A stretch of DNA of 64,000 nucleotides. Source: a virus (taxonomy: Duplodnaviria; Heunggongvirae; Uroviricota; Caudoviricetes). The notes beneath the pieces are model-generated. The model was given only the letters and a program-made list of their open reading frames with translations, was not told the DNA's origin and did not search any database. This document shows, piece by piece, positions 1 to 64,000 of the stretch. The stretch lies in the IMG/VR virus record IMGVR_UViG_3300042914_003231, positions 1 through 64,000 of that record. One strand, given 5' to 3'. Position numbers and translations under genes: made by a program. How positions within the stretch are numbered: position 1 is the first letter of the stretch; every line of letters begins with the position of its first letter.

Positions 1-87
1 TTGGCAACTCCAGTATTACTTGAACATTGCTTGCAGTACCTTTTCCCATCCACATTCTTCCAGATATAGGCATCTTCCCCGCATCCA

Positions 88-318
88 TCACACTTTTTTT
101 TCTTCGGTTGTATTCCCATCTCCTTCGTTTTTACCTATATTTTTTTTACTTATTAACAATCCATTACCGAATGACTTGTTTAGGATAACAACTGTTGATC
201 TTACCTGAGTCAGATCGTTTTCTTGTTTTGCTAGAGCCTTCAGTATTTCTTCCTCCATTGGAGTCTCTGGACATATTAATAGGGATACTCCTTCGTTGCA
301 GATTGTTTCTACTCTCAT
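88..318 (-). CDS. hypothetical protein, 76 aa; overlaps the 3' end of 164..718 in another frame
   Basis: ORF track. The sequence looks natural (MRVETICNEGVSLLICPETPMEEEILKALAK). Its ATG lies inside the upstream ORF. Confidence 0.4.
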   Translation of the reverse strand: MRVETICNEGVSLLICPETPMEEEILKALAKQENDLTQVRSTVVILNKSFGNGLLISKKNIGKNEGDGNTTEEKKV

Positions 319-718
319 GTGTAATAGTATTTAACTCATAGAAAACTTTAGGTAATACTTTTGTTTCAATGAGTTTGTCAATAATTTGTTTTTTTGTGAT
401 TTTTAGCATTTTGAAGCTCATGTTATTCACATACTCCGGGTCCCCAGCAATACCATAATGTTTTATAAAACATTTTGTTATTTCCATATCTGGAAACCAG
501 TTCATAAAGAATTTATTGGCCAGTATATTAACTATCTCTTGCTTCCACAGATTAATCACCTTCTGTGCTTTTTTGTAGAGTTTTATAACTCTTTGTTTTT
601 TTTCTAATGACATCTCTTGTAATTCTTTCTCTGAGTACACACTTAGGCCATAAAGGGCTCTGTTGTACAGAAAGTTTTGATGATCATTGTAATTGTTTTT
701 TTCATAATGTTTTTGCAT
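164..718 (-). CDS. hypothetical protein, 184 aa
   Basis: ORF track. The last ~50 aa, which overlap 88..318, are low-complexity and look like out-of-frame translation. Confidence 0.5.
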   Translation of the reverse strand: MQKHYEKNNYNDHQNFLYNRALYGLSVYSEKELQEMSLEKKQRVIKLYKKAQKVINLWKQEIVNILANKFFMNWFPDMEITKCFIKHYGIAGDPEYVNNMSFKMLKITKKQIIDKLIETKVLPKVFYELNTITHESRNNLQRRSIPINMSRDSNGGRNTEGSSKTRKRSDSGKINSCYPKQVIR

Positions 719-760
719 AAGGGTTAAGAAGAGGGAATAGCATTGGTTAGAAAATAAGAA

Positions 761-788
761 AAAGGGTAAAGTATAAACCTTACCCTTT
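761..788 (-). terminator. rho-independent terminator after 800..1288
   Basis: 9-bp stem AAAGGGTAA/TTACCCTTT with a 10-nt loop. On the minus strand it is followed by TTCTTATTTT. Confidence 0.7.
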
Positions 789-799
789 TTCTTTACTTA

Positions 800-1288
800 T
801 TATAGATCAGCAGGATTGTTAGATTTGCTAGAAATACCAATAGAAATCTCATCGACCTTCTCTTTATTCTTAGCATATGCTTCTTTAATCGCGTCACCAT
901 TATTATGAGCTACTGAAATATCTTCAGAAGACATGTTAGTGGTGTAGAAAGTTTTACGATAGATAGGCTGCCCATCTTGACAGCATACTATGTTAGTCTT
1001 TCCTGCGATCTTGTAGTCGCGTTCAGGATCACTAGCATTGAATGGTTCAAGACTTTCCTTGAATATAATCTTACCAGGAAGTTCCTGATCTTTTTTCCAA
1101 CCGAAAGATTTTAGATCTTCTACTGTTCCATGCACTAAAGCACTGATTGTTTTTCTACGAGCAAAGCCATTGTCGTCAACAACAATACGATTTTGCTCTA
1201 CTCTTATGTGAGCCCATTCTGGGTTGTTCTTTGATACGATGACAACATTTCCTGCATCATCAGATGTTACTTTTACTTTTGAGTCCAT
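800..1288 (-). CDS. hypothetical protein, 162 aa
   Basis: ORF track; flanked by terminators on both sides. No family recognised. Confidence 0.7.
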   Translation of the reverse strand: MDSKVKVTSDDAGNVVIVSKNNPEWAHIRVEQNRIVVDDNGFARRKTISALVHGTVEDLKSFGWKKDQELPGKIIFKESLEPFNASDPERDYKIAGKTNIVCCQDGQPIYRKTFYTTNMSSEDISVAHNNGDAIKEAYAKNKEKVDEISIGISSKSNNPADL

Positions 1289-1352
1289 GATTTTTTGATT
1301 TTTGATTGTTAAACATTGATTTGATTGTTGAGTTAAATATAGTACAAATGCA

Positions 1353-1377
1353 AAAACCGAGTAACTCTCTCGGTTTT
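1353..1377 (-). terminator. rho-independent terminator after 1406..1717
   Basis: 9-bp stem AAAACCGAG/CTCGGTTTT with a 7-nt loop. Confidence 0.65.
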
Positions 1378-1405
1378 ACATATATGCTGTCATGGCCACT
1401 AACAG

Positions 1406-1717
1406 CTAATCTTGTTCTTCTGATTCTTGTAATTCTTCACTCTCTTCAGTGATTCCTACATCATCTACTGTTATTATTGCAATAGTAGTAGTGACTTGCA
1501 TAGGAATTTCTTCACTCTCTTCCTGATAGTCAATACTCTTATCATGAGTAACTTCAGTTTTCTTTTTGGGCTTTCTGATGGCTGATTCTTGCCAATGAGA
1601 CTCTGGATATTCACCAACATTACCTGCCATAAGATCTTGAATATCTTGATCTGTCATATCAAGATATTGCTCTGTAGATATATGTACAATTTTTCCGTTA
1701 GGTAGTTGGTAAATCAT
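1406..1717 (-). CDS. acidic hypothetical protein, 103 aa
   Basis: ORF track; Glu/Asp-rich C-terminus (EESEELQESEEQD). Confidence 0.65.
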   Translation of the reverse strand: MIYQLPNGKIVHISTEQYLDMTDQDIQDLMAGNVGEYPESHWQESAIRKPKKKTEVTHDKSIDYQEESEEIPMQVTTTIAIITVDDVGITEESEELQESEEQD

Positions 1718-1721
1718 TTTA

Positions 1722-1910
1722 TTATCTCAATAGGCTAATAAGAACAATCCCTAATGCTACACAGGCAAAAAAGATATCTCTTCTTTTAATGTTCTGCTGC
1801 AGAGTGGCAATCTGTTTCTCTAAAGCTGCTACCTTCTCTTCATATTTGTCAAGGTATACATACTTTTTCTTTTTCGGCCAACCCATTCTTCTTTCTTCTT
1901 GTTCTTGCAT
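1722..1910 (-). CDS. small protein with a C-terminal transmembrane anchor, 62 aa
   Basis: ORF track; hydrophobic tail FFACVALGIVLISLL. Confidence 0.55.
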   Translation of the reverse strand: MQEQEERRMGWPKKKKYVYLDKYEEKVAALEKQIATLQQNIKRRDIFFACVALGIVLISLLR

Positions 1911-1940
1911 AGTTATTCTTTACACAAATATACACCTTTT

Positions 1941-2453
1941 TTAAAAAGGTTGATCATCTGCTGGGATAATAGGAGTTTGTTCACTTAAGGCATCCAAAAG
2001 ATCTAAAAAGGATTCTTCTTTATATGCTATGACATACTCTAATGCCTGATAAGTCACCTGTTTTATTGCTCCACTATCCATAAATGTGAAGCTAAGCACA
2101 TAAGGAGAACTATGATAAAGATTTACGTCCTCAATCTGACAAAGTAATAATCCTTCTTTATCATAAGAGGCTCCTTCTTTCCAGTGTGGCATTTTCTTAG
2201 TTTCCCGTTTATCTACCTTCCAAGATGGTAAATGACCAAACTTAACCCAGACCATATCACCCTTCTTATACTTGACTGTAGGATATATGCCTACCAAGGC
2301 TTTCATAAGCCCCGGTAAAGCATGATCTATAGTGTTTAAATAACCCACAATAACTTCTGCCAGCTTTTCATCACTAGGATCTTTTAGCCTAGTCATCAAA
2401 GCTTCTTTCACTTGATCAGGAGAGCATTCGATCATTATTTTCTTTTCACTCAT
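1941..2453 (-). CDS. hypothetical protein, 170 aa
   Basis: ORF track; 4-nt overlap with the next gene. Confidence 0.7.
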   Translation of the reverse strand: MSEKKIMIECSPDQVKEALMTRLKDPSDEKLAEVIVGYLNTIDHALPGLMKALVGIYPTVKYKKGDMVWVKFGHLPSWKVDKRETKKMPHWKEGASYDKEGLLLCQIEDVNLYHSSPYVLSFTFMDSGAIKQVTYQALEYVIAYKEESFLDLLDALSEQTPIIPADDQPF

Positions 2454-2797
2454 TGTGTTTCCATAAACCAGGTTATGTATTCGCGATAAAGACCGTTAGG
2501 TCTTCTGTTCTTAAACCTGTTGCTACTAATAAAGTGGAACCATACTCCAAATAGGAATATGCTACTAAATAGGACCGCATCTACCTTTAAGTTAAACCCA
2601 TTGTCAAGGGCACTTACATAAGGTACTATAGCCGGTCTTGGATTTAGTATTCCAAATATGATGAAAACCAAGGTCTCCATCACTAGTACAGGTATCAAGG
2701 ATTGCATTAGTATCCTGAATGCTATCCTCACAAAGTTTGTTGTCTTCATACTTATAATATAAATTATTGGTGATAACATCCAGTAACGAGTTATCAA
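2450..2797 (-). CDS. integral membrane protein, 115 aa
   Basis: ORF track; several hydrophobic segments. Confidence 0.6.
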   Translation of the reverse strand: MITRYWMLSPIIYIISMKTTNFVRIAFRILMQSLIPVLVMETLVFIIFGILNPRPAIVPYVSALDNGFNLKVDAVLFSSIFLFGVWFHFISSNRFKNRRPNGLYREYITWFMETQ

Positions 2798-2802
2798 CAG
2801 AC

Positions 2803-3027
2803 CTATGTTGATAATTTCTCATTCACTATAGTGATTTTTACCACATCATGGTGATAATGCAACCAGGCTTTTGCCTTCTTAATGTCTTCATCCGTGTGAT
2901 GACTTTCTTTAAATAGCTGGTAAGCACATCCTCCTGGACCTGCTAGATCTTCTCGGTAGAGCATATCATTGATATCTCCACCAGTTGCCCCATTGGGTCT
3001 TAGTTCTTTTAGAGTTAGAGTACTCAT
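2803..3027 (-). CDS. hypothetical protein, 74 aa
   Basis: ORF track. Confidence 0.6.
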   Translation of the reverse strand: MSTLTLKELRPNGATGGDINDMLYREDLAGPGGCAYQLFKESHHTDEDIKKAKAWLHYHHDVVKITIVNEKLST

Positions 3028-3188
3028 TTTGTAGAATTATTATCCACAAAATAAGTATCGGCTTCTTTTCCTACTACCAATTTAAACCTGAATGTACAGG
3101 TCAATATGGCTATTAGGATCAAGAAAGCACATGCCTTAGGATGGCTTTCTATTGCTGCTAGGAATGTTTCCATGCTGAATTCCTCCAT
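3024..3188 (-). CDS. small membrane protein, 54 aa (below the track cut-off)
   Basis: Manual translation: MEEFSMETFLAAIESHPKACAFLILIAILTCTFRFKLVVGKEADTYFVDNNSTK. Start and stop overlap the neighbouring genes (ATGA-type junctions), filling an otherwise empty gap. Confidence 0.4.
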   Translation of the reverse strand: MEEFSMETFLAAIESHPKACAFLILIAILTCTFRFKLVVGKEADTYFVDNNSTK

Positions 3189-3421
3189 TATGTTCTTTTT
3201 TTAATGCCGAACGCTATACCTATTTGTGAGGTATAGATGAATCGGTCTGATTGTTCTGTATCTATGTGTGCCCATGGTGGTACTATCTCCTTAACCAGAG
3301 TATCAAAGTCTGAGGGTTCCATAATAACCAACAGTCTAAGATTCTCTGGCATCGGGGATAGTCTATACACATGATGGGCAAACAATTCGATATCAGCTTG
3401 TGTTTTTAGGTTGTTTTCCAT
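3188..3421 (-). CDS. hypothetical protein, 77 aa
   Basis: ORF track. Confidence 0.6.
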   Translation of the reverse strand: MENNLKTQADIELFAHHVYRLSPMPENLRLLVIMEPSDFDTLVKEIVPPWAHIDTEQSDRFIYTSQIGIAFGIKKRT

Positions 3422-4755
3422 TAGAATGGTAATTCTGCAAAATCTGTTACTGGAGCCTTGTCTCCTAATGCACTTCTATAATCCAGTAAGTGCTGGGTGA
3501 TCATATCTCTCAATTCCTGTGGTGGATTGTGACCTTCTCTTCCATTACGGAAGCCTTGAAGTTGGTGCATGCGTAAGCTCTTACCTACTTCCAGAGTATA
3601 CCGGATATCCTTGTATACCATAGAGAATATACCACAGTCTCCATTGTTTATTCTGCTTGCATATGTTGCTACACAATGTTCTTGTTCAATACTTTCCTGA
3701 AGCAATCGCTTCTTGCTATCAACCTCTTCTACAGGTATAGCGAAGTCCTTGAACAGACCTTTGTAATTTTTGTGCATTTTCACATGCTTCACACCCTTTA
3801 AAATTCTTTCCCTGCTAAGCTTGCTGTGTTCATCTCGCATTCTCTTGTCTGAGGTGATCTTTAAGGAGAGCTTTTTGTCCAGCTCATAGTGGTCATTCAA
3901 CCAGTCTTCTACTAACCATGACAATTCATCCTTACCAAAGCACATCTCAGAGATGAGACAACCCAGACTATACTTACTTTTAGATCCTCCTGTAAGACCG
4001 TCTAAAAAAGATATGCGAGTCTCACGAGTCTCTTCAGCTTGTTTCTTTTCTTTTTCCAGGATAAACTGACAAACTCTGTTCATCTCTCCTGGATTCTGAA
4101 GTACTTTGCAAAGAACATCTAAACCCTTTATGCTTAACTTTTCAATAAGCAGTTTAGGTATCTTTACATTGTACATCTTCTCAATGACTTCAGCCTCATT
4201 TTTAGTGTTCATAAAGTTTCTGGTAAGAACTTTATCTAATACTGGCTGGTAGTCAATGTTAAGAACTGTTTTCAAGATCTGAGGACCATATGTATGAGGA
4301 ATGCGACCACCCTTCATTATTCTCGGGCCTCTGTATCTTCTGCTGGCTATGAACACATACAATTGTTTACTGTAACAAAAGATAGGATGGTTTTTCTTAA
4401 AAGGATAGAATCGGTTCTTTTTGTAAGCATAAGCATATCCATGCTCAAACTCGGCAATACTGATGCGATCTTTTTCTTTGTTGTAGAGTATAGAAAGAAC
4501 TGTTTTAACAGGCCTAGACCTATATCCATTGACTGCTTTCATGTATATCTCTGAGTCTGGTTCATGTTTCCAACCATGCTCTTTGAAATAGTTCTTACAG
4601 TACTCAATTGCTTTTAAGTTATCAGGAGAGGTCATGTCAAAGTAATAGGAGATGAATTGCTCATTCTCTATTACCTTAACCTCCCTTTCATCAGACTGTG
4701 GACGGTATAGATCCTTTACAGTCTCTATTATCCGGTTGAATATTTCTCTTTTCAT
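3421..4755 (-). CDS. PcfJ-like protein, 444 aa
   Basis: The C-terminal segment EQEHCVATYASRINNGDCGIFSMVYKDIRYTLEV...LQGFRNG resembles the PcfJ-family signature (HCV..Y...I..G). Assigned from memory, not searched. Confidence 0.55.
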   Translation of the reverse strand: MKREIFNRIIETVKDLYRPQSDEREVKVIENEQFISYYFDMTSPDNLKAIEYCKNYFKEHGWKHEPDSEIYMKAVNGYRSRPVKTVLSILYNKEKDRISIAEFEHGYAYAYKKNRFYPFKKNHPIFCYSKQLYVFIASRRYRGPRIMKGGRIPHTYGPQILKTVLNIDYQPVLDKVLTRNFMNTKNEAEVIEKMYNVKIPKLLIEKLSIKGLDVLCKVLQNPGEMNRVCQFILEKEKKQAEETRETRISFLDGLTGGSKSKYSLGCLISEMCFGKDELSWLVEDWLNDHYELDKKLSLKITSDKRMRDEHSKLSRERILKGVKHVKMHKNYKGLFKDFAIPVEEVDSKKRLLQESIEQEHCVATYASRINNGDCGIFSMVYKDIRYTLEVGKSLRMHQLQGFRNGREGHNPPQELRDMITQHLLDYRSALGDKAPVTDFAELPF

Positions 4756-4784
4756 GTGGGTTGGTTTTTGAGTTGGTTAATTTT

Positions 4785-5084
4785 TTATTCATTTACCCAT
4801 AACTCAACAGTCATGGTAGACATACTGATAAGTTTTACTACAAGATTCTTCTTGTGTTTGGTCAACAAGTAGTTGTAAAGGTCAAAGTATGGTTGTTTAA
4901 GATCATGTGCACCAAAGCCACTGCTCTGTGATAGTTTCTCCTCATAATGCTCTCTTTCAAACTTGAAAAGGAATCTTTGCACTTTACTGCCTTTATAATT
5001 TTCTTGAGCCTGCTTTTTCAAGCTGGCCAGAGTAGGAGCAGAAGCCTTTGCTTCTGCCCTTTTCTTGGTTGTTTTTTTTGCCAT
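4785..5084 (-). CDS. small basic protein, 99 aa
   Basis: ORF track; Lys/Ala-rich N-terminus MAKKTTKKRAEAKAS. Confidence 0.6.
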   Translation of the reverse strand: MAKKTTKKRAEAKASAPTLASLKKQAQENYKGSKVQRFLFKFEREHYEEKLSQSSGFGAHDLKQPYFDLYNYLLTKHKKNLVVKLISMSTMTVELWVNE

Positions 5085-5486
5085 TTATTTATTTGCTAAT
5101 GGTTTATTTGTTAGAGGAGTCAGACTATAGCCATTTTTTGTTAGCTTTAGTACAGCATCATATTCCTTATAGAAGTCTACATCTATAGTAAATGAACCGG
5201 ATTGTGTGACATCAAGCATAAGAAACTTAACATTCTGGTTCTTATCTTGGAACCTTATTAAGTACTTTGCACCTAGATCACAAGCTATGGAATAATACTT
5301 CCTAGCCTTTGTACGGTATTCACTTACAAATGTACCTTCATGATTCATCTTGTAAACAGTGAAGTTTACATTTTTCTGATGGAGAAACTCTCCTTCAAGA
5401 ATAAGATGATACGGATCTTTTGTTTTTCCTTGTACTGATATGGTACATAACAGTACCACAATTAGTGAGTTGATTAACTTTTTCAT
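5085..5486 (-). CDS. secreted protein with signal peptide, 133 aa
   Basis: N-terminus MKKLINSLIVVLLCTISVQG is signal-peptide-like. Confidence 0.65.
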   Translation of the reverse strand: MKKLINSLIVVLLCTISVQGKTKDPYHLILEGEFLHQKNVNFTVYKMNHEGTFVSEYRTKARKYYSIACDLGAKYLIRFQDKNQNVKFLMLDVTQSGSFTIDVDFYKEYDAVLKLTKNGYSLTPLTNKPLANK

Positions 5487-5530
5487 TTTGAGTTGATATT
5501 AGATTGTTGCACCAACTGCCCGGTGCCGGC

Positions 5531-6514
5531 TTATTTCATGTTGAACATTGCTGAAGTATTCCCACCCAACATGGTGGTAGGATACTTACCATCCCAGTTA
5601 GAAGCTCTGATGTAATCGATATACTGTTGGCTTAACTGTGCTTGCTTAAGCTTCATAGCCTTAGATTCTGCATCTGCTTCTACTAACATGGCTTGTGCTC
5701 TACCTGAAGCTGTAATAACGGCTTTGGCTGAATCACCTCTAGCTAGGGCAATCTTGGTTTTGGCTTGTGCATCTGCAACAATAGCCTTTTGTATTTCCCC
5801 TTGAGCTAGCTGTACAGCCTTAGTCTTTTCTTCGATCGCGTTTCTTAATGCTTCTGGTGGAACAATATTAGTTCTAAGCTGAGATATGACAAACCATTTA
5901 CTAGTCCTCTTATTACATTCTGTAACAATCTCTGCTTCAAACTGCTCTCTCTTATTAAAGATGTCATCTACAGACCATCTATTTGCCACATCATTTACTG
6001 ATCCCACAATAGCTGTCATTAACCATCCTTGTTCTATATCCTTCACTCCGAGTCTTAGAGCTTCAAACATATCTCCGACTGCATCTGCTTTTAAGGAATA
6101 GTTGAAGGTTGGTTTAATAACTGCTGAGAATCCTCCCTTTGTTATGACACCCTGATCACCATATTCAATATGTTGCTGGTAAGTAGGAAATTCATACAGT
6201 TTTTCTACCCATGTATTATAAGCTACCCAACCGGTTTTATACTGGTAGTCACTGACCCCGCGTTCATCACCTGATAGTTTAACTTTAATACCTACATGAC
6301 CAGCATCTACCCTCTCAAGGGTGTAAGGTTGAAATATGGCAACAAGCATACCTATAATGAGGATCAATAAAGGCTTAATTAGCCATGCCGGATTAGTTTT
6401 TTCAACCAAGTCATTGTACCGATCCTTAGTTTTGATTTTTGCATTTTCGCGGGTGCTAAATAGCATACCGATTACAAATAGGAGCACTGCTCCAAAAATT
6501 ATCCATGAAATCAT
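5531..6514 (-). CDS. SPFH/band-7 (prohibitin/HflC-like) membrane protein, 327 aa
   Basis: N-terminal TM segments, then VDAGHVGIKV... and an Ala/Gln/Lys-rich coiled tail (AIEEKTKAVQLAQGEIQKAIVADAQAKTKIALARG) typical of SPFH domains. Confidence 0.75.
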   Translation of the reverse strand: MISWIIFGAVLLFVIGMLFSTRENAKIKTKDRYNDLVEKTNPAWLIKPLLILIIGMLVAIFQPYTLERVDAGHVGIKVKLSGDERGVSDYQYKTGWVAYNTWVEKLYEFPTYQQHIEYGDQGVITKGGFSAVIKPTFNYSLKADAVGDMFEALRLGVKDIEQGWLMTAIVGSVNDVANRWSVDDIFNKREQFEAEIVTECNKRTSKWFVISQLRTNIVPPEALRNAIEEKTKAVQLAQGEIQKAIVADAQAKTKIALARGDSAKAVITASGRAQAMLVEADAESKAMKLKQAQLSQQYIDYIRASNWDGKYPTTMLGGNTSAMFNMK

Positions 6515-6729
6515 TTTTCTTCTTCTTTTTTAGGGTTATTAATGTTTAAAATTTTCTGTAGCAATCTTACTATATACCATACATAGGCTACAACCATGAT
6601 GATATAAATTACAGTAGCCATTGAAAATAGTGGTATTGGGAAAAGAGGCCTTGAGATAAGCTCAAAGTAACTATCACTTGCTCCTATTACTACCATAGTA
6701 ACAAACAGGAATATGATCAGATTCTTCAT
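6511..6729 (-). CDS. small membrane protein, 72 aa, translationally coupled to the SPFH gene
   Basis: Two to three hydrophobic segments; 4-nt overlaps on both sides. Confidence 0.6.
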   Translation of the reverse strand: MKNLIIFLFVTMVVIGASDSYFELISRPLFPIPLFSMATVIYIIMVVAYVWYIVRLLQKILNINNPKKEEEK

Positions 6730-7112
6730 TCTTTAGGTCCTCCCATTCCACCACCTCCTAGTATTCTTACTATTGGGTGGTTCATTTGAGATCTCATGTC
6801 AGAAATCACATACATTACATAAGCTAACTCATTTGCGTGCTTGCAGAATGTAGATGCTTCTACCATTGCTGCGGTCAGTTTATCAGTTGCTATGAATGCT
6901 TTTCTTGCATAAGACTCAAGTTCGATAAGCCTTTCTTCAGTGATACCTAGAGCCTCAAATATTTTCTCTGAGTCAGGATTGATACATTTAACATGAAGAT
7001 GTTCGGCCTTATCTACTGTACTTACATCCATCAATGTGATAGATACTTTTGTTCTTTTTACAGGAGCTTTTTTCTTTGCCGGAGCTTTTTTCTTTGTAGG
7101 TGTTTTTGCCAT
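6726..7112 (-). CDS. protein with a histone-H1-like basic N-terminus, 128 aa
   Basis: MAKTPTKKKAPAKKKAPVKRTK...; ends ILGGGGMGGPKE. Confidence 0.65.
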   Translation of the reverse strand: MAKTPTKKKAPAKKKAPVKRTKVSITLMDVSTVDKAEHLHVKCINPDSEKIFEALGITEERLIELESYARKAFIATDKLTAAMVEASTFCKHANELAYVMYVISDMRSQMNHPIVRILGGGGMGGPKE

Positions 7113-7122
7113 ACTAATGGAT

Positions 7123-7153
7123 TGTTTAAATGTTTAATGTTTAAATGTTTAAA
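7123..7153. repeat. tandem TGTTTAA(A) x4, 11-41 nt upstream of the 7112 start codon
   Basis: Read directly: tgtttaaa tgtttaa tgtttaaa tgtttaaa. Confidence 0.9.
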
Positions 7154-7225
7154 TAATAAAGTCACCCAGTAAAAGAACTGATATAGACTATGGTACTGTT
7201 AAAATTAAGGTCAAAGACCTTCCCT

Positions 7226-7671
7226 TGTTATAAAGGCAAAGGTGAAAACCAAGTCTTGTTTATACTATCACAAGGGCCAAGCCTCTACTCTCATAGGGCA
7301 AACAAAGGTCCTCTTAATGTGATAGAGTGATCCAATTATCTCCTTTCGGAGTAACCTGTTCACTGGTTGATACTTTTTATGAAAGCTCAAAAACAATAGG
7401 GGGTTTCACAAGGGAAGCGGTTGATGGGCACACCAGGTACCCGTTTAATTTAACATGATCCAAATTCATGTCTCCATTAGCAGTGGAGTGCTATTTTTCA
7501 GATAGCGAATAATAGTTTATATGTATAGTTCTTTTACCAAGCATAAAGATCTGCAGATATCAGCTTCTGCTTCTTCTACAGATCACCTTTAGGGGAGCTC
7601 TCCCAGCGTCACCTTCCTCACAGGACCGTATGCTTAACACTTAAGTTGGTAGGACTGGTAACAGGAGAGCA
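7226..7671. ncRNA. candidate structured RNA or long leader (ORF-free, GC-enriched)
   Basis: No ORF of 60 aa or more in six frames. Contains a UUUC-looped hairpin CTCC-TTTC-GGAG, long-range pairs ACTATCAC/GTGATAG and GCTCTCC/GGAGAGC, and the palindrome ATCTGCAGAT. No family recognised. Confidence 0.3.
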
Positions 7672-7718
7672 TAATAAAATGTGGGAGGGGCCGGGTCTTC
7701 GAAGCCCCTTTATCCCAC
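7672..7718 (-). terminator. terminator after 7728..8648
   Basis: Two-tier hairpin GTGGGA-GGGGC...GCCCC-TTTA-TCCCAC, followed on the minus strand by ATTTTATTA. Confidence 0.7.
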
Positions 7719-7727
7719 TAGAGTGTA

Positions 7728-8648
7728 TTAGACCTCAGGTTCTAGTCCTTTTAAGAACTGATCAATAGTTGCCTGAAATCTAGGATCGATCTGAATACGC
7801 ATTGCTGCAGTAGTCTTGATTTGCTCCTGGCGGTCAGCTTCGAATGACTCCTTCTCTACCTTAATGGCATCAGAGTATTCATCCATAGCTTTATTCCACT
7901 CATTACGCAACTTCTCATTGCGATTGTTCACCTCAGCTTGCTTTACAGCATTCTCTTTAGCAATGCGAGCATTCTCCTCAGTCACAAGGTTCTTAACCTT
8001 GGCTTTGTAGTAGTTCACGCGTTGCTCATACTTGCGGTGAAGAGTGGCTAAAGTCTCATGATGAGCTAATAACTCTTCAGATGTGTGATGTACTTCTACC
8101 TTAATAGGTGTGCGCTCTCCATCCTTGATAGTTATCCAATCAAGAGCTTTTACCTTAGGTAATTCTTTTCTCAAGCCATCCAATATGGAGTCCTTGTGAA
8201 TGAACTGACCGATGTGAGCAGCATATGCCTCTGCTTCTATATACTCTGCATATTCTGCAGAAGTAAGTTTGTCCCAGCCCCAGTCCTCACCAATAGCTTT
8301 TGCAGCAACAAACTTTTCATAGCTTGGTTGCTCTGGAGCATCTTTTGGTGCTACATAAGACTTCATTCTCAGTTCAATAAGAAGATGGTCTTTAGCCTTA
8401 ATGTTTACCATTAAGAAAGCCTGGGTTGCATGAAGTTTTGCTTTCTCTTGCAACAAGTCAGCAACATCCTTTGGCATAGGTTTACCTACCTCTTGAGTAT
8501 AGGTATCTCCACCAATTTTGAATGTCTTAGTAGCATTATTGATACCACTTAACTTGTTGTTGATCTCTAATGCGCGCTGGTAGCACAAGTTAGAAATACT
8601 TTGAGCCTGAGAAAGGCTTAATCCGGTTTTAGACAAATGATGTCTCAT
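7728..8648 (-). CDS. hypothetical protein with a coiled-coil C-terminus, 306 aa
   Basis: ORF track; family not recognised. Confidence 0.7.
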   Translation of the reverse strand: MRHHLSKTGLSLSQAQSISNLCYQRALEINNKLSGINNATKTFKIGGDTYTQEVGKPMPKDVADLLQEKAKLHATQAFLMVNIKAKDHLLIELRMKSYVAPKDAPEQPSYEKFVAAKAIGEDWGWDKLTSAEYAEYIEAEAYAAHIGQFIHKDSILDGLRKELPKVKALDWITIKDGERTPIKVEVHHTSEELLAHHETLATLHRKYEQRVNYYKAKVKNLVTEENARIAKENAVKQAEVNNRNEKLRNEWNKAMDEYSDAIKVEKESFEADRQEQIKTTAAMRIQIDPRFQATIDQFLKGLEPEV

Positions 8649-8680
8649 GATCTTTATGGTTTCCTATACACCATTAGGTT

Positions 8681-9718
8681 TTAAGTTGTTTTATTTTCTT
8701 TCCATTGAATTCCTGGACAGTAGTTCTCTTTAACAGTCATAATATACTGCCAAAAGAATTTGAAGAACTGACCTAAGCCAGATCCTATAACTATAAAGAA
8801 TTTAGCAAATGCTACAGCTGCTTTACCAAAGGTTCTTCCAAACCATGAGTTGCATATACATACAGCACATTTAGTAAATATTCTAGCAAACATCCATACT
8901 ATAAGCACTATAATTCCTACAAATACTAAAATAATTCCAGCATTTCTTAAGAATCTCCAAAGCTTATCTGGATAAAAGTGGGCCCAAGCATAGTCAATAA
9001 CTAACCATACACCGTATGCTATAATTATTAAGAGAGCTATTGCAATAATATAACCTATCCATTTAGTATACTTTACTATATTAGTAAACATCTGTTGTGT
9101 TCTTTTCTTAGCAACTTCTCTAGCTTCCCATTCTTGTTTTTCTTTAAGAGCTAACTCTTCTTGTAGTTTTTTTCTATCTTCAGCAGCTTTTAACCAGCTA
9201 TCTTTTATTTTTTGTCTCATCTCTTTAAGCTTAAGTTCCCAATCAGGATTATCTTGCTTCCAAAGATCAAACTTCTTTCTCATAGCTTTTTTCTTATACT
9301 CTTTTGTACCATAGATAGGATCTTTACCATCTTTATCTAAGAAGTATTCATCTCTCATGAAATGATAATATTCCCAGTCAGCTTCTGAATTACTTCCACG
9401 AGTCCATTCATGATTATAGTTAACTACCCATGCTTTCATAATATCATCCTCTCCCATAATTCTAGCAGCTTGTCTAACTAAAGGTTCACAGATCTTCTGA
9501 TCAAACCAGTCTGTAGACTTCTCTATAAACCAGACAAATCCCTTAACTATTAATAGAATAAGCTTTACTAATGGTACAATAGGTATGATAAAAGTTACTA
9601 GTATACAAAAATTTGTAAGCCAGAAGTAAGGACAGAAGTTGTTGAATCTAGGCGGGTTATTAAAGACAAACCTCTGTAGTCTTCTATGCCATCCATTAGA
9701 ATTTAATGTTATTTCCAT
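8681..9718 (-). CDS. multi-pass membrane protein with a central coiled coil, 345 aa
   Basis: Hydrophobic N- and C-terminal blocks flank the Lys/Glu-rich KLKEMRQKIKDSWLKAAEDRKKLQEELALKEKQEWEAREVAKK. Confidence 0.7.
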   Translation of the reverse strand: MEITLNSNGWHRRLQRFVFNNPPRFNNFCPYFWLTNFCILVTFIIPIVPLVKLILLIVKGFVWFIEKSTDWFDQKICEPLVRQAARIMGEDDIMKAWVVNYNHEWTRGSNSEADWEYYHFMRDEYFLDKDGKDPIYGTKEYKKKAMRKKFDLWKQDNPDWELKLKEMRQKIKDSWLKAAEDRKKLQEELALKEKQEWEAREVAKKRTQQMFTNIVKYTKWIGYIIAIALLIIIAYGVWLVIDYAWAHFYPDKLWRFLRNAGIILVFVGIIVLIVWMFARIFTKCAVCICNSWFGRTFGKAAVAFAKFFIVIGSGLGQFFKFFWQYIMTVKENYCPGIQWKENKTT

Positions 9719-9730
9719 ATTTGTTTTTAA

Positions 9731-9759
9731 TTTTAAAGTTTAAATATTTTAAAGTTTAA
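9731..9759. repeat. direct repeat TTTTAAAGTTTAA x2 (16-nt period) upstream of the 9718 start
   Basis: Read directly at 9731-9743 and 9747-9759. Confidence 0.85.
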
Positions 9760-9884
9760 CTATCAGCAGTCCTTGTACTGTATCTGCTGTTTTATAAGGA
9801 AATAGTTAATAGGTATTGACTGTCTAGTAAGGGCTCCATATAAAGCACTCTCGAGAACTCTGTTACGTATGCACCAAGAGACAG

Positions 9885-9916
9885 TCAAAAAGATGGGCTA
9901 GGAGATTGCTCTCCTA
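9885..9916 (-). terminator. terminator-like hairpin after 9949..10404
   Basis: 7-bp stem TAGGAGA/TCTCCTA with a GCAA tetraloop (minus strand); T-run 6 nt downstream. Confidence 0.5.
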
Positions 9917-9948
9917 TTGGCTGGTATGAGACAGCTCAATGCCCAATG

Positions 9949-10404
9949 TTATTTGTGTAAATAGTATCTCCATTCACTGGATCCTCCAGCTTCAGAGAAT
10001 ACAAACTTTGTACTGGTCAGTTGAATAATAGGAAAAGTGGAAGTGCTAAGTTCAAAATACCCGGCATTAGGTGCTTTCCAAGAATACTTTTTTAAGTTAC
10101 ACCATATATGTCCATCATCTACATTGTAAAAACCGGTTGAGTTGTTTATATAATCAGTATCATAAAACTGCATCCTACAAGAGGTTGTATTACTTGATAC
10201 AGATACACTCTGCCTTATGTTATTGTCATACCTTACAACAGAGTCCAATAACCATAAACCTAATAAGCTTTGTTCTTGAGCTGTTAGATTGTTATTACTG
10301 TTGTTCTGATTGGTAGAAGGTGATGGATTAGTAGTCGGTGCTGGTGAGTTCTTATTGCAGGCCATCATTACAATCAGGCTTAGCAAGCAAAATAGTTTTT
10401 TCAT
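9949..10404 (-). CDS. lipoprotein, 151 aa
   Basis: MKKLFCLLSLIVMMAC has a lipobox-like motif (MAC), followed by an Asn/Ser/Thr/Pro linker. Confidence 0.7.
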   Translation of the reverse strand: MKKLFCLLSLIVMMACNKNSPAPTTNPSPSTNQNNSNNNLTAQEQSLLGLWLLDSVVRYDNNIRQSVSVSSNTTSCRMQFYDTDYINNSTGFYNVDDGHIWCNLKKYSWKAPNAGYFELSTSTFPIIQLTSTKFVFSEAGGSSEWRYYLHK

Positions 10405-10424
10405 TTGAGTTGTTGTTTAATTGG

Positions 10425-10643
10425 TTAATAAATTACTCCACATTTCTTACACTTAGTATGTCCGTGATTGGATTCACCCCATTCATGTACACATGTAGAA
10501 GGAGCTGGTGTATCTTGTTTAAGTTCATAGTTCTCATTTATTAGACTGATAATTACATCAGCTGAGGCTTCTGGAGTTCTGTCTCCATTCTCCACGGCTC
10601 TTAATAGCTTGCGAAGATAGTCTCTTTGAATATGTGTTGCCAT
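10425..10643 (-). CDS. small protein with a C-terminal zinc-ribbon-like motif, 72 aa
   Basis: C-terminus CVHEWGESNHGHTKCKKCG. Confidence 0.6.
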   Translation of the reverse strand: MATHIQRDYLRKLLRAVENGDRTPEASADVIISLINENYELKQDTPAPSTCVHEWGESNHGHTKCKKCGVIY

Positions 10644-10667
10644 AGTTTGAGTTGATTTTAGAGTTGA

Positions 10668-10704
10668 TTAATAAAATGAGAGGGCTTTCTTTCGGTACCC
10701 TCTC
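10668..10704 (-). terminator. terminator-like hairpin 25-60 nt upstream of the 10643 start codon
   Basis: 7-bp stem GAGAGGG/CCCTCTC, followed on the minus strand by ATTTTATTAA. Confidence 0.5.
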
Positions 10705-11021
10705 TGACTTTACCTGCTTGCTAAGACTTTACTGTTGGCTCTCACATCCCAAAGCTATAAGGGAAAGGCACATGTTGTGTGTTTTCATACCTGGTCTTAA
10801 CCTGTTGATAGTACAACAGTGGTAGGCCCCAGTACACGCCTACTCTAATTCCGGTTATTGTATCAGCCGGTAGATTGTTAATAGATAGGTTCCCCATAAA
10901 GGGTTGGAAGTCAAAACGCTACACTTCCCGCCAGGGTGCGACCCTGTGTTTTCATCGAATGCCATGCTAAAGACCTAGAGGCGACCACCGTTACTAGATC
11001 TAGAGTTGATGCTAGAGTATA
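10705..11021. ncRNA. candidate structured RNA or long leader (ORF-free, GC-enriched)
   Basis: No ORF in the track. Hairpins CAGGGT-gcg-ACCCTG and CCGG...CCGG. A possible TAGCTTTG -7 box on the minus strand at 10753-10760. Confidence 0.3.
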
Positions 11022-11576
11022 TTAGAGTTCAAGTAATTTGTTGATATACAATACCATCTCCTTGTAAGTGATCAAGTGATTACCCAAGTATCTTTTGATC
11101 TTAGGCCACTCAGCCTTATACTTCTCATACATAGAGGAATTCTCTAGTAATGAGTACTTTATGTTTGCGATGATATCGCAGAGCTTAACAAACACAGCTA
11201 GTTCATTCTCGACTAGTGTCCGGTAGAACTCTTCATTCTTTCTTTCGGCCCTGTTCCTACCCCTCATCTCAGTACATAAGAAAATGATCTCGGCTAATTC
11301 TTCAGCCTCCTGTTGTGCCATTCCCTTCTTCCTACCTATCTCTATGATATCATTGTATGTAACCCGAGCATCTTCGATCATATCATGACCATAGCAAGCT
11401 GCCTTGACTAAGAACAGTTTATCTCCCGGTATTAGATGACTGAACTTTTTAGCTTGTGCATGCACATAGTGCAAGTGTTGGGAATAAGGTAGAACCTTAG
11501 CATACTTCTGGTTACATACCTCATCATGCCGGCTCATACACCAGTCCCTAAAGTATTCAAATGTTATAATATCCAT
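11022..11576 (-). CDS. HD-domain phosphohydrolase, RelA/SpoT-hydrolase-like (HD_4-like), 184 aa
   Basis: His...His-Asp...Asp pattern: PYSQHLHYVH, AACYGHDMIEDARVTYNDI, VKLCDIIANIKY. Confidence 0.65.
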   Translation of the reverse strand: MDIITFEYFRDWCMSRHDEVCNQKYAKVLPYSQHLHYVHAQAKKFSHLIPGDKLFLVKAACYGHDMIEDARVTYNDIIEIGRKKGMAQQEAEELAEIIFLCTEMRGRNRAERKNEEFYRTLVENELAVFVKLCDIIANIKYSLLENSSMYEKYKAEWPKIKRYLGNHLITYKEMVLYINKLLEL

Positions 11577-11642
11577 GACTAATGGTTTTAGTAGTTAAAC
11601 AATGGGATGATATGGTATAGGCTCTATGAGAGCTCGTGTTAG

Positions 11643-11858
11643 TTAGTAATTATCAGCCATAGAAGCTAGTATAAGTATTGCACCAATGACTATTAGTATG
11701 ATGGCCAGTGGGAAACATAAGTTCCACCAGCTTAATACAGCTATGGTGACTAGCATAACTCTTGGTTTGATTTCGGTGGCGGTCTCTATATCATATAGAA
11801 TACCTGCTATTATACCTATAAGAGATAGAATAGCAATTGTTAAAATGATCTTGTCCAT
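11643..11858 (-). CDS. small two-TM membrane protein, 71 aa
   Basis: ORF track; almost entirely hydrophobic. Confidence 0.6.
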   Translation of the reverse strand: MDKIILTIAILSLIGIIAGILYDIETATEIKPRVMLVTIAVLSWWNLCFPLAIILIVIGAILILASMADNY

Positions 11859-12171
11859 GGTTTATAGGTTTAAATGGTTATACAATAAGAGCTGAGTCAG
11901 CCTCGGTTAATATCTTTAAAGCTGTGGTGATCCTTTCCTACCTATATAAGGATATAGTAATAGGTATAGATATAGAGATAGTAGTATATAGGGTAATATC
12001 TTTAAGCAAGTAAACCTATTAGGTTTATTAGCTATATGGTGCACGCTCGCCTAAAGGGTGATTGAGGGCTTATTGATCATGGTATCAAAGTGTTGTAGGG
12101 AGTTCACCCCACCTCATGCACACTCTTTTCTTACACATTATCAACTAGTTAGCTGGTTTTTTGTTTGCTTT

Positions 12172-12420
12172 AGACCTGATGAGATCTATTCAACCGGTGT
12201 TATTCTCCCTATATATAGAGATAAGATAACCACCAAGTACTAAACCTGACACAACTATGCGAAGAAATATTCAAAGTGTTTGTCCTATATATAGGGAAAC
12301 ATCTACCAACTATACCATAGACCTGATAAGACTATGCGAAGACTATTTAAAAACACAGTAGATACCAAGAAAAGAAAAAGAAAAGGAACATAGGGATATT
12401 ACTCCCTATATTCCTCTGTC
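12172..12420. repeat. three degenerate tandem modules of about 70-77 bp (starts 12172, 12242, 12319), each with A(G/A)ACCTGA and a CCTATATATAG(G) core
   Basis: Exact 12-mer ACTATGCGAAGA at 12254 and 12331. CCTATATATAG at 12208 and 12284. TAGGGA/TCCCTA hairpin at 12391-12409. Confidence 0.8.
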
Positions 12421-12433
12421 CCCTCTTTATCTC

Positions 12434-12883
12434 CTACATTTTGTCAACACCGCCTTTAACAGCCGCATTCTTTGCTTGCAACTTGGCAATGTTAGCTGAG
12501 CGATTGCTAGCCAATGTGCCTGCAAAACGCTTTAGTTCAGCAAGCTTATCTTGTGCATAAGCTGCTTTGGTAGCCTCATCAGCACCGCTGATTAAGTCGG
12601 CCAATTGCTTCTCTACTGAGTTATCAGTAAACCAGATGATTTCTCCTGAAGCACTTACTGTACGCTCCAATGTTGCCGAAGTACCATACTTAACAGCGGC
12701 TTTTGCTGTGAAGTGGATTAATGGGTTGCCCTCATCGTCCTGACTGTCAATACCTTTAGCCAATTGGTCTTGGCGGTATTGTTCTGCACCCTCGCCAGTT
12801 ACCTTGTAACTAACCATTGGTGTTCCTGTTTCCTTAGCTTTGTAAGGATTTGGGTTGCTGATTGTGATTGTTTTCTTTTCCAT
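12434..12883 (-). CDS. hypothetical protein, 149 aa, GC-richer codon usage
   Basis: ORF track. Codon usage is visibly richer in G/C-ending codons than in neighbouring genes. Confidence 0.7.
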   Translation of the reverse strand: MEKKTITISNPNPYKAKETGTPMVSYKVTGEGAEQYRQDQLAKGIDSQDDEGNPLIHFTAKAAVKYGTSATLERTVSASGEIIWFTDNSVEKQLADLISGADEATKAAYAQDKLAELKRFAGTLASNRSANIAKLQAKNAAVKGGVDKM

Positions 12884-12931
12884 TTTGAGTTGGTTTTTAA
12901 GTTATGACATTATTGTCAAGGTAGTTAATGG

Positions 12932-12963
12932 GATACAAGAGAAAGAAGATACAAGAGAAAGAA
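12932..12963. repeat. tandem 16-mer GATACAAGAGAAAGAA x2, followed by degenerate copies
   Basis: Read directly. Confidence 0.9.
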
Positions 12964-13213
12964 TACACACAGAAGAATGCACACAGGTAGCCATTGCTAT
13001 CCCATGTGCATGTCCATGACAACAAAGAACGATCACCTCAAGTCGAGGCAAATAGACCCATTGATCTTAACCACTGATTTCTTCAGTGATCTGGCCAGTG
13101 TGGTGGCTGAGTCTAATGATGGATATTGTGCTATATATTGTAGCACATGTTTGCTACTAGCCTTATCCCACACTTGTTTAAATACCTGATACATAAGCCT
13201 TTATTTAAGTTAG

Positions 13214-13348
13214 TTAATGTGATACTACAGCCATAACTATGGCCGAGTCAATAACAGCAAGCCAAAGCATTGCTATTATTTTTTTGATTACTGTCCAGTC
13301 CTTTGCATCAGATAATGCAACACCTAGACCTAATGATAGTGTTATCAT
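13214..13348 (-). CDS. small membrane peptide, 44 aa (below the track cut-off)
   Basis: Manual translation: MITLSLGLGVALSDAKDWTVIKKIIAMLWLAVIDSAIVMAVVSH. Confidence 0.35.
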   Translation of the reverse strand: MITLSLGLGVALSDAKDWTVIKKIIAMLWLAVIDSAIVMAVVSH

Positions 13349-13375
13349 AGCTTTAAGTTTTTGAATAACAGTGGA

Positions 13376-13579
13376 TTATTCTCCACTGTTATTTGAGTTA
13401 TCTTTATCCCAAGCATTGTGTCCTGCAATGCTGTTAGAGATGGTGCCGTCTATATTTCTATAGAATGACTGTTTACCTGTGTATCCTTCTTTAGGAGTGA
13501 ATGCTGGTCTTTGCTTTACAGGAGACTTGGTCTCTACTGATGGCACTTGCATGAAGCCGATTACTGGTACATTTCTCAT
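13376..13579 (-). CDS. hypothetical protein, 67 aa
   Basis: ORF track; first gene of the leftward block. Confidence 0.5.
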   Translation of the reverse strand: MRNVPVIGFMQVPSVETKSPVKQRPAFTPKEGYTGKQSFYRNIDGTISNSIAGHNAWDKDNSNNSGE

Positions 13580-13606
13580 ATGATGTTGGTTTGTGTTAAA
13601 ATAATG

Positions 13607-13742
13607 ATCAAGTGCTACAGGGTGTACATTCCCTGCTCACTATTCTAGGACTCCCTCTCGTAGGTGTATTAAGTAGTAGCCACGACTGGCCTTACTCCCC
13701 CGAATAGTCTCTCAGGATTTCTCCTGTCTTGAGCACTTGATC
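13607..13742. other. structured module A: 11-bp perfect inverted repeat closing about 114 nt
   Basis: GATCAAGTGCT (13607-13617) pairs with AGCACTTGATC (13732-13742). Confidence 0.6.
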
Positions 13743-13937
13743 AATCAAGTTGATGGGATAAAGAAGAAAGAATAGAGTAAGGTGATGAGTGGATCTCTCC
13801 ACTCGCGGCCTTATATAGTTTGTCGTTGCCCTACACATGCAACTATTAAGTATGCAGGGATCGTCCTTGGTTGGCTACATGCTCAAGGATGCATGGATGA
13901 CATGATACCATCTCATCAATCAAGTTCATGGGATAAA
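13741..13937. repeat. 22-mer direct repeat TCAATCAAGTT(G/C)ATGGGATAAA, one copy after each structured module
   Basis: 13741-13762 and 13916-13937 differ by one mismatch and are 175 bp apart. Confidence 0.85.
13783..13918. other. structured module B: inverted repeat TGATGAG(T)GG / CC(AT)CTCATCA
   Basis: 13783-13792 pairs with 13908-13918. An internal hairpin GAGTGGA-tctc-TCCACTC lies at 13787-13804. Confidence 0.5.
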
Positions 13938-14012
13938 AAAAGACAGAACTTTTTCTCCAAGGAAAAAAGTTTCTTACCAGGCTGAATTAGGAAAATGTTT
14001 TTTTCAGACCCT

Positions 14013-14058
14013 GGGGGTAGGGGGTACTATGAAACACGGGGGGAGGTTGTTGGGGAGG
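14013..14058 (+). other. G-run cluster (possible G-quadruplex)
   Basis: GGGGG ta GGGGG ... GGGGGG a GG ... GGGG a GG, within an otherwise AT-rich genome. Confidence 0.4.
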
Positions 14059-14146
14059 ACCCAATCCACAAACACTATTATGTAAAATACCCACCCCGGG
14101 ATATTATATTCTATTGATCAGGTATTGCTTATCTTAGAATTTGAGT

Positions 14147-14154
14147 TATATTTG
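14147..14154 (+). promoter_or_regulatory. Bacteroidota-type -7 box TATATTTG, 4 nt before ATG 14159
   Basis: Matches the TAnnTTTG consensus. Confidence 0.5.
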
Positions 14155-14158
14155 TCCT

Positions 14159-14902
14159 ATGAAAAAAAGTACAATATGGGTTATTGTGGGACTGATAGGA
14201 GTCTTGCTTATTACCCTGGCTTGGATTATGATTTATTCTAAGCCTAAACCTATTCCGGATATAAAAAATGGAGTAACCTATCATAAGATTTATAATCATA
14301 CTAAGGATTCGGTATTGGTATGGGTTACTTTGGGGGCAACCCCGGGGTGTCTGCAGGATGTGACTAAGATACCTTTTGTTACTTCTGGATCAGGGTTAGT
14401 AGGATCCTTCTACCTAGCAGCTGGTGATTCTACTATTTGGTATGCACCGGACTCAGTTGGATTCAATGGAGTATTTAGCTTTAATTATCAGCCAGATAAC
14501 TGCCCAGCTCCTACGTATCCTAACGGTATTAACCAGTATGAGTTTATAGTGAACAATGCATTCCAAGCAGGACAACCTCAAGAGAGTATCAATATCTCAT
14601 GTGTTCATGGGGTGAACTGTGTTATTCGTGTAGATATAATTACTAGTAATCCATTTAATGCCGGCTCTAAAGTTCCTGTTGTGGAAAGCTTTGCTAATAC
14701 ACTTGATCGGAATCAACTTGGTATCCCTGGTGTATACCCGTATGCGTGCACACATTGTACAGACTACATAGGAGCCCCCGGCTGTATCTCTACTCCTCAG
14801 CCTGTTTCTAAAGAACAAATCTGCCAGGTACAAAGACCAGCTAACCAATCAGGAGGAATGATAAAAGTTATATATTTAGGAAATGAAGAACCTGCAAAAT
14901 AA
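14159..14902 (+). CDS. membrane-anchored or secreted Cys-containing protein, possibly thaumatin-like fold, 247 aa
   Basis: N-terminal TM segment. The segment NQYEFIVNN...ESINISCVHGVNCVIRV resembles the thaumatin T.AEF.L...D.YDVSLVDGFN.P pattern. The ATG at 14159 is preferred over the track's TTG at 14141. Confidence 0.6.
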   Translation: MKKSTIWVIVGLIGVLLITLAWIMIYSKPKPIPDIKNGVTYHKIYNHTKDSVLVWVTLGATPGCLQDVTKIPFVTSGSGLVGSFYLAAGDSTIWYAPDSVGFNGVFSFNYQPDNCPAPTYPNGINQYEFIVNNAFQAGQPQESINISCVHGVNCVIRVDIITSNPFNAGSKVPVVESFANTLDRNQLGIPGVYPYACTHCTDYIGAPGCISTPQPVSKEQICQVQRPANQSGGMIKVIYLGNEEPAK

Positions 14903-14903
14903 A

Positions 14904-14935
14904 TTTGCATAATTAAAAAAACTATATTATATTTG
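14904..14935 (+). promoter_or_regulatory. promoter: TTTG (-33) N20 TATATTTG (-7)
   Basis: TTTG at 14904-14907 and TATATTTG at 14928-14935. Same spacing as the promoter at 16511-16542. Confidence 0.6.
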
Positions 14936-14939
14936 TAAC

Positions 14940-15011
14940 ATGAAACTGTTTTTCTTATCGTTTAGTTGTTTATGGTATCTCTCACAAGGAGGCAGCCCGG
15001 GCATTTCATGA
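14940..15011 (+). CDS. leader ORF 1, 23 codons: MKLFFLSFSCLWYLSQGGSPGIS
   Basis: ATG lies 4 nt after the -7 box. Residues 3-15 use only F, L, S, C, W and Y, the amino acids of the next 8 tRNAs. A terminator follows 36 nt after the stop. Confidence 0.5.
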   Translation: MKLFFLSFSCLWYLSQGGSPGIS

Positions 15012-15047
15012 TAGGTTTTTCATAGTTAAACATGATTAATTGACAAA

Positions 15048-15079
15048 ATCCCTGGGCTGATTACCCGGGGATTTTTTTT
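15048..15079 (+). terminator. intrinsic terminator immediately before tRNA-Phe
   Basis: 9-bp stem ATCCCTGGG/CCCGGGGAT with a 7-nt loop and T8. Confidence 0.8.
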
Positions 15080-15151
15080 GGACTCATAGCTCAGTAGGTA
15101 GAGCGCAGGACTGAAAATCCTGCCGCACTGGTTCGATTCCAGTTGAGTCCA
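15080..15151 (+). tRNA. tRNA-Phe (GAA)
   Basis: Acceptor GGACTCA/TGAGTCC; D GCTC/GAGC; anticodon arm CAGGA-CTGAAAA-TCCTG; T arm ACTGG-TTCGATT-CCAGT. Confidence 0.92.
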
Positions 15152-15156
15152 CACAA

Positions 15157-15239
15157 GCCGACACTGTAGAGTGGGAGATCTACACCAGACTGTAAATCTG
15201 GAGTCTTAGACTTTGGGAGTTCGAATCTCTCTGGCGGCA
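15157..15239 (+). tRNA. tRNA-Tyr (GTA), long variable arm
   Basis: Acceptor GCCGACA/TGGCGGC (one mismatch); arm CCAGA-CTGTAAA-TCTGG; T arm GGGAG-TTCGAAT-CTCTC. Confidence 0.85.
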
Positions 15240-15244
15240 CAAAA

Positions 15245-15330
15245 GGAAGGTTGGCAGAGCCTGGCCGATTGCACCAGTCTTGAAAACTGGAGGTCCCTTG
15301 GATCCGTGAGTTCGAATCTCACACCTTCCT
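15245..15330 (+). tRNA. tRNA-Ser (TGA)
   Basis: Acceptor GGAAGGT/ACCTTCC; arm CCAGT-CTTGAAA-ACTGG; long variable arm; T arm GTGAG-TTCGAAT-CTCAC. Confidence 0.9.
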
Positions 15331-15390
15331 CAACATGCATAGAAAAATGCACTTTTCTATACATGTTTTTTGAAAGTGCATAAAAACTAT

Positions 15391-15431
15391 ACATCTCTAG
15401 CTCAACTGGCGGAGCAGCGGTCTCCAAAACC
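15391..15431 (+). pseudogene. truncated tRNA-Trp-like 5' portion (acceptor 5' strand to anticodon loop only)
   Basis: D arm GCTC-AACTGGCG-GAGC and loop CTCCAAA. Shares the 13-mer GGTCTCCAAAACC with the intact tRNA-Trp (15419-15431 versus 15834-15846). No T arm and no 3' acceptor complement. Confidence 0.6.
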
Positions 15432-15464
15432 ATAAAGCAGTTTGGATACTGAAGTAAAAACATG

Positions 15465-15472
15465 TATATTTG
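15465..15472 (+). promoter_or_regulatory. -7 box TATATTTG, 3 nt before ATG 15476
   Basis: Matches TAnnTTTG. Confidence 0.45.
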
Positions 15473-15475
15473 TAC

Positions 15476-15817
15476 ATGCCTTCAAAAAATAAAGAAATAC
15501 TAAAAAAGCATAGAGATGCTTGGTATAAAAAGAATAAAAAAAAACAGATTACTAACCAGCTTGAAAAAAGACAGGAATTAAAGAAATGGTTTCAGGAATA
15601 TAAGAGATCATTATCTTGTAAAGAGTGTGGATTTAGCTTTGAATTATTTCCAGAATGTTGTGATTTCCATCACAGAGATGGAGATACAAAGAAAGATGTA
15701 GTAAGCAGATTGCTACCAATGGGAATAAAAGCACTAAAGAAAGAGATTGAAAAATGTGATCCTCTTTGTGCTAATTGTCATAGAAAGCTCCATGCAAAAT
15801 TAGAATATACAGGTTAG
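15476..15817 (+). CDS. HNH homing endonuclease (free-standing, inside the tRNA array)
   Basis: CKECG...CCDFHHRDGDTKKD...CDPLCANCHRKLH is an HNH/zinc-finger motif. The stop codon lies inside the tRNA-Trp 5' end. Confidence 0.8.
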   Translation: MPSKNKEILKKHRDAWYKKNKKKQITNQLEKRQELKKWFQEYKRSLSCKECGFSFELFPECCDFHHRDGDTKKDVVSRLLPMGIKALKKEIEKCDPLCANCHRKLHAKLEYTG

Positions 15818-15880
15818 CTTATTGGAAGCACCAGGTCTCCAAAACCTCGGATGGAAGGAGTTCGATTCTCTTAACCTGTG
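15809..15880 (+). tRNA. tRNA-Trp (CCA)
   Basis: Acceptor ACAGGTT/AACCTGT; D GCTT/AAGC; loop CTCCAAA; T arm AGGAG-TTCGATT-CTCTT. Confidence 0.85.
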
Positions 15881-15885
15881 CACAA

Positions 15886-15957
15886 GGTACCGTGGGTGAG
15901 GGGTTTAGCCTCAGGTCTGCAAAACCTGCTACGTCTGTTCGAATCAGACCGGTACCT
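15886..15957 (+). tRNA. tRNA-Cys (GCA)
   Basis: Acceptor GGTACCG/CGGTACC; arm CAGGT-CTGCAAA-ACCTG; T arm GTCTG-TTCGAAT-CAGAC. Confidence 0.92.
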
Positions 15958-15958
15958 C

Positions 15959-16174
15959 ATGAAAGAGATAGATGAAGAGTTCAACTTACTTCAGTTGTAC
16001 ATCTATGATTGCATCAACCGGATGTGTTTGAATGCATACATAGATAAGACTAAGTGTTCTCATCACCCTTTGTATACTTTTGAAGAATACAAAACGGCAA
16101 TATGGGATCCTTGGACTGGAGAGACTGTAGCAAGTAGAACAAGATGGGCTTTAAATATTAAGCCTTTATTTTAG
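15959..16174 (+). CDS. hypothetical protein, 71 aa, flush between tRNA-Cys and tRNA-Ser
   Basis: The ATG lies 2 nt after the tRNA-Cys discriminator. The stop TAG (16172-16174) overlaps the tRNA-Ser start (16173). The track ORF 15878.. was trimmed to the first ATG outside the tRNA. Confidence 0.5.
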   Translation: MKEIDEEFNLLQLYIYDCINRMCLNAYIDKTKCSHHPLYTFEEYKTAIWDPWTGETVASRTRWALNIKPLF

Positions 16175-16257
16175 AGAAGTGGCTGAGTGGCTTAAGGCAC
16201 CGCACTGCTAACGCGGAGGATGTAACAGTTCCACCGGTTCGAATCCGGTCTTCTCTG
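16173..16257 (+). tRNA. tRNA-Ser (GCT)
   Basis: Acceptor AGAGAAG/CTTCTCT; loop CTGCTAA; long variable arm; T arm ACCGG-TTCGAAT-CCGGT. Confidence 0.88.
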
Positions 16258-16262
16258 CAAAT

Positions 16263-16343
16263 GCCCATATGGTGGAATGGTAGACGCGCTGGTCTTAGGA
16301 ACCAGTACCGTAAGGTATGTAGGTTCGAGTCCTACTATGGGTA
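16263..16343 (+). tRNA. tRNA-Leu (TAG)
   Basis: Acceptor GCCCATA/TATGGGT; arm CTGGT-CTTAGGA-ACCAG; long variable arm; T arm GTAGG-TTCGAGT-CCTAC. Confidence 0.9.
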
Positions 16344-16348
16344 CATAT

Positions 16349-16431
16349 ACTCCTGTGGTGTAATTGGTAGCCGCGCTAGGCTTAAGACTCAGTGGACTTA
16401 GTCCGTGCCGGTTCGAGTCCGGCCAGGAGTA
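16349..16431 (+). tRNA. tRNA-Leu (TAA)
   Basis: Acceptor ACTCCTG/CAGGAGT; loop CTTAAGA (weak anticodon stem); variable stem GGACT/AGTCC; T arm GCCGG-TTCGAGT-CCGGC. Confidence 0.8.
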
Positions 16432-16474
16432 CTTTGCTCACCTGATTAATAAAGTGACCAAAAATTATTACACT

Positions 16475-16520
16475 GTCTACCAATCAGTTAGACCTTCTGA
16501 AGAAAATATTTTTGGTAGAC
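16475..16520 (+). other. 9-bp stem-loop at the end of tRNA block 1
   Basis: GTCTACCAA (16475-16483) pairs with TTGGTAGAC (16512-16520). The 3' arm overlaps the -33 TTTG of the next promoter. Confidence 0.5.
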
Positions 16521-16542
16521 TCAAACAAACCTATTATATTTG
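16511..16542 (+). promoter_or_regulatory. promoter: TTTG (-33) N20 TATATTTG (-7)
   Basis: TTTG at 16511-16514 and TATATTTG at 16535-16542. Confidence 0.6.
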
Positions 16543-16550
16543 TCTTGCAA

Positions 16551-16652
16551 ATGAAACGCATACAACATATCCAGATGGCCAATACAGGCAGAAATACGGT
16601 GGAGATTAAAGATCCGACCGTGTCCATGGGTGTTGCATGTAGTTTTAGATAA
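16551..16652 (+). CDS. leader ORF 2, 33 codons: MKRIQHIQMANTGRNTVEIKDPTVSMGVACSFR
   Basis: ATG lies 8 nt after the -7 box. Residues 2-24 use only the 14 amino acids served by the 16 downstream tRNAs, and all 14 occur. A terminator follows 28 nt after the stop. Confidence 0.5.
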   Translation: MKRIQHIQMANTGRNTVEIKDPTVSMGVACSFR

Positions 16653-16680
16653 GACATTTTTAGTTAGCTAAACCGCATTA

Positions 16681-16710
16681 AACCCCTGGACAAGTTCTAG
16701 GGGTTTTTTG
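16681..16710 (+). terminator. intrinsic terminator immediately before tRNA-Pro
   Basis: Stem (AA)CCCCTGG/CTAGGGG(TT) with a 7-nt loop and T6. Confidence 0.8.
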
Positions 16711-16718
16711 TTTTACCC

Positions 16719-16791
16719 CGGGATGTAGATCAGTTGGTAGATTGCGTGCTTTGGGAGCATGAGGTCGCAGGTTCGAGCCCTGTCATCCCGA
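16719..16791 (+). tRNA. tRNA-Pro (TGG)
   Basis: Acceptor CGGGATG/CATCCCG; arm CGTGC-TTTGGGA-GCATG; T arm GCAGG-TTCGAGC-CCTGT. Confidence 0.9.
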
Positions 16792-16847
16792 CTAGCAGAA
16801 GTGGTACTCCAGTGCCCGTACTGAAAACCAAACAAAACTGGAGACAT

Positions 16848-16920
16848 GGGGTTCAAGCACAAGCGGACGTGCATTAGCTTTGCAAGCTAGAGGATCTCGG
16901 TTCGAGGCCGAGGAGCTCCA
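16848..16920 (+). tRNA. tRNA-Ala (TGC)
   Basis: Acceptor GGGGTTC/GAGCTCC with a G3:U70 pair; D GCAC/GTGC; arm TTAGC-TTTGCAA-GCTAG; T arm CTCGG-TTCGAGG-CCGAG. Confidence 0.88.
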
Positions 16921-16921
16921 C

Positions 16922-17083
16922 ATGAATGAAGAACTATATAATTGGCTGGAGAAGATGTTTATGTTCTCCAATATCCCTAAGTACAGGAAGTACTTTAAGG
17001 AATGGGTGGACAACATAACTGAAGATCAGATCACCGGTTTTCAGAGAATGATGGGAGCCAACTATAAGATTAAGCAGGAATAG
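16922..17083 (+). CDS. hypothetical protein, 53 aa, flush between tRNA-Ala and tRNA-Gly
   Basis: The ATG lies 2 nt after the tRNA-Ala discriminator. The stop TAG (17081-17083) lies inside tRNA-Gly, which starts at 17074. Confidence 0.5.
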   Translation: MNEELYNWLEKMFMFSNIPKYRKYFKEWVDNITEDQITGFQRMMGANYKIKQE

Positions 17084-17148
17084 CTCATCCTTGGTAGAGC
17101 TCCAGTCTTCCAAACTGGAGGTGGCGAGTTCGAGCCTCGCTTCCTGCT
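17074..17148 (+). tRNA. tRNA-Gly (TCC)
   Basis: Acceptor GCAGGAA/TTCCTGC; arm CCAGT-CTTCCAA-ACTGG; T arm GCGAG-TTCGAGC-CTCGC. Confidence 0.92.
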
Positions 17149-17331
17149 CACAACTGCAGTGCCCATGTACAGTGGGGGTACAATCACTGCAGGTAGAAGA
17201 GTGCTAAGAAATCCGGTGTTGGGTTAGCTCTGGACACTAAGGTAAGGAGTGGGTAAGGACCACAGTCCCCGTCTAACAGGGACAAAGTTTTGCAAAAGCC
17301 TTCCCTGGGATGGAGCACTCTTCATGATATT
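17149..17331 (+). ncRNA. structured non-tRNA spacer RNA (unknown family)
   Basis: 8-bp hairpin CTGCAGTG/CACTGCAG (17154-17192). 10-bp long-range helix GAAGAGTGCT (17196-17205) with AGCACTCTTC (17314-17323). Inner hairpin GTCCC...GGGAC. GC-enriched; no cloverleaf. Confidence 0.4.
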
Positions 17332-17407
17332 GGTCTGTTAGGGGAGTCCGGCCGTCCCTACCTCACTGTCTATGAGGGGATCACGGGTTCGAATCCCGTA
17401 CAGACCG
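17332..17407 (+). tRNA. tRNA-Asp (GTC)
   Basis: Acceptor GGTCTGT/ACAGACC; arm CCTCA-CTGTCTA-TGAGG; T arm ACGGG-TTCGAAT-CCCGT. Position 37 is an unusual T. Confidence 0.78.
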
Positions 17408-17518
17408 CTGGGCGGTAGTCTAATGAGCAGGGTTAGTAGCGTGCTGACTAACTAGTCTTAGGACGATCATCTTATGGGATGATAGATATCAGTAACCATT
17501 CTGATCTGCCCCACCAAT
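17408..17518 (+). ncRNA. second structured non-tRNA spacer (unknown)
   Basis: Hairpins ATCATC-ttatgg-GATGAT and ATCAG-taaccatt-CTGAT; ends ...CTGCCCCACCA; repeated TAGTCT(A/T)A. Confidence 0.3.
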
Positions 17519-17590
17519 TGCCCCTTAGCTCAGCGGTAGAGCAAAACCCTGTTAAGGTTGAGGTCCTAGGTTCAATCCCTAGAGGGGCAG
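17519..17590 (+). tRNA. tRNA-Asn (GTT)
   Basis: Acceptor TGCCCCT/AGGGGCA; loop CTGTTAA; T arm CTAGG-TTCAATC-CCTAG. Confidence 0.9.
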
Positions 17591-17595
17591 CAAAT

Positions 17596-17670
17596 AGACG
17601 AGTAGCTCAGCCTGGTTAGAGCGCCCGCCTGATACGCGGAGGGTCACAGGTTCAAATCCTGTCTTGTCTA
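17596..17670 (+). tRNA. tRNA-Ile (GAT)
   Basis: Acceptor AGACGAG/CTTGTCT; loop CTGATAC; T arm ACAGG-TTCAAAT-CCTGT. Confidence 0.88.
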
Positions 17671-17727
17671 CTTTGGGACCGTTTGGTAGTGACATAGTCT
17701 TGAACTAGATCATAGAAACTATCACAT

Positions 17728-17800
17728 AGGAGTATAGCTCAGTTGGGAGAGCATCCGGTTTACATCCGGACGGTCCAAGGTTCGAGTCCTTGTATTCCTA
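17728..17800 (+). tRNA. tRNA-Val (TAC)
   Basis: Acceptor AGGAGTA/TATTCCT; arm TCCGG-TTTACAT-CCGGA; T arm CAAGG-TTCGAGT-CCTTG. Confidence 0.9.
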
Positions 17801-17884
17801 CAAACTTTAAAGATTTAAACTTATAATGTTTACACTATTAAAATATAAGGTTATAAAGAGAAGGATAAAACCTTAACTCATTAT

Positions 17885-17956
17885 TCCCTCATAGCTTAGT
17901 GGTAAAGCAGTATACTTTTAATATACGGAGCGGCAGTTCGATTCTGCCTGGGGGAA
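17885..17956 (+). tRNA. tRNA-Lys (TTT)
   Basis: Acceptor TCCCTCA/TGGGGGA; arm GTATA-CTTTTAA-TATAC; T arm GGCAG-TTCGATT-CTGCC. Confidence 0.9.
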
Positions 17957-17962
17957 CTTTAA

Positions 17963-18034
17963 ACCCCCGTAGCTCAATGGAAGAGTAAGAGACTTCTAAG
18001 CTCAAGGTTACCAGTTCGAGTCTGGTCGGGGGTT
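17963..18034 (+). tRNA. tRNA-Arg (TCT)
   Basis: Acceptor ACCCCCG/CGGGGGT; loop CTTCTAA (short GAG/CTC stem); T arm ACCAG-TTCGAGT-CTGGT. Confidence 0.82.
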
Positions 18035-18040
18035 CTGAAT

Positions 18041-18114
18041 AGGCCCTTAGCTCAGTTGGTTAGAGCAGTACTCTTATAAGGTAAAGGTCACCGGTTCAAA
18101 CCCGGTAGGGCCTA
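18041..18114 (+). tRNA. tRNA-Ile (TAT), reads ATA
   Basis: Acceptor AGGCCCT/AGGGCCT; loop CTTATAA; T arm ACCGG-TTCAAAC-CCGGT. Confidence 0.85.
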
Positions 18115-18124
18115 CATAATATTT

Positions 18125-18199
18125 AGCGGGGTGACTGGAGTTGGTTCCAGCACAGCCTCATAAACTGTACAGACGCGGGTTCGAGTCCCGCCCCCGCTA
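18125..18199 (+). tRNA. tRNA-Met (CAT), elongator-like
   Basis: Acceptor AGCGGGG/CCCCGCT; loop CTCATAA; T arm GCGGG-TTCGAGT-CCCGC. No 3xG:C initiator signature in the anticodon stem. Confidence 0.85.
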
Positions 18200-18265
18200 C
18201 AATGAGTGCTAATGACACCTGATAAAGGAGGGGATATATTACCAGGTCCCCCGACACTCAGTAAC

Positions 18266-18337
18266 GCTCCCATCATCTAGGGGTCAGGATATCAGGTTTT
18301 CGACCTGAGCACCAGGGTTCGAATCCCTGTGGGAGTA
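18266..18337 (+). tRNA. tRNA-Glu (TTC)
   Basis: Acceptor GCTCCCA/TGGGAGT; arm TCAGG-TTTTCGA-CCTGA; T arm CAGGG-TTCGAAT-CCCTG. Confidence 0.9.
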
Positions 18338-18342
18338 CTTAA

Positions 18343-18415
18343 GCTTGAGTAGCACAATTGGTAGTGCACCTCCCTTGTAAGGAGAAGGTTGTCAGTTCGA
18401 GTCTGACCTCAAGCT
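18343..18415 (+). tRNA. tRNA-Thr (TGT)
   Basis: Acceptor GCTTGAG/CTCAAGC; D GCAC/GTGC; loop CTTGTAA; T arm GTCAG-TTCGAGT-CTGAC. Confidence 0.9.
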
Positions 18416-18417
18416 CT

Positions 18418-18491
18418 GTGTCTGTAGAGGAATTGGTAGACTCCCCGGAATGTGGATCCGGTGCTTGTGGGTTCAAGTCCCATCAGACACC
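18418..18491 (+). tRNA. tRNA-His (GTG)
   Basis: Acceptor GTGTCTG/CAGACAC; arm CCGGA-ATGTGGA-TCCGG; T arm GTGGG-TTCAAGT-CCCAT. The only tRNA followed by an encoded CCA. Base -1 is T, not G. Confidence 0.88.
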
Positions 18492-18497
18492 CCATTA

Positions 18498-18571
18498 GTT
18501 CTCATAGCTCAATTGGATAGAGTCCTTGACTACGGATCAAGAGGTTGAAGGTTCGACTCCTTCTGAGAACA
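18498..18571 (+). tRNA. tRNA-Arg (ACG)
   Basis: Acceptor GTTCTCA/TGAGAAC; arm CTTGA-CTACGGA-TCAAG; T arm GAAGG-TTCGACT-CCTTC. Confidence 0.92.
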
Positions 18572-18576
18572 CATAA

Positions 18577-18647
18577 TGCCCTTTCGTCTAACGGCAGGAC
18601 CTGTGGTTTTGGGCCACATGATCGAGGTTCGAATCCTTGAGGGGCAA
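18577..18647 (+). tRNA. tRNA-Gln (TTG)
   Basis: Acceptor TGCCCTT/AGGGGCA; arm TGTGG-TTTTGGG-CCACA; T arm CGAGG-TTCGAAT-CCTTG. Followed by a T-run. Confidence 0.9.
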
Positions 18648-18680
18648 CTAGTTTTTTATTGTTTGCACATCCAAAGTTTT

Positions 18681-18692
18681 TTTGTATATTAG
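18681..18692 (+). promoter_or_regulatory. candidate late-promoter box TTTGTATATTAG
   Basis: An identical 13-mer TTTTGTATATTAG recurs at 44670-44682, upstream of another structural gene. Confidence 0.4.
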
Positions 18693-18716
18693 CAATAATT
18701 TTCATATATTATTAAT

Positions 18717-19607
18717 ATGGATGTAGTAAACTTTGATGCTCTCAAAGCACAGGGCAAAATTATAAAAATATCAGATGTGAATCCTGATGAGGATTACTTC
18801 ATCATTGGTCATTATGATCCGCGAAGAAGAGAATTTAAAGCTACTGATTACCCTATCTATGCTATAAAAGCACGTGATGTTTTAAATTCTTCAAATGCTT
18901 TTAATAATCCTTTTGATTTCTATTTAGATGGTAATGCTCCTGCAGGAGGGGATGGCTCAGCAAGTAATCCTTTTAATTTATTTTCTCAAGCCGTTGCCTA
19001 TATTAATACACTTCCTTCAGCAACATATACTCTATATGTATTGCCGTACAGTTATACAGAATCATCCCCGGTTATTAATCTACCAAACAATTCTGCTCTA
19101 AATATAATAGGAGTAGTAGCTAATTCTTGTAGCTTTAATTTTAATGTACAATTTACCGCAATACCAGCTTCCTCATATGCTGTATGGTATGAAAATATTG
19201 CTTTTAGTAATTTTGAACTAGATCTTTCTTTAGCATCTTTTGCTTCTATATCCTTTACAGGTTCTAAGGTAGATCTTATAAGAACAGATTCTAATCCTTC
19301 TACTATAGTGACATTACAAGGTGCAATGTTTGCCTCTACCCTTTCCGGTAGAGTTTTATGGTTAAATGGTGTAATGTTTGGTGATATTAATGTTCAAACA
19401 AATGGTGAGTTGTTTTGTAATACGGTATTACAACTACAAGGACAATTTAAGTTAACAGGATCTGCTAAGTTAAAAACTTTAAGTATGCCAAACCCTACAC
19501 CTAATGGTGTAGATGGTATTCCTGTAGGTTTGAATATACCGGTTTGGAGAACTGATGCTGCAAGTGATGAAACTTTTACAGGAACTCTTACAAAAATAAT
19601 ATATTAA
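18717..19607 (+). CDS. tail fibre or receptor-binding protein, 296 aa
   Basis: The N-terminal ~55 aa are paralogous to 19610..20287 (ALKAQGKIIKISD...DYFIIGHY versus LIAQGKILKASE...DYLIIGKY). First gene after the tRNA array. Confidence 0.55.
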   Translation: MDVVNFDALKAQGKIIKISDVNPDEDYFIIGHYDPRRREFKATDYPIYAIKARDVLNSSNAFNNPFDFYLDGNAPAGGDGSASNPFNLFSQAVAYINTLPSATYTLYVLPYSYTESSPVINLPNNSALNIIGVVANSCSFNFNVQFTAIPASSYAVWYENIAFSNFELDLSLASFASISFTGSKVDLIRTDSNPSTIVTLQGAMFASTLSGRVLWLNGVMFGDINVQTNGELFCNTVLQLQGQFKLTGSAKLKTLSMPNPTPNGVDGIPVGLNIPVWRTDAASDETFTGTLTKIIY

Positions 19608-19609
19608 TT

Positions 19610-20287
19610 ATGGAAATTTTAAACATAGAATCTTTAATAGCTCAAGGGAAAATTTTGAAAGCATCAGAATTAGATTCTCAAAATGACTATTTGATAATAG
19701 GAAAGTATCAAACTGGTAACAGAAAAAAGGCTGGTGATTTTAATGCTTATCCTGCTTATGTTATTAAAGCAGGGGATTTTAGCACACCTAAGATTTTTGC
19801 AGAATTTTCTGATAAATTAACACAATCCACTCCTAATGCTAATGAAGCATCGGCTATTGAACTTAACAGTTCTGCATCTTTTAATAGTCCTGAGATTACT
19901 ACTATTTTAGATACAAATAATAAATTAACTATTATAAATTTTAGCAAGCCCGGTATTTATAATGTTGAGTTCAACATTCAGATCGCTAGAGTTTCTACAG
20001 GATTAAGTAATGATAATGTTAGATTATGGATTAGGCAAAATGGTATAAATATATCAAGAACTCTTAGAGTAATTAACATACAAAGAAATGTAGATGAATC
20101 TGAAATTATACTTTCTGGTAATTATTTTATAGAAATACAAAATATTAACGATACTGTTCAGTTAATGTGGAATACTACAGATAGAAATGTTGTATTACAA
20201 CCTATACCTGGAGCATTTGCTCAACCTGATGTTAGAGCTTATCCAGACGGATATTCAGTATTAGTAACTATTAATAAAGTTAATTAA
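19610..20287 (+). CDS. tail fibre protein with a C1q/TNF-like (BclA-C-like) C-terminal domain, 225 aa
   Basis: Shared N-terminus with the previous gene. C-terminus KPGIYNVEFNIQIA...VRLWIRQNGINI...GNYFIEIQNINDTVQLMW fits a jelly-roll C1q-like pattern (from memory). Confidence 0.5.
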   Translation: MEILNIESLIAQGKILKASELDSQNDYLIIGKYQTGNRKKAGDFNAYPAYVIKAGDFSTPKIFAEFSDKLTQSTPNANEASAIELNSSASFNSPEITTILDTNNKLTIINFSKPGIYNVEFNIQIARVSTGLSNDNVRLWIRQNGINISRTLRVINIQRNVDESEIILSGNYFIEIQNINDTVQLMWNTTDRNVVLQPIPGAFAQPDVRAYPDGYSVLVTINKVN

Positions 20288-20622
20288 TGTCAATAGGTAA
20301 TTTAAAAACTAACGGAAATAAGGGGAACAATTTTCCTTATCAACTAGCAGTATTAGAGTTGCTAAGACAAATAGCTTCTGGTACAGGAGGATCTGGTGTT
20401 GCAAGAGCTTCATCTATGATCAGAAGTTCTTCTGCAGGTTCTATTTCTGCAGGTGCAAAATCTGTTTCTTTTTACAATTCAGGAACTGTAAATGCTACAG
20501 TTTTAGGAAGTGCTCTTAAACCAGGTGAACAAGTAACTTTTAGTGTAGAAAATCCAGACACACTTCAAACTATTCCTTATTCAGGTGTAGGAACTGATTT
20601 ATTAATAACTACAATAGTATAA
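20287..20622 (+). CDS. fibre-associated protein, 111 aa; paralogue of 23007..23510
   Basis: N-terminus MSIGNLKTNGNKGNNFPYQLAVLELL is nearly identical to that of 23007..23510. Confidence 0.6.
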   Translation: MSIGNLKTNGNKGNNFPYQLAVLELLRQIASGTGGSGVARASSMIRSSSAGSISAGAKSVSFYNSGTVNATVLGSALKPGEQVTFSVENPDTLQTIPYSGVGTDLLITTIV

Positions 20623-20623
20623 G

Positions 20624-21361
20624 ATGCCAAAAACAGACATAAGACAATTTTGTATACCACCTTATGCAGCTCCGGCATTTACTGGTTTTTCCATACAGGG
20701 ACAGCCTAGTATTATTGAAGTAGGTGTTCCTTTATCAGGTGTAAAAACTTTTTTATGGTCTACAAGTAATAGTAGTAATGTACAACCAAATACTAATGTT
20801 ATTAGGGATGTAACAAACAATATTATACTAGCTTCTGGTTTACCTAATACCGGATCTTCTATTCAGAATATAGGTACTATAGTTAATACTGCTCCTATGA
20901 GTCACTCTTGGAGAGGTGAGGCTGTAGATACACAATCTACTTTATTTATATCATCAAACTTTACAATATCTAGTATCTATCCTTATTTTTGGGGAAAGGT
21001 TTCTAGTGGTGGAGCAGCTCCAGGAGTTAATAGACCTGTTTCTAATCAAGCACTAATTAATAGTGGAAACAAGGTTGTTGCCAGTTCGGCAGGAACAATA
21101 ACTATAAACTTTAATACCACTTCTGATGATTATTTTTGGTTTGCTGTACCGGCTAGCATGCCTATAAAAACAAATTGGTATGTTAATGTGATTAACAACG
21201 GTAGTATTGGTGGTCCTGTTTCTTTGGGGGGTAATTTGTTTCCGGCACCTGATTCTGTAATTATAAATAGTCCTTCCGCTTTATGGAACAATATATTATA
21301 CAACATATATGTAACAAACTATCAAAGTGCAATAACTGTTCCTATGAATCTTAACAATTAG
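20624..21361 (+). CDS. virion or fibre protein, 245 aa
   Basis: ORF track; Ser/Asn/Thr-rich; tight gene packing. Confidence 0.55.
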   Translation: MPKTDIRQFCIPPYAAPAFTGFSIQGQPSIIEVGVPLSGVKTFLWSTSNSSNVQPNTNVIRDVTNNIILASGLPNTGSSIQNIGTIVNTAPMSHSWRGEAVDTQSTLFISSNFTISSIYPYFWGKVSSGGAAPGVNRPVSNQALINSGNKVVASSAGTITINFNTTSDDYFWFAVPASMPIKTNWYVNVINNGSIGGPVSLGGNLFPAPDSVIINSPSALWNNILYNIYVTNYQSAITVPMNLNN

Positions 21362-21364
21362 ACA

Positions 21365-22756
21365 ATGGCAATATTATTAAGTGATAATTTACAAAACAAT
21401 AGTCCAAAACCTTTAGATGCAAAATATCTAAATGGAGTTACTCCTTGGGCATCTGTTGCTGCAGCTAATGCCGGTATAGCTCTTACTGAAAGATCTATAG
21501 GTTTAACAGTTAATATAAACAATGTAGAATATTGGTATGCTGCAGGAATCACTAATAGTGATCTTGTTATTAAATCAGGAGGTTCTGGATCACTACCAAT
21601 TGTAAGATATGTATATCTAGTACAAGATGCTTCTGATGCAACTAAAATGGGTGGTACTTTAAACAACGTGTATACTACATTTCAATCAGCTTATAATGCT
21701 GCAAATGTTTTACAAGTGTCGTTGGGAGGCTCTAATATTGTTGTTGTTCAAGTAGGAAATATTACAGCAGCTGCTGCTGGAGATTTAACATTAACCAGTA
21801 ATTATAATAGATTTGTGCAGTTTTCTGGAATAAGTATTGTTTCTTCTGTATTAGGAAATATAATTGCAACAAATTCTTCTGGAAATGGGTATACTGTAGG
21901 TAACGGTACCTTACAACCAGTTTTTTTTACTAATATAAGAATAGGAAACATAAATACAAACGCTACCGGCATTAGTGGTAATTCTGGAAATGTTTCTTTA
22001 AGAGTTAATAGTGTTCAGGTTGGAAACATAGATACTTCAATAACAAACGTAACTAACACAACAGGAAATGGAGGTTCTTTCACTTATAATGTAAATACAA
22101 ATAATTTTGCTGTTTTCGGAAATATAACTACATCAAGTCAAGGTTCTCTTAGTAGTGCTGGAAGTGTAAGCATATCATCTTCTAATTTTGTTTTTTCTAA
22201 CATAACTACTAGCAACGGAAATCAAGGTGGAGTAATCTCAATAGATGCTTCTTCTGGAAGATTTTTAGGAACTTCAATAACTATAAATACTACAAGTACA
22301 GTAAGTGCTAATATATTGACTTTGAGAAATGGAAATGTTAATAATATAAATGTAACAAGTGATAAAAATATAAACATTACAAATTGCACTTTAATATCAG
22401 CAACTTTCTCTAATTCAATAATTCAAAATACTTTAAATATAGTCAGTTCAATTATTAGTGGAGTTTTAACAACTAATCCTTTAACAAAATCAATAATTAA
22501 ATTATCTTCTTTGTCTAATATTATTAATTTAGGAGATGATTCTTTTATTGTAAATACTGTAGTTGATTTTCAAAATACAGTTACACCTGCTATAAACGGA
22601 ATAGGTTCAAACTGTACAATAGTAAATTCATCTATATTAGGTGGTAGTTTAAGTATAGATAATAGCACTCCTCAAATAGTTCAAATAAGCGGAGTATCTT
22701 CAACTCCATTAATTTATATTCAAAACACAATAGGAGTAAATATAACCTTAGCTTAA
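21365..22756 (+). CDS. beta-helix-like tail fibre or spike, 463 aa
   Basis: Long run of degenerate Asn/Ile/Thr/Ser/Gly repeats (GNINTNATGISGNSGNVSL, VGNIDTSITNVTNTTGNGG, FGNITTSSQGS...). Confidence 0.55.
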   Translation: MAILLSDNLQNNSPKPLDAKYLNGVTPWASVAAANAGIALTERSIGLTVNINNVEYWYAAGITNSDLVIKSGGSGSLPIVRYVYLVQDASDATKMGGTLNNVYTTFQSAYNAANVLQVSLGGSNIVVVQVGNITAAAAGDLTLTSNYNRFVQFSGISIVSSVLGNIIATNSSGNGYTVGNGTLQPVFFTNIRIGNINTNATGISGNSGNVSLRVNSVQVGNIDTSITNVTNTTGNGGSFTYNVNTNNFAVFGNITTSSQGSLSSAGSVSISSSNFVFSNITTSNGNQGGVISIDASSGRFLGTSITINTTSTVSANILTLRNGNVNNINVTSDKNINITNCTLISATFSNSIIQNTLNIVSSIISGVLTTNPLTKSIIKLSSLSNIINLGDDSFIVNTVVDFQNTVTPAINGIGSNCTIVNSSILGGSLSIDNSTPQIVQISGVSSTPLIYIQNTIGVNITLA

Positions 22757-22767
22757 AAACAAAGTTT

Positions 22768-23010
22768 ATGAAAATAACATTTAACATAAAAACAATAAAA
22801 ATAAAACCAGCTACTGAAGCAGAAATTGCTGAAGTTTCTGAAGCTGAATTAATTTCAATATCTGACATGCCAACTGAAAAAAAAATAGTAGCTTTAGTAA
22901 ATGTGCTAGGAATAGATAGAGTTATTACGTTATGGGAAGATGAAGCTTATGATAAAGTAGGAGATTGGAGTCAAGAACAAGCAAACCAAAAAATAATAGA
23001 ATTATTATGA
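22768..23010 (+). CDS. hypothetical protein, 80 aa
   Basis: ORF track; ATGA overlap with the next gene. Confidence 0.5.
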   Translation: MKITFNIKTIKIKPATEAEIAEVSEAELISISDMPTEKKIVALVNVLGIDRVITLWEDEAYDKVGDWSQEQANQKIIELL

Positions 23011-23510
23011 GTATAGGAAACTTAAAAAATAATGGTAATAAAGGTAACAATTTTCCTTATCAATTAGCGGTCTTAGAATTGCTTAATAGTATAGCAAATT
23101 CTGGATCAAATCCTTGTTGCCCTACTGCTGCCACAGAAGCTACACTTTTAACTAGATTAAGTAAAGCAGACTTTGAAGCAAGGATTAATACTCTTGGTCA
23201 AAAGACTATGAATGAATCTACTCCAGTAACTTTAGCTATTGATCAATCTTCTATTCCGGTTACCCTACCTGCAGGTGTATCTCTTACTCCAAGTCTTGTA
23301 CTTGTTCCTGCTAATACAGCACTTACAAATACAGTAGCTGGTAAGAAGCAGGTGAGTATGCGCGCTAGTGGAGGAAATGTAACAATAGGGGGTGTAGCTG
23401 TACCTAACGGAACTACTCTTACTTATACAGCTGAAGGAAATAATACTATAGGATCTATATCTTATCAAACTGGTGCAGGCTCAACAATATTAATCTCTTA
23501 TTTGACATAA
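23007..23510 (+). CDS. fibre-associated protein, 167 aa; paralogue of 20287..20622
   Basis: MSIGNLKNNGNKGNNFPYQLAVLELL. Start moved to ATG 23007, in frame with the track ORF 22965... Confidence 0.6.
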   Translation: MSIGNLKNNGNKGNNFPYQLAVLELLNSIANSGSNPCCPTAATEATLLTRLSKADFEARINTLGQKTMNESTPVTLAIDQSSIPVTLPAGVSLTPSLVLVPANTALTNTVAGKKQVSMRASGGNVTIGGVAVPNGTTLTYTAEGNNTIGSISYQTGAGSTILISYLT

Positions 23511-23511
23511 C

Positions 23512-24375
23512 ATGGTAGGAATAGAACAACAACTTGACGGTAATATTGTAGATGGATTATATGCAGCTAATACGCCATCTACAAGTAATCCTGTAGCAAC
23601 AATGGCTGATGTTGGACAAGGTATACCTCCTTTTGCAGATCAAAGACAATATGTTCAAGTTACAAATTTTGATACTGGTAGTTTACCAGTTGGATGGACA
23701 GGTAGTGTTACTGGAACAGGTGCTTCAATAGTATATACTCAAGTAAGCGACTCAGGAGTATCACCAGGTTTAGCTTTAGCCACTCTAGGTACAGCAGTAA
23801 ATGCAAGAGTATCTATTCTAACTGGTTCTGGTTTTCAGTACATGAGAACCTTTACAGATGGTCCTGAGTCAACTTGTTTTATTCAAATGAGGTGGAGTGG
23901 TGTGCCAAGCCCTACTAATTGCGCCCAAATTCTTGGGTGGATAAATTCAAATAGTTTTTCGCCATTACCTACAATGGGAAATGCACTTGCCATTATGTAC
24001 GACCCATCAAACGCAAGTACATTTAATCCAGGGCTTATAACTAATTTATTCCTTATTGCAAGATCAAATTATAATGGTCCAACAGCAAATACTATTGTTG
24101 ATTTAGGTTTTACTTTCGATGCTTCTAATTGGCATTCTTACAAAATCACATATAACACTGTTTTAAATCAAGTAGAAGTTTATAGAGATAATATTCTAAT
24201 AACAACATTAACAAATTTGAATAATGTTCCAGGTGGATCTATAAGAGGTGTAATTCCTACAGGAGCTACTAACGGTTTACAAGCTGGTTTTTATATAGGA
24301 AATGGAGCCGTTGCCCCTGCAACAGGAACAGCAATAAGAGTGTCAAAGATTAGCGTATTTAAAAGATATTCATAA
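23512..24375 (+). CDS. fibre-tip protein, possibly a concanavalin/LamG-like jelly roll, 287 aa
   Basis: C-terminal half FTFDASNWHSYKITYNTVLNQVEVYRDNILITTL resembles a LamG-type pattern. Weak assignment. Confidence 0.45.
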   Translation: MVGIEQQLDGNIVDGLYAANTPSTSNPVATMADVGQGIPPFADQRQYVQVTNFDTGSLPVGWTGSVTGTGASIVYTQVSDSGVSPGLALATLGTAVNARVSILTGSGFQYMRTFTDGPESTCFIQMRWSGVPSPTNCAQILGWINSNSFSPLPTMGNALAIMYDPSNASTFNPGLITNLFLIARSNYNGPTANTIVDLGFTFDASNWHSYKITYNTVLNQVEVYRDNILITTLTNLNNVPGGSIRGVIPTGATNGLQAGFYIGNGAVAPATGTAIRVSKISVFKRYS

Positions 24376-24920
24376 TGGACTTAAAGATATTTCAGATAAA
24401 CTCAGTAATGAATAGTGGTATAGCCACTGTCCAACTTATTAACTATAGACACATTGGCTTGTTTAAAAAGACAATCCAGGATAAAGGACTTGATGTAAAA
24501 ACTGAGTTCTATCAGTACTATGACAACAATGTCTACAGCAATCTTATTGTTGAAGAAGTCTATACCTACATAGAGCAAAATCCTTTGTATTTAGGAATCA
24601 CTACGCAGGTTAACTGGTATGATCTTATTGACACTATAGGAGAAACACAGTCTTTTACTTACATGTTCTTACCAAATGAGATCATTGAGTTTGGTATCAA
24701 GAAGAGAGGAAATATGCTTTCTAATGCTAAGTTGTACGCGTTCCAGCAACTTGGAGTTAATGCTTATACCTTGTTGGATAACTGTGCTGTGGAGATGTCG
24801 ATCTATGTACAAGGTAATACCGCACCTCTTGTAGCTAAGGTAAATACTCAAGTAGGTGTTATACCCGGATTTACTCAACAATTAGCAAATAACATTAATA
24901 ACATATTAACAAATTTATGA
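24375..24920 (+). CDS. hypothetical protein (fibre assembly?), 181 aa
   Basis: ORF track; call is by position only. Confidence 0.5.
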   Translation: MDLKIFQINSVMNSGIATVQLINYRHIGLFKKTIQDKGLDVKTEFYQYYDNNVYSNLIVEEVYTYIEQNPLYLGITTQVNWYDLIDTIGETQSFTYMFLPNEIIEFGIKKRGNMLSNAKLYAFQQLGVNAYTLLDNCAVEMSIYVQGNTAPLVAKVNTQVGVIPGFTQQLANNINNILTNL

Positions 24921-25384
24921 AAGAATTAGCAATAGGTATATGGAGCCTTTTATGGGCAATAATAGTAAGTATTCTGATGTTTAGTATTGGTACATTATAT
25001 TCTTTAATGTATTCTATTTACATGTCTATAACATTTAAAAACAAATGGATGTTTTTTAAATTTTGGTGGAGATTAATTGATGGTTTTGCAGCGGCTATCG
25101 GACATGCTCTTTATGAAATAGCTTATGCTTTGGACCTAGGGTGGAATGTAAATGGAGAAATTTTAGAAGATATGATTACTGCCAAGGAGAATACAAATTT
25201 CTCACATAAAAATATTTCTGTATCAGCAACTACTGGAAAGTTGGAAATTGATGAAGATCTTAATACCTTTGGTAAAGGATTTAGCAAAGCATTGAACTTT
25301 TTCTTTGGTCAAAAACAACATGCTAAAGATGCTTGGTTGTATACTAAAGCCAAAAAAGAATTAAAAGAAGAGTATTTTAAATAA
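24917..25384 (+). CDS. membrane protein, 155 aa
   Basis: Two N-terminal TM segments; immediately upstream of the holin. Confidence 0.55.
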   Translation: MKELAIGIWSLLWAIIVSILMFSIGTLYSLMYSIYMSITFKNKWMFFKFWWRLIDGFAAAIGHALYEIAYALDLGWNVNGEILEDMITAKENTNFSHKNISVSATTGKLEIDEDLNTFGKGFSKALNFFFGQKQHAKDAWLYTKAKKELKEEYFK

Positions 25385-25388
25385 AATT

Positions 25389-25796
25389 ATGAATACATCA
25401 ATATTAGGACAAAAATCAAATATGGAAATACTTAAATTTTATTTATTTACTTTTTTTTACTGGTTATTAATATACTTTCAACCTACTCTCGAGTTTGTAT
25501 TATTAGTAGGATTTTTTGTAGTTATGGATACTATTACTGGAATAGCTGGTGCAATAAAAACTGAACAAGCTATTACATCAAAAAAATTTAGAGCCATATT
25601 CCCTAAATTTATAGTATATGGAGCAGCCGTACTTACAGCTCATGTTTTACAAAAGCAATTTTTTCCTGATTTTCCGGCTATGAAAATAGTAGCCGGATTT
25701 GTTGCTTATAGTGAACTCATGTCTATAGATGAGAACATTCAAAAGATTACCGGTTTCAGTGTATTTAAATTCTTTATCAAAAAACTTAAAAAATAA
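25389..25796 (+). CDS. holin (phage_holin_4-like), 135 aa
   Basis: Three to four TM segments; motif VMDTITGIAGAIK...ITSKKF; directly precedes the endolysin. Confidence 0.65.
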   Translation: MNTSILGQKSNMEILKFYLFTFFYWLLIYFQPTLEFVLLVGFFVVMDTITGIAGAIKTEQAITSKKFRAIFPKFIVYGAAVLTAHVLQKQFFPDFPAMKIVAGFVAYSELMSIDENIQKITGFSVFKFFIKKLKK

Positions 25797-26287
25797 TGGA
25801 TAAAATAACTTTAGATAGAATAGCTTTATTACATCCTCAACTGAGAGATGAAGCTTTAGAAATGTACAAAGAGATATGTGACAGATTAGGTAAAAATGTA
25901 ATCTGCAGATTTTCTCATACTTTAAGAACTTTTAAAGAGCAAAATGATCTTTATGCTCAAGGAAGAAGTAAACCTGGAAAAATTGTAACCTTTGCTAAAG
26001 GAGGTCAAAGTTACCATAACTATGGTCTTGCTATTGATATTGTATTTCTTATAGATAAAGATGGCAATGGATCTTATGAAACAGCTTCTTGGGATATATC
26101 AACAGATTGGGATAAAGATGGTACTACTGATTGGAAAGAAGTAGATTTTGTTTTCAACATGTATGGATGGAAAGGTTTGTATAAAGATGGTAAAAGATGG
26201 GACTTCCCGCATTTTCAAAAAGACTTTGGTCTAAATATTGTTAAATTACAAAAACTACCTTTAGTAGGTGGTTATCCTAAACTATAA
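25796..26287 (+). CDS. endolysin, peptidase M15 (L-alanyl-D-glutamate peptidase/VanY-like), 163 aa
   Basis: RTFKEQNDLYAQGR...GQSYHNYGLAIDIV...WDFPHFQ, i.e. the SxHxxGxAxD plus distal His zinc-ligand pattern. Confidence 0.85.
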   Translation: MDKITLDRIALLHPQLRDEALEMYKEICDRLGKNVICRFSHTLRTFKEQNDLYAQGRSKPGKIVTFAKGGQSYHNYGLAIDIVFLIDKDGNGSYETASWDISTDWDKDGTTDWKEVDFVFNMYGWKGLYKDGKRWDFPHFQKDFGLNIVKLQKLPLVGGYPKL

Positions 26288-26298
26288 AAACACAGATT

Positions 26299-26547
26299 AT
26301 GAAATTACTGAAACAGTATTATTTACCTACTCCTGCTAAATGGAGAAGAATCGGAGATGCATTATTAGCTTCTGCTGGTGTAGTAGGTGGTGGTGGATTA
26401 TTAGCTTTTGATGAGTTAAAAGAAATCTTTGATGCTCATGAACTCAAATTAATTATTGGTGGAGTACTTATCTTAGGTATTAGCGGTAAATTTATTACAA
26501 ACTTCTTTGGCCCAGAGAAAAAAGAAGATCAGACACCAAATGCCTAA
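26299..26547 (+). CDS. small two-TM protein (second holin or antiholin?), 82 aa
   Basis: Hydrophobic and Gly-rich segments; located in the lysis cassette. Confidence 0.5.
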   Translation: MKLLKQYYLPTPAKWRRIGDALLASAGVVGGGGLLAFDELKEIFDAHELKLIIGGVLILGISGKFITNFFGPEKKEDQTPNA

Positions 26548-26884
26548 GAAAGTTAGTAATATGACCTGGGCATTTCTAGGTGCAATGGGTGTTATTCTGA
26601 TCCTTGTCCTTATTCTGATATTTAGGAATCCGGAGGTAATTATGCAAGGGCCTGACCGAACTAAAGCACTTCGAGACAGTATCAATTTATTGACCGAACA
26701 GATTAAGGATGAGAAAAGCTACACAGAAAGATATAAGTACATGGCCGATAGTGTTATGAACTTGCCTCCAAAAGTAAAAGTATTCTACTATGAAAAAAAA
26801 CAGTTTGTTACTCGTGCTACTATTAGCCAATTGGACAGTATTATTCGGACAGGTTCCAAACTTCCAATACGGACCACCTATTAA
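26540..26884 (+). CDS. type-II membrane protein, i-spanin-like, 114 aa
   Basis: N-terminal TM segment WAFLGAMGVILILVLILIF followed by a soluble coiled region. Start set at ATG 26540. Confidence 0.45.
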   Translation: MPKKVSNMTWAFLGAMGVILILVLILIFRNPEVIMQGPDRTKALRDSINLLTEQIKDEKSYTERYKYMADSVMNLPPKVKVFYYEKKQFVTRATISQLDSIIRTGSKLPIRTTY

Positions 26885-27209
26885 AGATAGTCTAACTTGT
26901 TATACTCCTACAGAACTTCGAGCTGTAGCTTTAACTATTGTTAATGGCCAAGAGTGTGATACCTTATTAAAAATTGCTCACCAGGCTATCTCATATAAAG
27001 ACACTATTATAAGTTCCCAAGGAAGAACTATTGAAAAACAAGAAGTTAAACAGTTTACTACCCAATTGTTAGCTGACCAGTACAAATTCCAAAAGGAAGC
27101 AGCTGAAAGTGCACTAAAAGATGAAAAGACAAAAAAGAAGTGGCTCTTAGCCGGTTGGGGAGGAACTACAGTTTTTCTTACTGTCATAACTATTTTAGCA
27201 CTTTTATAA
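26790..27209 (+). CDS. spanin-like protein with N-terminal signal and C-terminal TM, 139 aa
   Basis: MKKNSLLLVLLLANWTVLFG...; C-terminal LLAGWGGTTVFLTVITILALL. Overlaps the previous ORF by 95 nt in another frame. Confidence 0.45.
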   Translation: MKKNSLLLVLLLANWTVLFGQVPNFQYGPPIKDSLTCYTPTELRAVALTIVNGQECDTLLKIAHQAISYKDTIISSQGRTIEKQEVKQFTTQLLADQYKFQKEAAESALKDEKTKKKWLLAGWGGTTVFLTVITILALL

Positions 27210-27226
27210 ATAAATTTGGTAAGTTT

Positions 27227-27294
27227 AAACTATACACCTTTTAAATACTACTAGTCTGCAAAATAAATATTTAACATTTAAACTTGTATAGTTT
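27227..27294. repeat. 10-bp inverted repeat AAACTATACA / TGTATAGTTT with four (G/A)TTTAAAC copies nearby
   Basis: 27227-27236 pairs with 27285-27294. TTTAAAC occurs at about 27224, 27277, 27315 and 27322. Confidence 0.75.
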
Positions 27295-27306
27295 ATAGAA
27301 AAACAT

Positions 27307-27314
27307 TATATTTG
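27307..27314 (+). promoter_or_regulatory. -7 box TATATTTG upstream of 27330
   Basis: Matches TAnnTTTG. Confidence 0.5.
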
Positions 27315-27329
27315 TTTAAACTTTAAACT

Positions 27330-27614
27330 ATGTCAGAAGAAACCAACACTGAAGAACAAGGTAAAAAACTTACCTCAGAGGAATTAGCTGAGAGACGCAA
27401 AAACCTCATCACTTTCTACAAGAGCCAAGTAGAACTTCTTAAGCACCAAGAATCTTACGAAAAACTAGTAGCTGATATTGAAGAGCACAAGCTTCGCGGT
27501 CTAGTTGCTATGGTCCGTCAGGGTCAGATCATGAGCCCTCCAGATAAAACCGATAACCCGGATACACATGCTGAAAATGAAGAGAAAAAAGAAAGAACCT
27601 TAAAAAAATCATAA
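27330..27614 (+). CDS. hypothetical coiled-coil protein, 94 aa
   Basis: ORF track. Confidence 0.6.
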   Translation: MSEETNTEEQGKKLTSEELAERRKNLITFYKSQVELLKHQESYEKLVADIEEHKLRGLVAMVRQGQIMSPPDKTDNPDTHAENEEKKERTLKKS

Positions 27615-27631
27615 GCCAAAAATAAACCAAC

Positions 27632-28054
27632 ATGGCTCAGTTTAAAATAGTAGATAAAAAAGTGCAAATGTCACAGGAACAGATTATCAAGTTCCAACTA
27701 ATTACATATTGCTATCTTAACAAGATCAGCATCAGTGAATCTGATCTTGCTTGCCTTACTCTTCTTGCTCTTAATGAGAAAGCAGAATTATCTGACTTTT
27801 GCAATGCTTGTTGCTTATCTGAGTTTCGCGATAAAGACACAAGTCTTACTTATACAAAAGTTATTTTTAAAACTCCACAGACTGTAAGAAACTGTCTTAC
27901 TAAGATGGTCAATTACAACATTATTACTAAAGAAGGTCTTGGTCATGGAAAGCTTATTGAACTTAATCCGGAGATAAAGCTTCAGGCTAAAGGTAATGTA
28001 TTGTTAAACTATAAAATGTTCAGCATTGGTACCGAAGAAAGCCAAGGAGTTTAA
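27632..28054 (+). CDS. hypothetical protein, possible winged-helix DNA binder, 140 aa
   Basis: TVRNCLTKMVNYNIITKEGLGHG is wHTH-like. Weak assignment. Confidence 0.5.
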   Translation: MAQFKIVDKKVQMSQEQIIKFQLITYCYLNKISISESDLACLTLLALNEKAELSDFCNACCLSEFRDKDTSLTYTKVIFKTPQTVRNCLTKMVNYNIITKEGLGHGKLIELNPEIKLQAKGNVLLNYKMFSIGTEESQGV

Positions 28055-28448
28055 GAAAGAAGTCGCTGAAGAACTAGGCCTTTCCGAAGAAATGGTCAGT
28101 CATGTAATAGACTTCTACTGGGAAACATTAAGAAAAAAAATGTCCAGTTTATCAGAACCTGCAATAGAGATCCCAAATTTTGGTATCTTTAGGATCAAGC
28201 ACTGGGGAATTGATGGGGAGATAGAAAAGCTTAAGAGAATTATTGCAAGCTATGAAGGAAACTTTAAACACTACGCTCGCAGAAAAGATCTTGAAGATAA
28301 GATATCAGCTTTAGAAAAGATTAAGGCTTTAGTAACAGAAGAGAAAACAAAATTTAAAGAAATAAGAGAAAAAAGATATGTTAAATATAAAAACGATTTG
28401 GAACAACAGAAAGCTAATCTGGGAGGGTCTGAAGAACAAGATCTTTAG
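28026..28448 (+). CDS. HU/IHF-like DNA-binding protein (TTG start), 140 aa
   Basis: KEFKKEVAEELGLSEEMVSHVIDFYWETLRKKM...EIPNFGIFRIK resembles the HU-fold N-terminus and arm. Confidence 0.45.
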   Translation: MVPKKAKEFKKEVAEELGLSEEMVSHVIDFYWETLRKKMSSLSEPAIEIPNFGIFRIKHWGIDGEIEKLKRIIASYEGNFKHYARRKDLEDKISALEKIKALVTEEKTKFKEIREKRYVKYKNDLEQQKANLGGSEEQDL

Positions 28449-28662
28449 AACCGACATGGTAGAGGATGTATATCAAATGCGGATGAAGATCTGCAAGAAA
28501 TGCCCGAGCATTGATCCTGAAGGAAGCAAATGTATGGTAGCTGGAACTAAACCATGCTGTGGAGTTTGTGGTTGTAGCCTTTCTTTAAAACTCCGCTCTA
28601 TGGATTCATCATGTCCACATCCAGATGGTCCTAAGTGGAAGGAGGTACAAATTGAGCAATGA
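28378..28662 (+). CDS. Cys-rich metal-binding protein, 94 aa
   Basis: CKKCPSIDPEGSKCMVAGTKPCCGVCGCSLSLKLRSMDSSCP. Confidence 0.6.
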   Translation: MLNIKTIWNNRKLIWEGLKNKIFRTDMVEDVYQMRMKICKKCPSIDPEGSKCMVAGTKPCCGVCGCSLSLKLRSMDSSCPHPDGPKWKEVQIEQ

Positions 28663-28870
28663 TGTAACACTAGTATCAGGGATTATCCTACCTAGTTATC
28701 CAAACAAGGAACAAATGGTCCTAGCTCAAGTAGTAAATTATTATGTTGATCAAAAGACTATAGAATCAGAAGAAGGAGATAAGCTCATAAATATGATTAA
28801 GTCTCCAGATGAAGAAAATGTAGAACTGGCAAAAGTCATATTACAAACTAAATACCAGGTATTGAAATGA
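28625..28870 (+). CDS. small protein, member 1 of a triplicated family
   Basis: Motif LINMIKSPDEENVELAKVIL. Exact start uncertain. Confidence 0.5.
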   Translation: MVLSGRRYKLSNDVTLVSGIILPSYPNKEQMVLAQVVNYYVDQKTIESEEGDKLINMIKSPDEENVELAKVILQTKYQVLK

Positions 28871-29175
28871 GTGAATTGATGGATGAAATAGAAAGCAAAG
28901 GTCTTTCAGTAGGTTATGTGAAATTAACTACTTATAGTATTAGAGAACTTATGGTAAATGTTGCTAAAAATACACACATGCAAGGAAGAGAGTTTGTGTT
29001 ACTGTCCGGAGGAGAGCTTACTGACTCTATAGAAAAAGAAGCTTTCTCGATGATGCTTGAAACATCTAGGACTAAATATTCTATTGAAGAATATGTAAGA
29101 CTTAAAGGTATGATTGAATCCCCAGACCGGGAAAACTTTGAGATTGCCAAACTTATAATAAAGAATAAGAAATGA
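28867..29175 (+). CDS. small protein, member 2 of a triplicated family
   Basis: Motif LKGMIESPDRENFEIAKLII. Confidence 0.55.
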   Translation: MSELMDEIESKGLSVGYVKLTTYSIRELMVNVAKNTHMQGREFVLLSGGELTDSIEKEAFSMMLETSRTKYSIEEYVRLKGMIESPDRENFEIAKLIIKNKK

Positions 29176-29366
29176 ATTCAGAGTTTGAGTTATATAAGAG
29201 AAACTGCATAGATCTTCTTGAGTTCTTAGAAGCTAAAGGAGAAGTATCAGAAAATGAGAAAGCTACTGCACTAACAATGCTTAACTCATCAGATGATGAA
29301 AATGTGTACTTAGGTATTACAATTGTAAATGAGATACAGAAAAAGTTTAAGATCCGGAGAGTGTAG
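29172..29366 (+). CDS. small protein, member 3 of a triplicated family
   Basis: Motif LTMLNSSDDENVYLGITIV. Confidence 0.55.
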   Translation: MNSEFELYKRNCIDLLEFLEAKGEVSENEKATALTMLNSSDDENVYLGITIVNEIQKKFKIRRV

Positions 29367-29419
29367 TATTAGCTCAAGAGATCATAAAAGTAAAACTACA
29401 GGAAGTAAAATTATAAAAC

Positions 29420-30238
29420 ATGTCAGTAATATTTAAAGCAGAGAACCACAAGTATGAAAGCCTAGATCCTAATGATAGGATAGACTGGGTGAGTGTAACA
29501 AAATTTGTAAGCCAATTCAAACAACCATTTGATCCAGTAAAGCAGTCTATTAAGTCTTCAAAAAATCCTAGATCAAAATGGTATGGTATGAAGCCTGAGG
29601 ATATACAAGCTCAATGGGTTAAAGAAGCAGACCGTGCTGTAACAGCTGGTTCCTTCTACCATGATCAAAGAGAGTCTGATCTTACAAGCATTGAGACTAT
29701 TCAAAGATCCGGAGTAAATATCCCTATTATTAAACCTATATGGGAAGGTGGAGTAAAACATGCTCCTGATCAAAAGCTTACTGAAGGAATCTATCCTGAG
29801 CACTTTGTCTTCCTTAAGTCTGCAGGTATCTGTGGACAATCCGATCGGGTGGAAGTAATAAAAGACACTGTGGATATTATTGACTACAAAACCAATAAGG
29901 AGATTAAGATAGCCGGCTTTACAAACTGGGAAGGTAAGGTTACAAAAATGCTGGGACCATGTGAGCACCTAGATGATTGTAACTTTAATCACTATGCTCT
30001 ACAGCTTAGTACATATATGTACATTATTTTAAAACACAACCCAAGATACCGTGCAGGAAAAATGTGGTTACATCACATCATCTTCGAAAAAGAAGGAGAA
30101 GATAAGTTTGGTAATCCAATTAACAAGAAAGATGCTAGAGGAGAACCTATAGTTAAAACTGTGGTACCATATGAAGTACCTTATCTGAAGTCTGAAGTTA
30201 TTGCAATGATTGATTATACTAAAACTAATAAAAAATGA
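29420..30238 (+). CDS. PD-(D/E)XK nuclease (RecB/Cas4/exonuclease-like), 272 aa
   Basis: GQSDRVEV...VDIIDYKTNK (D...D-x-K) and HYALQLSTYMYI (QxxxY). Confidence 0.7.
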   Translation: MSVIFKAENHKYESLDPNDRIDWVSVTKFVSQFKQPFDPVKQSIKSSKNPRSKWYGMKPEDIQAQWVKEADRAVTAGSFYHDQRESDLTSIETIQRSGVNIPIIKPIWEGGVKHAPDQKLTEGIYPEHFVFLKSAGICGQSDRVEVIKDTVDIIDYKTNKEIKIAGFTNWEGKVTKMLGPCEHLDDCNFNHYALQLSTYMYIILKHNPRYRAGKMWLHHIIFEKEGEDKFGNPINKKDARGEPIVKTVVPYEVPYLKSEVIAMIDYTKTNKK

Positions 30239-30552
30239 GTCATCCAAAATTAAAAGGTATAAGATGGTTAGATGATGAGTTACCTGACTTAATAGCCATT
30301 AAAATAACCTTAGTAAACAAAAGCATTCAAGATTTAGATATTCCAGGAATGGAAATTCCAGAAACCTATGCTGAAATGAAAGTAGATCTTTCTAAGCTAG
30401 CTGCTGTAAGTCCTTGGTATCCTAAAGGTTCGGATGACCCCGCTGAAAATGCGTGTTTAGTAGACATTGAAGGTGTAGCAAATTTTGTAGCTGATACAAG
30501 TGAAAAAGATATTATTCAAGCTTGGATTTATTATAAAAGATGTAAGAAATGA
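30235..30552 (+). CDS. hypothetical protein, 105 aa
   Basis: ORF track. Confidence 0.6.
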   Translation: MSHPKLKGIRWLDDELPDLIAIKITLVNKSIQDLDIPGMEIPETYAEMKVDLSKLAAVSPWYPKGSDDPAENACLVDIEGVANFVADTSEKDIIQAWIYYKRCKK

Positions 30553-30743
30553 GTAGTACTGATGTATACCAACAGAAACACTTCTTTGAAGAAGATCCTT
30601 TTCCCGCTCGGTGTGTGCAAAGAGATGAACAAGGAAACTGTTTAATGAGCATGAAATGGGTGATTATTGATTTTAGTGAGCCTTTTTGTAAACAAGTAAA
30701 AGATAAGAAAAATGATAAAGCTATTAGACCTGCAGAACGGTAA
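30549..30743 (+). CDS. hypothetical protein, 64 aa
   Basis: ORF track. Confidence 0.5.
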   Translation: MSSTDVYQQKHFFEEDPFPARCVQRDEQGNCLMSMKWVIIDFSEPFCKQVKDKKNDKAIRPAER

Positions 30744-31227
30744 GGTTGTTCCTACAGAACACTGTCACACCTTAGCATTCCTTAAAGATATCATGGATGC
30801 TTACCCGGAGAATCATATTCCTATCTATGGATACTTGTTCTATATGACATGTCCTAATGATGAGCTTAACCCATTCTTCAACATGCCGGCCGATGATAAG
30901 GAAGAGATGATCTTGAAAGAACTGAATGCTGACTTCAGCACAGAAGATGATCTCATACATAGAGCTCTTGAAATGTGTGAGAAGCTTTATGAAACTCCTA
31001 CAGTAAGAGCTTATCGAGGTATTAGTAACATGTTAGATAGATTAGGTATTTACATGGAGAAAACTCCAATTTCTCATGGTAGAGATGGTAACATCAACTC
31101 TCTGGTGTCTGCTGCTAAAAACTTTGAAGGTATTAGAAACTCCTTCAAGGGTGTATACAAAGATCTTAAAGAAGAACAAAATGCTAGAACCCGCGGTGGT
31201 GGAGAGCTAGCTTATGACCAAAAATAA
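30712..31227 (+). CDS. hypothetical protein, 171 aa; small terminase subunit candidate by position only
   Basis: Lies two genes upstream of the large terminase. No motif recognised. Confidence 0.35.
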   Translation: MIKLLDLQNGKVVPTEHCHTLAFLKDIMDAYPENHIPIYGYLFYMTCPNDELNPFFNMPADDKEEMILKELNADFSTEDDLIHRALEMCEKLYETPTVRAYRGISNMLDRLGIYMEKTPISHGRDGNINSLVSAAKNFEGIRNSFKGVYKDLKEEQNARTRGGGELAYDQK

Positions 31228-31232
31228 AAACT

Positions 31233-31442
31233 ATGGATGCATTATATGACTGGTTGTTTCATTACAACCCACACACAAAATCATGGGCAGCTTTTAGAAG
31301 AGAGCACATGCAAAATTACTTTAATGGTGATCATGAGAATGTAGTAAAAAGCAAGTCTCAAAAAACTTTAGAAGAGCTTATCATTTCTAATGAGGGAGAT
31401 CTTGAAAGAATTCATAAATTTGTAAGTAAGCTAAAAAGCTAA
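31233..31442 (+). CDS. hypothetical protein, 69 aa
   Basis: ORF track. Confidence 0.55.
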   Translation: MDALYDWLFHYNPHTKSWAAFRREHMQNYFNGDHENVVKSKSQKTLEELIISNEGDLERIHKFVSKLKS

Positions 31443-33649
31443 TGAATTCTTTTTTCTATACTGACATACCTACCTGGGATAATGGTGAATGGAAAACCAC
31501 CAGCTTTGGCAGCCATGAAGATTTTCGGGTCTTCATAAAAAGTGTGTTCAAAGAACCCGGTAAGTATGAGTTTGATGAGACTTCAAAACTATTTAATGCT
31601 GAGGCCACTAAGTGGAATCAACAAAAGTTTTATTGTGCTGCCCCTAGGAATACTAAGGACTACATTCTTTATTGGGATGATCAAAAAGCTAAGTGTAGAA
31701 AAGGAGTTATTTTCACCCAGAAAGGAAAGACTTGGTTTCTCCCGCGCGAGTACTACATGTGGTTGAATTTCCTACCTATCAACAACAAAGAGAAAAGATT
31801 ATTTTCTTTCCCGGATATAAGAGATGCTCAGTATCACATGGCCTTGTATAATCTATTGGCTGAGTTATTCTACAAGCATTCTGCTATCCTTAAAAAACGT
31901 CAGATAGCCTCTTCTTACTATCATGCCGCCAAACTAATCAACTACTTATGGTTTGAAGAAACTCCTATCTTAAAAATGGGAGCTTCTCTAAAAGCTTATG
32001 TATTGGATACCTGGAGATTTGTAGTAGAGTACAAGAACTTTTTGGATGAACACACAGCATGGTACCGTGATATGAATCCTAAAAAACCTTTGGATTGGCA
32101 GCAACAAGTTGAGACTGAGATTCCAGGTACCACCAGAAAGATCTTAAAAGGTTTAAAGGGAGTTCTTAAAGGAACTTCTTTTGAACAAGAACCTACGGCA
32201 GGTGTAGGTGGACCTTGTACCTACTTCTTCCATGAAGAAGCTGGTGTAGCTCCTGATATGATGGAGACTTTTGGTTACATGAAACCCGCCTTAAAATCAG
32301 GTATGATCACAACTGGTACATTTATTGCTGCAGGATCTGTAGGTGACTTAGATCAGTGTGAGCCATTACGCGAGATGATCATGAGACCCGATGCCAATGA
32401 TATTTATCCTGTAACCACTAATCTTCTTGATGATAGAGGTACAGTTGGTGAATCAGGTCTTTTTATTCCTGAGCAATGGTCGATGCCTCCTTGTATAGAT
32501 GAGTTTGGAAACTCACTTGTAGAGGATGCATTAAAAATGCTGGATGATTACTTTGCCGATCTTAAGAAAAAGCTTTCTCCAGAATCATACCAGTTAGAAG
32601 TATCTCAGCATCCGCGTAACATTGAAGAAGCTTTTGCAGCCAGAACTGTTTCAATATTCCCTACTCACTTGGTTGCTTCTCAAAAGAGAAGAATCTTGGA
32701 TAAAGAATATAGCATAGAGTATGTAGATCTTGCAAGAGGAGTTGATGGTAAATGGTTGGTGGATAAATCTAAGAAAATACCTATTTCAGAGTTCCCTGTT
32801 AGCAAAGCCACAGAAGATAAAACAGGAGTAATTTGTGTATATGAAAGACCTGATCCTAAAGCTGAGTGGGGTACATACTATGCTTCTATTGACCCGGTCG
32901 CTCAAGGTAAGACAAATACTTCAGAATCTCTATGCTCTATTTATGTTTACAAAATTCCTATTGAAGTAACAAGAATCGATGGTGAAGAAGTGAAAACTTA
33001 CATAGAAGAGGATAAGATTGTTTGTTCTTGGACTGGCCGATTTGATGATATAAACAAAACCTACAAGAGACTAGAAGATATCATTGAGTGGTACAATGCA
33101 TGGACTTTAATAGAAAACAACGTACCTGGTTTCATCACCTACATGATCAGTAAGAGAAAACAAAAGTATCTGGTACCAAAAAGTCAGGTAACCTTCCGTA
33201 AAGATGTGGAGTATGTGCAACATGGTCCAGAAGAATATGGTTGGAGAAACACCGGTACTCTTTTCAAGACTTACATCCTACCTTACCTGGTAGACTATTG
33301 TAAAGAAGAAATAGATGTTATCAAAAAACAGGACAGCGAAGATATTGTAAAGATCAAGTATGGTATTGAGAGGATTCCGGATATCATGGCCATGAAAGAA
33401 ATGGAGATGTATAGAGAAGGGTTGAACGTTGACCGCTTGACAGCTCTGGGAGCTTTAATTGCTTTTGCTAAAGTGCAGGAAGCTAACAGAGGTATACGAA
33501 AAAGGATAGACCGGACAACAGATAAGAAACAGTTGCAAAAGTCAGAAAAAATCAGTACATTTACTAATAGTCCCTTTAGACATATTGGAATGAATAACGG
33601 GTCATCAGGAAAAAGACCTCCTAGAAACCCTTTTAAAAATATACGATGA
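31442..33649 (+). CDS. terL: terminase large subunit, 735 aa
   Basis: Walker-B-like TYFFHEEAG; NIEEAFAAR; nuclease motifs YYASIDPVAQGK and TLIENNVPG; precedes the portal gene. The classical GxxxxGK[ST] P-loop is not obvious (candidates KKRQIASS and QKGKT). Confidence 0.82.
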   Translation: MNSFFYTDIPTWDNGEWKTTSFGSHEDFRVFIKSVFKEPGKYEFDETSKLFNAEATKWNQQKFYCAAPRNTKDYILYWDDQKAKCRKGVIFTQKGKTWFLPREYYMWLNFLPINNKEKRLFSFPDIRDAQYHMALYNLLAELFYKHSAILKKRQIASSYYHAAKLINYLWFEETPILKMGASLKAYVLDTWRFVVEYKNFLDEHTAWYRDMNPKKPLDWQQQVETEIPGTTRKILKGLKGVLKGTSFEQEPTAGVGGPCTYFFHEEAGVAPDMMETFGYMKPALKSGMITTGTFIAAGSVGDLDQCEPLREMIMRPDANDIYPVTTNLLDDRGTVGESGLFIPEQWSMPPCIDEFGNSLVEDALKMLDDYFADLKKKLSPESYQLEVSQHPRNIEEAFAARTVSIFPTHLVASQKRRILDKEYSIEYVDLARGVDGKWLVDKSKKIPISEFPVSKATEDKTGVICVYERPDPKAEWGTYYASIDPVAQGKTNTSESLCSIYVYKIPIEVTRIDGEEVKTYIEEDKIVCSWTGRFDDINKTYKRLEDIIEWYNAWTLIENNVPGFITYMISKRKQKYLVPKSQVTFRKDVEYVQHGPEEYGWRNTGTLFKTYILPYLVDYCKEEIDVIKKQDSEDIVKIKYGIERIPDIMAMKEMEMYREGLNVDRLTALGALIAFAKVQEANRGIRKRIDRTTDKKQLQKSEKISTFTNSPFRHIGMNNGSSGKRPPRNPFKNIR

Positions 33650-34278
33650 GTAATAACTATGTATACAGACATATTCGGCTAGATAAGAATGAGCCTTTTT
33701 ACATAGGTATAGGTTCTGGAGATTCCTATAAGAGAGCACATTCTAAAAGAGGTAGAAGTAGGTTTTGGACAGCTATTTCTAAAAAAGGATATGTTGTGCA
33801 GATCTTAGCTGAAAATCTAATTAGAGAAGAAGCTTCTATAAAGGAAAAAGAGTTTATAGAGCTATATGGAAGATTGGATTTAAAAACCGGAAGCTTGTGC
33901 AACTTTACAACAGGTGGTGATAATAATTATTCTCTATCTTGTTTGACAAAGGAAAAAATGAGAAAAGCTCACACCGGTCTTAAGCAATCTACAGGCTGTG
34001 TAGAAAAAAGAGTGGAAAAATTAAAAGGTAAGAAAAGAACACCAGAGTTTTGTGAAAGAATAAGGCTTATAAAGTTAGGATCTAAACTTCCTTCTTTAAG
34101 GAGAAAAAGACCTGAGATAAGTATAGCAAAGCAACAAAAAGTTATGAATACAGATACTCATGAAATATATGAATCTGTTAATGATATGGCTAAAGCTCTT
34201 CATATTCATCCTTTAACTGCTACTAGATGGTTGAAAAATCCAGACAAGCCTTTCATAAAAGTTAAAAATATAAGATAA
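33646..34278 (+). CDS. GIY-YIG homing endonuclease (free-standing), 210 aa
   Basis: YVYRHIRLDKNEPFYIGIG...R...EKEFIELYG...N, plus NUMOD-like C-terminal repeats. ATGA overlap with the terL stop. Confidence 0.85.
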   Translation: MSNNYVYRHIRLDKNEPFYIGIGSGDSYKRAHSKRGRSRFWTAISKKGYVVQILAENLIREEASIKEKEFIELYGRLDLKTGSLCNFTTGGDNNYSLSCLTKEKMRKAHTGLKQSTGCVEKRVEKLKGKKRTPEFCERIRLIKLGSKLPSLRRKRPEISIAKQQKVMNTDTHEIYESVNDMAKALHIHPLTATRWLKNPDKPFIKVKNIR

Positions 34279-34279
34279 T

Positions 34280-37048
34280 ATGCAAGTATTAAATGCCTTA
34301 CAACTAAAAGGTGGAAAAAAAGCAGAATATAATAGGATGGGATCGATCACCCAACCTCTGCAATTTCTTCCCAGAAAAGATAAAGATCCTGAGTGGAGAG
34401 CTTGGAATATTGACTGGTTAGAATGGAATGGTCTTAAGCAAATCCGTAGAAATGCAAGAAGACTTAGTAAAAACTACAAGCTTGCTAAAGGCGTAATTGA
34501 TAAAACCGACTATATTGTTGAGGATGACAATGAGATGAGAGATCTTGTTGACACTCTTATGAAAGAAGATGTAAGTGCATTGGAACTAAAATTTTACCCT
34601 ATTATACCGAATGTAATCAATGTATTGGTTTCTGAATTTGCAAAAAGAAATAGCAAGATCACTTTCCAGGCAAAAGATGAATACTCCTACAATGAAATGC
34701 TGGAGCAAAAGCGTTCTCAAATAGAGCAAGTGCTTTATTCGCGTGCTGAACAAAAACTCTTAGCAAAGATGTTAGAACAGGGTTTGGACCCTAATGATCC
34801 AGAAGTACAGGAACAGATGCAACAGCAGACTTCTCCGGAAGCTATGAAAACTCTTCCTGAAATCCAGGAATTCTTTGATAAGAGTTATAGAAGTTTAGCT
34901 GAGCAATGGGCTACTCACCAGTTTAAGATCGATGAAGAAAGATTTAGAATGGATGAGCTTGAAGAAAGAGCCTTCCGAGACATGCTTATCACCGATCGCG
35001 AGTTCTGGCACTTTAAGATGAATGATGATGACTATGATATTGAGCTTTGGAATCCAATGCTTACTTTCTACCACAAGTCTCCTGATGCGCGTTATATCTC
35101 TCAGGGTAACTGGGTAGGTAAGATCGATATGATGACTGTGGCCGATGTTGTGGATAAGTACGGCTACATGATGACTGAAGAACAATTGGCATCTCTTGAA
35201 GCTATTTATCCGGTAAGATCTGCAGGTTATCCGTTAGCTGGTTATCAGAATGATGGTTCTTACTATGATGCTACTAAGTCTCATGAGTGGAATACCAATA
35301 TGCCAGGCTTAGCCTACAGACAGTTTGTTTCCATGTATGATAACTTCATCTACAATGGTGGAGATATTATTAACTGGATCATGGCTGAAGGTGAAGACTA
35401 TGCTCCTATGGGGTCTGCTTTTTTACTTCGTGTAACAACAGCTTACTGGAAGTCTCAAAGAAAAGTTGGGCACCTAACAAAAGTAAATGAAAGTGGAGAT
35501 GTAGAAACTGATATTGTAAGTGAAGAATACAAAGTAACTGACAAGCCTATCTATGACACTACTCTTATCAAGAATAAAACTAAGGACACTCTAGTATTTG
35601 GAGAGCACATTGACTGGATCTGGATCAACCAGGTTTGGGGTGGTGTAAAGATTGGCCCTAACCATCCTTCCTTCTGGGGTATGAACAATCCGGGTGGTAT
35701 TAATCCTATGTATTTAGGTATTGATCAGAATCAGATCGGTCCTCTTAAGTTCCAGTTCAAAGGTGACAATACTCTCTATGGATGCAAACTTCCTGTAGAA
35801 GGTGCTGTATTCAATGACAGAAATACAAGATCTACTGCGATGGTAGACTTAATGAAACCTTTTCAAATTGGCTATAATATTGTAAATAACCAAATAGCAG
35901 ATATCTTGGTAGATGAACTCGGTACCGTGATTATGCTTGATCAAAATGCTCTTCCTAAACATTCATTGGGAGAAGACTGGGGTAAGAACAACTTCCAAAA
36001 GGCTTATGTAGCCATGAAGAATTTCCAGATGCTTCCTTTAGATACTACTATTACCAACACTGAGAATGCATTAAACTTCCAGCACTTCCAGGTAATGAAC
36101 CTTGAGCAAACACAAAGAATGCTATCAAGGGTTCAATTGGCCAACTTCTTTAAGCAGCAATGTTTTGAAGTGATCGGTATCACTCCTCAAAGACTTGGTC
36201 AACAGATTGGACAAACTGATACTGCAAAAGGTATTGAGCAGGCTATAATTGGATCATATGCTCAGACTGAGACATACTTTATCCAGCACTCTGATTACTT
36301 AATGCCTCGCGTACATCAGATGAGAACTGACTTAGCTCAGTACTACTGTTCTAAAAAGCCGTCACTAAGACTTCAGTACATGCTTTCCACAGATGAAAAA
36401 GTTAACTTTGAGATGAATGGTACAGAACTTCTTTTAAGAGACATTAATGTATATGCTACAACAAAAGCTAACCAGCGCGCTATTCTAGAGCAAATGAAAC
36501 AACTTGCTGTAGGTAACAATACAACCGGTGCCACTATCTATGATCTTGGTGAGGTTATGCAATCCGAATCTCTTGGTGAACTTACCAACAAGCTTAAAGG
36601 TCTTGATAAGAAAGCACAAGCTCTTCGTCAAGAACAAATGCAGCATGAGCAACAACTTCAAAAGCAAGCTGATGACAGCCGTCTTAAGGAGAAACAACTT
36701 GAGCTTGACTACAAAGCACAAGAAGCTGAGAAAGATCGTAGAAAAGATATCCTTATTGCTGAGATCAAGTCTGCCGGCTATGGAGCTATGCAAGATATTA
36801 ACCAGAACCAACAGTCTGATTACTTGGATGCTTTAGCACAAATAAAGTCTTCTGAAGAGTTTCAGGAGTCTATGAATCTGCAGAACACTAAAGAGAACAA
36901 CCGTATGGCTGCAGACCGTGATAAAGCTCAGATAGAGCGCGAGAAAATGCAAGCTGCCATGAGAATGAAAGAAATGGATGTGGCAATAGCCAGAGAAAAT
37001 AAGAATAAATATGATGCAAAGAAAAAAGATGAGAAAAAGAAAAAGTAG
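34280..37048 (+). CDS. portal protein, 922 aa
   Basis: Position between terminase and scaffold/capsid, and size. Gln/Glu/Lys-rich coiled C-terminal tail. Confidence 0.7.
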   Translation: MQVLNALQLKGGKKAEYNRMGSITQPLQFLPRKDKDPEWRAWNIDWLEWNGLKQIRRNARRLSKNYKLAKGVIDKTDYIVEDDNEMRDLVDTLMKEDVSALELKFYPIIPNVINVLVSEFAKRNSKITFQAKDEYSYNEMLEQKRSQIEQVLYSRAEQKLLAKMLEQGLDPNDPEVQEQMQQQTSPEAMKTLPEIQEFFDKSYRSLAEQWATHQFKIDEERFRMDELEERAFRDMLITDREFWHFKMNDDDYDIELWNPMLTFYHKSPDARYISQGNWVGKIDMMTVADVVDKYGYMMTEEQLASLEAIYPVRSAGYPLAGYQNDGSYYDATKSHEWNTNMPGLAYRQFVSMYDNFIYNGGDIINWIMAEGEDYAPMGSAFLLRVTTAYWKSQRKVGHLTKVNESGDVETDIVSEEYKVTDKPIYDTTLIKNKTKDTLVFGEHIDWIWINQVWGGVKIGPNHPSFWGMNNPGGINPMYLGIDQNQIGPLKFQFKGDNTLYGCKLPVEGAVFNDRNTRSTAMVDLMKPFQIGYNIVNNQIADILVDELGTVIMLDQNALPKHSLGEDWGKNNFQKAYVAMKNFQMLPLDTTITNTENALNFQHFQVMNLEQTQRMLSRVQLANFFKQQCFEVIGITPQRLGQQIGQTDTAKGIEQAIIGSYAQTETYFIQHSDYLMPRVHQMRTDLAQYYCSKKPSLRLQYMLSTDEKVNFEMNGTELLLRDINVYATTKANQRAILEQMKQLAVGNNTTGATIYDLGEVMQSESLGELTNKLKGLDKKAQALRQEQMQHEQQLQKQADDSRLKEKQLELDYKAQEAEKDRRKDILIAEIKSAGYGAMQDINQNQQSDYLDALAQIKSSEEFQESMNLQNTKENNRMAADRDKAQIEREKMQAAMRMKEMDVAIARENKNKYDAKKKDEKKKK

Positions 37049-37166
37049 CCTGTAGCCATATATTGCCAAATATTTTTATAGGCCCCTTACAAAGTTTCAA
37101 ATCTATTAAGTTTATTTCATTATTTTTGTTATATTATAATAAGTCAGTCAATAAACCAACCAACAT

Positions 37167-38468
37167 ATGAGTGATACAAAAGATACCACAGTAATTCAAA
37201 CAGCAGACATAGATCTGAATGAACTACTTGGAACACCAGGAGGAGACAATGTAATGCTTCCTGAAGGCCAACAGGCAAAACCTAGTTTATTTACTAGAAA
37301 ACCTGAAGACCTATCGTTCCTTGACAAACCTGAAAAAAATGATACAGCAGCTGCTCAAGCTAAGCCAGCTGAAGAAACTGATCCTGCTAAAAAAGAGAAA
37401 AGTAATAATCCGAACCCAGAAGGTACCCCCAATCCAGAAGGAAAGAAAGATGACATCCTTGATGAAATCATTCAAAACACTCCTGAAGGTGGTGCTAAAC
37501 AAGATGCAGATGATGGTAAAAAAAGTGGTCGTCCTACAGGTCTTGTAGAGCTTGGAACTAAACTTATTGAAAAAGGCATCATTACTCCTTTCGAAGGAGA
37601 AGAAGATGTTAGTAAATACACCCTTAAAGACTGGGAAGAACTTTTTGAAGCTAATGAAAAAGAGAAAGCTAAGAAACTTGAAGAACAAGTATCTGCCGGT
37701 TTTTTTGAATCATTGCCTGAAGAACTTCAGGTTGCTGCCCAATATGTAGCAAATGGCGGACAAGATCTTAAGTCTTTATTTCAGTCATTAGCTGCGGTAG
37801 AAGAAATTCGCCAGTTGGACACTAAGACTGAAGAAGGTCAGGAACAAATTGTAAGAAGCTATCTTCATGCAACTCGTTTTGGTACTCCAGAAGAAATCGA
37901 AGCAGAGTTAGAAGATTGGAAAGATCGTGATCAACTAGAAGCTAAAGCTAACCAGTTTAAGCCAAAACTTGATGCTATGCAAGAACAGATTGTTCAAAGA
38001 AAACTTCAAGAACAAGAAAAGATGCGTGCTGCTCAGCAAAAGCAAGCTAAAGTATACACTGATAATATCTACAAAACCCTTGAGCCAGGTGAATTAAATG
38101 GTCTTAAGTTAGACAAAAAAACCCAGAACATGTTGTTTGCTGGTTTAACTCAAGGTAACTATCCATCAATATCAGGGCGTTCTACCAATTTACTAGGTCA
38201 CTTATTAGAAAAGTACCAGTATCAAGAACCGAATCATGCATTAATAACTGAAGCTCTTTGGTTATTAGCTGATCCAGAAGGATACCGTGCTAAAGTAAAA
38301 GAAGGCGGAAAGAAAGAAGTTGTAGCAAATACAGTGCGTACATTAAAACAGGAACAAAGTAACAGAATTGCATCAGGATCTCAAGAGGACGATGATGATT
38401 CATCAAGAGGTGGTAAGAAGACCAGTGGTATTCCTAGACCTAGTGGTGGAAATTTCTTTAAAAGATAA
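37167..38468 (+). CDS. scaffolding protein, 433 aa
   Basis: Acidic, Lys/Glu-rich and coiled-coil-like; lies between the portal and capsid genes. Confidence 0.6.
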   Translation: MSDTKDTTVIQTADIDLNELLGTPGGDNVMLPEGQQAKPSLFTRKPEDLSFLDKPEKNDTAAAQAKPAEETDPAKKEKSNNPNPEGTPNPEGKKDDILDEIIQNTPEGGAKQDADDGKKSGRPTGLVELGTKLIEKGIITPFEGEEDVSKYTLKDWEELFEANEKEKAKKLEEQVSAGFFESLPEELQVAAQYVANGGQDLKSLFQSLAAVEEIRQLDTKTEEGQEQIVRSYLHATRFGTPEEIEAELEDWKDRDQLEAKANQFKPKLDAMQEQIVQRKLQEQEKMRAAQQKQAKVYTDNIYKTLEPGELNGLKLDKKTQNMLFAGLTQGNYPSISGRSTNLLGHLLEKYQYQEPNHALITEALWLLADPEGYRAKVKEGGKKEVVANTVRTLKQEQSNRIASGSQEDDDDSSRGGKKTSGIPRPSGGNFFKR

Positions 38469-38507
38469 TAACATTAACAATTATAAACTAAAAACAAAAA
38501 ACAAAAA

Positions 38508-40133
38508 ATGGCAACTCCAGTATTAAACAATGGTATATTCTTGCGCGACACGAATTACCATGCTACATCACATGTAGACAGTTATCACCTTCAGAACATG
38601 TTAAAAGATGCTGAACCAATGGATATGGGACCGGTAGATATTTGGGCAATGACTCAAAAGGTAGAAATGCCTCTTTACCAGTTATCATCTTTTGGTGGTA
38701 AAAATATCATCATGGTTGATAATGTCCGTGGTGAATATAAATGGCAAACTCCTGTATCACAGGATTTACCTTACATTATTGAGGACATCGAGCCTACAAA
38801 CTTAGCTAAAGGTCAGGATGGCACAACCTTCCGTATCAAGATTAACAAGCGTGAGTTTGGTCATGGTGATATCATCACTTATGACAAATACAATGGTGTC
38901 GAGTTATACATTACTGCTGATGATATCTTACCTATGGGTGACGGTTTCATCTACACTGTGCAGTTGGTAAACAATGACAACTACAAATTCTTAGACAACA
39001 AGTATTTAGTTCCTCAAACCAAATTATTCCGTAAAGGTTCTGCCCGCGGTGAGTATGGAGAAAGATTCTCTGACATCCAAACTCGCTCTGGCTTCCGTGA
39101 GTTCTACAACTTCGTAGGAGGAGCAGAAGCACATGTTCACTACTCTATCAGCTCTCGTGCTGACTTACAAATCAAGGGTGGTATGAATGCAGATGGTACA
39201 GTTCCTGTAACTGAGATCTGGAGAAACTTTGATAAACAATTAGACCCTTCAATCAGTAAGATCGAAGACATCGCTTCAAAGATGGGTAAAGACTACTTGA
39301 AGCGTGCAGTGGGTAATGGTACCTTAACCCGTACCTTCTTAACCTCTATGGAGGCTGCTCACTTAACTAAGATTTCTACTGACATTGAGACCTATTTAAT
39401 GTGGGGTCATGGTGGACGCGTTAAGCAAGATGGACCAGATGACATCCGTATGTCAGTGGGTCTATGGAAACAGCTTGACAACTCTTACAAGCGCGTATAC
39501 AACAAGTCAAGCTTTAGCTTAGAATTGTTCCGTGCTGAGTTATACAACTTCTATGCAGGTCGTGTTGAGTTCCAAGGTCCGGATCCAAAACGCTCATTGA
39601 TTGTACAAACAGGTATGGGTGGTATGCGCTTAGTAAATGAGGCTATCAAGCGTGAAGCTGTAAACTCAGGTTTAGTTATCCAAGCTGCTAGCAACAATGG
39701 TATTGGTGCTATCACAGGTCAAGGTATGGACTTAAACTATGGCTTTGCATTCACAAGCTATGTAATTCCATTCTTAGCAAATGTTAAGTTTGTGTTAAAC
39801 CCTGCGTTTGACAACTTACATACTAATGACATTGAGAACCCAATCATTGATGGTAACCCATTATCATCATACAGCTTTGTGATCTTCGACATCACAGACA
39901 CTGGTAACGACAACATCTACATGTTGAAGTTATCTTGGGATAACCAATTAAAATGGTGGTACCAGAATGGTACAATGGACTACATGGGACGTACCCAAGG
40001 CTTCCAGTCTTCTGGACAGTTTAACGGTTACCGTGTATACATGAGCCAAACTATGCCAGCTATCTGGGTGAAAGACCCTACCAAAGTGTTGAAGATTGTT
40101 ATGCGCAATCCGATCACTGGTGGTTCTTTCTAA
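38508..40133 (+). CDS. major capsid protein, 541 aa
   Basis: Position after the scaffold gene; codon usage shifts to CGT, G/C-ending codons; a GC-rich stem-loop follows. Confidence 0.65.
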   Translation: MATPVLNNGIFLRDTNYHATSHVDSYHLQNMLKDAEPMDMGPVDIWAMTQKVEMPLYQLSSFGGKNIIMVDNVRGEYKWQTPVSQDLPYIIEDIEPTNLAKGQDGTTFRIKINKREFGHGDIITYDKYNGVELYITADDILPMGDGFIYTVQLVNNDNYKFLDNKYLVPQTKLFRKGSARGEYGERFSDIQTRSGFREFYNFVGGAEAHVHYSISSRADLQIKGGMNADGTVPVTEIWRNFDKQLDPSISKIEDIASKMGKDYLKRAVGNGTLTRTFLTSMEAAHLTKISTDIETYLMWGHGGRVKQDGPDDIRMSVGLWKQLDNSYKRVYNKSSFSLELFRAELYNFYAGRVEFQGPDPKRSLIVQTGMGGMRLVNEAIKREAVNSGLVIQAASNNGIGAITGQGMDLNYGFAFTSYVIPFLANVKFVLNPAFDNLHTNDIENPIIDGNPLSSYSFVIFDITDTGNDNIYMLKLSWDNQLKWWYQNGTMDYMGRTQGFQSSGQFNGYRVYMSQTMPAIWVKDPTKVLKIVMRNPITGGSF

Positions 40134-40141
40134 GAACTCGT

Positions 40142-40230
40142 GCTCTAGAGGGAGTCTTCCATGCTCCCTCTTACATGAGCACCTTGCCCGGGGATGCGTT
40201 CACCACAGAGCTCGCAACTCTGCCCGGGAA
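40142..40230 (+). other. GC-rich structured spacer after the capsid gene
   Basis: 8-bp stem AGAGGGAG/CTCCCTCT (40147-40171) extended by GCTC/GAGC, then direct repeat TGCCCGGG at 40185 and 40221. No T-run. Confidence 0.5.
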
Positions 40231-40261
40231 CAAAACTTTACAACTTTTAAAAACTAAAACA

Positions 40262-41053
40262 ATGAAACTATTCACTAATCAGATTGCCAATACATTTTCT
40301 ACTGTAAAACAATTTGTAACATTTGTCGGTGGAAACCGTGCATATGCAACTGTAGCACAGCTTAATGAAATTATCACTAAGCTTTCTCCTATGTATAAAG
40401 TCACAACTTATCCTAATAACATTGTTGCTAAAGATTTTTCTTTAAACAATCCAGTTCTTTCAAGTAGAGAAAAATTTGTTTATAATACAGTTTTTAAACC
40501 TTCTGTTTTTACAGCTTTAAATCCTGGTTTTAAATTGAATATTATTGACATAGAAAATCAATCAGAGTTAACATCTGTTGAAAGACTTGAAGTTGTAATA
40601 GGATATGAAGGCTTAAATAATTGGGATGGTGGAGATTTTCAACTTTGGTTAGGAAATTCTCTTGTTGCAACTATTCCTTCAGCTACTATGACTAATACTA
40701 GTGGAACACCTAATTATTCAAAATCATTACTTGTACCTATTACAAATGTTATAGAACTAGCTACTGGTACTTATACAGCAGGAGTTTCTGGAAGAGGTAT
40801 TCAATTTAACAATCCTAAAACAATGTTTAACATCAGATTAACTTCTAAAACTACTAGTTTTATAGGAGCTGTAGGATTAAATATGATTGTTGCAAAACAA
40901 AATAATGCGGGATGTGGTACATGGTGTGAAACAACTTGTAATTTTAATGATCCTGCTAGTACTGTTTATTGTAGTATTATAGCAGGTAATAAATGTAGCT
41001 ATTGCAAAATTCCAAATGGAGCTTGGGATTCAGGTGATGTAAATCCTGTATAA
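40262..41053 (+). CDS. virion protein with a Cys-rich C-terminus, 263 aa
   Basis: Start moved to ATG 40262, after the structured spacer. C-terminus GCGTWCETTCNF...YCSIIAGNKCSYCKIP. Confidence 0.6.
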   Translation: MKLFTNQIANTFSTVKQFVTFVGGNRAYATVAQLNEIITKLSPMYKVTTYPNNIVAKDFSLNNPVLSSREKFVYNTVFKPSVFTALNPGFKLNIIDIENQSELTSVERLEVVIGYEGLNNWDGGDFQLWLGNSLVATIPSATMTNTSGTPNYSKSLLVPITNVIELATGTYTAGVSGRGIQFNNPKTMFNIRLTSKTTSFIGAVGLNMIVAKQNNAGCGTWCETTCNFNDPASTVYCSIIAGNKCSYCKIPNGAWDSGDVNPV

Positions 41054-41081
41054 CCTTATAAACCAACAATAAACCAACAAT

Positions 41082-42101
41082 ATGAGTACAGTAACAATCG
41101 TCTCTACTGCAGAGACAGCAAAATCAGGTGGTATATCCATCAAACCGTTCTTTGATCCAAACAAACAAAATATGGGCCTTGAAAAATACGGCCTTGCTTT
41201 GTTTGATGGCATTTTTCATGAAGAGCAATTAGCTTGCCTTGAAAGAAATGGTCAAAAAAGATACTTAACCGGACTTAATGAGTTTTCTCCAGATGTAAAA
41301 AACATCCCTAATCCTGAAGACAGGGAAGCAAAGATCAAAGAGATTCGTACTGTAGTAGCTCAACTTGAGAGAGAATTGGCTTCTAATGTTATTGATCCTA
41401 AAGATCCCGAGTTCTGGAACAAGGTTCAGTTACTTAGACCAGATAATGATGATTTGTGGTCTAAGATCACAATTCGTTGTGGTAATGAACCAGTAATTCT
41501 TGATCCTTCTAGAGAACCGTATGATCTTATCAAAATCTATGCTATTGAAGCCGGTGGATTTTCTCTTGTAGCTAAAAGCTATGAGGATGCGCGTAGCAGA
41601 GCTGTATCACCAAAATTCTTTTTGGATAAATACACAGAAACTGTATCTACCAAAACAGAAGTTACCAAGATCCGTAACAAAGCCTTGGCTGAGCTTATCA
41701 AGTTATTTGATAAGAACCAGAACAAGTTATTCTTAGTTGCAAAAGTTGTGGATGGTAATAGTGTTCAGTACAAGAAGTCTACTCCTAATGATATTGTTTA
41801 TGATAACATGGACCGCTTCATTACAGGACAAGGTGTTGAGAAAAACATGAAGCGTGCTGCTCAGAGCTTTATCGATGCTTGTGCTATGAGCATGGAAGAA
41901 TTAAAGATCAAAGCCTTGATCAAAGATTCTACCTACTACAAGTTTATTCAGTTAAAAGCTGATGGCTTTATCTACCACACAGACACTTCTACTCTAATGG
42001 GTAAGAATGTATCAGACTGTTTTGAGTTCTTGAAGAATCCTTTACACGATGCAGTGTTACTGGATCTTACTCAAAAGGTAGAAAAGTACTGGAATGTGTA
42101 A
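41082..42101 (+). CDS. hypothetical structural-module protein, 339 aa
   Basis: ORF track. Confidence 0.65.
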   Translation: MSTVTIVSTAETAKSGGISIKPFFDPNKQNMGLEKYGLALFDGIFHEEQLACLERNGQKRYLTGLNEFSPDVKNIPNPEDREAKIKEIRTVVAQLERELASNVIDPKDPEFWNKVQLLRPDNDDLWSKITIRCGNEPVILDPSREPYDLIKIYAIEAGGFSLVAKSYEDARSRAVSPKFFLDKYTETVSTKTEVTKIRNKALAELIKLFDKNQNKLFLVAKVVDGNSVQYKKSTPNDIVYDNMDRFITGQGVEKNMKRAAQSFIDACAMSMEELKIKALIKDSTYYKFIQLKADGFIYHTDTSTLMGKNVSDCFEFLKNPLHDAVLLDLTQKVEKYWNV

Positions 42102-42119
42102 TAAGAAAAACAACATACA

Positions 42120-42338
42120 ATGGCAACAAAAAAAATGAAAACTGGTGGGATGACAAATCCTAATAAAGCAGTAACAGTGAGCAAGACTCCTACTAAGTAT
42201 ACTGGCGGAAAGAATGCTTCGGCTTCGGTACAAAAAGTTACTCCTAAAGCAAGTGTAACTAAAGGCTCTAATGCTTCGGCAAAAGTGTCTCCATCTAAGA
42301 AGATGGGTGGTTCTACAAAAAGTAAGAAAAGTTGTTAA
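42120..42338 (+). CDS. tiny Lys-rich protein, 72 aa, ends KKMGGSTKSKKSC
   Basis: ORF track; C-terminus paralogous to that of 42753..42980. Confidence 0.6.
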   Translation: MATKKMKTGGMTNPNKAVTVSKTPTKYTGGKNASASVQKVTPKASVTKGSNASAKVSPSKKMGGSTKSKKSC

Positions 42339-42387
42339 ACCAGAAATGGCCCCAGAGAAATCTGGGGTCTTTCTATAAACCAAACAC

Positions 42388-42591
42388 ATGGCAAAAATAA
42401 CAAATAAAGTAGATAAAGAGTACCAAGCTAAATGGGATCTTGATACGCTAAGACAAGCTAAAGAAATTCAAAGCAATACTGCTAGAATGAAAGCTGCTCA
42501 AAACTATGCTAAAGAACAAGTAAAAATGTTAGGTGGTATTGTATCTGACAAAGGTAAAGCACCCGCAAGAAAATCTTCTAGGAAGAAATAA
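42388..42591 (+). CDS. tiny basic protein, 67 aa
   Basis: ORF track. Confidence 0.6.
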   Translation: MAKITNKVDKEYQAKWDLDTLRQAKEIQSNTARMKAAQNYAKEQVKMLGGIVSDKGKAPARKSSRKK

Positions 42592-42592
42592 T

Positions 42593-42751
42593 ATGTCTGA
42601 TAAAAAATGGATCCAAAAAGCCACAGCTTCCATCAAACGTAGAGGAACTGAAGGCAAATGTACTCCTATTACAAAACCAGGATGTACAGGTAAAGCAAAA
42701 GCTTTAGCAAAAACTTTTAAAAAAATGGCAGCAGCCAGAAAAGGAAAATAA
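42593..42751 (+). CDS. tiny basic protein, 52 aa
   Basis: MSDKKWIQKATASIKRRGTEGKCTPITKPGCTGKAKALAKTFKKMAAARKGK. Start set at ATG 42593, in frame with the track ORF. Confidence 0.55.
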   Translation: MSDKKWIQKATASIKRRGTEGKCTPITKPGCTGKAKALAKTFKKMAAARKGK

Positions 42752-42752
42752 C

Positions 42753-42980
42753 ATGGCAAAGAAATTAATAAAAAAACAAACTGGTGGAGTAAGTTCCGGA
42801 CAAAGAGCTCAACAAAAAATGGATTCCTTGTACAATGCTAATAAAGCAAGAACAAAGGCTATGTATGATTCTATGATGAAAAGCGTACCTAAAGCACAAG
42901 CTCCGAAAGCTAAAGATAGTACAAAAGTCACAATAACCAAGAAAAAAATGGGTGGTTCAAGTAAATCTAAAAAATGTTAG
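42753..42980 (+). CDS. tiny Lys-rich protein, 75 aa, ends KKMGGSSKSKKC
   Basis: ORF track. Confidence 0.6.
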   Translation: MAKKLIKKQTGGVSSGQRAQQKMDSLYNANKARTKAMYDSMMKSVPKAQAPKAKDSTKVTITKKKMGGSSKSKKC

Positions 42981-42981
42981 C

Positions 42982-43266
42982 ATGGCAAAAAAAACACCAG
43001 CATGGACAAGAAAAGAAGGTAAGAATCCTTCTGGAGGCTTGAATAAAAAAGGAGTAGCTTCATACAGAAAAGAAAATCCAGGTAGTAAATTGCAAACTGC
43101 AGTAACTACTAAACCTTCAAAATTAGATCCTGATAGTAAGGATGCTAAAAGAAGAAGCTCTTTTTGTTCTAGAATGGAAGGTATGAAGAAAAAACTTACT
43201 TCATCTAAAACAGCAAAAGATCCTAACTCAAGAATTAACAAGTCATTAAGAAAATGGAATTGTTAA
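42982..43266 (+). CDS. small basic protein, 94 aa
   Basis: MAKKTPAWTRKEGKNPSGGLNKKG...SFCSRMEGMKKK...RINKSLRKWNC. Start set at ATG 42982. Confidence 0.6.
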   Translation: MAKKTPAWTRKEGKNPSGGLNKKGVASYRKENPGSKLQTAVTTKPSKLDPDSKDAKRRSSFCSRMEGMKKKLTSSKTAKDPNSRINKSLRKWNC

Positions 43267-43340
43267 ATTTAAGATTTATGAATACACTTTATTAAAGGTG
43301 GTAAAAACAAGTAGTAAAATAAAATTTAAAAAGAAATAAC

Positions 43341-43520
43341 ATGTCCGGATTAAAAAAAGGCTCTAAGAGCACAGGTGGTATAGATGCTACAAACCTTAAA
43401 GTGATCAAGCACTATAATGATACATTTGAGGACAATAACAAAAAAAGAAATCAACCTCGAGTAGAGGTGATGCAAGAATTCTTTCCTAATGGGAAAGCTC
43501 CTAAAGCTAAAAGAAAATAA
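43341..43520 (+). CDS. tiny basic protein, 59 aa (below the track cut-off)
   Basis: Manual translation: MSGLKKGSKSTGGIDATNLKVIKHYNDTFEDNNKKRNQPRVEVMQEFFPNGKAPKAKRK. Its stop overlaps the next ATG. Confidence 0.5.
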   Translation: MSGLKKGSKSTGGIDATNLKVIKHYNDTFEDNNKKRNQPRVEVMQEFFPNGKAPKAKRK

Positions 43521-44224
43521 TGCAAAATTCCGCTATACTCATAAAGGTTCAGGAAAGGTTGAACAAGATCTCTAGCAGTGACTATGATAACATAGAACCG
43601 TGGCAGATTATTGAAGCCTTCTGTAAGGCCCAAGTCGATTGGTGCCGTAGAAATCTTCATGGTTTGAACATTAAAAAAGAAGGTGATGAACAGTCAACTA
43701 GAAGAATAGATGACCTTCAGAAATTGTTGATTGCATCTCCTATAATAATGAATAACAAGCAAACCTATTATGAGAGTGTAACCTTTCCTGCTGATTACTT
43801 ACAATGGAAAAGAGTATCTTGTCAAGCAACAAGTGAATGCTGCTCTAGTCCTAAACCTATGGTTGTTTATTTAGCTGAAGTAGCTAATGAAGATGAACTT
43901 TTAAGAGATCTTAATAAACAACCTAGTTTTGAGTGGGGAGAAACATTTGCTACTCTATTAAATAATACTTTAAGAATCTACACTAATGGTTTATTTACTC
44001 CGGTTCAGGTAGAGTTTTACTATTACCGTCAACCAAGAAGAATTCAAATAGCCGGTGTTGTAGATCCTTACACAGGAAATACATCTGCTACAGATGTTAT
44101 ATCAGAATTCAAAGATGACCTAGTAGAGGTTATGATCGATGAAGCTGTTAAGATCTTAGCTGGTGATATAGAGTCAATGACTCAATACCAAAGAGCAAGT
44201 CAATCTGTAGAAAACAATAATTAA
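43520..44224 (+). CDS. head-completion or head-tail adaptor candidate, 234 aa
   Basis: Call is by position; C-terminus DEAVKILAGDIES is adaptor-like. Weak assignment. Confidence 0.4.
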   Translation: MQNSAILIKVQERLNKISSSDYDNIEPWQIIEAFCKAQVDWCRRNLHGLNIKKEGDEQSTRRIDDLQKLLIASPIIMNNKQTYYESVTFPADYLQWKRVSCQATSECCSSPKPMVVYLAEVANEDELLRDLNKQPSFEWGETFATLLNNTLRIYTNGLFTPVQVEFYYYRQPRRIQIAGVVDPYTGNTSATDVISEFKDDLVEVMIDEAVKILAGDIESMTQYQRASQSVENNN

Positions 44225-44226
44225 CA

Positions 44227-44649
44227 ATGACAATAACTAGACCATTAAAAGGAACAAACAATAAGGAATCTCTTGAAGGTTCTGTTGCAAATTGTGTAAC
44301 TGAGCTAATGAATGCAGCTACAACATTTCATAAATTGCATCTTAAAGTAAGAGGTACTGGAGCATATGCTGCTCACAAAGCTCTTAATGAACTTTATACC
44401 GCATTACCCGAGCATGCAGATGCATTAGCTGAAGGATTCCAAGGAGCTTGTGAAAAGCTATTAGAGTGTTCAGATATGATCCCAAGAAAGGTTGAATCAG
44501 TAGATGAGGCAATAACTTACATAAGAGATCTTACTACTATGGTGAATAATCTTCAGAGTAAAATGCCATATTCAGAAATAGTGAATGAACTTGACACAGT
44601 TAAGGATACTTTTAACTCTGCCAAGTACAAATTATTATTTTTAAAATAA
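44227..44649 (+). CDS. Dps/ferritin-like four-helix-bundle protein, 140 aa
   Basis: FHKLHLKVRGTGAYAAHKALNELYTALPEHADALAEGF resembles the Dps H..vkG..F..lH..l.e.y......D.iAE pattern. Confidence 0.5.
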   Translation: MTITRPLKGTNNKESLEGSVANCVTELMNAATTFHKLHLKVRGTGAYAAHKALNELYTALPEHADALAEGFQGACEKLLECSDMIPRKVESVDEAITYIRDLTTMVNNLQSKMPYSEIVNELDTVKDTFNSAKYKLLFLK

Positions 44650-44670
44650 ATTTGCACAAAAGATAAAGAT

Positions 44671-44682
44671 TTTGTATATTAG
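44671..44682 (+). promoter_or_regulatory. candidate late-promoter box TTTGTATATTAG
   Basis: Same 13-mer as at 18680-18692. Confidence 0.4.
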
Positions 44683-44719
44683 TATTATTATTTATTTATA
44701 AACCTAAAAAAGAAAAAAA

Positions 44720-46114
44720 ATGAGTTATTTTAACCATGCCTTCTCCAAGCAATTTCTTGGAACCGGCCCAACCCGCAACCTGGTTAGTACTGGCGCAGCT
44801 GCTTCAGTAACCAACCCTTTTTCAAACGGTGGTTTCATCTTGACCCCTGGTACAAGCACAACCACTTTATCAAATCTTCCAGCAGGTACTACTAACTTGC
44901 CTAAATCAGGTTACTTTGGATTTTTTGATCCAAACACTTACCTGTCTATTGATCCAACATTGACGACTTACAACTGTTGTCCTTTAGTGTTAGCTTCGGC
45001 TTCATTATTGACTAATGACAAGATTGGTCCTTTTCACGGTGGTTACCGCGAGACTAACAAATCTAAGGTAATTAATCCTAAGTATGTACAAAAAGCATAC
45101 AAGGTTACTACTTGCGTTCCTCAACAAACTGTAGTTTCTGTAGGTAGCACTCCTCAAACTCTTTTACCAACTGTTCCTGAAAAATTCCAAGGTGGTACAA
45201 CTTCTGCAACATGTTGTTTTACTTTCCTTTGTGGTGAAACATACTACTTACGCGTAGATATTAAAGGTTCTCCTGCACTTCGTGCTTTGAATCACAATGC
45301 TTACCAAACAGTAGATGCTTATACAGGTTGCTGTGCAGGACCTACTCCAACACCGGTTGACTCTACTTTAGTGTTCATTCAGTGGGCTGAGCAAATCATT
45401 CAAAATAACTACTTAAAGCCTTTTGTGCTTCCAGTAGTATTTGATCAAACTGGTGCTGCATGGTATGCTCCTGGTACTACAGTAGATCCTATTACTTTAG
45501 CTCCAGTATTACCAGCTCAGTGGTGGACTGCTTATGTGTCTCCAGGATATACTACAGGTGCTTGTGGTGGTATGCGTTTATTCGGTGCCTTTGTTGAGAC
45601 AAAGTTTGGTAACTGTACTTTCCAAGTAACTGATTTCTTCGAGAAAGAGCCAATTAAGATTTATGCCTCTATGGTTGACTACACTGGTGATCCTTGTGTA
45701 TTCGAAGGAATTTGTGTGTATAACGACTGCCTTGGCTTACAAGGTATGGGCTTTGGTGAACAAGTTGTTCGTGACTTGATCCTTTCTGAATCATACTTAC
45801 AAAACTTCTTTGCAAGTAATGACTTCCGTGTGAGAGAGATCACTCAAGGTTATGACATCTTGAACTCTGTAAACCGTAATGCATTGTACACTCGTTACTT
45901 CTTGTTACATAGTGTGCCTCGTTTCAACAACCCTACTGGTGTGTTTGATAATGATCGTTACATGCTTGAGATTATTGTTCCTGAGGTTAACCCTCTTGTG
46001 CCGGTAGGAAATCCAGCATTGGATACCTTCTTGACCAACTGGTTAGCAAGTTGTGCAAACTGTGTACCTTTTGAAACACAATCTTGTACATACTGTACTC
46101 CAGAAAACAACTAA
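44720..46114 (+). CDS. abundant structural protein (major tail protein or second shell protein?), 464 aa
   Basis: Own promoter-like box and a strong terminator; capsid-like codon usage; several Cys pairs (NCC, CCF, GCCAG). Confidence 0.7.
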   Translation: MSYFNHAFSKQFLGTGPTRNLVSTGAAASVTNPFSNGGFILTPGTSTTTLSNLPAGTTNLPKSGYFGFFDPNTYLSIDPTLTTYNCCPLVLASASLLTNDKIGPFHGGYRETNKSKVINPKYVQKAYKVTTCVPQQTVVSVGSTPQTLLPTVPEKFQGGTTSATCCFTFLCGETYYLRVDIKGSPALRALNHNAYQTVDAYTGCCAGPTPTPVDSTLVFIQWAEQIIQNNYLKPFVLPVVFDQTGAAWYAPGTTVDPITLAPVLPAQWWTAYVSPGYTTGACGGMRLFGAFVETKFGNCTFQVTDFFEKEPIKIYASMVDYTGDPCVFEGICVYNDCLGLQGMGFGEQVVRDLILSESYLQNFFASNDFRVREITQGYDILNSVNRNALYTRYFLLHSVPRFNNPTGVFDNDRYMLEIIVPEVNPLVPVGNPALDTFLTNWLASCANCVPFETQSCTYCTPENN

Positions 46115-46134
46115 AATTATAAGCCTAGAAAGAA

Positions 46135-46161
46135 GGGGAGGGGGGAACTCCTCCCTTTTTT
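46135..46161 (+). terminator. strong intrinsic terminator
   Basis: 8-bp stem GGGAGGGG/CTCCTCCC with a GGAA loop and T6. Confidence 0.8.
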
Positions 46162-46167
46162 GTTAAT

Positions 46168-46488
46168 ATGCAGTCTATTCTTAGATGTAAAAAGCCGAGT
46201 TGCTCAAATAGTTTCGAGCAAACTAGAAAAGACAGAGTCTATTGTTCTAGACACTGTAAGACTACGCATAAGACTAACAAAAGCAAGAAGAAAAAGCAAA
46301 AGCCCTATACAATTTTTAAAAAAGATATTTGTGAAAATTGTAAATTTGTACCTATCCATTCTTGCCAGTTAGATGTAGATCATATTGATGGTGATAATAA
46401 TAACAATCAGCCATACAATCTGAGAACCTTATGTGCAAACTGTCATAGGCTAAAAACATTTATGAGTGAGGATTGGAAAAAAGTTTAA
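46168..46488 (+). CDS. HNH homing endonuclease, 106 aa
   Basis: CQLDVDHIDGDNNNNQPYNLRTLCANCHRLKT. Begins 7 nt after the terminator. Confidence 0.8.
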   Translation: MQSILRCKKPSCSNSFEQTRKDRVYCSRHCKTTHKTNKSKKKKQKPYTIFKKDICENCKFVPIHSCQLDVDHIDGDNNNNQPYNLRTLCANCHRLKTFMSEDWKKV

Positions 46489-46499
46489 TAAATTTCATC

Positions 46500-47063
46500 A
46501 TGTCAAGACACGTTTTAAGTCTGGAAATACCAGACACACTCAATAAGTGTATTCTAAGGGTAGTTGACACTAGTGTCTATGACCCAAACATAGCTGTTAC
46601 TTGTCCTCTGTTACAAGTAACTACACCTGGTTTTATACATCCTGTTAATTTTTCTGAGCCTCAAATTTTTCCCGGATTCATGGCGAACTTAACAGCTTGT
46701 GATCTAGGCCTTCAAACAGCAGATTGTAATACTGTGTTCTTTGATATTCCTGATGGGATTTATATCATAAAGTATAGTGTTGAACCAAAAAAGTTTGTGT
46801 ATGTTGAATACAATCACTTAAGAACAACTTGTGCTTTAAATCGAATCAATAAGATTCGATGCTCTCTAAACCTTGGAGCTTGTGAACCTCCTACAGATGT
46901 TTTACAAAAGCTTCAACAAATTGGTCTAATTGAACAATACATTAAAGCTGCTAAAGCCTATGTAGAAGATTGTCATGATCCTAAAAAAGGTATGGAAATC
47001 TTTAAGTATGCTGTAAAGCTAATTGATAAGTTATCTTGTTCAACTGGATGTGAAACTTGCTAA
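46500..47063 (+). CDS. Cys-containing virion protein, 187 aa
   Basis: Start set at ATG 46500. Ends CSTGCETC. Confidence 0.6.
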   Translation: MSRHVLSLEIPDTLNKCILRVVDTSVYDPNIAVTCPLLQVTTPGFIHPVNFSEPQIFPGFMANLTACDLGLQTADCNTVFFDIPDGIYIIKYSVEPKKFVYVEYNHLRTTCALNRINKIRCSLNLGACEPPTDVLQKLQQIGLIEQYIKAAKAYVEDCHDPKKGMEIFKYAVKLIDKLSCSTGCETC

Positions 47064-47085
47064 ATAATTTTTAAAACCAACAAAT

Positions 47086-47277
47086 ATGAATTGTACAAAC
47101 TGTGGAGCTAAATTAGGATGTGGTTGTCAAAAAAGAATTGCTAGTGATGGCAGATCTTGTTGTGCTAACTGCATTTCAGCATACGAAGCCGGTCTTAAAA
47201 AAACCAATTTAAGTATGCCAGGAACTAAACCTTCTAATGTAAGTGTGTTTTACACAGCTCCAAAAAAGACAAACTAA
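47086..47277 (+). CDS. small Cys-rich protein, 63 aa
   Basis: MNCTNCGAKLGCGCQKRIASDGRSCCANC. Confidence 0.6.
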   Translation: MNCTNCGAKLGCGCQKRIASDGRSCCANCISAYEAGLKKTNLSMPGTKPSNVSVFYTAPKKTN

Positions 47278-47280
47278 CAA

Positions 47281-50200
47281 ATGGCATGTTACGAAATACA
47301 AAATTGTCAGACTAATACTACTAGTATAATTAGTTATGCAGGACCTAGTTTAACACTTGGGGATATTATTAAACCTACACCTTCTATCGATCCGCCAAAT
47401 GTTAGTGCTGATTGCTGGACGGTTATTGGGGGTCCTATCCCTTGTGACAGTTTGCCTTTTGTAACAGTTACCAGTGTTGTTATTTATAATAGTTGCTCAC
47501 CTTGTATTGCAACACAACTTCCTACTTGTTATGAACTTACTGATTGTTCAGGAACTGTTGTATACTATACTAATGATAATCTATCATCTTTTGTAGGTAA
47601 CTATGTTTCTAGCCCTCTTTATCCGGGATATTGCTTTTATGTAGCAGTATCTCAAACTTGTACTAATCCTGTAGCTTTTAGTAATCCTGTTGCTTGTACT
47701 TGTACTTGTTATACTTTAACTGATTGTGAAGGAATTATTCCCCCATTTAATACATTCTCTAACTTAGCAGCTTATTTTGGTCAGGTAATTCAAATTAATG
47801 AAAATGGTGGATGTGCTGGACCATGTTTCTTTGTTAGTGTTAACACTGGAACATGTGGTGAACCTCGTGCTGCTACTGTTACACTTAATTGTCAACCGTG
47901 TCCTCCTTGTAATGATTGTTATGTACTACTTGACTGTACTACAAGACAACCGTTTCTCACTCTTTCAAACCCTACAGCAAATGGTATTGACTTATCTACT
48001 CTTATTGGTCAAGTTATTGGTCAAGTTTGTCTTGGCCCTAATAATACGCAATGTACAAATGGTTGTTGGGAAATTCAACAAGCTTCATCATGTGCTGGAT
48101 CAGTAAATGCTTATGTATATAACATATTCCAAGATTGTGTATCATGTAATGCAGTATGTTATAAGTTTACAAATTGTCAAACCTTACAAGAGATACTTGT
48201 TACTTACACTGTTCCGAATATTACTCTACCGAATCCATCAACTCTTTTAGGTAATACATTAGGTTCTTTATGTTTTAAACCTCCTACAAATTGTTTATCT
48301 GGGTGCTGGAATGTATCACTTAATGATACTGCAGATTGTTCAGGAGCTATTGATTGGACCGCTGCTCTTAGTTACACAGAGTTTGCAAATTGTACTCAGT
48401 GTCAGCCTGCGTGTTACCTTCTTACTGAATGTGCTCCGGCAATTACTCCTCCTTTTATTGTGAGTAATGACTTGAGTCTTTATGTAGGAAATGTTGTTAA
48501 AATATGTGACTCTCAAGGTAATTGTAATTGCTATAATGTAGAACTTGCACAAACTTGTGATGGATCTATTGTTATAGATAATGCTAATGCAAGCTTTACT
48601 ACTTGTGAAGAATGTAATTCTTGTGATTGTCCTCCAGGTTATACTAAGATTGATGACTATTGTCAAAAAATTACTAGTGTTCCTGCTATCTTAAATCCTT
48701 CTATTTATAACTCAGCTCCAGGAAGTATTAATGATAACTACGGTAGTCTTGGTACAAGATTCTATCCGAATGTTACAAGTCTTCCTTATCCTTTAACAGC
48801 TGTTACTGGACCAGATAGATTTGTTGATTTTGCTAATGTTAATGTTTCTTATACATCAAGTGTAGTAGGTATATGGGGTGGTCCTGTCGGATCAAGATTA
48901 AGTACGGTTGGTATATGGACATCTGTTGCTCCTAATCCTATAAACGAATGGATCGGTTTTGCACAGTGTATTAATATTCCTACAACCGGAACTTATTGTG
49001 TAGGTATTGGTGGTGATGATTGTGTAAGAGTAAAACTTGACGGAGTTATTATTGCAGAGGCTTGTATAGGATTTTTTGATTTTAGATACTGGCATGTATT
49101 TGAGTTAAATCTTACAGCAGGAACTCATGTGATTGTTGTTGAAGGAAATAGTGGAGGTGGACCTGCAGCCTTTGGTGCTGAAATTTATCAAACTAACATT
49201 GTTGCTTTACAAGCAATAACTACTGTCCCAGCTTTACAAGCTATTACTGTGTTTAGTACTTTCCCAATGAGAAGTACTCCAACACCATTCCAAACCGGTC
49301 AAACATCTGGTTACTCTTGTCCTCCAGGTTCAACACTTAATTTGTGTGGAACACCTAGTTGTACAATTATTGAAACTATTCCTTTTGTTTCTTGTGCTCC
49401 AACATTCAGAGTAACTGATTGTGCAGGTATTATGGAACCTTTTATTACTAATACAGATCTTTCTTCTTACCTAACAGGTATTCATAAAACTTGTATTACA
49501 ACTGCTAATTATAGTACTACTTGTTACTTATTAAGAGACTGTAACCGATTAGTAGATGAAGTTATTACAACAAGTAATATGGAGTCTTATCTATGGACTT
49601 CTGTTTCTCTTAATGAATATCCGGGATCATGCTTTTTAGTATTACCTTTACCTTCAAATACCACATGTGTAACTAATCCTGTAACATTAAGTTCTAATCC
49701 TTGTGTTTGCCCTAATGCTCAACAGCCTTGGCCAAATGGTTGCTATTGTGTTACAGTAGAAGAAATACTTATACCAGAAGTAGCTCCAGATTTTCTTGGA
49801 GTATTCCAAAATCAACTTTATAACTGCTGTGAGGACTGTCTTCGCGTGTGCTATTTACTTACAGATTGTCAAGGAGCCCTTGACCCAGTAGTAGTATGTA
49901 ATGATCTAGAACTATATATAGGAAAAATAATTCAGATTGAAGGTTGTGGTGATACTTGTTGGCAAGTTGCAACATCAAACAATTGTAATAGCAATACAAT
50001 CTTTGCTGGAGCTATTACCAGTTTCGAAACATGTGAAGATTGTCTTCCGCCAATTCCTCCAGCTCCACTTTTAGAGTTGCACCCAAGAAGAATTAAACCA
50101 GGGTACTTCAGCCCTAACTGTAAGATTCCTTTAGAATATATTGAAAAAGTAAACTGTACTTTTGCTAGACAAGTTTATGACAGTATGCTTATATTAAGAT

Positions 50201-51525
50201 ATGGTATAACAGTTTGTTGTGATCATGACTTACCTCTTTGGGCCAATCGAAAAGCAATTCTTGATTATGAGATGTTAATCGATCCTAGCTTATGTAAGTC
50301 TACATTATGTTATTGTCCAAAACCTTGTCTCATCAGTGTGGAAATTGTATTACTTCCTACATGTGTTGCTCCTGTAATAGTAAATACTTTGATAGATTTT
50401 GTATGTCCTGCTCCAGTAGTTATTGATGCAGTAATTGAATACAATCCAGTTACGGCTGATTGTAATTGCTATACAATAACTCCTCTGGAACAACCTATAG
50501 AAATGTTGTATTTGGATTGCTGTTGTGCTTTACAAAGAATAATAATTGATAATTTAGAACCAATAAATATTTGTGCTAGTACAACTCCTGCTATTTATCC
50601 ACAATCAGGTAGTGCTACTGTAGTACTTAATGGTGATTGTAACGATCTTGGTCCATGTAATCCTCCAATATGTTATTGTTGGAAGGTAACTAATACTAAT
50701 TCTCCAGGTTCACCTGATGGTGAAGCTTCATTTGATGCATGCTCTACAGGGCCATCCCAAACAAGTGTGTCTGCTTTTGTATCTGCTGGAAGCTTTATTT
50801 CTAATTGTGCATTTAACCCACCTACAGTTAGTTCAGGATTAGTTGTTGAAAACATGGGGCCGTGTGTTAATGGTCGTTGTGTACCTCCTCCATGTCAGTG
50901 TTATGAAGTAACATCTATGGTATCATGCCTATACAATTATACAAACTGTGATGGACAACCTGCTACTATACTAACAACTCCTGGTATTTCATACATCTGT
51001 TCTCAGACTTTACCATTTCCAGATGCTATTTGTTCAAACGAAAGTTCAGTAATTCTTACATCTTACCCTTGTGATCCACTACTTGGTACTTGTGGTCCAC
51101 CTCCTCCATGTGTTTGTTATATTGTAACAATTCAAACTCCGGGTGGTCAAGGTTGTAGTATAGATTATACTCCGTGTGGAGAATCACCTAGATCACAAAT
51201 ATTCCCTGATGGCCTAAACTATATCTGTTCACAAACTCCTCCTGTGCAAAGCGTTGGATCAACTTGCACAGTAACTATTCAGTCTACATCACTGAATTGT
51301 GGTTTAGGAGAATGTAATGATTTTGTATTACCTTGTAATTGTTATACATTTACAGTTCAAGGTAGTAATTTTGCATTCCAAAGTATAATAGACTGTTCAG
51401 GAAATCCTGGTGAAATAGGAGGTGCACCTGGAACAGTAGGTGTTGCTTGTGTACAAAATTTTGGGCCACCTAACCCTAATATTATTATATCCGCTACACC
51501 AGGAGCTTGTGGATCAACCTGCTAA
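47281..51525 (+). CDS. giant Cys-rich repeat protein with a central PA14-like domain (adhesin/receptor-binding candidate), 1414 aa
   Basis: At least 9 copies of a ~60-85-aa CY.LTDC module, about 5 C-terminal C.CY..T modules, and a PA14-like segment TGTYCVGIGGDDCVRVKLDGVII...LTAGTHVIVVEGNSGGGPAAFGAEIY (about nt 48706-49191). Confidence 0.75.
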   Translation: MACYEIQNCQTNTTSIISYAGPSLTLGDIIKPTPSIDPPNVSADCWTVIGGPIPCDSLPFVTVTSVVIYNSCSPCIATQLPTCYELTDCSGTVVYYTNDNLSSFVGNYVSSPLYPGYCFYVAVSQTCTNPVAFSNPVACTCTCYTLTDCEGIIPPFNTFSNLAAYFGQVIQINENGGCAGPCFFVSVNTGTCGEPRAATVTLNCQPCPPCNDCYVLLDCTTRQPFLTLSNPTANGIDLSTLIGQVIGQVCLGPNNTQCTNGCWEIQQASSCAGSVNAYVYNIFQDCVSCNAVCYKFTNCQTLQEILVTYTVPNITLPNPSTLLGNTLGSLCFKPPTNCLSGCWNVSLNDTADCSGAIDWTAALSYTEFANCTQCQPACYLLTECAPAITPPFIVSNDLSLYVGNVVKICDSQGNCNCYNVELAQTCDGSIVIDNANASFTTCEECNSCDCPPGYTKIDDYCQKITSVPAILNPSIYNSAPGSINDNYGSLGTRFYPNVTSLPYPLTAVTGPDRFVDFANVNVSYTSSVVGIWGGPVGSRLSTVGIWTSVAPNPINEWIGFAQCINIPTTGTYCVGIGGDDCVRVKLDGVIIAEACIGFFDFRYWHVFELNLTAGTHVIVVEGNSGGGPAAFGAEIYQTNIVALQAITTVPALQAITVFSTFPMRSTPTPFQTGQTSGYSCPPGSTLNLCGTPSCTIIETIPFVSCAPTFRVTDCAGIMEPFITNTDLSSYLTGIHKTCITTANYSTTCYLLRDCNRLVDEVITTSNMESYLWTSVSLNEYPGSCFLVLPLPSNTTCVTNPVTLSSNPCVCPNAQQPWPNGCYCVTVEEILIPEVAPDFLGVFQNQLYNCCEDCLRVCYLLTDCQGALDPVVVCNDLELYIGKIIQIEGCGDTCWQVATSNNCNSNTIFAGAITSFETCEDCLPPIPPAPLLELHPRRIKPGYFSPNCKIPLEYIEKVNCTFARQVYDSMLILRYGITVCCDHDLPLWANRKAILDYEMLIDPSLCKSTLCYCPKPCLISVEIVLLPTCVAPVIVNTLIDFVCPAPVVIDAVIEYNPVTADCNCYTITPLEQPIEMLYLDCCCALQRIIIDNLEPINICASTTPAIYPQSGSATVVLNGDCNDLGPCNPPICYCWKVTNTNSPGSPDGEASFDACSTGPSQTSVSAFVSAGSFISNCAFNPPTVSSGLVVENMGPCVNGRCVPPPCQCYEVTSMVSCLYNYTNCDGQPATILTTPGISYICSQTLPFPDAICSNESSVILTSYPCDPLLGTCGPPPPCVCYIVTIQTPGGQGCSIDYTPCGESPRSQIFPDGLNYICSQTPPVQSVGSTCTVTIQSTSLNCGLGECNDFVLPCNCYTFTVQGSNFAFQSIIDCSGNPGEIGGAPGTVGVACVQNFGPPNPNIIISATPGACGSTC

Positions 51526-51575
51526 TAAGATTTGCTAAATTGATAAAAAATAAGTATATTTAATAAACAAGAATA

Positions 51576-53045
51576 ATGAAGCCACTTAACATAGACAAAA
51601 CCGGTTGCAGTAATATATCATCTAATTGTGTTACATGGCAAGGTCCTGATATTGAGTGTATTAATTTATGTAAGGGTGACTCCGTTACTGAAGTAGTATA
51701 TAAATTAGCCCTTGAATTATGTAATCTTATGGACACTTTTGATCTTAAGAATTATGATCTTAAGTGCTTTTCTACCGGAGTGTGCCAACCTAAAGATTTT
51801 AAAGACTTCTTAAACATTTTAATCACCAAAGTATGTGCACTACAAGATTGCACTGGTTGCGGTGATAATTGTAATCCTTGCCCTACACCAACTATTCCTT
51901 CAACTAATGGGACAAATGGTGATCCTAATCCAGTAATGAAAGTGGCTCCTGCTTTTTACTATACTAATCAGTATGGTGATCAGGTTACTACCATGTCAAT
52001 GCAGGATTATGTAACTACTATTGGCAATCGTGTTTCTACACAAGTAAGCCAGATTCAGAATATTCAGGCTACTTTACTGCAGCAAAATGAGCGTATTACA
52101 AATCTTGAAAATAAACCAGATCCTAGTTTTAGTATGCCTCAAATTGTACAAGATGGGAATTTAGTTAATCTGGATGTTGTTTTACAAACATTAAGCAGTG
52201 AGTTTTCTCAGCTTGAAAATGCAACGGGTGATCCTAATTCCATCTACACAAACATGCAAAAAGTAGATGCTAATTTGTCCAACACGCCTAGTTTAGCTAC
52301 CCCTGGTGCTACTATGGGATCTTTACCAGGATGGACAGTAAATCCTTCTAACCAAGCTGAAAGCTTTGGTAACATGTGGAAAACTATCTTAGATATAAGA
52401 AATGCTGTTCAAAACTTAATCAATAATTATGTTCCAAATATCTGCTCTAGTATCTCTATTAGCTTAGTTGCTACTTATGACTCTAATGTTAACCAAGTAA
52501 CTCTTTACTTTACTGGTGCTATTCCTACAGATTTTGTTAACACAATCCCTGGAGGAACAACTTTTACAATAGCTGACGTATATAATAATACTACAACAGT
52601 ATTGATTGATATTCAAAGTGTAATTAATAATGTAGCTGGTTATGTTGTTCCTCTTGGAGGAACTCGTTTAAATACAGCAGGTAACTTGATTATATCAGCT
52701 AGTCCTTCTTATAATAGCAGATCAACAGGTTCTCAGTGTGTATCTACTCTAAACTTTACTATTGTAAATACAGGAGCCTGCCCTTCTGCAACTTACACTC
52801 CTACTAACAACTCTATTGAGTATTCATTTACTACAGAGTCAGGAACAAGAACATATACTGTTGAATTATCAAATAGTGGCGGTGGCCTACCTCCTACTAT
52901 ACAAACATTCACAACTACTAGTGTACAAAACATTACAAGTGTGTTTGCAGGATTAACTTCATTGACTAATTACACAGTAAGAATAACAGTAACTGTAAAT
53001 GGTGTATCAACAGCTTGTCCAATTACAGCAGTAACAACATTATAA
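51576..53045 (+). CDS. virion protein, 489 aa, with an N-terminal Cys module shared with 53057..54271
   Basis: SSNCVTWQGPDIECINLCKGDSVTEVVYKL aligns with DSKCVIYTGEDLPCIGVEQGNSIEQVILAL in the next gene. Confidence 0.65.
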   Translation: MKPLNIDKTGCSNISSNCVTWQGPDIECINLCKGDSVTEVVYKLALELCNLMDTFDLKNYDLKCFSTGVCQPKDFKDFLNILITKVCALQDCTGCGDNCNPCPTPTIPSTNGTNGDPNPVMKVAPAFYYTNQYGDQVTTMSMQDYVTTIGNRVSTQVSQIQNIQATLLQQNERITNLENKPDPSFSMPQIVQDGNLVNLDVVLQTLSSEFSQLENATGDPNSIYTNMQKVDANLSNTPSLATPGATMGSLPGWTVNPSNQAESFGNMWKTILDIRNAVQNLINNYVPNICSSISISLVATYDSNVNQVTLYFTGAIPTDFVNTIPGGTTFTIADVYNNTTTVLIDIQSVINNVAGYVVPLGGTRLNTAGNLIISASPSYNSRSTGSQCVSTLNFTIVNTGACPSATYTPTNNSIEYSFTTESGTRTYTVELSNSGGGLPPTIQTFTTTSVQNITSVFAGLTSLTNYTVRITVTVNGVSTACPITAVTTL

Positions 53046-53056
53046 AATAAACTAAA

Positions 53057-54271
53057 ATGAGCGATTGTACAAAATGTGGAAAATGTCAAGAAGACTGCGG
53101 GTGCATTCCTAGAGGTATGACAACTCCTAACTATTGCCCTGGAGATCTTCCGCCTTGTCCTGAGCCTTCACCATGTAATGAAACATTTGATAGCAAGTGT
53201 GTTATCTATACAGGAGAAGATCTTCCTTGTATTGGAGTAGAACAGGGTAATTCGATAGAGCAAGTTATTCTTGCTTTAAATGAAAAACTGTCTCCTCTGT
53301 TTTGTTTAGAGTGTCCTAGTTTAAATATCCCGGCTAATAATGCTGTGAATATCCCTTATGATCAAACTCTAAACTGGAATGCTGTTCCAGGAGCTACATC
53401 TTATGATGTGTACTTTGGAACAACTGCTGTTAATCCTCCTCTTGTATCAGCTGGTCAAATTTCAACAGCATATACTTATCCGTATCCGTTGCTTCCAGGA
53501 ACTGATTATTACTGGAAAGTAGTACCTAAGAATGCTACAAGTGCTGCACAAAATTGTGCTACTTACCAATTCAAGACTAAAGAAGTTACTTGTGTAAATC
53601 CTTTATCTTACATGCTTGAGTATGTAATGAGTGAGCAACCTTTAAACAGTGTGTTTAATCCTGGAACTTTAGTTGACTCTATAGTTGATTTTTTGAATAA
53701 TGGTGAGTTAATCACTAACTGTAATTTTTGTTGTCCTGATTGTAAAGATACTAACAGATATGTATTAGCTTCTGCTCCTTTGTACGCGTTACACTATAGC
53801 CAATTCTATAGTCTTCCTAATTGTCCTCCAATATGCTGTACAGAAGTAGATGCTTCTTTAACAGCTATGATTGCTACATTCAATAATGCTTCTCCATCTT
53901 TATCTGAAGCCTTTAAAGATATTCCTCCTGTGACAAACTGTTGTGGAACAAACTTCAGCGAATGTGCTGATTCTTTAAAAGTTTCTTTAGGTACATCACG
54001 GGATGCTATTTTCAAATTATTAGGTGTAGTAGAAGAATCTACAATTAGTAATACAACGCAGCTTTGTGTACTATCTACATTCTTAAACTCATTACCGCCA
54101 GCAGTTACTGATGCTCAAAAAGCTTCAATTATTGCTGCAATTCTTAACAATGGATTTGTTGTAGATTGCCGTCCAGAGGGTACTATTATTTCAGGAATTC
54201 AGAAATACAAACAATACATAACAGCTGTTCAAGATGGCTGCTTATGTTATAAACCATGTATAACACCATAA
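53057..54271 (+). CDS. Cys-rich virion protein with an FN3/Ig-like segment, 404 aa
   Basis: LNWNAVPGATSYDVYFGTT...GTDYYWKVVPKN is FN3-like. Many CxxC/CC pairs. Confidence 0.65.
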   Translation: MSDCTKCGKCQEDCGCIPRGMTTPNYCPGDLPPCPEPSPCNETFDSKCVIYTGEDLPCIGVEQGNSIEQVILALNEKLSPLFCLECPSLNIPANNAVNIPYDQTLNWNAVPGATSYDVYFGTTAVNPPLVSAGQISTAYTYPYPLLPGTDYYWKVVPKNATSAAQNCATYQFKTKEVTCVNPLSYMLEYVMSEQPLNSVFNPGTLVDSIVDFLNNGELITNCNFCCPDCKDTNRYVLASAPLYALHYSQFYSLPNCPPICCTEVDASLTAMIATFNNASPSLSEAFKDIPPVTNCCGTNFSECADSLKVSLGTSRDAIFKLLGVVEESTISNTTQLCVLSTFLNSLPPAVTDAQKASIIAAILNNGFVVDCRPEGTIISGIQKYKQYITAVQDGCLCYKPCITP

Positions 54272-54282
54272 ACCAATAAAAC

Positions 54283-55014
54283 ATGCTAACACCAGCAACA
54301 TTAACAGTAACATTCACAGCTAACTATGCAGGACCACACAGAATCTGTTGGAGAATCCAAGGATCTACAGGACCATATGTGTGCACTAATATAGTAAACT
54401 GCGCGGGAGGGGGAAACGTCTGCCAAGCAGTGGTATCCATAATGGTGGATCCTGAAAGTTGTGATCCAGTTACCTACGAAGGATATATTCAAGCAACTTG
54501 TAATCCGGAAGGATCTCCTGTAGATCAAGTACCTTGGGTGGCTACTTTTACACCTAATCCAGTATGTAAAATGTATAGTATTAGATCTACACCTAATGTG
54601 CTTTGTACAACTCCTCCACAATTGCTTCCGTTAATTCCTGCTACCACAATGGGTCTGAACTGTAATGGTACAGCTAGACCAGCTGTTCAGCTTTTTTGTG
54701 CTAAACCTGTTTATTTGTGTGCAGTAGGTATCATCCCTAATTTACCTCCAGAGTATGTTATGACATTATTTGATGGTTGCTGTTATGATTGTACTGAATA
54801 TGATGTTACTATTTCACCAGCTTGTCCTGGTTGTGTACTTAATGGATCAAGCATATATTACATAGATTGCAATACAAAAGAATTAATAAGACAAGACTTT
54901 ACTGGTAATACTGCTGTAACAATTTCCGGTATTTGTGCTGTTACTGGTTCTGTATCTTTACAAACGACTGAGGAAGCTAATGGTGTAATTACACCAATCG
55001 GACCTTGTTCATAA
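54283..55014 (+). CDS. Cys-rich virion protein, 243 aa
   Basis: ORF track; Cys residues throughout. Confidence 0.65.
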   Translation: MLTPATLTVTFTANYAGPHRICWRIQGSTGPYVCTNIVNCAGGGNVCQAVVSIMVDPESCDPVTYEGYIQATCNPEGSPVDQVPWVATFTPNPVCKMYSIRSTPNVLCTTPPQLLPLIPATTMGLNCNGTARPAVQLFCAKPVYLCAVGIIPNLPPEYVMTLFDGCCYDCTEYDVTISPACPGCVLNGSSIYYIDCNTKELIRQDFTGNTAVTISGICAVTGSVSLQTTEEANGVITPIGPCS

Positions 55015-55059
55015 TATTATGATGTCACGGTTTGTTGGTTTCAACGTGGCTGACAAGCA

Positions 55060-55097
55060 AAGTCCCTGGTTAAATTATACTGGGGACTTTTGCATTT
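55060..55097 (+). terminator. terminator after the Cys-rich block
   Basis: 7-8-bp stem AAGTCCC(T)/(G)GGGACTT followed by TTGCATTT. Confidence 0.5.
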
Positions 55098-55161
55098 AAA
55101 GAATTGTACTTTACACTATAAAAGTTTATTTTTAAACTTTCAAAAAAATGTGTATATTTAT

Positions 55162-55764
55162 ATGGGAGATATGATGTTAAAAAAATTTAGAAAACCTGAC
55201 GTTAAGGCTCCTAGATGTAGACCTGGAGCAAGTAGACTAGTTAACAAAACTTTTCTAGATGAGCTTGCTAGTTGCCATCCTGAAACAAAAGACTTAGGAA
55301 TAGCCGATGTAAATAAAATATTACAAACAATGCATGGTAAAATGTGGGACCATGCTGCTAACTATCGAGATGGAATAGAGCTTTTTGAACAGCTTGGTTT
55401 TGTATTTGTTGGTACCTGCAATTCTCCAAAGAAGTACAATGTGGATTATGGTAACTCTATTAAGAATGGATCTACTCTAAGACACAGAAATTTTGAGTCT
55501 GATAATTATTTAGCTAAGATCTTCTATACAAACTTTGCTTCTAAGTATAAGTTTAAAAATAGAGATATGTGGATGTTTGAACCAACGCGTGCATTTCAAA
55601 GAACTGTATCTAAGATATATCCTGAGAAGTGGAAGATTTTTGTTCAAGTAGAGAACAACAGAAATATCTCAAGATACATAGAAAAAGCTATGAAATCTTC
55701 TTTTATAAAAAAGAGATCTATGCTGCCAGTAGATGATAACTATGATGAATTCAATTTGGACTAA
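55162..55764 (+). CDS. hypothetical protein, 200 aa
   Basis: Start set at ATG 55162, just after the TATATTTA box at 55153-55160. Confidence 0.6.
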   Translation: MGDMMLKKFRKPDVKAPRCRPGASRLVNKTFLDELASCHPETKDLGIADVNKILQTMHGKMWDHAANYRDGIELFEQLGFVFVGTCNSPKKYNVDYGNSIKNGSTLRHRNFESDNYLAKIFYTNFASKYKFKNRDMWMFEPTRAFQRTVSKIYPEKWKIFVQVENNRNISRYIEKAMKSSFIKKRSMLPVDDNYDEFNLD

Positions 55765-56435
55765 TGACAACAATAGGTGATTCAATATCAAGGGTTAGAA
55801 ACCTAGTTAAAGGTGTTAAGGAAGATGCTTTCCTTACTGACCGACTTATCTTTTCTCTAATCGAGAAGTATGGTAAGCTTCTTATTAAAAGACAAGATGA
55901 TCAGAACAAGATCATGAAGTTTCAGTCTTTGTTTGAGAAACTACCTTGTGTAGAACTTATTGAAGTAGATAAAATAGAAGCTTGTTGTGCTGGCATAAAA
56001 TCCGGTTGTACAATTCGAAGAACTAAAGAAAAATTACCTACAGTCCTTGAAGGAGCATATGGTCCATTGTTTAGAACAATATCATCTATTGATGGCTCTA
56101 TTGAGTTTTTTAAAACTTATCCTACTACTTATGTAGCAATGACACATAGTACTAATTTTAAGTACAATAAAAATAAGTATTATTGGTATTTAGGTGGGCA
56201 TCTTTATTTTCCAAATATCGATTGGGATTCTGTTTCTGTAGAAGGCTTATGGGATGGAAGTATTCAAAGATATATTTGTGGTGGAGATGTTTGCTTGCCA
56301 AGACAACAACAAAAAATTCCTCTTCCGGAATACATGTTTGCTGACATAGAAAATATGGTTATTAAAGATCTTCTTACTACTATACAGTTACCGGTTGAAA
56401 ATAATGATGATAATCAAAACATCTTAAGAACATAA
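55764..56435 (+). CDS. hypothetical structural protein, 223 aa
   Basis: ORF track; ATGA-type junction. Confidence 0.6.
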   Translation: MTTIGDSISRVRNLVKGVKEDAFLTDRLIFSLIEKYGKLLIKRQDDQNKIMKFQSLFEKLPCVELIEVDKIEACCAGIKSGCTIRRTKEKLPTVLEGAYGPLFRTISSIDGSIEFFKTYPTTYVAMTHSTNFKYNKNKYYWYLGGHLYFPNIDWDSVSVEGLWDGSIQRYICGGDVCLPRQQQKIPLPEYMFADIENMVIKDLLTTIQLPVENNDDNQNILRT

Positions 56436-56439
56436 TATC

Positions 56440-57462
56440 ATGAGTTACAACTATACCCTGAAATATAAGACATTCAACCAGTTGCTAGAAGAAATACATG
56501 TGGATTTTCAGAATTACAACTTAGAATCTTTTATCGAACCTCAACAATTAATTAAGGTTGCTAAGCGTGTTAGTTATGAACTCGGCTTAAGAGTTCTTAT
56601 GACAAAAGAAGCTCTAGTAGAAATTCATAATGGAAAAGTAAGACTACCTGATGATTTTTATGTTCTTAACTACGCTTTGGTGTGTGATCATCTTACTATT
56701 AATGAGCCGGTGATTCAAGGAACTAATATGCAAGAAATTCCTTTAGCTCCTCCTCGTTATGAAACTTCTGCTATTATTGATCCTTGTACAGATGCTATTC
56801 CAAATTGCCAAACTTGTGGGGTACCTACATATCCATGCGCATGTCCTAGTCCGTCTAATTGCCTACCTCCGCCTCCTAATGAAGTAAATTGCACTAAGCC
56901 TAGAATAGTACTTACTTGTAAAGGTAATAATTATGAGCTAGTTCAAGTTGTGAAGACTCAAACTAGAACTTTTAGAAGATTATGGGCTTTACAATTTCTT
57001 GCTAATGATCAGACTATTGCTTGCAACTGTCCAAATCTTTATGTGAAGAGTCCTAACCATGCTTGGATACGAGATGGTTTTTTGTTTACTAATTTAGAAA
57101 ATGCTAATATATACATTAGTTATCAAGGAATGTTAGAAGATGATGAAGGAAACCTTTTAGTTCCGGACCATGATCTTATCAATGAATACTATGAGTATGC
57201 TCTTAAAAAAAGAATTCTTGAAAATCTTATCATGAATGATGAGAATGTTTCTCAGGCAAAGATTCAACTTATTGAAAATGGTTATAGAACATCTAGAAAT
57301 TTAGCTATGAGTGTTGTAAATACTCCTAACTTTGCTGAAATGAAAGAAATGTGGTGGCAAAATAGAAAAGCTCAGTATGGTAAATATTATGATATGTTTT
57401 CTAGCTATCCATGGAATCAAGCTTTCAATATTAATGTTCAAGGACAAATGAACCAATACTAA
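56440..57462 (+). CDS. structural protein with a Cys/Pro-rich insert, 340 aa
   Basis: CQTCGVPTYPCACPSPSNCLPPPPNEVNC. Confidence 0.6.
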   Translation: MSYNYTLKYKTFNQLLEEIHVDFQNYNLESFIEPQQLIKVAKRVSYELGLRVLMTKEALVEIHNGKVRLPDDFYVLNYALVCDHLTINEPVIQGTNMQEIPLAPPRYETSAIIDPCTDAIPNCQTCGVPTYPCACPSPSNCLPPPPNEVNCTKPRIVLTCKGNNYELVQVVKTQTRTFRRLWALQFLANDQTIACNCPNLYVKSPNHAWIRDGFLFTNLENANIYISYQGMLEDDEGNLLVPDHDLINEYYEYALKKRILENLIMNDENVSQAKIQLIENGYRTSRNLAMSVVNTPNFAEMKEMWWQNRKAQYGKYYDMFSSYPWNQAFNINVQGQMNQY

Positions 57463-60400
57463 TGGCACAAGAACAGAATACAAGCAATAATCAAGTAAGA
57501 ACTTTTGATAAGTCTCTTAATGAAGATGTTAATGACTTTCATTTGCCATCCAATGAATGGACTCATGGTAGAAATGTGATCAATAACTCTGTAACTGGTG
57601 ACTTAGGTAAACTTGGAAACGAGCCTGCAAACATTCTTTGTGTTCAAGCACCTTATCCTATTATCGGGTTTATTCATATTATTGAAGATCGATGGGCAGT
57701 TTTCTCTACTGATGGAACTAACTCCGAGATTGGTCTGTTTATAGAAGGTAATTGTGGTACTTTGGAGCCAGCATATTATACTATTGTAAATGCTCCGTGC
57801 TTAAAGTTCAATATAGAAAAGCTAATCATTGGTGTTTCCCGTCCTACAAGTACTTGTACTTACAAGTTATATTGGGATGATGGTATCAATCCTTCACGCG
57901 TTCTTGAGATAGACATAGATAATCCTAGCAGAAACTGGTATACTGATCCTAATAGTACTCTTCCTTGGGTACAGAATTGTGTAGATAGTAATGGTCCTTC
58001 TCCTGGTGGATGTATCATTTGTACTAATACTCCGGTGTTAGACTGTGATAAGATCAGACTAGCATTATTTATCAATCCTATTTGTCCTCGCGTAGAGAAT
58101 GGGACACAAGGTGGAAACCTTCTTAATGGTTCTTACATGGTTGCTATGGCCTATGCAATAAAGGGTCAGAAGATATCTGATTGGTATGTTTCCAATGTAC
58201 AGTCATTATGGACTCATCAGAATTCATCAGGCTCTATTGATGTGTTCATCGATAGTATTGATCCTGATTTTGATGAAGTAATTGTTACTGTGATCTCTGT
58301 TACTAACCAGCAAACTGTTGCAAGACAAGCTGGAGTATACAGCACGCGTCAAACTCGCTTAGGCTTTGATATTATATCAGACACATGGCCGGCTGTCCCT
58401 ATTGAACAGCTTCCTCTAATGACTCCTATTATTGATAAGTCAGATGCTATGTACAATGTTGGTGACTATCTTATTCGTGTAGGACCAACATCAAAAGAAG
58501 ATTTCAATTATCAGCCTCTGGCAAATCAGATTGTTTCTAAGTGGCAATCTGTAGAATACCCAGCTGACTACTATTATAAAGGAAACAATAAGACCGGTTA
58601 CATGAGAGATGAGGTTTATCCTTTTTTCATTGTGTGGGAATATGATACAGGTGATGAATCTGCAGCATATCACATTCCTGGCCGTCCTGCTTTTTCTTCA
58701 GATCTTACACCTCCTGCAGGTAATGTGATTGCTGGAGAAACACAAACTTGGCAAGTATACAATACAGCAACTCAAACTGCTACTCCTGGTACTGTATTAC
58801 CGGATGGTGGTGTAGTTATTGCTGAAGGCTTAATGGGCTACTGGCAATCAACAGAATACTATCCTGATAAAAAGCCTCAAGTATGGAATGCAAGCGCACA
58901 TTGTTGGTCATCTCTGAACCCGGGCTCGATCCCAGGATGCTTAGAACCAACTCCACCTATACCGTATACAGGTACTGCTTCAGGCCTAGCATCATTCGAT
59001 TTATGTGGTACTCCAATACGACATCATAAGTTTCCTGAAGATAGTCTTACAACTCAAACAAACCGTTTTAATGCTGGTGTAGGAAACAAGATTAGAATTA
59101 TGGGTGTGAAGTTTGAAAACATCAGAGCTCCTAGAAGAAGTGATGGAAGTCTTATTCCTGGTATTATAGGATACAAGATCATGCGTGGTACTCGTAATGG
59201 TAACAAAACTGTTATTGCTAAGGGTATGATCAATAACACACATGAGTATGATATTCCTGGAGCACCGGGCACTAAAGGCTATTATCCTAACTACCCATTT
59301 AATGATCTTAGAGATGATCCATTTTTAAGTACTACTCAGACAAGTACAGCATCTATTTTAAATCCTGCTTTACCAGGAGGAGATATAAAAAATTACAATG
59401 CTATGCCTGGAGGATTTGGTACAGGTAGATTCAGTCCTAATCTAGTAACATTTCATTCACCAGAAACTAACTTCAACAATCCTTATTTAGCTACAAAAGA
59501 GCTAAGGATCTATCAAGGTATTAATGGTAATGTGAAAGGCAAGTTTGAAATATCAGAACAGCATCCTAAAGAAAAACTTATTACTGATATGGCTTTTATC
59601 ATAGCTTCTATTGGAGGTTTAGGTGTTGCTGCTTTGGCTACAAATGGTAATAGAAGAGTTCATAGAGAATATCCTAACTATCAAGGTTTCTCACAAGAGC
59701 CTAATTACTTTACTAAGAATACTTATAACTTAAATGAGAATGGTTCAATAAATGGTACTGACACTTCTACTCAAGCTCCTTATCCAGAAGCAGGTACTGA
59801 AACCGGTGGTCCTTTACCTACACCTGTTGCAACAGCCAATCTGATAACACCTACTCCGATCATTACTACTTTAAATGAAACAACTACTAATAATGTAAAT
59901 GGGACTACTGATTTGAGTGTTCCTCAGAAAACTAATATAATATCTCAGCCAGCACCAACTCATTTACCTATTATGAGTCCTGCTTTAGTTGCAGTGTTTT
60001 CAGCTTTTACAGGATATGATGCAGTTAAAAATTCAGGAGCCTCTTTAGCTTTAACTATTGTTCCAGGAACTACAGATGATGTAGCTCAAGAAGCCGGAAT
60101 GAATACAGCAAATACAGCAGCTACAAGTTCACTTACAGGTGTATCAAGTGCTCAGATAACTATTGAAAATGAAGATGGTGATTACCAAGGTATCCCGCAA
60201 CCATTTAGAACAATAAGTTCTTTTCCATTATTCTTAAACTACTATAGTGATGGTACAGACAGTTTGATAAGACTTATCCGTGCTATCATCCGTTACAAGG
60301 ATTATGTAGTAAGATATCATTCACATGGTTTCTACAACAGAACAGAAAACAGACCTGTTACTTTTAGAACAGCTTTATCTGATCAGCAATATATTGATCC

Positions 60401-62831
60401 TGAGATTGTGGATTATAGTTCTTCTATACGAATCAATAACTTATATAGACAAAGAACTGTTGCCTTAGCTACTATTACTCCGTTTGGATCAGGTATAGGT
60501 TTACCGACAGTAGCTGATAAAACTCGTTATGATTATGCAGGATTGGCTCCTAGCTTCTGGCCTACAGGTATTTTAGGTTCTAATTGGACTCACACAGCAG
60601 AAGCTCTTTGTTCAAAATGGATCGATGGATCTAGCACTGTAGATGGGGCTAACAATGGCCAAGTTGCTTCTTCATGGTATGGTGCTCTTAAAGTAAGAAT
60701 TGACAATCAGTATGGACAATTAAACAATATTGTTCAGGTACCAATCAGTCATTGCTTTACACCAGTGACTATTAATAGAGTAACTAAACAGATTACTAGT
60801 GGATCTTCTACTGGACCATTATTTGGTGGAGACATTTATGTAAACAGATATACTGAGAAGAATACTTTCTTGTTTTTCTATGACTGGCTTTATGGTCAGC
60901 TAGATGGAGCTCAGTTAGATTATCTACAACATCAGATGATTCCTTATCCTAAGTACTGGTGTAACTTCAATCAATTCCAGACTAATGATTTTACTTCTAC
61001 TATCTTCCAAAACTTAATAACTTGGAACTGGCCTTCAGGTACTGTTTTTACTCCAAGTAGTTATTATGCTGTAGACGGTCCAGGTAATGTACCATTAGCA
61101 GGATGGAATATTTTAGCAAACATTGCTAATGCTTTCTTCTTAGATAAAAAAGGCTGGATGTATCTATCTAACTGTGGAGTGAGAGACTTCTTTGTAGAGA
61201 GTGAGATAAACTTAGCTCAACGCGATTATGGTGATATACCTGAGCAAAAATTTTACAATCCATATAATGGAGGAAGTACTAAAGACTTATTCAGCACTGG
61301 TATTATCAAGTCTGGTAATTACTACAAGTATGATCAGTCTTTAAGTATCTCTAAGTTGTTCATCAATTATGCATCTTGGTCTTCTACTCAGTCTCCAAGT
61401 TATGATCCTTATATTGCAGAGACATGTTTTGTGTATCGACCTACAAGAGTAATATATTCTTTACCAGCGCAGTTTGAAGGGCTTAGAGATGGTTGGATGG
61501 TATTTTTACCTAATAACTATTATGACTTTATTAATTTGGTCACATGCATTAAACCCGTGAATAAAAACGGTGCTATGATATTCTTTAATGCTGCTAGTCC
61601 AGTTCAATTCCAAGGATTAGATCAGCTTCAGACAGATCTTGGTACCAAGCTTACTATTGGAGATGGTGGCTTATTCTCACAGCCTTTACAACAAATTATA
61701 AATGTAGATGCTTCTCATGAGTATGCTTCTTGTCAAAATAGAATGAGTGTGATCAATACTCCAGCCGGCTTATATTGGATAAGTCAGAACCAGGGTAAGA
61801 TTTTTAATTATGCAGGAGGTCTTAAAGAGATTTCTAACATTGATCTTAAGTGGTGGTTTGCTCAATACTTACCTTATACTCTTACAAAAGATTTCCCATC
61901 TTTTGAACTAGTAGATAATCCGGTTATGGGTATAGGATGTCAGTCAGTATATGATAATGAAAACAGTTTAGTATATTTCTCTAAGAGAGATTTCAGACTT
62001 AAGCTAGAATATACTCCTGATCAATTTGAGTATTTAGGCGGCTATCAATTCAGATATCTTGTAACAGGTCTTTTAATTGACCTTGGTGACCCTGATTTTT
62101 TTGATGATACATCTTGGACAGCTAGTTTTGATCCTAAAACTAATGCTTGGTTAGGATGGCATGATTGGCATCAAACATTAAATATGCCAGGTAAAAATAC
62201 TTTCATGACTGTAAATCCGATAGACAAAAGAGGTATCTGGATTCATAATGAAAGATGTGATCTTTATTGCAACTACTATGGAGTAGATTATCCTTTTGAA
62301 GTAGAATTCAAAGTTAATACAGGAGGTACTGTAAATACTTTAAGAAGTATTGAGTATATCATGGAAGTGTACAAGTATGCATTAAATTGCTATGATCGAT
62401 TCCATGTATTAGACTTCAACTTCGATGAGGCTATTGTTTATAATACAGAGCAAGTATCTGGATTATTGAGATTGAACCTTAAGCCTAAACAAGATCCAAG
62501 TCAGATCTTGCAATACCCTATTGTCAATCTTACAAACATTGATATTATCTTTTCTAAGGAAGAGAACAAGTATAGATTCAACCAGTTCTGGGATATTACT
62601 GCAGATCGCGGTGAGTACAATCCGGCTGCACAAAGAGTGATTTGGGATACTGCTCCTAATGGTTATGCTGCAGTACTCAATCCATTCAACTTAGATTATG
62701 CTAAACCTCCTATGCAAAGAAAGAAATTCAGACATTATACGGTCACAATCCGTCTGAGAAGAAATGTATCTGGAGATAGAAAGATGTTAGTAATGCTAGC
62801 TGATATTAAAAATCTTTATTCACCAAGATAA
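57462..62831 (+). CDS. giant virion protein, 1789 aa, function unknown
   Basis: Uninterrupted ORF. No coiled-coil tape-measure character; no motif recognised. Confidence 0.7.
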   Translation: MAQEQNTSNNQVRTFDKSLNEDVNDFHLPSNEWTHGRNVINNSVTGDLGKLGNEPANILCVQAPYPIIGFIHIIEDRWAVFSTDGTNSEIGLFIEGNCGTLEPAYYTIVNAPCLKFNIEKLIIGVSRPTSTCTYKLYWDDGINPSRVLEIDIDNPSRNWYTDPNSTLPWVQNCVDSNGPSPGGCIICTNTPVLDCDKIRLALFINPICPRVENGTQGGNLLNGSYMVAMAYAIKGQKISDWYVSNVQSLWTHQNSSGSIDVFIDSIDPDFDEVIVTVISVTNQQTVARQAGVYSTRQTRLGFDIISDTWPAVPIEQLPLMTPIIDKSDAMYNVGDYLIRVGPTSKEDFNYQPLANQIVSKWQSVEYPADYYYKGNNKTGYMRDEVYPFFIVWEYDTGDESAAYHIPGRPAFSSDLTPPAGNVIAGETQTWQVYNTATQTATPGTVLPDGGVVIAEGLMGYWQSTEYYPDKKPQVWNASAHCWSSLNPGSIPGCLEPTPPIPYTGTASGLASFDLCGTPIRHHKFPEDSLTTQTNRFNAGVGNKIRIMGVKFENIRAPRRSDGSLIPGIIGYKIMRGTRNGNKTVIAKGMINNTHEYDIPGAPGTKGYYPNYPFNDLRDDPFLSTTQTSTASILNPALPGGDIKNYNAMPGGFGTGRFSPNLVTFHSPETNFNNPYLATKELRIYQGINGNVKGKFEISEQHPKEKLITDMAFIIASIGGLGVAALATNGNRRVHREYPNYQGFSQEPNYFTKNTYNLNENGSINGTDTSTQAPYPEAGTETGGPLPTPVATANLITPTPIITTLNETTTNNVNGTTDLSVPQKTNIISQPAPTHLPIMSPALVAVFSAFTGYDAVKNSGASLALTIVPGTTDDVAQEAGMNTANTAATSSLTGVSSAQITIENEDGDYQGIPQPFRTISSFPLFLNYYSDGTDSLIRLIRAIIRYKDYVVRYHSHGFYNRTENRPVTFRTALSDQQYIDPEIVDYSSSIRINNLYRQRTVALATITPFGSGIGLPTVADKTRYDYAGLAPSFWPTGILGSNWTHTAEALCSKWIDGSSTVDGANNGQVASSWYGALKVRIDNQYGQLNNIVQVPISHCFTPVTINRVTKQITSGSSTGPLFGGDIYVNRYTEKNTFLFFYDWLYGQLDGAQLDYLQHQMIPYPKYWCNFNQFQTNDFTSTIFQNLITWNWPSGTVFTPSSYYAVDGPGNVPLAGWNILANIANAFFLDKKGWMYLSNCGVRDFFVESEINLAQRDYGDIPEQKFYNPYNGGSTKDLFSTGIIKSGNYYKYDQSLSISKLFINYASWSSTQSPSYDPYIAETCFVYRPTRVIYSLPAQFEGLRDGWMVFLPNNYYDFINLVTCIKPVNKNGAMIFFNAASPVQFQGLDQLQTDLGTKLTIGDGGLFSQPLQQIINVDASHEYASCQNRMSVINTPAGLYWISQNQGKIFNYAGGLKEISNIDLKWWFAQYLPYTLTKDFPSFELVDNPVMGIGCQSVYDNENSLVYFSKRDFRLKLEYTPDQFEYLGGYQFRYLVTGLLIDLGDPDFFDDTSWTASFDPKTNAWLGWHDWHQTLNMPGKNTFMTVNPIDKRGIWIHNERCDLYCNYYGVDYPFEVEFKVNTGGTVNTLRSIEYIMEVYKYALNCYDRFHVLDFNFDEAIVYNTEQVSGLLRLNLKPKQDPSQILQYPIVNLTNIDIIFSKEENKYRFNQFWDITADRGEYNPAAQRVIWDTAPNGYAAVLNPFNLDYAKPPMQRKKFRHYTVTIRLRRNVSGDRKMLVMLADIKNLYSPR

Positions 62832-63370
62832 TGAGTAAGAATGGTCAAGATATAAGACGAGCAATGCAGGATGCAAAGCTTGAGCCTGAAAAGAAAAATC
62901 CTTTCAGAAAGGATGTTATTGTTGATCCTATGGGTCAGTGGAAGTACCCTGGTCAAGTGACTAAGATACCTTCTAACCAGATCACAATGCAAGGAGTTCC
63001 TTATCCGGTCCTTGGAGTGGATGACTTAGGTAACCAACAGATGATGTTTCCTGGTATGGAATATCAGTTTGCCGGTCAGCATGTGACTGAGTATCCTATG
63101 CCTTTTGGCGGCCAGAATTCTAAGACGGGTACCCATTTTGAAGGAGGTGGTTGGCTAGATGAGTTTGAAGAAGAGTTTAAAAGAGGTGGTATGACAAATC
63201 CTTTAATGAGATCTCGAAGTAAAAGAGCTACAACTAAGAAAAATATACAGTCCTCTATAAACAAGATATTCTTAAGAAATAAAGATATATTTGGTCCAGG
63301 AGGAAAAAATGTATATGACCCTAAATCAAAGTACCAAATGGGTGGTGGTTGGCTTGATAATCTCGAGTAA
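62831..63370 (+). CDS. hypothetical protein, 179 aa, with two GGGWLD motifs
   Basis: HFEGGGWLDEFEEEF and YQMGGGWLDNLE. KRGGMTNP resembles KTGGMTNP in 42120..42338. Confidence 0.6.
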   Translation: MSKNGQDIRRAMQDAKLEPEKKNPFRKDVIVDPMGQWKYPGQVTKIPSNQITMQGVPYPVLGVDDLGNQQMMFPGMEYQFAGQHVTEYPMPFGGQNSKTGTHFEGGGWLDEFEEEFKRGGMTNPLMRSRSKRATTKKNIQSSINKIFLRNKDIFGPGGKNVYDPKSKYQMGGGWLDNLE

Positions 63371-63376
63371 TTTTAG

Positions 63377-63384
63377 TATATTTG
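63377..63384 (+). promoter_or_regulatory. -7 box TATATTTG, 4 nt before ATG 63389
   Basis: Matches TAnnTTTG. Confidence 0.45.
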
Positions 63385-63388
63385 TAAT

Positions 63389-64000
63389 ATGACCAAAGAA
63401 GATATCTTAAACGGCATGTCAGAAGATGAGTTCTACCAACTCTATCCGACAAAGGAAGCCTGGGAGCAAGCTACTCAAATGAAGCTTGGAGGCCTGAGTG
63501 GTGCGCCTCATAATGGTCAGCCTACTGCTGATCAATTCTTTAACTATGGCTCACATGCCTTAGATAAGTTCAATATTCCTTTTGGTCATTTTGCTTATGG
63601 CGGTGGTCCTATTTATCCGGCTAAGCTTGGAGGTCTTCCCTGTCATGAATGTGGAGGAATGCACAAAGCTCAGTATGGATTCAACAGTGGAGTGAACTAT
63701 GGTTCATTTACGGTACCTATGCAGGTAGGAGGAGATCCTACATCTGTATGGTTAGCTGGAGAACAAATGGCTCTTCAGAAAAAAACTAAGGCTGCTATTC
63801 CTTCTGATGTAAAACCTACAGGTACAAATCCTTTATACTATAATCCTTTTTTAAAAGGAAGTGATATTGCTAAACCAGATTCAATGCATACAAGTCCTTA
63901 TGATCCTAACATTGCTGCTTATTTTAAAGGTGATAAGGTAATTGCGGGACCGGCTACAGATACTGGTAAAGCTAAGCAAGCTGCGATGAAGCTTAATAAA
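63389..64000 (+). CDS. hypothetical Gly-rich protein, partial (runs off the window)
   Basis: Manual translation: MTKEDILNGMSEDEFYQLYPTKEAWEQATQMKLGGLSGAPHNGQ... Open to the last base; absent from the track because it is incomplete. Confidence 0.6.
   Translation, partial: MTKEDILNGMSEDEFYQLYPTKEAWEQATQMKLGGLSGAPHNGQPTADQFFNYGSHALDKFNIPFGHFAYGGGPIYPAKLGGLPCHECGGMHKAQYGFNSGVNYGSFTVPMQVGGDPTSVWLAGEQMALQKKTKAAIPSDVKPTGTNPLYYNPFLKGSDIAKPDSMHTSPYDPNIAAYFKGDKVIAGPATDTGKAKQAAMKLNK

Follow-up and report, generated by a model that had tools for sequence, protein, structure and literature searches.

A cysteine-rich gene block in the probable tail module of a divergent crAss-like phage from freshwater

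The window studied here (the 64,000 nucleotides at positions 1 to 64,000 of IMG/VR record IMGVR_UViG_3300042914_003231) is, judged from its genes, part of a divergent crAss-like phage, uncultured and from freshwater, and six adjacent genes in it encode proteins that are packed with cysteine. We consider it reasonably probable that this block specifies the tail-fibre apparatus of a crAss-like podophage and that its cysteines are structural and engaged mostly in disulfides. Most of what is known about crassviruses comes from the gut, and to our knowledge, crAss001 is the only one of them with a structural atlas. The phages described here would represent a large environmental sister group that keeps the hub, ring, and muzzle plan of crAss001, with the fibres placed beside the hub and their Cys content raised five-fold.

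The cysteine-rich block and its genomic position

The six ORFs lie head to tail on the plus strand at 46473-55014 and together hold 204 Cys in 2,800 aa (7.3%), compared with 1.3% in 15 other tabulated structural ORFs (binomial p = 8e-83 versus the block) and with 3.4% expected from base composition alone. The 187-, 63-, 1414-, 489-, 404-, and 243-aa proteins contain 11, 7, 122, 16, 29, and 19 Cys, respectively, and the residues occur in CC, CxC, CxxC, CxxxC, and CxxxxC contexts. An earlier reading of the letters and ORF translations (the sequence-only reading) had described six adjacent Cys-packed ORFs with Cys-rich satellites nearby, and our counts corroborate this, including every Cys context that it named; the satellites are the ORF at 40175, with 6 Cys in its tail, the ORF at 44720 with 17, and that at 56440 (R1) with 11. 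The enrichment of the 489-aa protein is only moderate (3.3%), and half of its Cys are within the first 100 residues. The 187-aa ORF starts at ATG 46500, and an upstream TTG at 46473 would give a protein of 196 aa; the public gene calls for the source contig have identical ORF sizes. The features of the region are as follows.

44720..46114, + strand: 464-aa conserved structural-module protein with 17 Cys, just upstream of the block and outside it
46168..46488, + strand: HNH homing endonuclease ORF (Pfam and PHROG HNH matches)
46500..47063, + strand: 187-aa THA homologue (two-domain fold match) with 11 Cys
47086..47277, + strand: 63-aa protein in the THB position (by gene position), with a six-Cys knuckle
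47281..51525, + strand: 1414-aa giant fibre/adhesin protein with 122 Cys, product of the variable "slot" gene common to all relatives
47287..48621, + strand: six type-A Cys-rich repeats, aa 3-447 of the 1414-aa protein
48622..49380, + strand: PA14-type lectin-like beta-sandwich domain, aa 448-700 (Foldseek; paralogous copies)
49381..50055, + strand: three more type-A repeats, aa 701-925 of the 1414-aa protein
50056..50460, + strand: conserved slot-protein core, aa 926-1060, with long helices at aa 951-1007 in the AF2 model
50461..51522, + strand: five type-B Cys-rich repeats (CxCY.., 6-8 Cys each), aa 1061-1414, the most variable and distal part
51576..53045, + strand: 489-aa fibre protein (N-terminal module alignment; Lbo-JY46 annotation)
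53057..54271, + strand: 404-aa fibre protein with an N-terminal Cys module and 29 Cys
54283..55014, + strand: 243-aa Cys-rich accessory fibre protein with 19 Cys
55764..56435, + strand: tail ring protein R2 (Pfam CrAss_Ring_2, E 2.6e-22; hhalign to crAss001 gp40, 96%)
56440..57462, + strand: tail ring protein R1 (Pfam CrAss_Ring_1, E 5e-12)
57462..62831, + strand: muzzle protein (Pfam crAss_MUZ, E 4e-27), end of the tail module

The Pfam matches within the window to the Crass capsid, ring proteins R2 and R1, and the muzzle, together with a gene order that parallels crAss001 gp32 to gp44, where THA and THB lie ahead of R2, R1, and MUZ, identify the region as a crassvirus tail module. The block occupies the place of the crAss001 tail hub genes, with the four fibre genes and a 224-aa ORF lying between the 187-aa gene and R2. 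More than 500 related environmental contigs have the same gene order, and lakes and an estuary appear in the names of related contigs. The clade includes contigs of 114-128 kb. The position of the block is fixed between the head/ring genes and R2-R1-MUZ in 65 related loci, and the slot region measures 3.9-8.4 kb with 2-7 ORFs among phages whose MCP is 83-93% identical to that of the window. Judged by homology and synteny, the proteins of the block are very probably virion (tail) proteins; the THA fold match, the synteny with crAss001, and the tail fibre annotation in Leptolyngbya phage Lbo-JY46 all favor this part of the earlier interpretation. A host among the Bacteroidota is not established, and the closest isolated phage has a cyanobacterium as its host. 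Assigning a host from MAG bins was dropped since the taxa were inconsistent across bins, which suggests mis-binned phage contigs.

Homology searches with the block itself gave little. Neither megablast with the block as query, run against 50,697 phage records, nor tblastn with the 1414-aa protein found a match, and nothing meaningful came back when the six proteins were scanned against Pfam and PHROG; matches to coronavirus S1, fibrinogen, CDC24, and Bc2l-C were below threshold and were discarded. When 12 family profiles were aligned with 27 crAss001 proteins by hhalign, the matches were limited to R1, R2, and a weak IHF-like one of the 224-aa ORF, and PDB profile searches with the 187-, 464-, 63-, 489-, 234-, and 339-aa families gave nothing convincing. 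From their positions, the 464-, 234-, and 339-aa proteins are candidates for auxiliary capsid, ring R3/R4, or gp33-like proteins, and some members of the 464-aa family match PHROGs for virion structural, tail fibre, or baseplate proteins. The HNH ORF, which precedes the hub gene and lies outside the structural block, has Cys of the HNH zinc-finger type; it is missing from related loci, and the public gene calls for the source contig do not include it.

Probable hub and fibre proteins

In crAss001, tail hub protein A (THA) is gp38, tail hub protein B (THB) is gp39, R2 is gp40, and R1 is gp43 (PMC10172136). THA and THB build an A2B hub there, which sits on R1/R2 and is disulfide cross-linked. 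The 187-aa protein begins with a beta-sandwich and ends with three helices and a Cys-rich tail (..SCSTGCETC). It shares the beta-sandwich and helical domain of PDB 7QOJ chain G, and its gene, like that of THA, precedes those for R2, R1, and the muzzle in the tail module. With about 8% identity to gp38, this match is structural only: hhalign of the 187-aa family against gp38 stayed below 30% probability, neither Pfam nor PHROG matched the protein, a PDB profile search with the family found nothing at E up to 10, and 7QOJ was not among the Foldseek matches. The 63-aa protein, a candidate counterpart of tail hub protein B by gene position only, starts with a CxxC-x5-CxC-x11-CxxC knuckle with six Cys invariant in an alignment of 25 homologues and ends in a variable, basic tail; it has no Pfam, PHROG, or PDB match, and hhalign found no match between its family and gp39.

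The slot gene encodes 345 to ~1270 aa in the 65 related loci and is Cys-rich every time; a BNR repeat is found in the slot protein of one relative. In the window, its type-A repeats follow the consensus CYxLTDC..NL..Y.G..I...C...CW.V....C.......CxxC, with six invariant Cys and an optional pair. A set of 153 repeat instances includes 91 with 6 framework Cys and 39 with 8, and the two optional Cys co-occur (phi 0.76). A profile search of 1.84 billion proteins retrieved 477 clusters, and among the best 144 matches, 143 correspond to ORFs of the fetched phage loci; no Pfam family covers this repeat. The type-B region is modeled as all-beta (pLDDT ~70-90) and is matched in no more than 17% of related loci. 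By comparison, aa 951-1000 are matched in all 80 of 80 loci and aa 851-950 in 86-87%, and the core at aa 926-1060 is a candidate docking or oligomerization region.

The best Foldseek matches of the aa 448-700 model are PA14 lectins and adhesins (Pleurotus lectin, E 3.5e-4; Epa1; Flo1; MpIBP PA14, probability 0.99). This segment is 28-29% identical (E 3e-20 and 9e-23) to paralogous copies in the relatives P0011 and P0015, and these second copies pass Pfam PA14 with 32-38 bits versus a threshold of 24. The window segment itself has no match to Pfam PA14 (PF07691) at E up to 1, and the orthologous copies in P0014 and P0025 reach Pfam E values of 0.034 and 0.23 only; the assignment is based on the PA14 fold and on homology to bona fide PA14 domains, below the Pfam gathering threshold.

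The 489- and 404-aa proteins have the typical fibre architecture of a conserved N-terminal module with a variable C terminus. The module of the 489-aa protein (aa 1-100) has 8 invariant or nearly invariant Cys and is present in 559 viral contigs, and the Lbo-JY46 gene that carries it is annotated as a tail fibre protein; it is followed by a coiled-coil-like stretch, a variable body, and an FN3-like C terminus, with weak matches to FN3 (DCC, E 0.04) and to coiled coils. The 404-aa protein has a Cys module (aa 1-86) that is paralogous to the 489-type module (hhalign probability of 96%, E 2e-9), an FN3-like region (aa 85-176) common to bacterial proteins with PF00041 or PF25788, and a Cys-rich C-terminal domain; in relatives, the module is fused to C termini of 160-715 aa or stands alone in ORFs of 78-82 aa. 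A ferredoxin-type Fe-S site at its N terminus (CxxCxxCxxxC) was rejected, as conservation of the motif does not extend across the module family. The gene for the 243-aa protein occurs in 14 of 65 loci, and Pfam and PHROG hold no family match for it. Three of the fibre genes (1414, 489, and 404 aa) combine a conserved anchor part with exchangeable distal domains, and the fibre genes are hypervariable among close relatives. The suggestion that the block encodes adhesins fits the PA14 and FN3-like domains, while the accompanying view that no module belongs to a nameable family holds for the two Cys-rich repeat types and the N-terminal fibre modules and fails for THA, PA14, and FN3. The type-A and type-B repeats and the common N-terminal fibre modules are candidate new domain families, and the conserved N-terminal module offers a practical marker for finding and swapping receptor-binding genes in this clade.

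Chemistry of the cysteines and competing explanations

Cys columns are conserved at 0.78-0.99 versus 0.37-0.63 for other residues in every family, and Cys is, together with Trp, the best-conserved residue type. The values are 0.99 versus 0.57 for the 404-aa family (71 homologues), 0.89 versus 0.45 for the 1414-aa family (34 full-length homologues with 41-64% identity), 0.86 versus 0.37 for the 63-aa family, 0.80 versus 0.45 for the 243-aa family (8 sequences), and 0.78 versus 0.39 for the 489-aa family, and outside the block, they are 0.94 versus 0.52 for the 464-aa family (62 homologues) and 0.90 versus 0.50 for R1. A lack of Cys conservation among homologues, which the sequence-only reading had named as grounds for its own rejection, is hence not what we find. 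Variable Cys come and go in pairs, also where they are distant in sequence: in the 464-aa protein, C132 is gained or lost with C456 (46/0/0/16) and C166 with C282, and in R2, the same holds for C62 and C74 (18/0/0/40), all as raw counts that ignore kinship.

Structural disulfides are the most likely state for most Cys of the block. In favor of this reading, the repeats hold 6 or 8 Cys; against it are the odd whole-protein totals in 56 of 70 members of the 404-aa family, where the modal count of 29 is odd, and in 14 of 34 members of the 1414-aa family. The premise that phages rarely rely on disulfides is weaker than had been stated, since the tail barrel and fibre hubs of crAss001 are disulfide stabilized as seen by cryo-EM (Bayfield et al. 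2023, PMC10172136; PDB 7QOJ), with bonds between hubs, from hub to ring, and between R1 and R2 (PMC10172136), and since cyanophage Pam3 attaches its fibres to the baseplate wedge through disulfides and sheds the fibres when treated with DTT (PMC9942802).

It is possible, if doubtful, that the same hub and fibre proteins instead use their Cys mainly to bind zinc or another metal in knuckles and ribbons and fold in the cytoplasm without oxidation. Zinc would be most plausible in the 63-aa protein, and the CxxC pairs in that protein, at the 404-aa N terminus, and at the repeat ends are as compatible with zinc sites as with disulfides: all six Cys are invariant in the CxxC..CxC..CxxC of the 63-aa protein, the 404-aa N terminus reads CxxCxxCxxxCxC, and the type-A repeat starts with C-x5-C and ends with CxxC, which together could make one four-Cys site. 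Phage assembly takes place in the reducing cytoplasm, which favors metal sites, and no thioredoxin, Erv/thiol oxidase, or DsbA-like gene is found among 40 other ORFs of the window, which covers about half of the genome. However, the variable Cys co-vary as pairs and not as fours, His is nearly missing from the six ORFs (11 of 2,800 aa), the CxxCxxC cluster of the 404-aa protein is conserved at only 0.43-0.73 across the wider module family, neither Pfam nor the PDB gives a zinc-ribbon or zinc-finger match, and THA, the structural homologue, puts its Cys into disulfides in crAss001.

Two further explanations carry much less weight. That the block is not virion associated, and instead encodes lysis-released decoys, adhesins for the lysing cell, or anti-defense proteins within a structural cluster, agrees with most of its proteins being without a family match, but it is very improbable given the fixed position between the head/ring genes and R2-R1-MUZ in 65 loci, the THA fold of the first gene, the fibre-typical conserved N-terminal module with its variable C terminus, and the homologue annotated as a tail fibre in a cultured phage. 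We give almost no credence to the Cys richness being a compositional by-product of low-complexity repeat expansion, with thiols that have no specific role. Much of the Cys does sit in tandem repeats of the 1414-aa protein, and base composition alone gives the 3.4% quoted above in random sequence, but the conservation in the 404- and 1414-aa families already contradicts this explanation, and the non-repetitive 187-, 404-, 243-, and 464-aa proteins are enriched too.

Returning to a disulfide-braced tail, the THA homologue and the six-Cys 63-aa protein would form a fibre-docking hub onto which the 1414-, 489-, 404-, and 243-aa fibre/adhesin proteins dock, anchored by the paralogous N-terminal Cys modules (489 and 404 aa) and by the internal core (1414 aa). 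The exchangeable distal parts (the PA14 lectin domain, the FN3-like domains, and the two Cys-rich beta-repeat arrays) presumably bind glycans of the host surface. Most Cys would form intradomain disulfides that rigidify small repeat domains, and a minority would be interchain bonds holding fibres, hub, R1, and R2 to one another, a further step in the bracing known from crAss001, with oxidation most likely during or after lysis in oxic water. If the Cys are indeed in disulfides, few known phage tails would be as heavily cross-linked as these, and the particles would be a natural system for studying how a cytoplasm-assembled virus gains disulfides of the extracellular type. We think it unlikely that the picture can be widened to a large, global freshwater clade whose host-recognition apparatus is made of two new Cys-rich mini-domain families, whose virions need oxidative maturation outside the cell before they can infect, and whose cross-linked fibres act as a redox switch, letting go or setting off ejection upon reduction at the host envelope.

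Comparison with known tails and adhesins

The likeness to crAss001 includes the order of hub genes followed by R2, R1, and MUZ and a homing endonuclease directly before the hub gene, and crAss001 THA resembles the 187-aa protein in its two-domain fold, its 11 Cys, and its Cys-rich C-terminal tail. In contrast, the crAss001 fibre genes (gp22-gp26) are upstream of the capsid gene and have 0.3-1.3% Cys, whereas those of the window are between hub and rings with 3-9% Cys. R1 of the window differs by an acquired Cys-rich insert (aa 116-160, nt 56785-56919), which holds most of its 11 Cys, whereas R1 of crAss001 has 2, and the 63-aa protein with its six invariant Cys is unlike gp39, which has 114 aa and 2 Cys.

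Pam3, also a freshwater phage with Cys-rich docking regions, offers a precedent for redox-dependent fibre attachment, and reduction at the host envelope has been proposed to release its fibres or trigger ejection (PMC9942802). It differs in being a myophage with unrelated proteins, a handful of disulfides, and no Cys-rich repeat arrays. The central beta-sandwich of the 1414-aa protein resembles the PA14 lectins and adhesins (PF07691; Candida Epa, yeast Flo, Marinomonas MpIBP, and Pleurotus lectin), which would suggest a carbohydrate-binding role, but unlike these, it is below the Pfam threshold and is set between phage-specific Cys-rich repeat arrays.

The closest cultured relative is Leptolyngbya phage Lbo-JY46 (PP438436). 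Most of its downstream structural proteins, including both fibre genes, have ~1-2.4% Cys, and the giant Cys-rich repeat protein has no detected homologue there, indicating that the extreme enrichment is specific to the clade of the window. Its structural module is otherwise syntenic and shares TerL, portal, an MCP with 28% identity, R2, a THA-like 174-aa gene (E 4e-8), and fibre genes with 489-type and 404-type N-terminal modules. Lbo-JY46 likewise has a tRNA array that includes tRNA-Cys, and two of its short ORFs are at 4.3% and 5.8% Cys.

Position and Cys content of the block

The six Cys-packed genes that the sequence-only reading had singled out (187, 63, 1414, 489, 404, and 243 aa) lie head-to-tail on the plus strand and fill 46500-55014, and the same six ORF sizes are found in the public gene calls of the source contig (JGI sample 3300059473). 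Their combined 2,800 residues include 204 Cys, or 7.3% (5.9, 11.1, 8.6, 3.3, 7.2, and 7.8%, respectively), compared to an average of 1.3% in the window's other structural ORFs (binomial p = 8e-83 versus the block) and 3.4% expected for random sequence of the local base composition. The Cys-rich tails or inserts noted outside the block are also present, in the ORFs at 40175, 44720, and 56440. The following landmarks surround the block.

Landmark genes around the block (window positions)
38508-40133: Crassvirus major capsid protein (MCP), Pfam E 7e-32
46168-46488, plus strand: HNH homing endonuclease ORF, 106 aa with 9 Cys (8.5%), separating the 464-aa gene from the hub gene
55764-56435: ring protein 2 (R2), Pfam E 3e-22
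56440-57462: ring protein 1 (R1), Pfam E 5e-12
57462-62831: muzzle protein (MUZ), Pfam E 4e-27

The gene order of phage crAss001 is MCP gp32, gp33, R4, R3, auxiliary capsid protein gp36, HNH, tail hub proteins THA (gp38) and THB (gp39), R2, HNH, IHF-like, R1, and MUZ. In the window, the MCP gene is followed by genes for a 292-aa and a 339-aa protein, small basic ORFs, 234-, 140-, and 464-aa proteins, HNH, the six Cys-rich genes, a 224-aa protein, R2, R1, and MUZ. Judged by this comparison of gene orders, the block starts exactly in the hub slot. Its first protein, the 187-aa THA homologue by fold, has 11 Cys and ends in ..LSCSTGCETC; crAss001 THA, with 215 aa, has the same Cys count and the C terminus ..NNCKSPTSNCGCYG. 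The 63-aa protein in the THB position has six invariant Cys (CxxC-x5-CxC-x11-CxxC), and no similarity to gp39 was detectable. The HNH ORF is missing from related loci, is uncalled on the public contig, and is outside the Cys-rich phenomenon; in crAss001, the corresponding junction before THA is also occupied by a homing endonuclease, gp37, unrelated to that of the window.

Three other features of the structural module were observed. The 292-aa ORF immediately downstream of the capsid gene (40175-41053, plus strand), with 6 Cys in its tail, had no homologue in 81 related loci even though its neighbors on both sides are conserved; from where it lies, it may represent a variable slot for head decorations or head fibers. 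A run of small Lys-rich ORFs of 52 to 104 aa (42120-43520, plus strand), three of them with a C-terminal Cys (..KSKKSC, ..SKSKKC, and ..RKWNC) and one carrying DUF6321 in precomputed Pfam matches, may encode basic internal or DNA-associated virion proteins. The 140-aa ORF (44227-44649, plus strand), conserved in 47 of 65 loci, matches DUF5856 (E 1e-14) and has a subthreshold ferritin-like similarity.

No DNA-level similarity to phage records was found, and among cultured phages the closest capsid protein, from Leptolyngbya phage Lbo-JY46, is 28% identical to the window's. The capsid gene has matches of 83 to 93% identity in at least 600 IMG/VR contigs and occurs in MAG-binned contigs whose names indicate Lake Mendota, Delaware Bay, and other waters, which places the window in a large, uncultured, mainly freshwater crAss-like clade. 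Clade contigs are also deposited inside MAGs (L163 to L178), and some of these contigs are 114 to 120 kb and probably complete genomes. The taxa of these MAGs (Rickettsiales, Pseudomonadales, Micavibrio, Clostridium, Campylobacteraceae, Chitinophagaceae, and Bacteroidia) disagree, which suggests binning artifacts and not host information. Genes of the window are mostly on the minus strand before about 12.9 kb and mostly on the plus strand thereafter; among 40 ORFs of positions 1 to 31000, the only other recognizable Pfam families were Band_7/SPFH, holin 4_1, PcfJ, peptidase M15/VanY, an HU-like DNA-binding protein, and a PD-(D/E)XK nuclease.

Candidate fiber proteins in a variable region

We fetched 80 loci centered on homologues of the 489-aa protein, 65 of which cover the whole region. 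All 65 have the same arrangement: the 464-aa, THA-like, and 63-aa genes come first, then a single giant variable Cys-rich gene, the 489-type gene, and between one and three genes beginning with the 404-type module, followed by an optional 243-type gene, the 224-type gene, R2, R1, and MUZ. The interval between the 63-aa and 224-type genes ranges from 3.9 to 8.4 kb with 2 to 7 ORFs and contains 3.5 to 7.2% Cys in every locus, the window being near the top of the range.

Tail fibers and receptor-binding proteins classically combine a conserved N-terminal adaptor with a distal part that can be exchanged. In the 489-aa protein, the first 100 residues are 50 to 90% identical among aligned relatives while the remainder diverges; C11, C18, C28, C32, C49, C64, and C87 are invariant; so is C70 in this set, and in a second alignment it is nearly so (0.88). 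The 404-aa protein begins with an 86-residue module paralogous to that of the 489-aa protein (hhalign 96%, E 2e-9); in relatives, this 404-type module is joined to unrelated C termini of 160 to 715 aa or stands as a lone ORF of 78 to 82 aa. Residues 85 to 176 of the 404-aa protein form an FN3-like domain, common to bacterial surface proteins. In Lbo-JY46, the syntenic gene with the 489-type module is annotated as a tail fiber protein, and the product of a 174-aa gene shows sequence homology to the 187-aa protein (E 4e-8).

The 1414-aa protein, in the giant-gene slot, is built from two Cys-rich repeat types, A and B, and two other domains.

Domains of the 1414-aa protein
aa 3-447: six type-A repeats
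aa 448-700: beta-sandwich domain (PA14-type)
aa 701-925: three further type-A repeats
aa 926-1060: conserved core with long helices
aa 1061-1414: five type-B repeats

A predicted model of aa 378-1414 is reliable at the domain level (mean pLDDT 78) but not in its interdomain geometry (pTM 0.37), and in the PDB it is matched best by PA14 lectins and adhesins. Although the window's PA14-type domain was below the Pfam threshold, two homologues carry a second copy that is above it and shares 28 to 29% identity with the window's (E 3e-20 and 9e-23). Across the fetched loci, 86 to 100% of relatives match aa 851-1000 and about 55 to 75% match the type-A arrays, compared to 24% for the PA14 region and at most 17% for the type-B tip. 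The type-A profile found 477 clusters among 1.84 billion representative proteins; 143 of the 144 best new matches correspond to ORFs in the phage loci that we had fetched, mostly to the giant slot gene itself, so that the repeat is a clade-specific, unnamed domain.

In relatives, the variable slot (L093:8170-9942 and L088:13608-15242) can also harbor other binding or enzymatic modules: BNR/Asp-box repeats in one ORF (below threshold at E 2e-5 to 4e-5) and a weak SprB repeat match in another. About 18% of the 1414-aa protein is shared with P0049, a protein of 1,773 aa for which crAss_MUZ and cadherin domains are listed in precomputed Pfam matches; modules of the fiber protein therefore occur in other crAss-like phages as fusions with muzzle proteins as well.

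Conservation and likely chemistry of the Cys residues

The sequence-only reading had named a lack of Cys conservation among homologues as evidence against it. We find the opposite in all eight families, with Cys columns at 0.78 to 0.99 and other columns at 0.37 to 0.57; in the 404-aa family, Trp alone matches Cys.

Conservation of Cys versus other residues (number of sequences)
464-aa family: 0.94 versus 0.52 (n = 62)
187-aa family: 0.83 versus 0.51 (n = 59)
63-aa family: 0.86 versus 0.37 (n = 38)
1414-aa family: 0.89 versus 0.45 (n = 34)
489-aa family: 0.78 versus 0.39 (n = 26)
404-aa family: 0.99 versus 0.57 (n = 71)
243-aa family: 0.80 versus 0.45 (n = 8)
R1 family: 0.90 versus 0.50 (n = 54)

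The main chemistry of these residues is probably disulfide bonding. One line of evidence is that the variable Cys are gained and lost in pairs. Counting sequences with both Cys, the first only, the second only, and neither, and ignoring phylogeny, we obtained 46/0/0/16 for C132 with C456 and 46/3/0/13 for C166 with C282 in the 464-aa protein, 18/0/0/40 for C62 with C74 in R2, 49/0/0/12 for positions 27 and 180 of the 234-aa protein, and 22/0/0/12 for C250 with C258 in the 1414-aa protein, where C581 and C595 within the PA14 domain also come and go together. The type-A repeat likewise has six invariant Cys plus an optional pair (6 Cys in 91 and 8 in 39 of 153 instances), and 14 of 16 segments cut from the 1414-aa protein have an even number, the exceptions being aa 448-690 (9 Cys) and aa 748-856 (11 Cys).

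Zinc as the main chemistry seems less likely, although several points count against disulfides. Phages assemble in a reducing cytoplasm, and no redox enzyme was found among 40 other ORFs of the window, which is about half of a genome of roughly 115 to 125 kb. The CxxC motifs of the 63-aa protein and of the repeat boundaries would also suit zinc, and odd whole-protein Cys counts are frequent (mode 29 in the 404-aa family), but an odd count may instead reflect one interchain bond per chain. In favor of disulfides, His is scarce (11 of 2,800 residues in the six ORFs), and there is precedent in crAss001, where Cys of the structural homologue make hub-hub, hub-ring, and R1-R2 disulfides, and in Pam3, whose fibers are held by disulfides that are cleaved by DTT.

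Relation to known phages

The tail hub, ring, and muzzle architecture and the disulfide bracing of the hub were already known from crAss001, as were disulfide-tethered fibers from Pam3, and PA14 and FN3 domains are common adhesin parts. We found no literature description of fiber genes between hub and rings, of a five-fold Cys enrichment across whole fibers with 122 Cys in one protein, of the type-A and type-B repeat families, of shared N-terminal Cys modules, or of a Cys-rich insert in R1. Lbo-JY46, the isolate closest to the window, follows the same gene plan, but its fiber genes and most other downstream structural proteins have only about 1 to 2.4% Cys (two short ORFs have 4.3% and 5.8%). 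This low content despite a common plan indicates that the enrichment is a derived trait of the window's clade.

The window also carries a tRNA array (15080-18648, plus strand) of 24 genes representing all 20 amino acids, among them a TAT-anticodon tRNA-Ile and, at 15886-15958, tRNA-Cys(GCA); a comparable array in Lbo-JY46 contains two genes for tRNA-Cys. Supply of tRNA-Cys by the phage would be consistent with the large Cys requirement of the late genes, but the array is not Cys specific.
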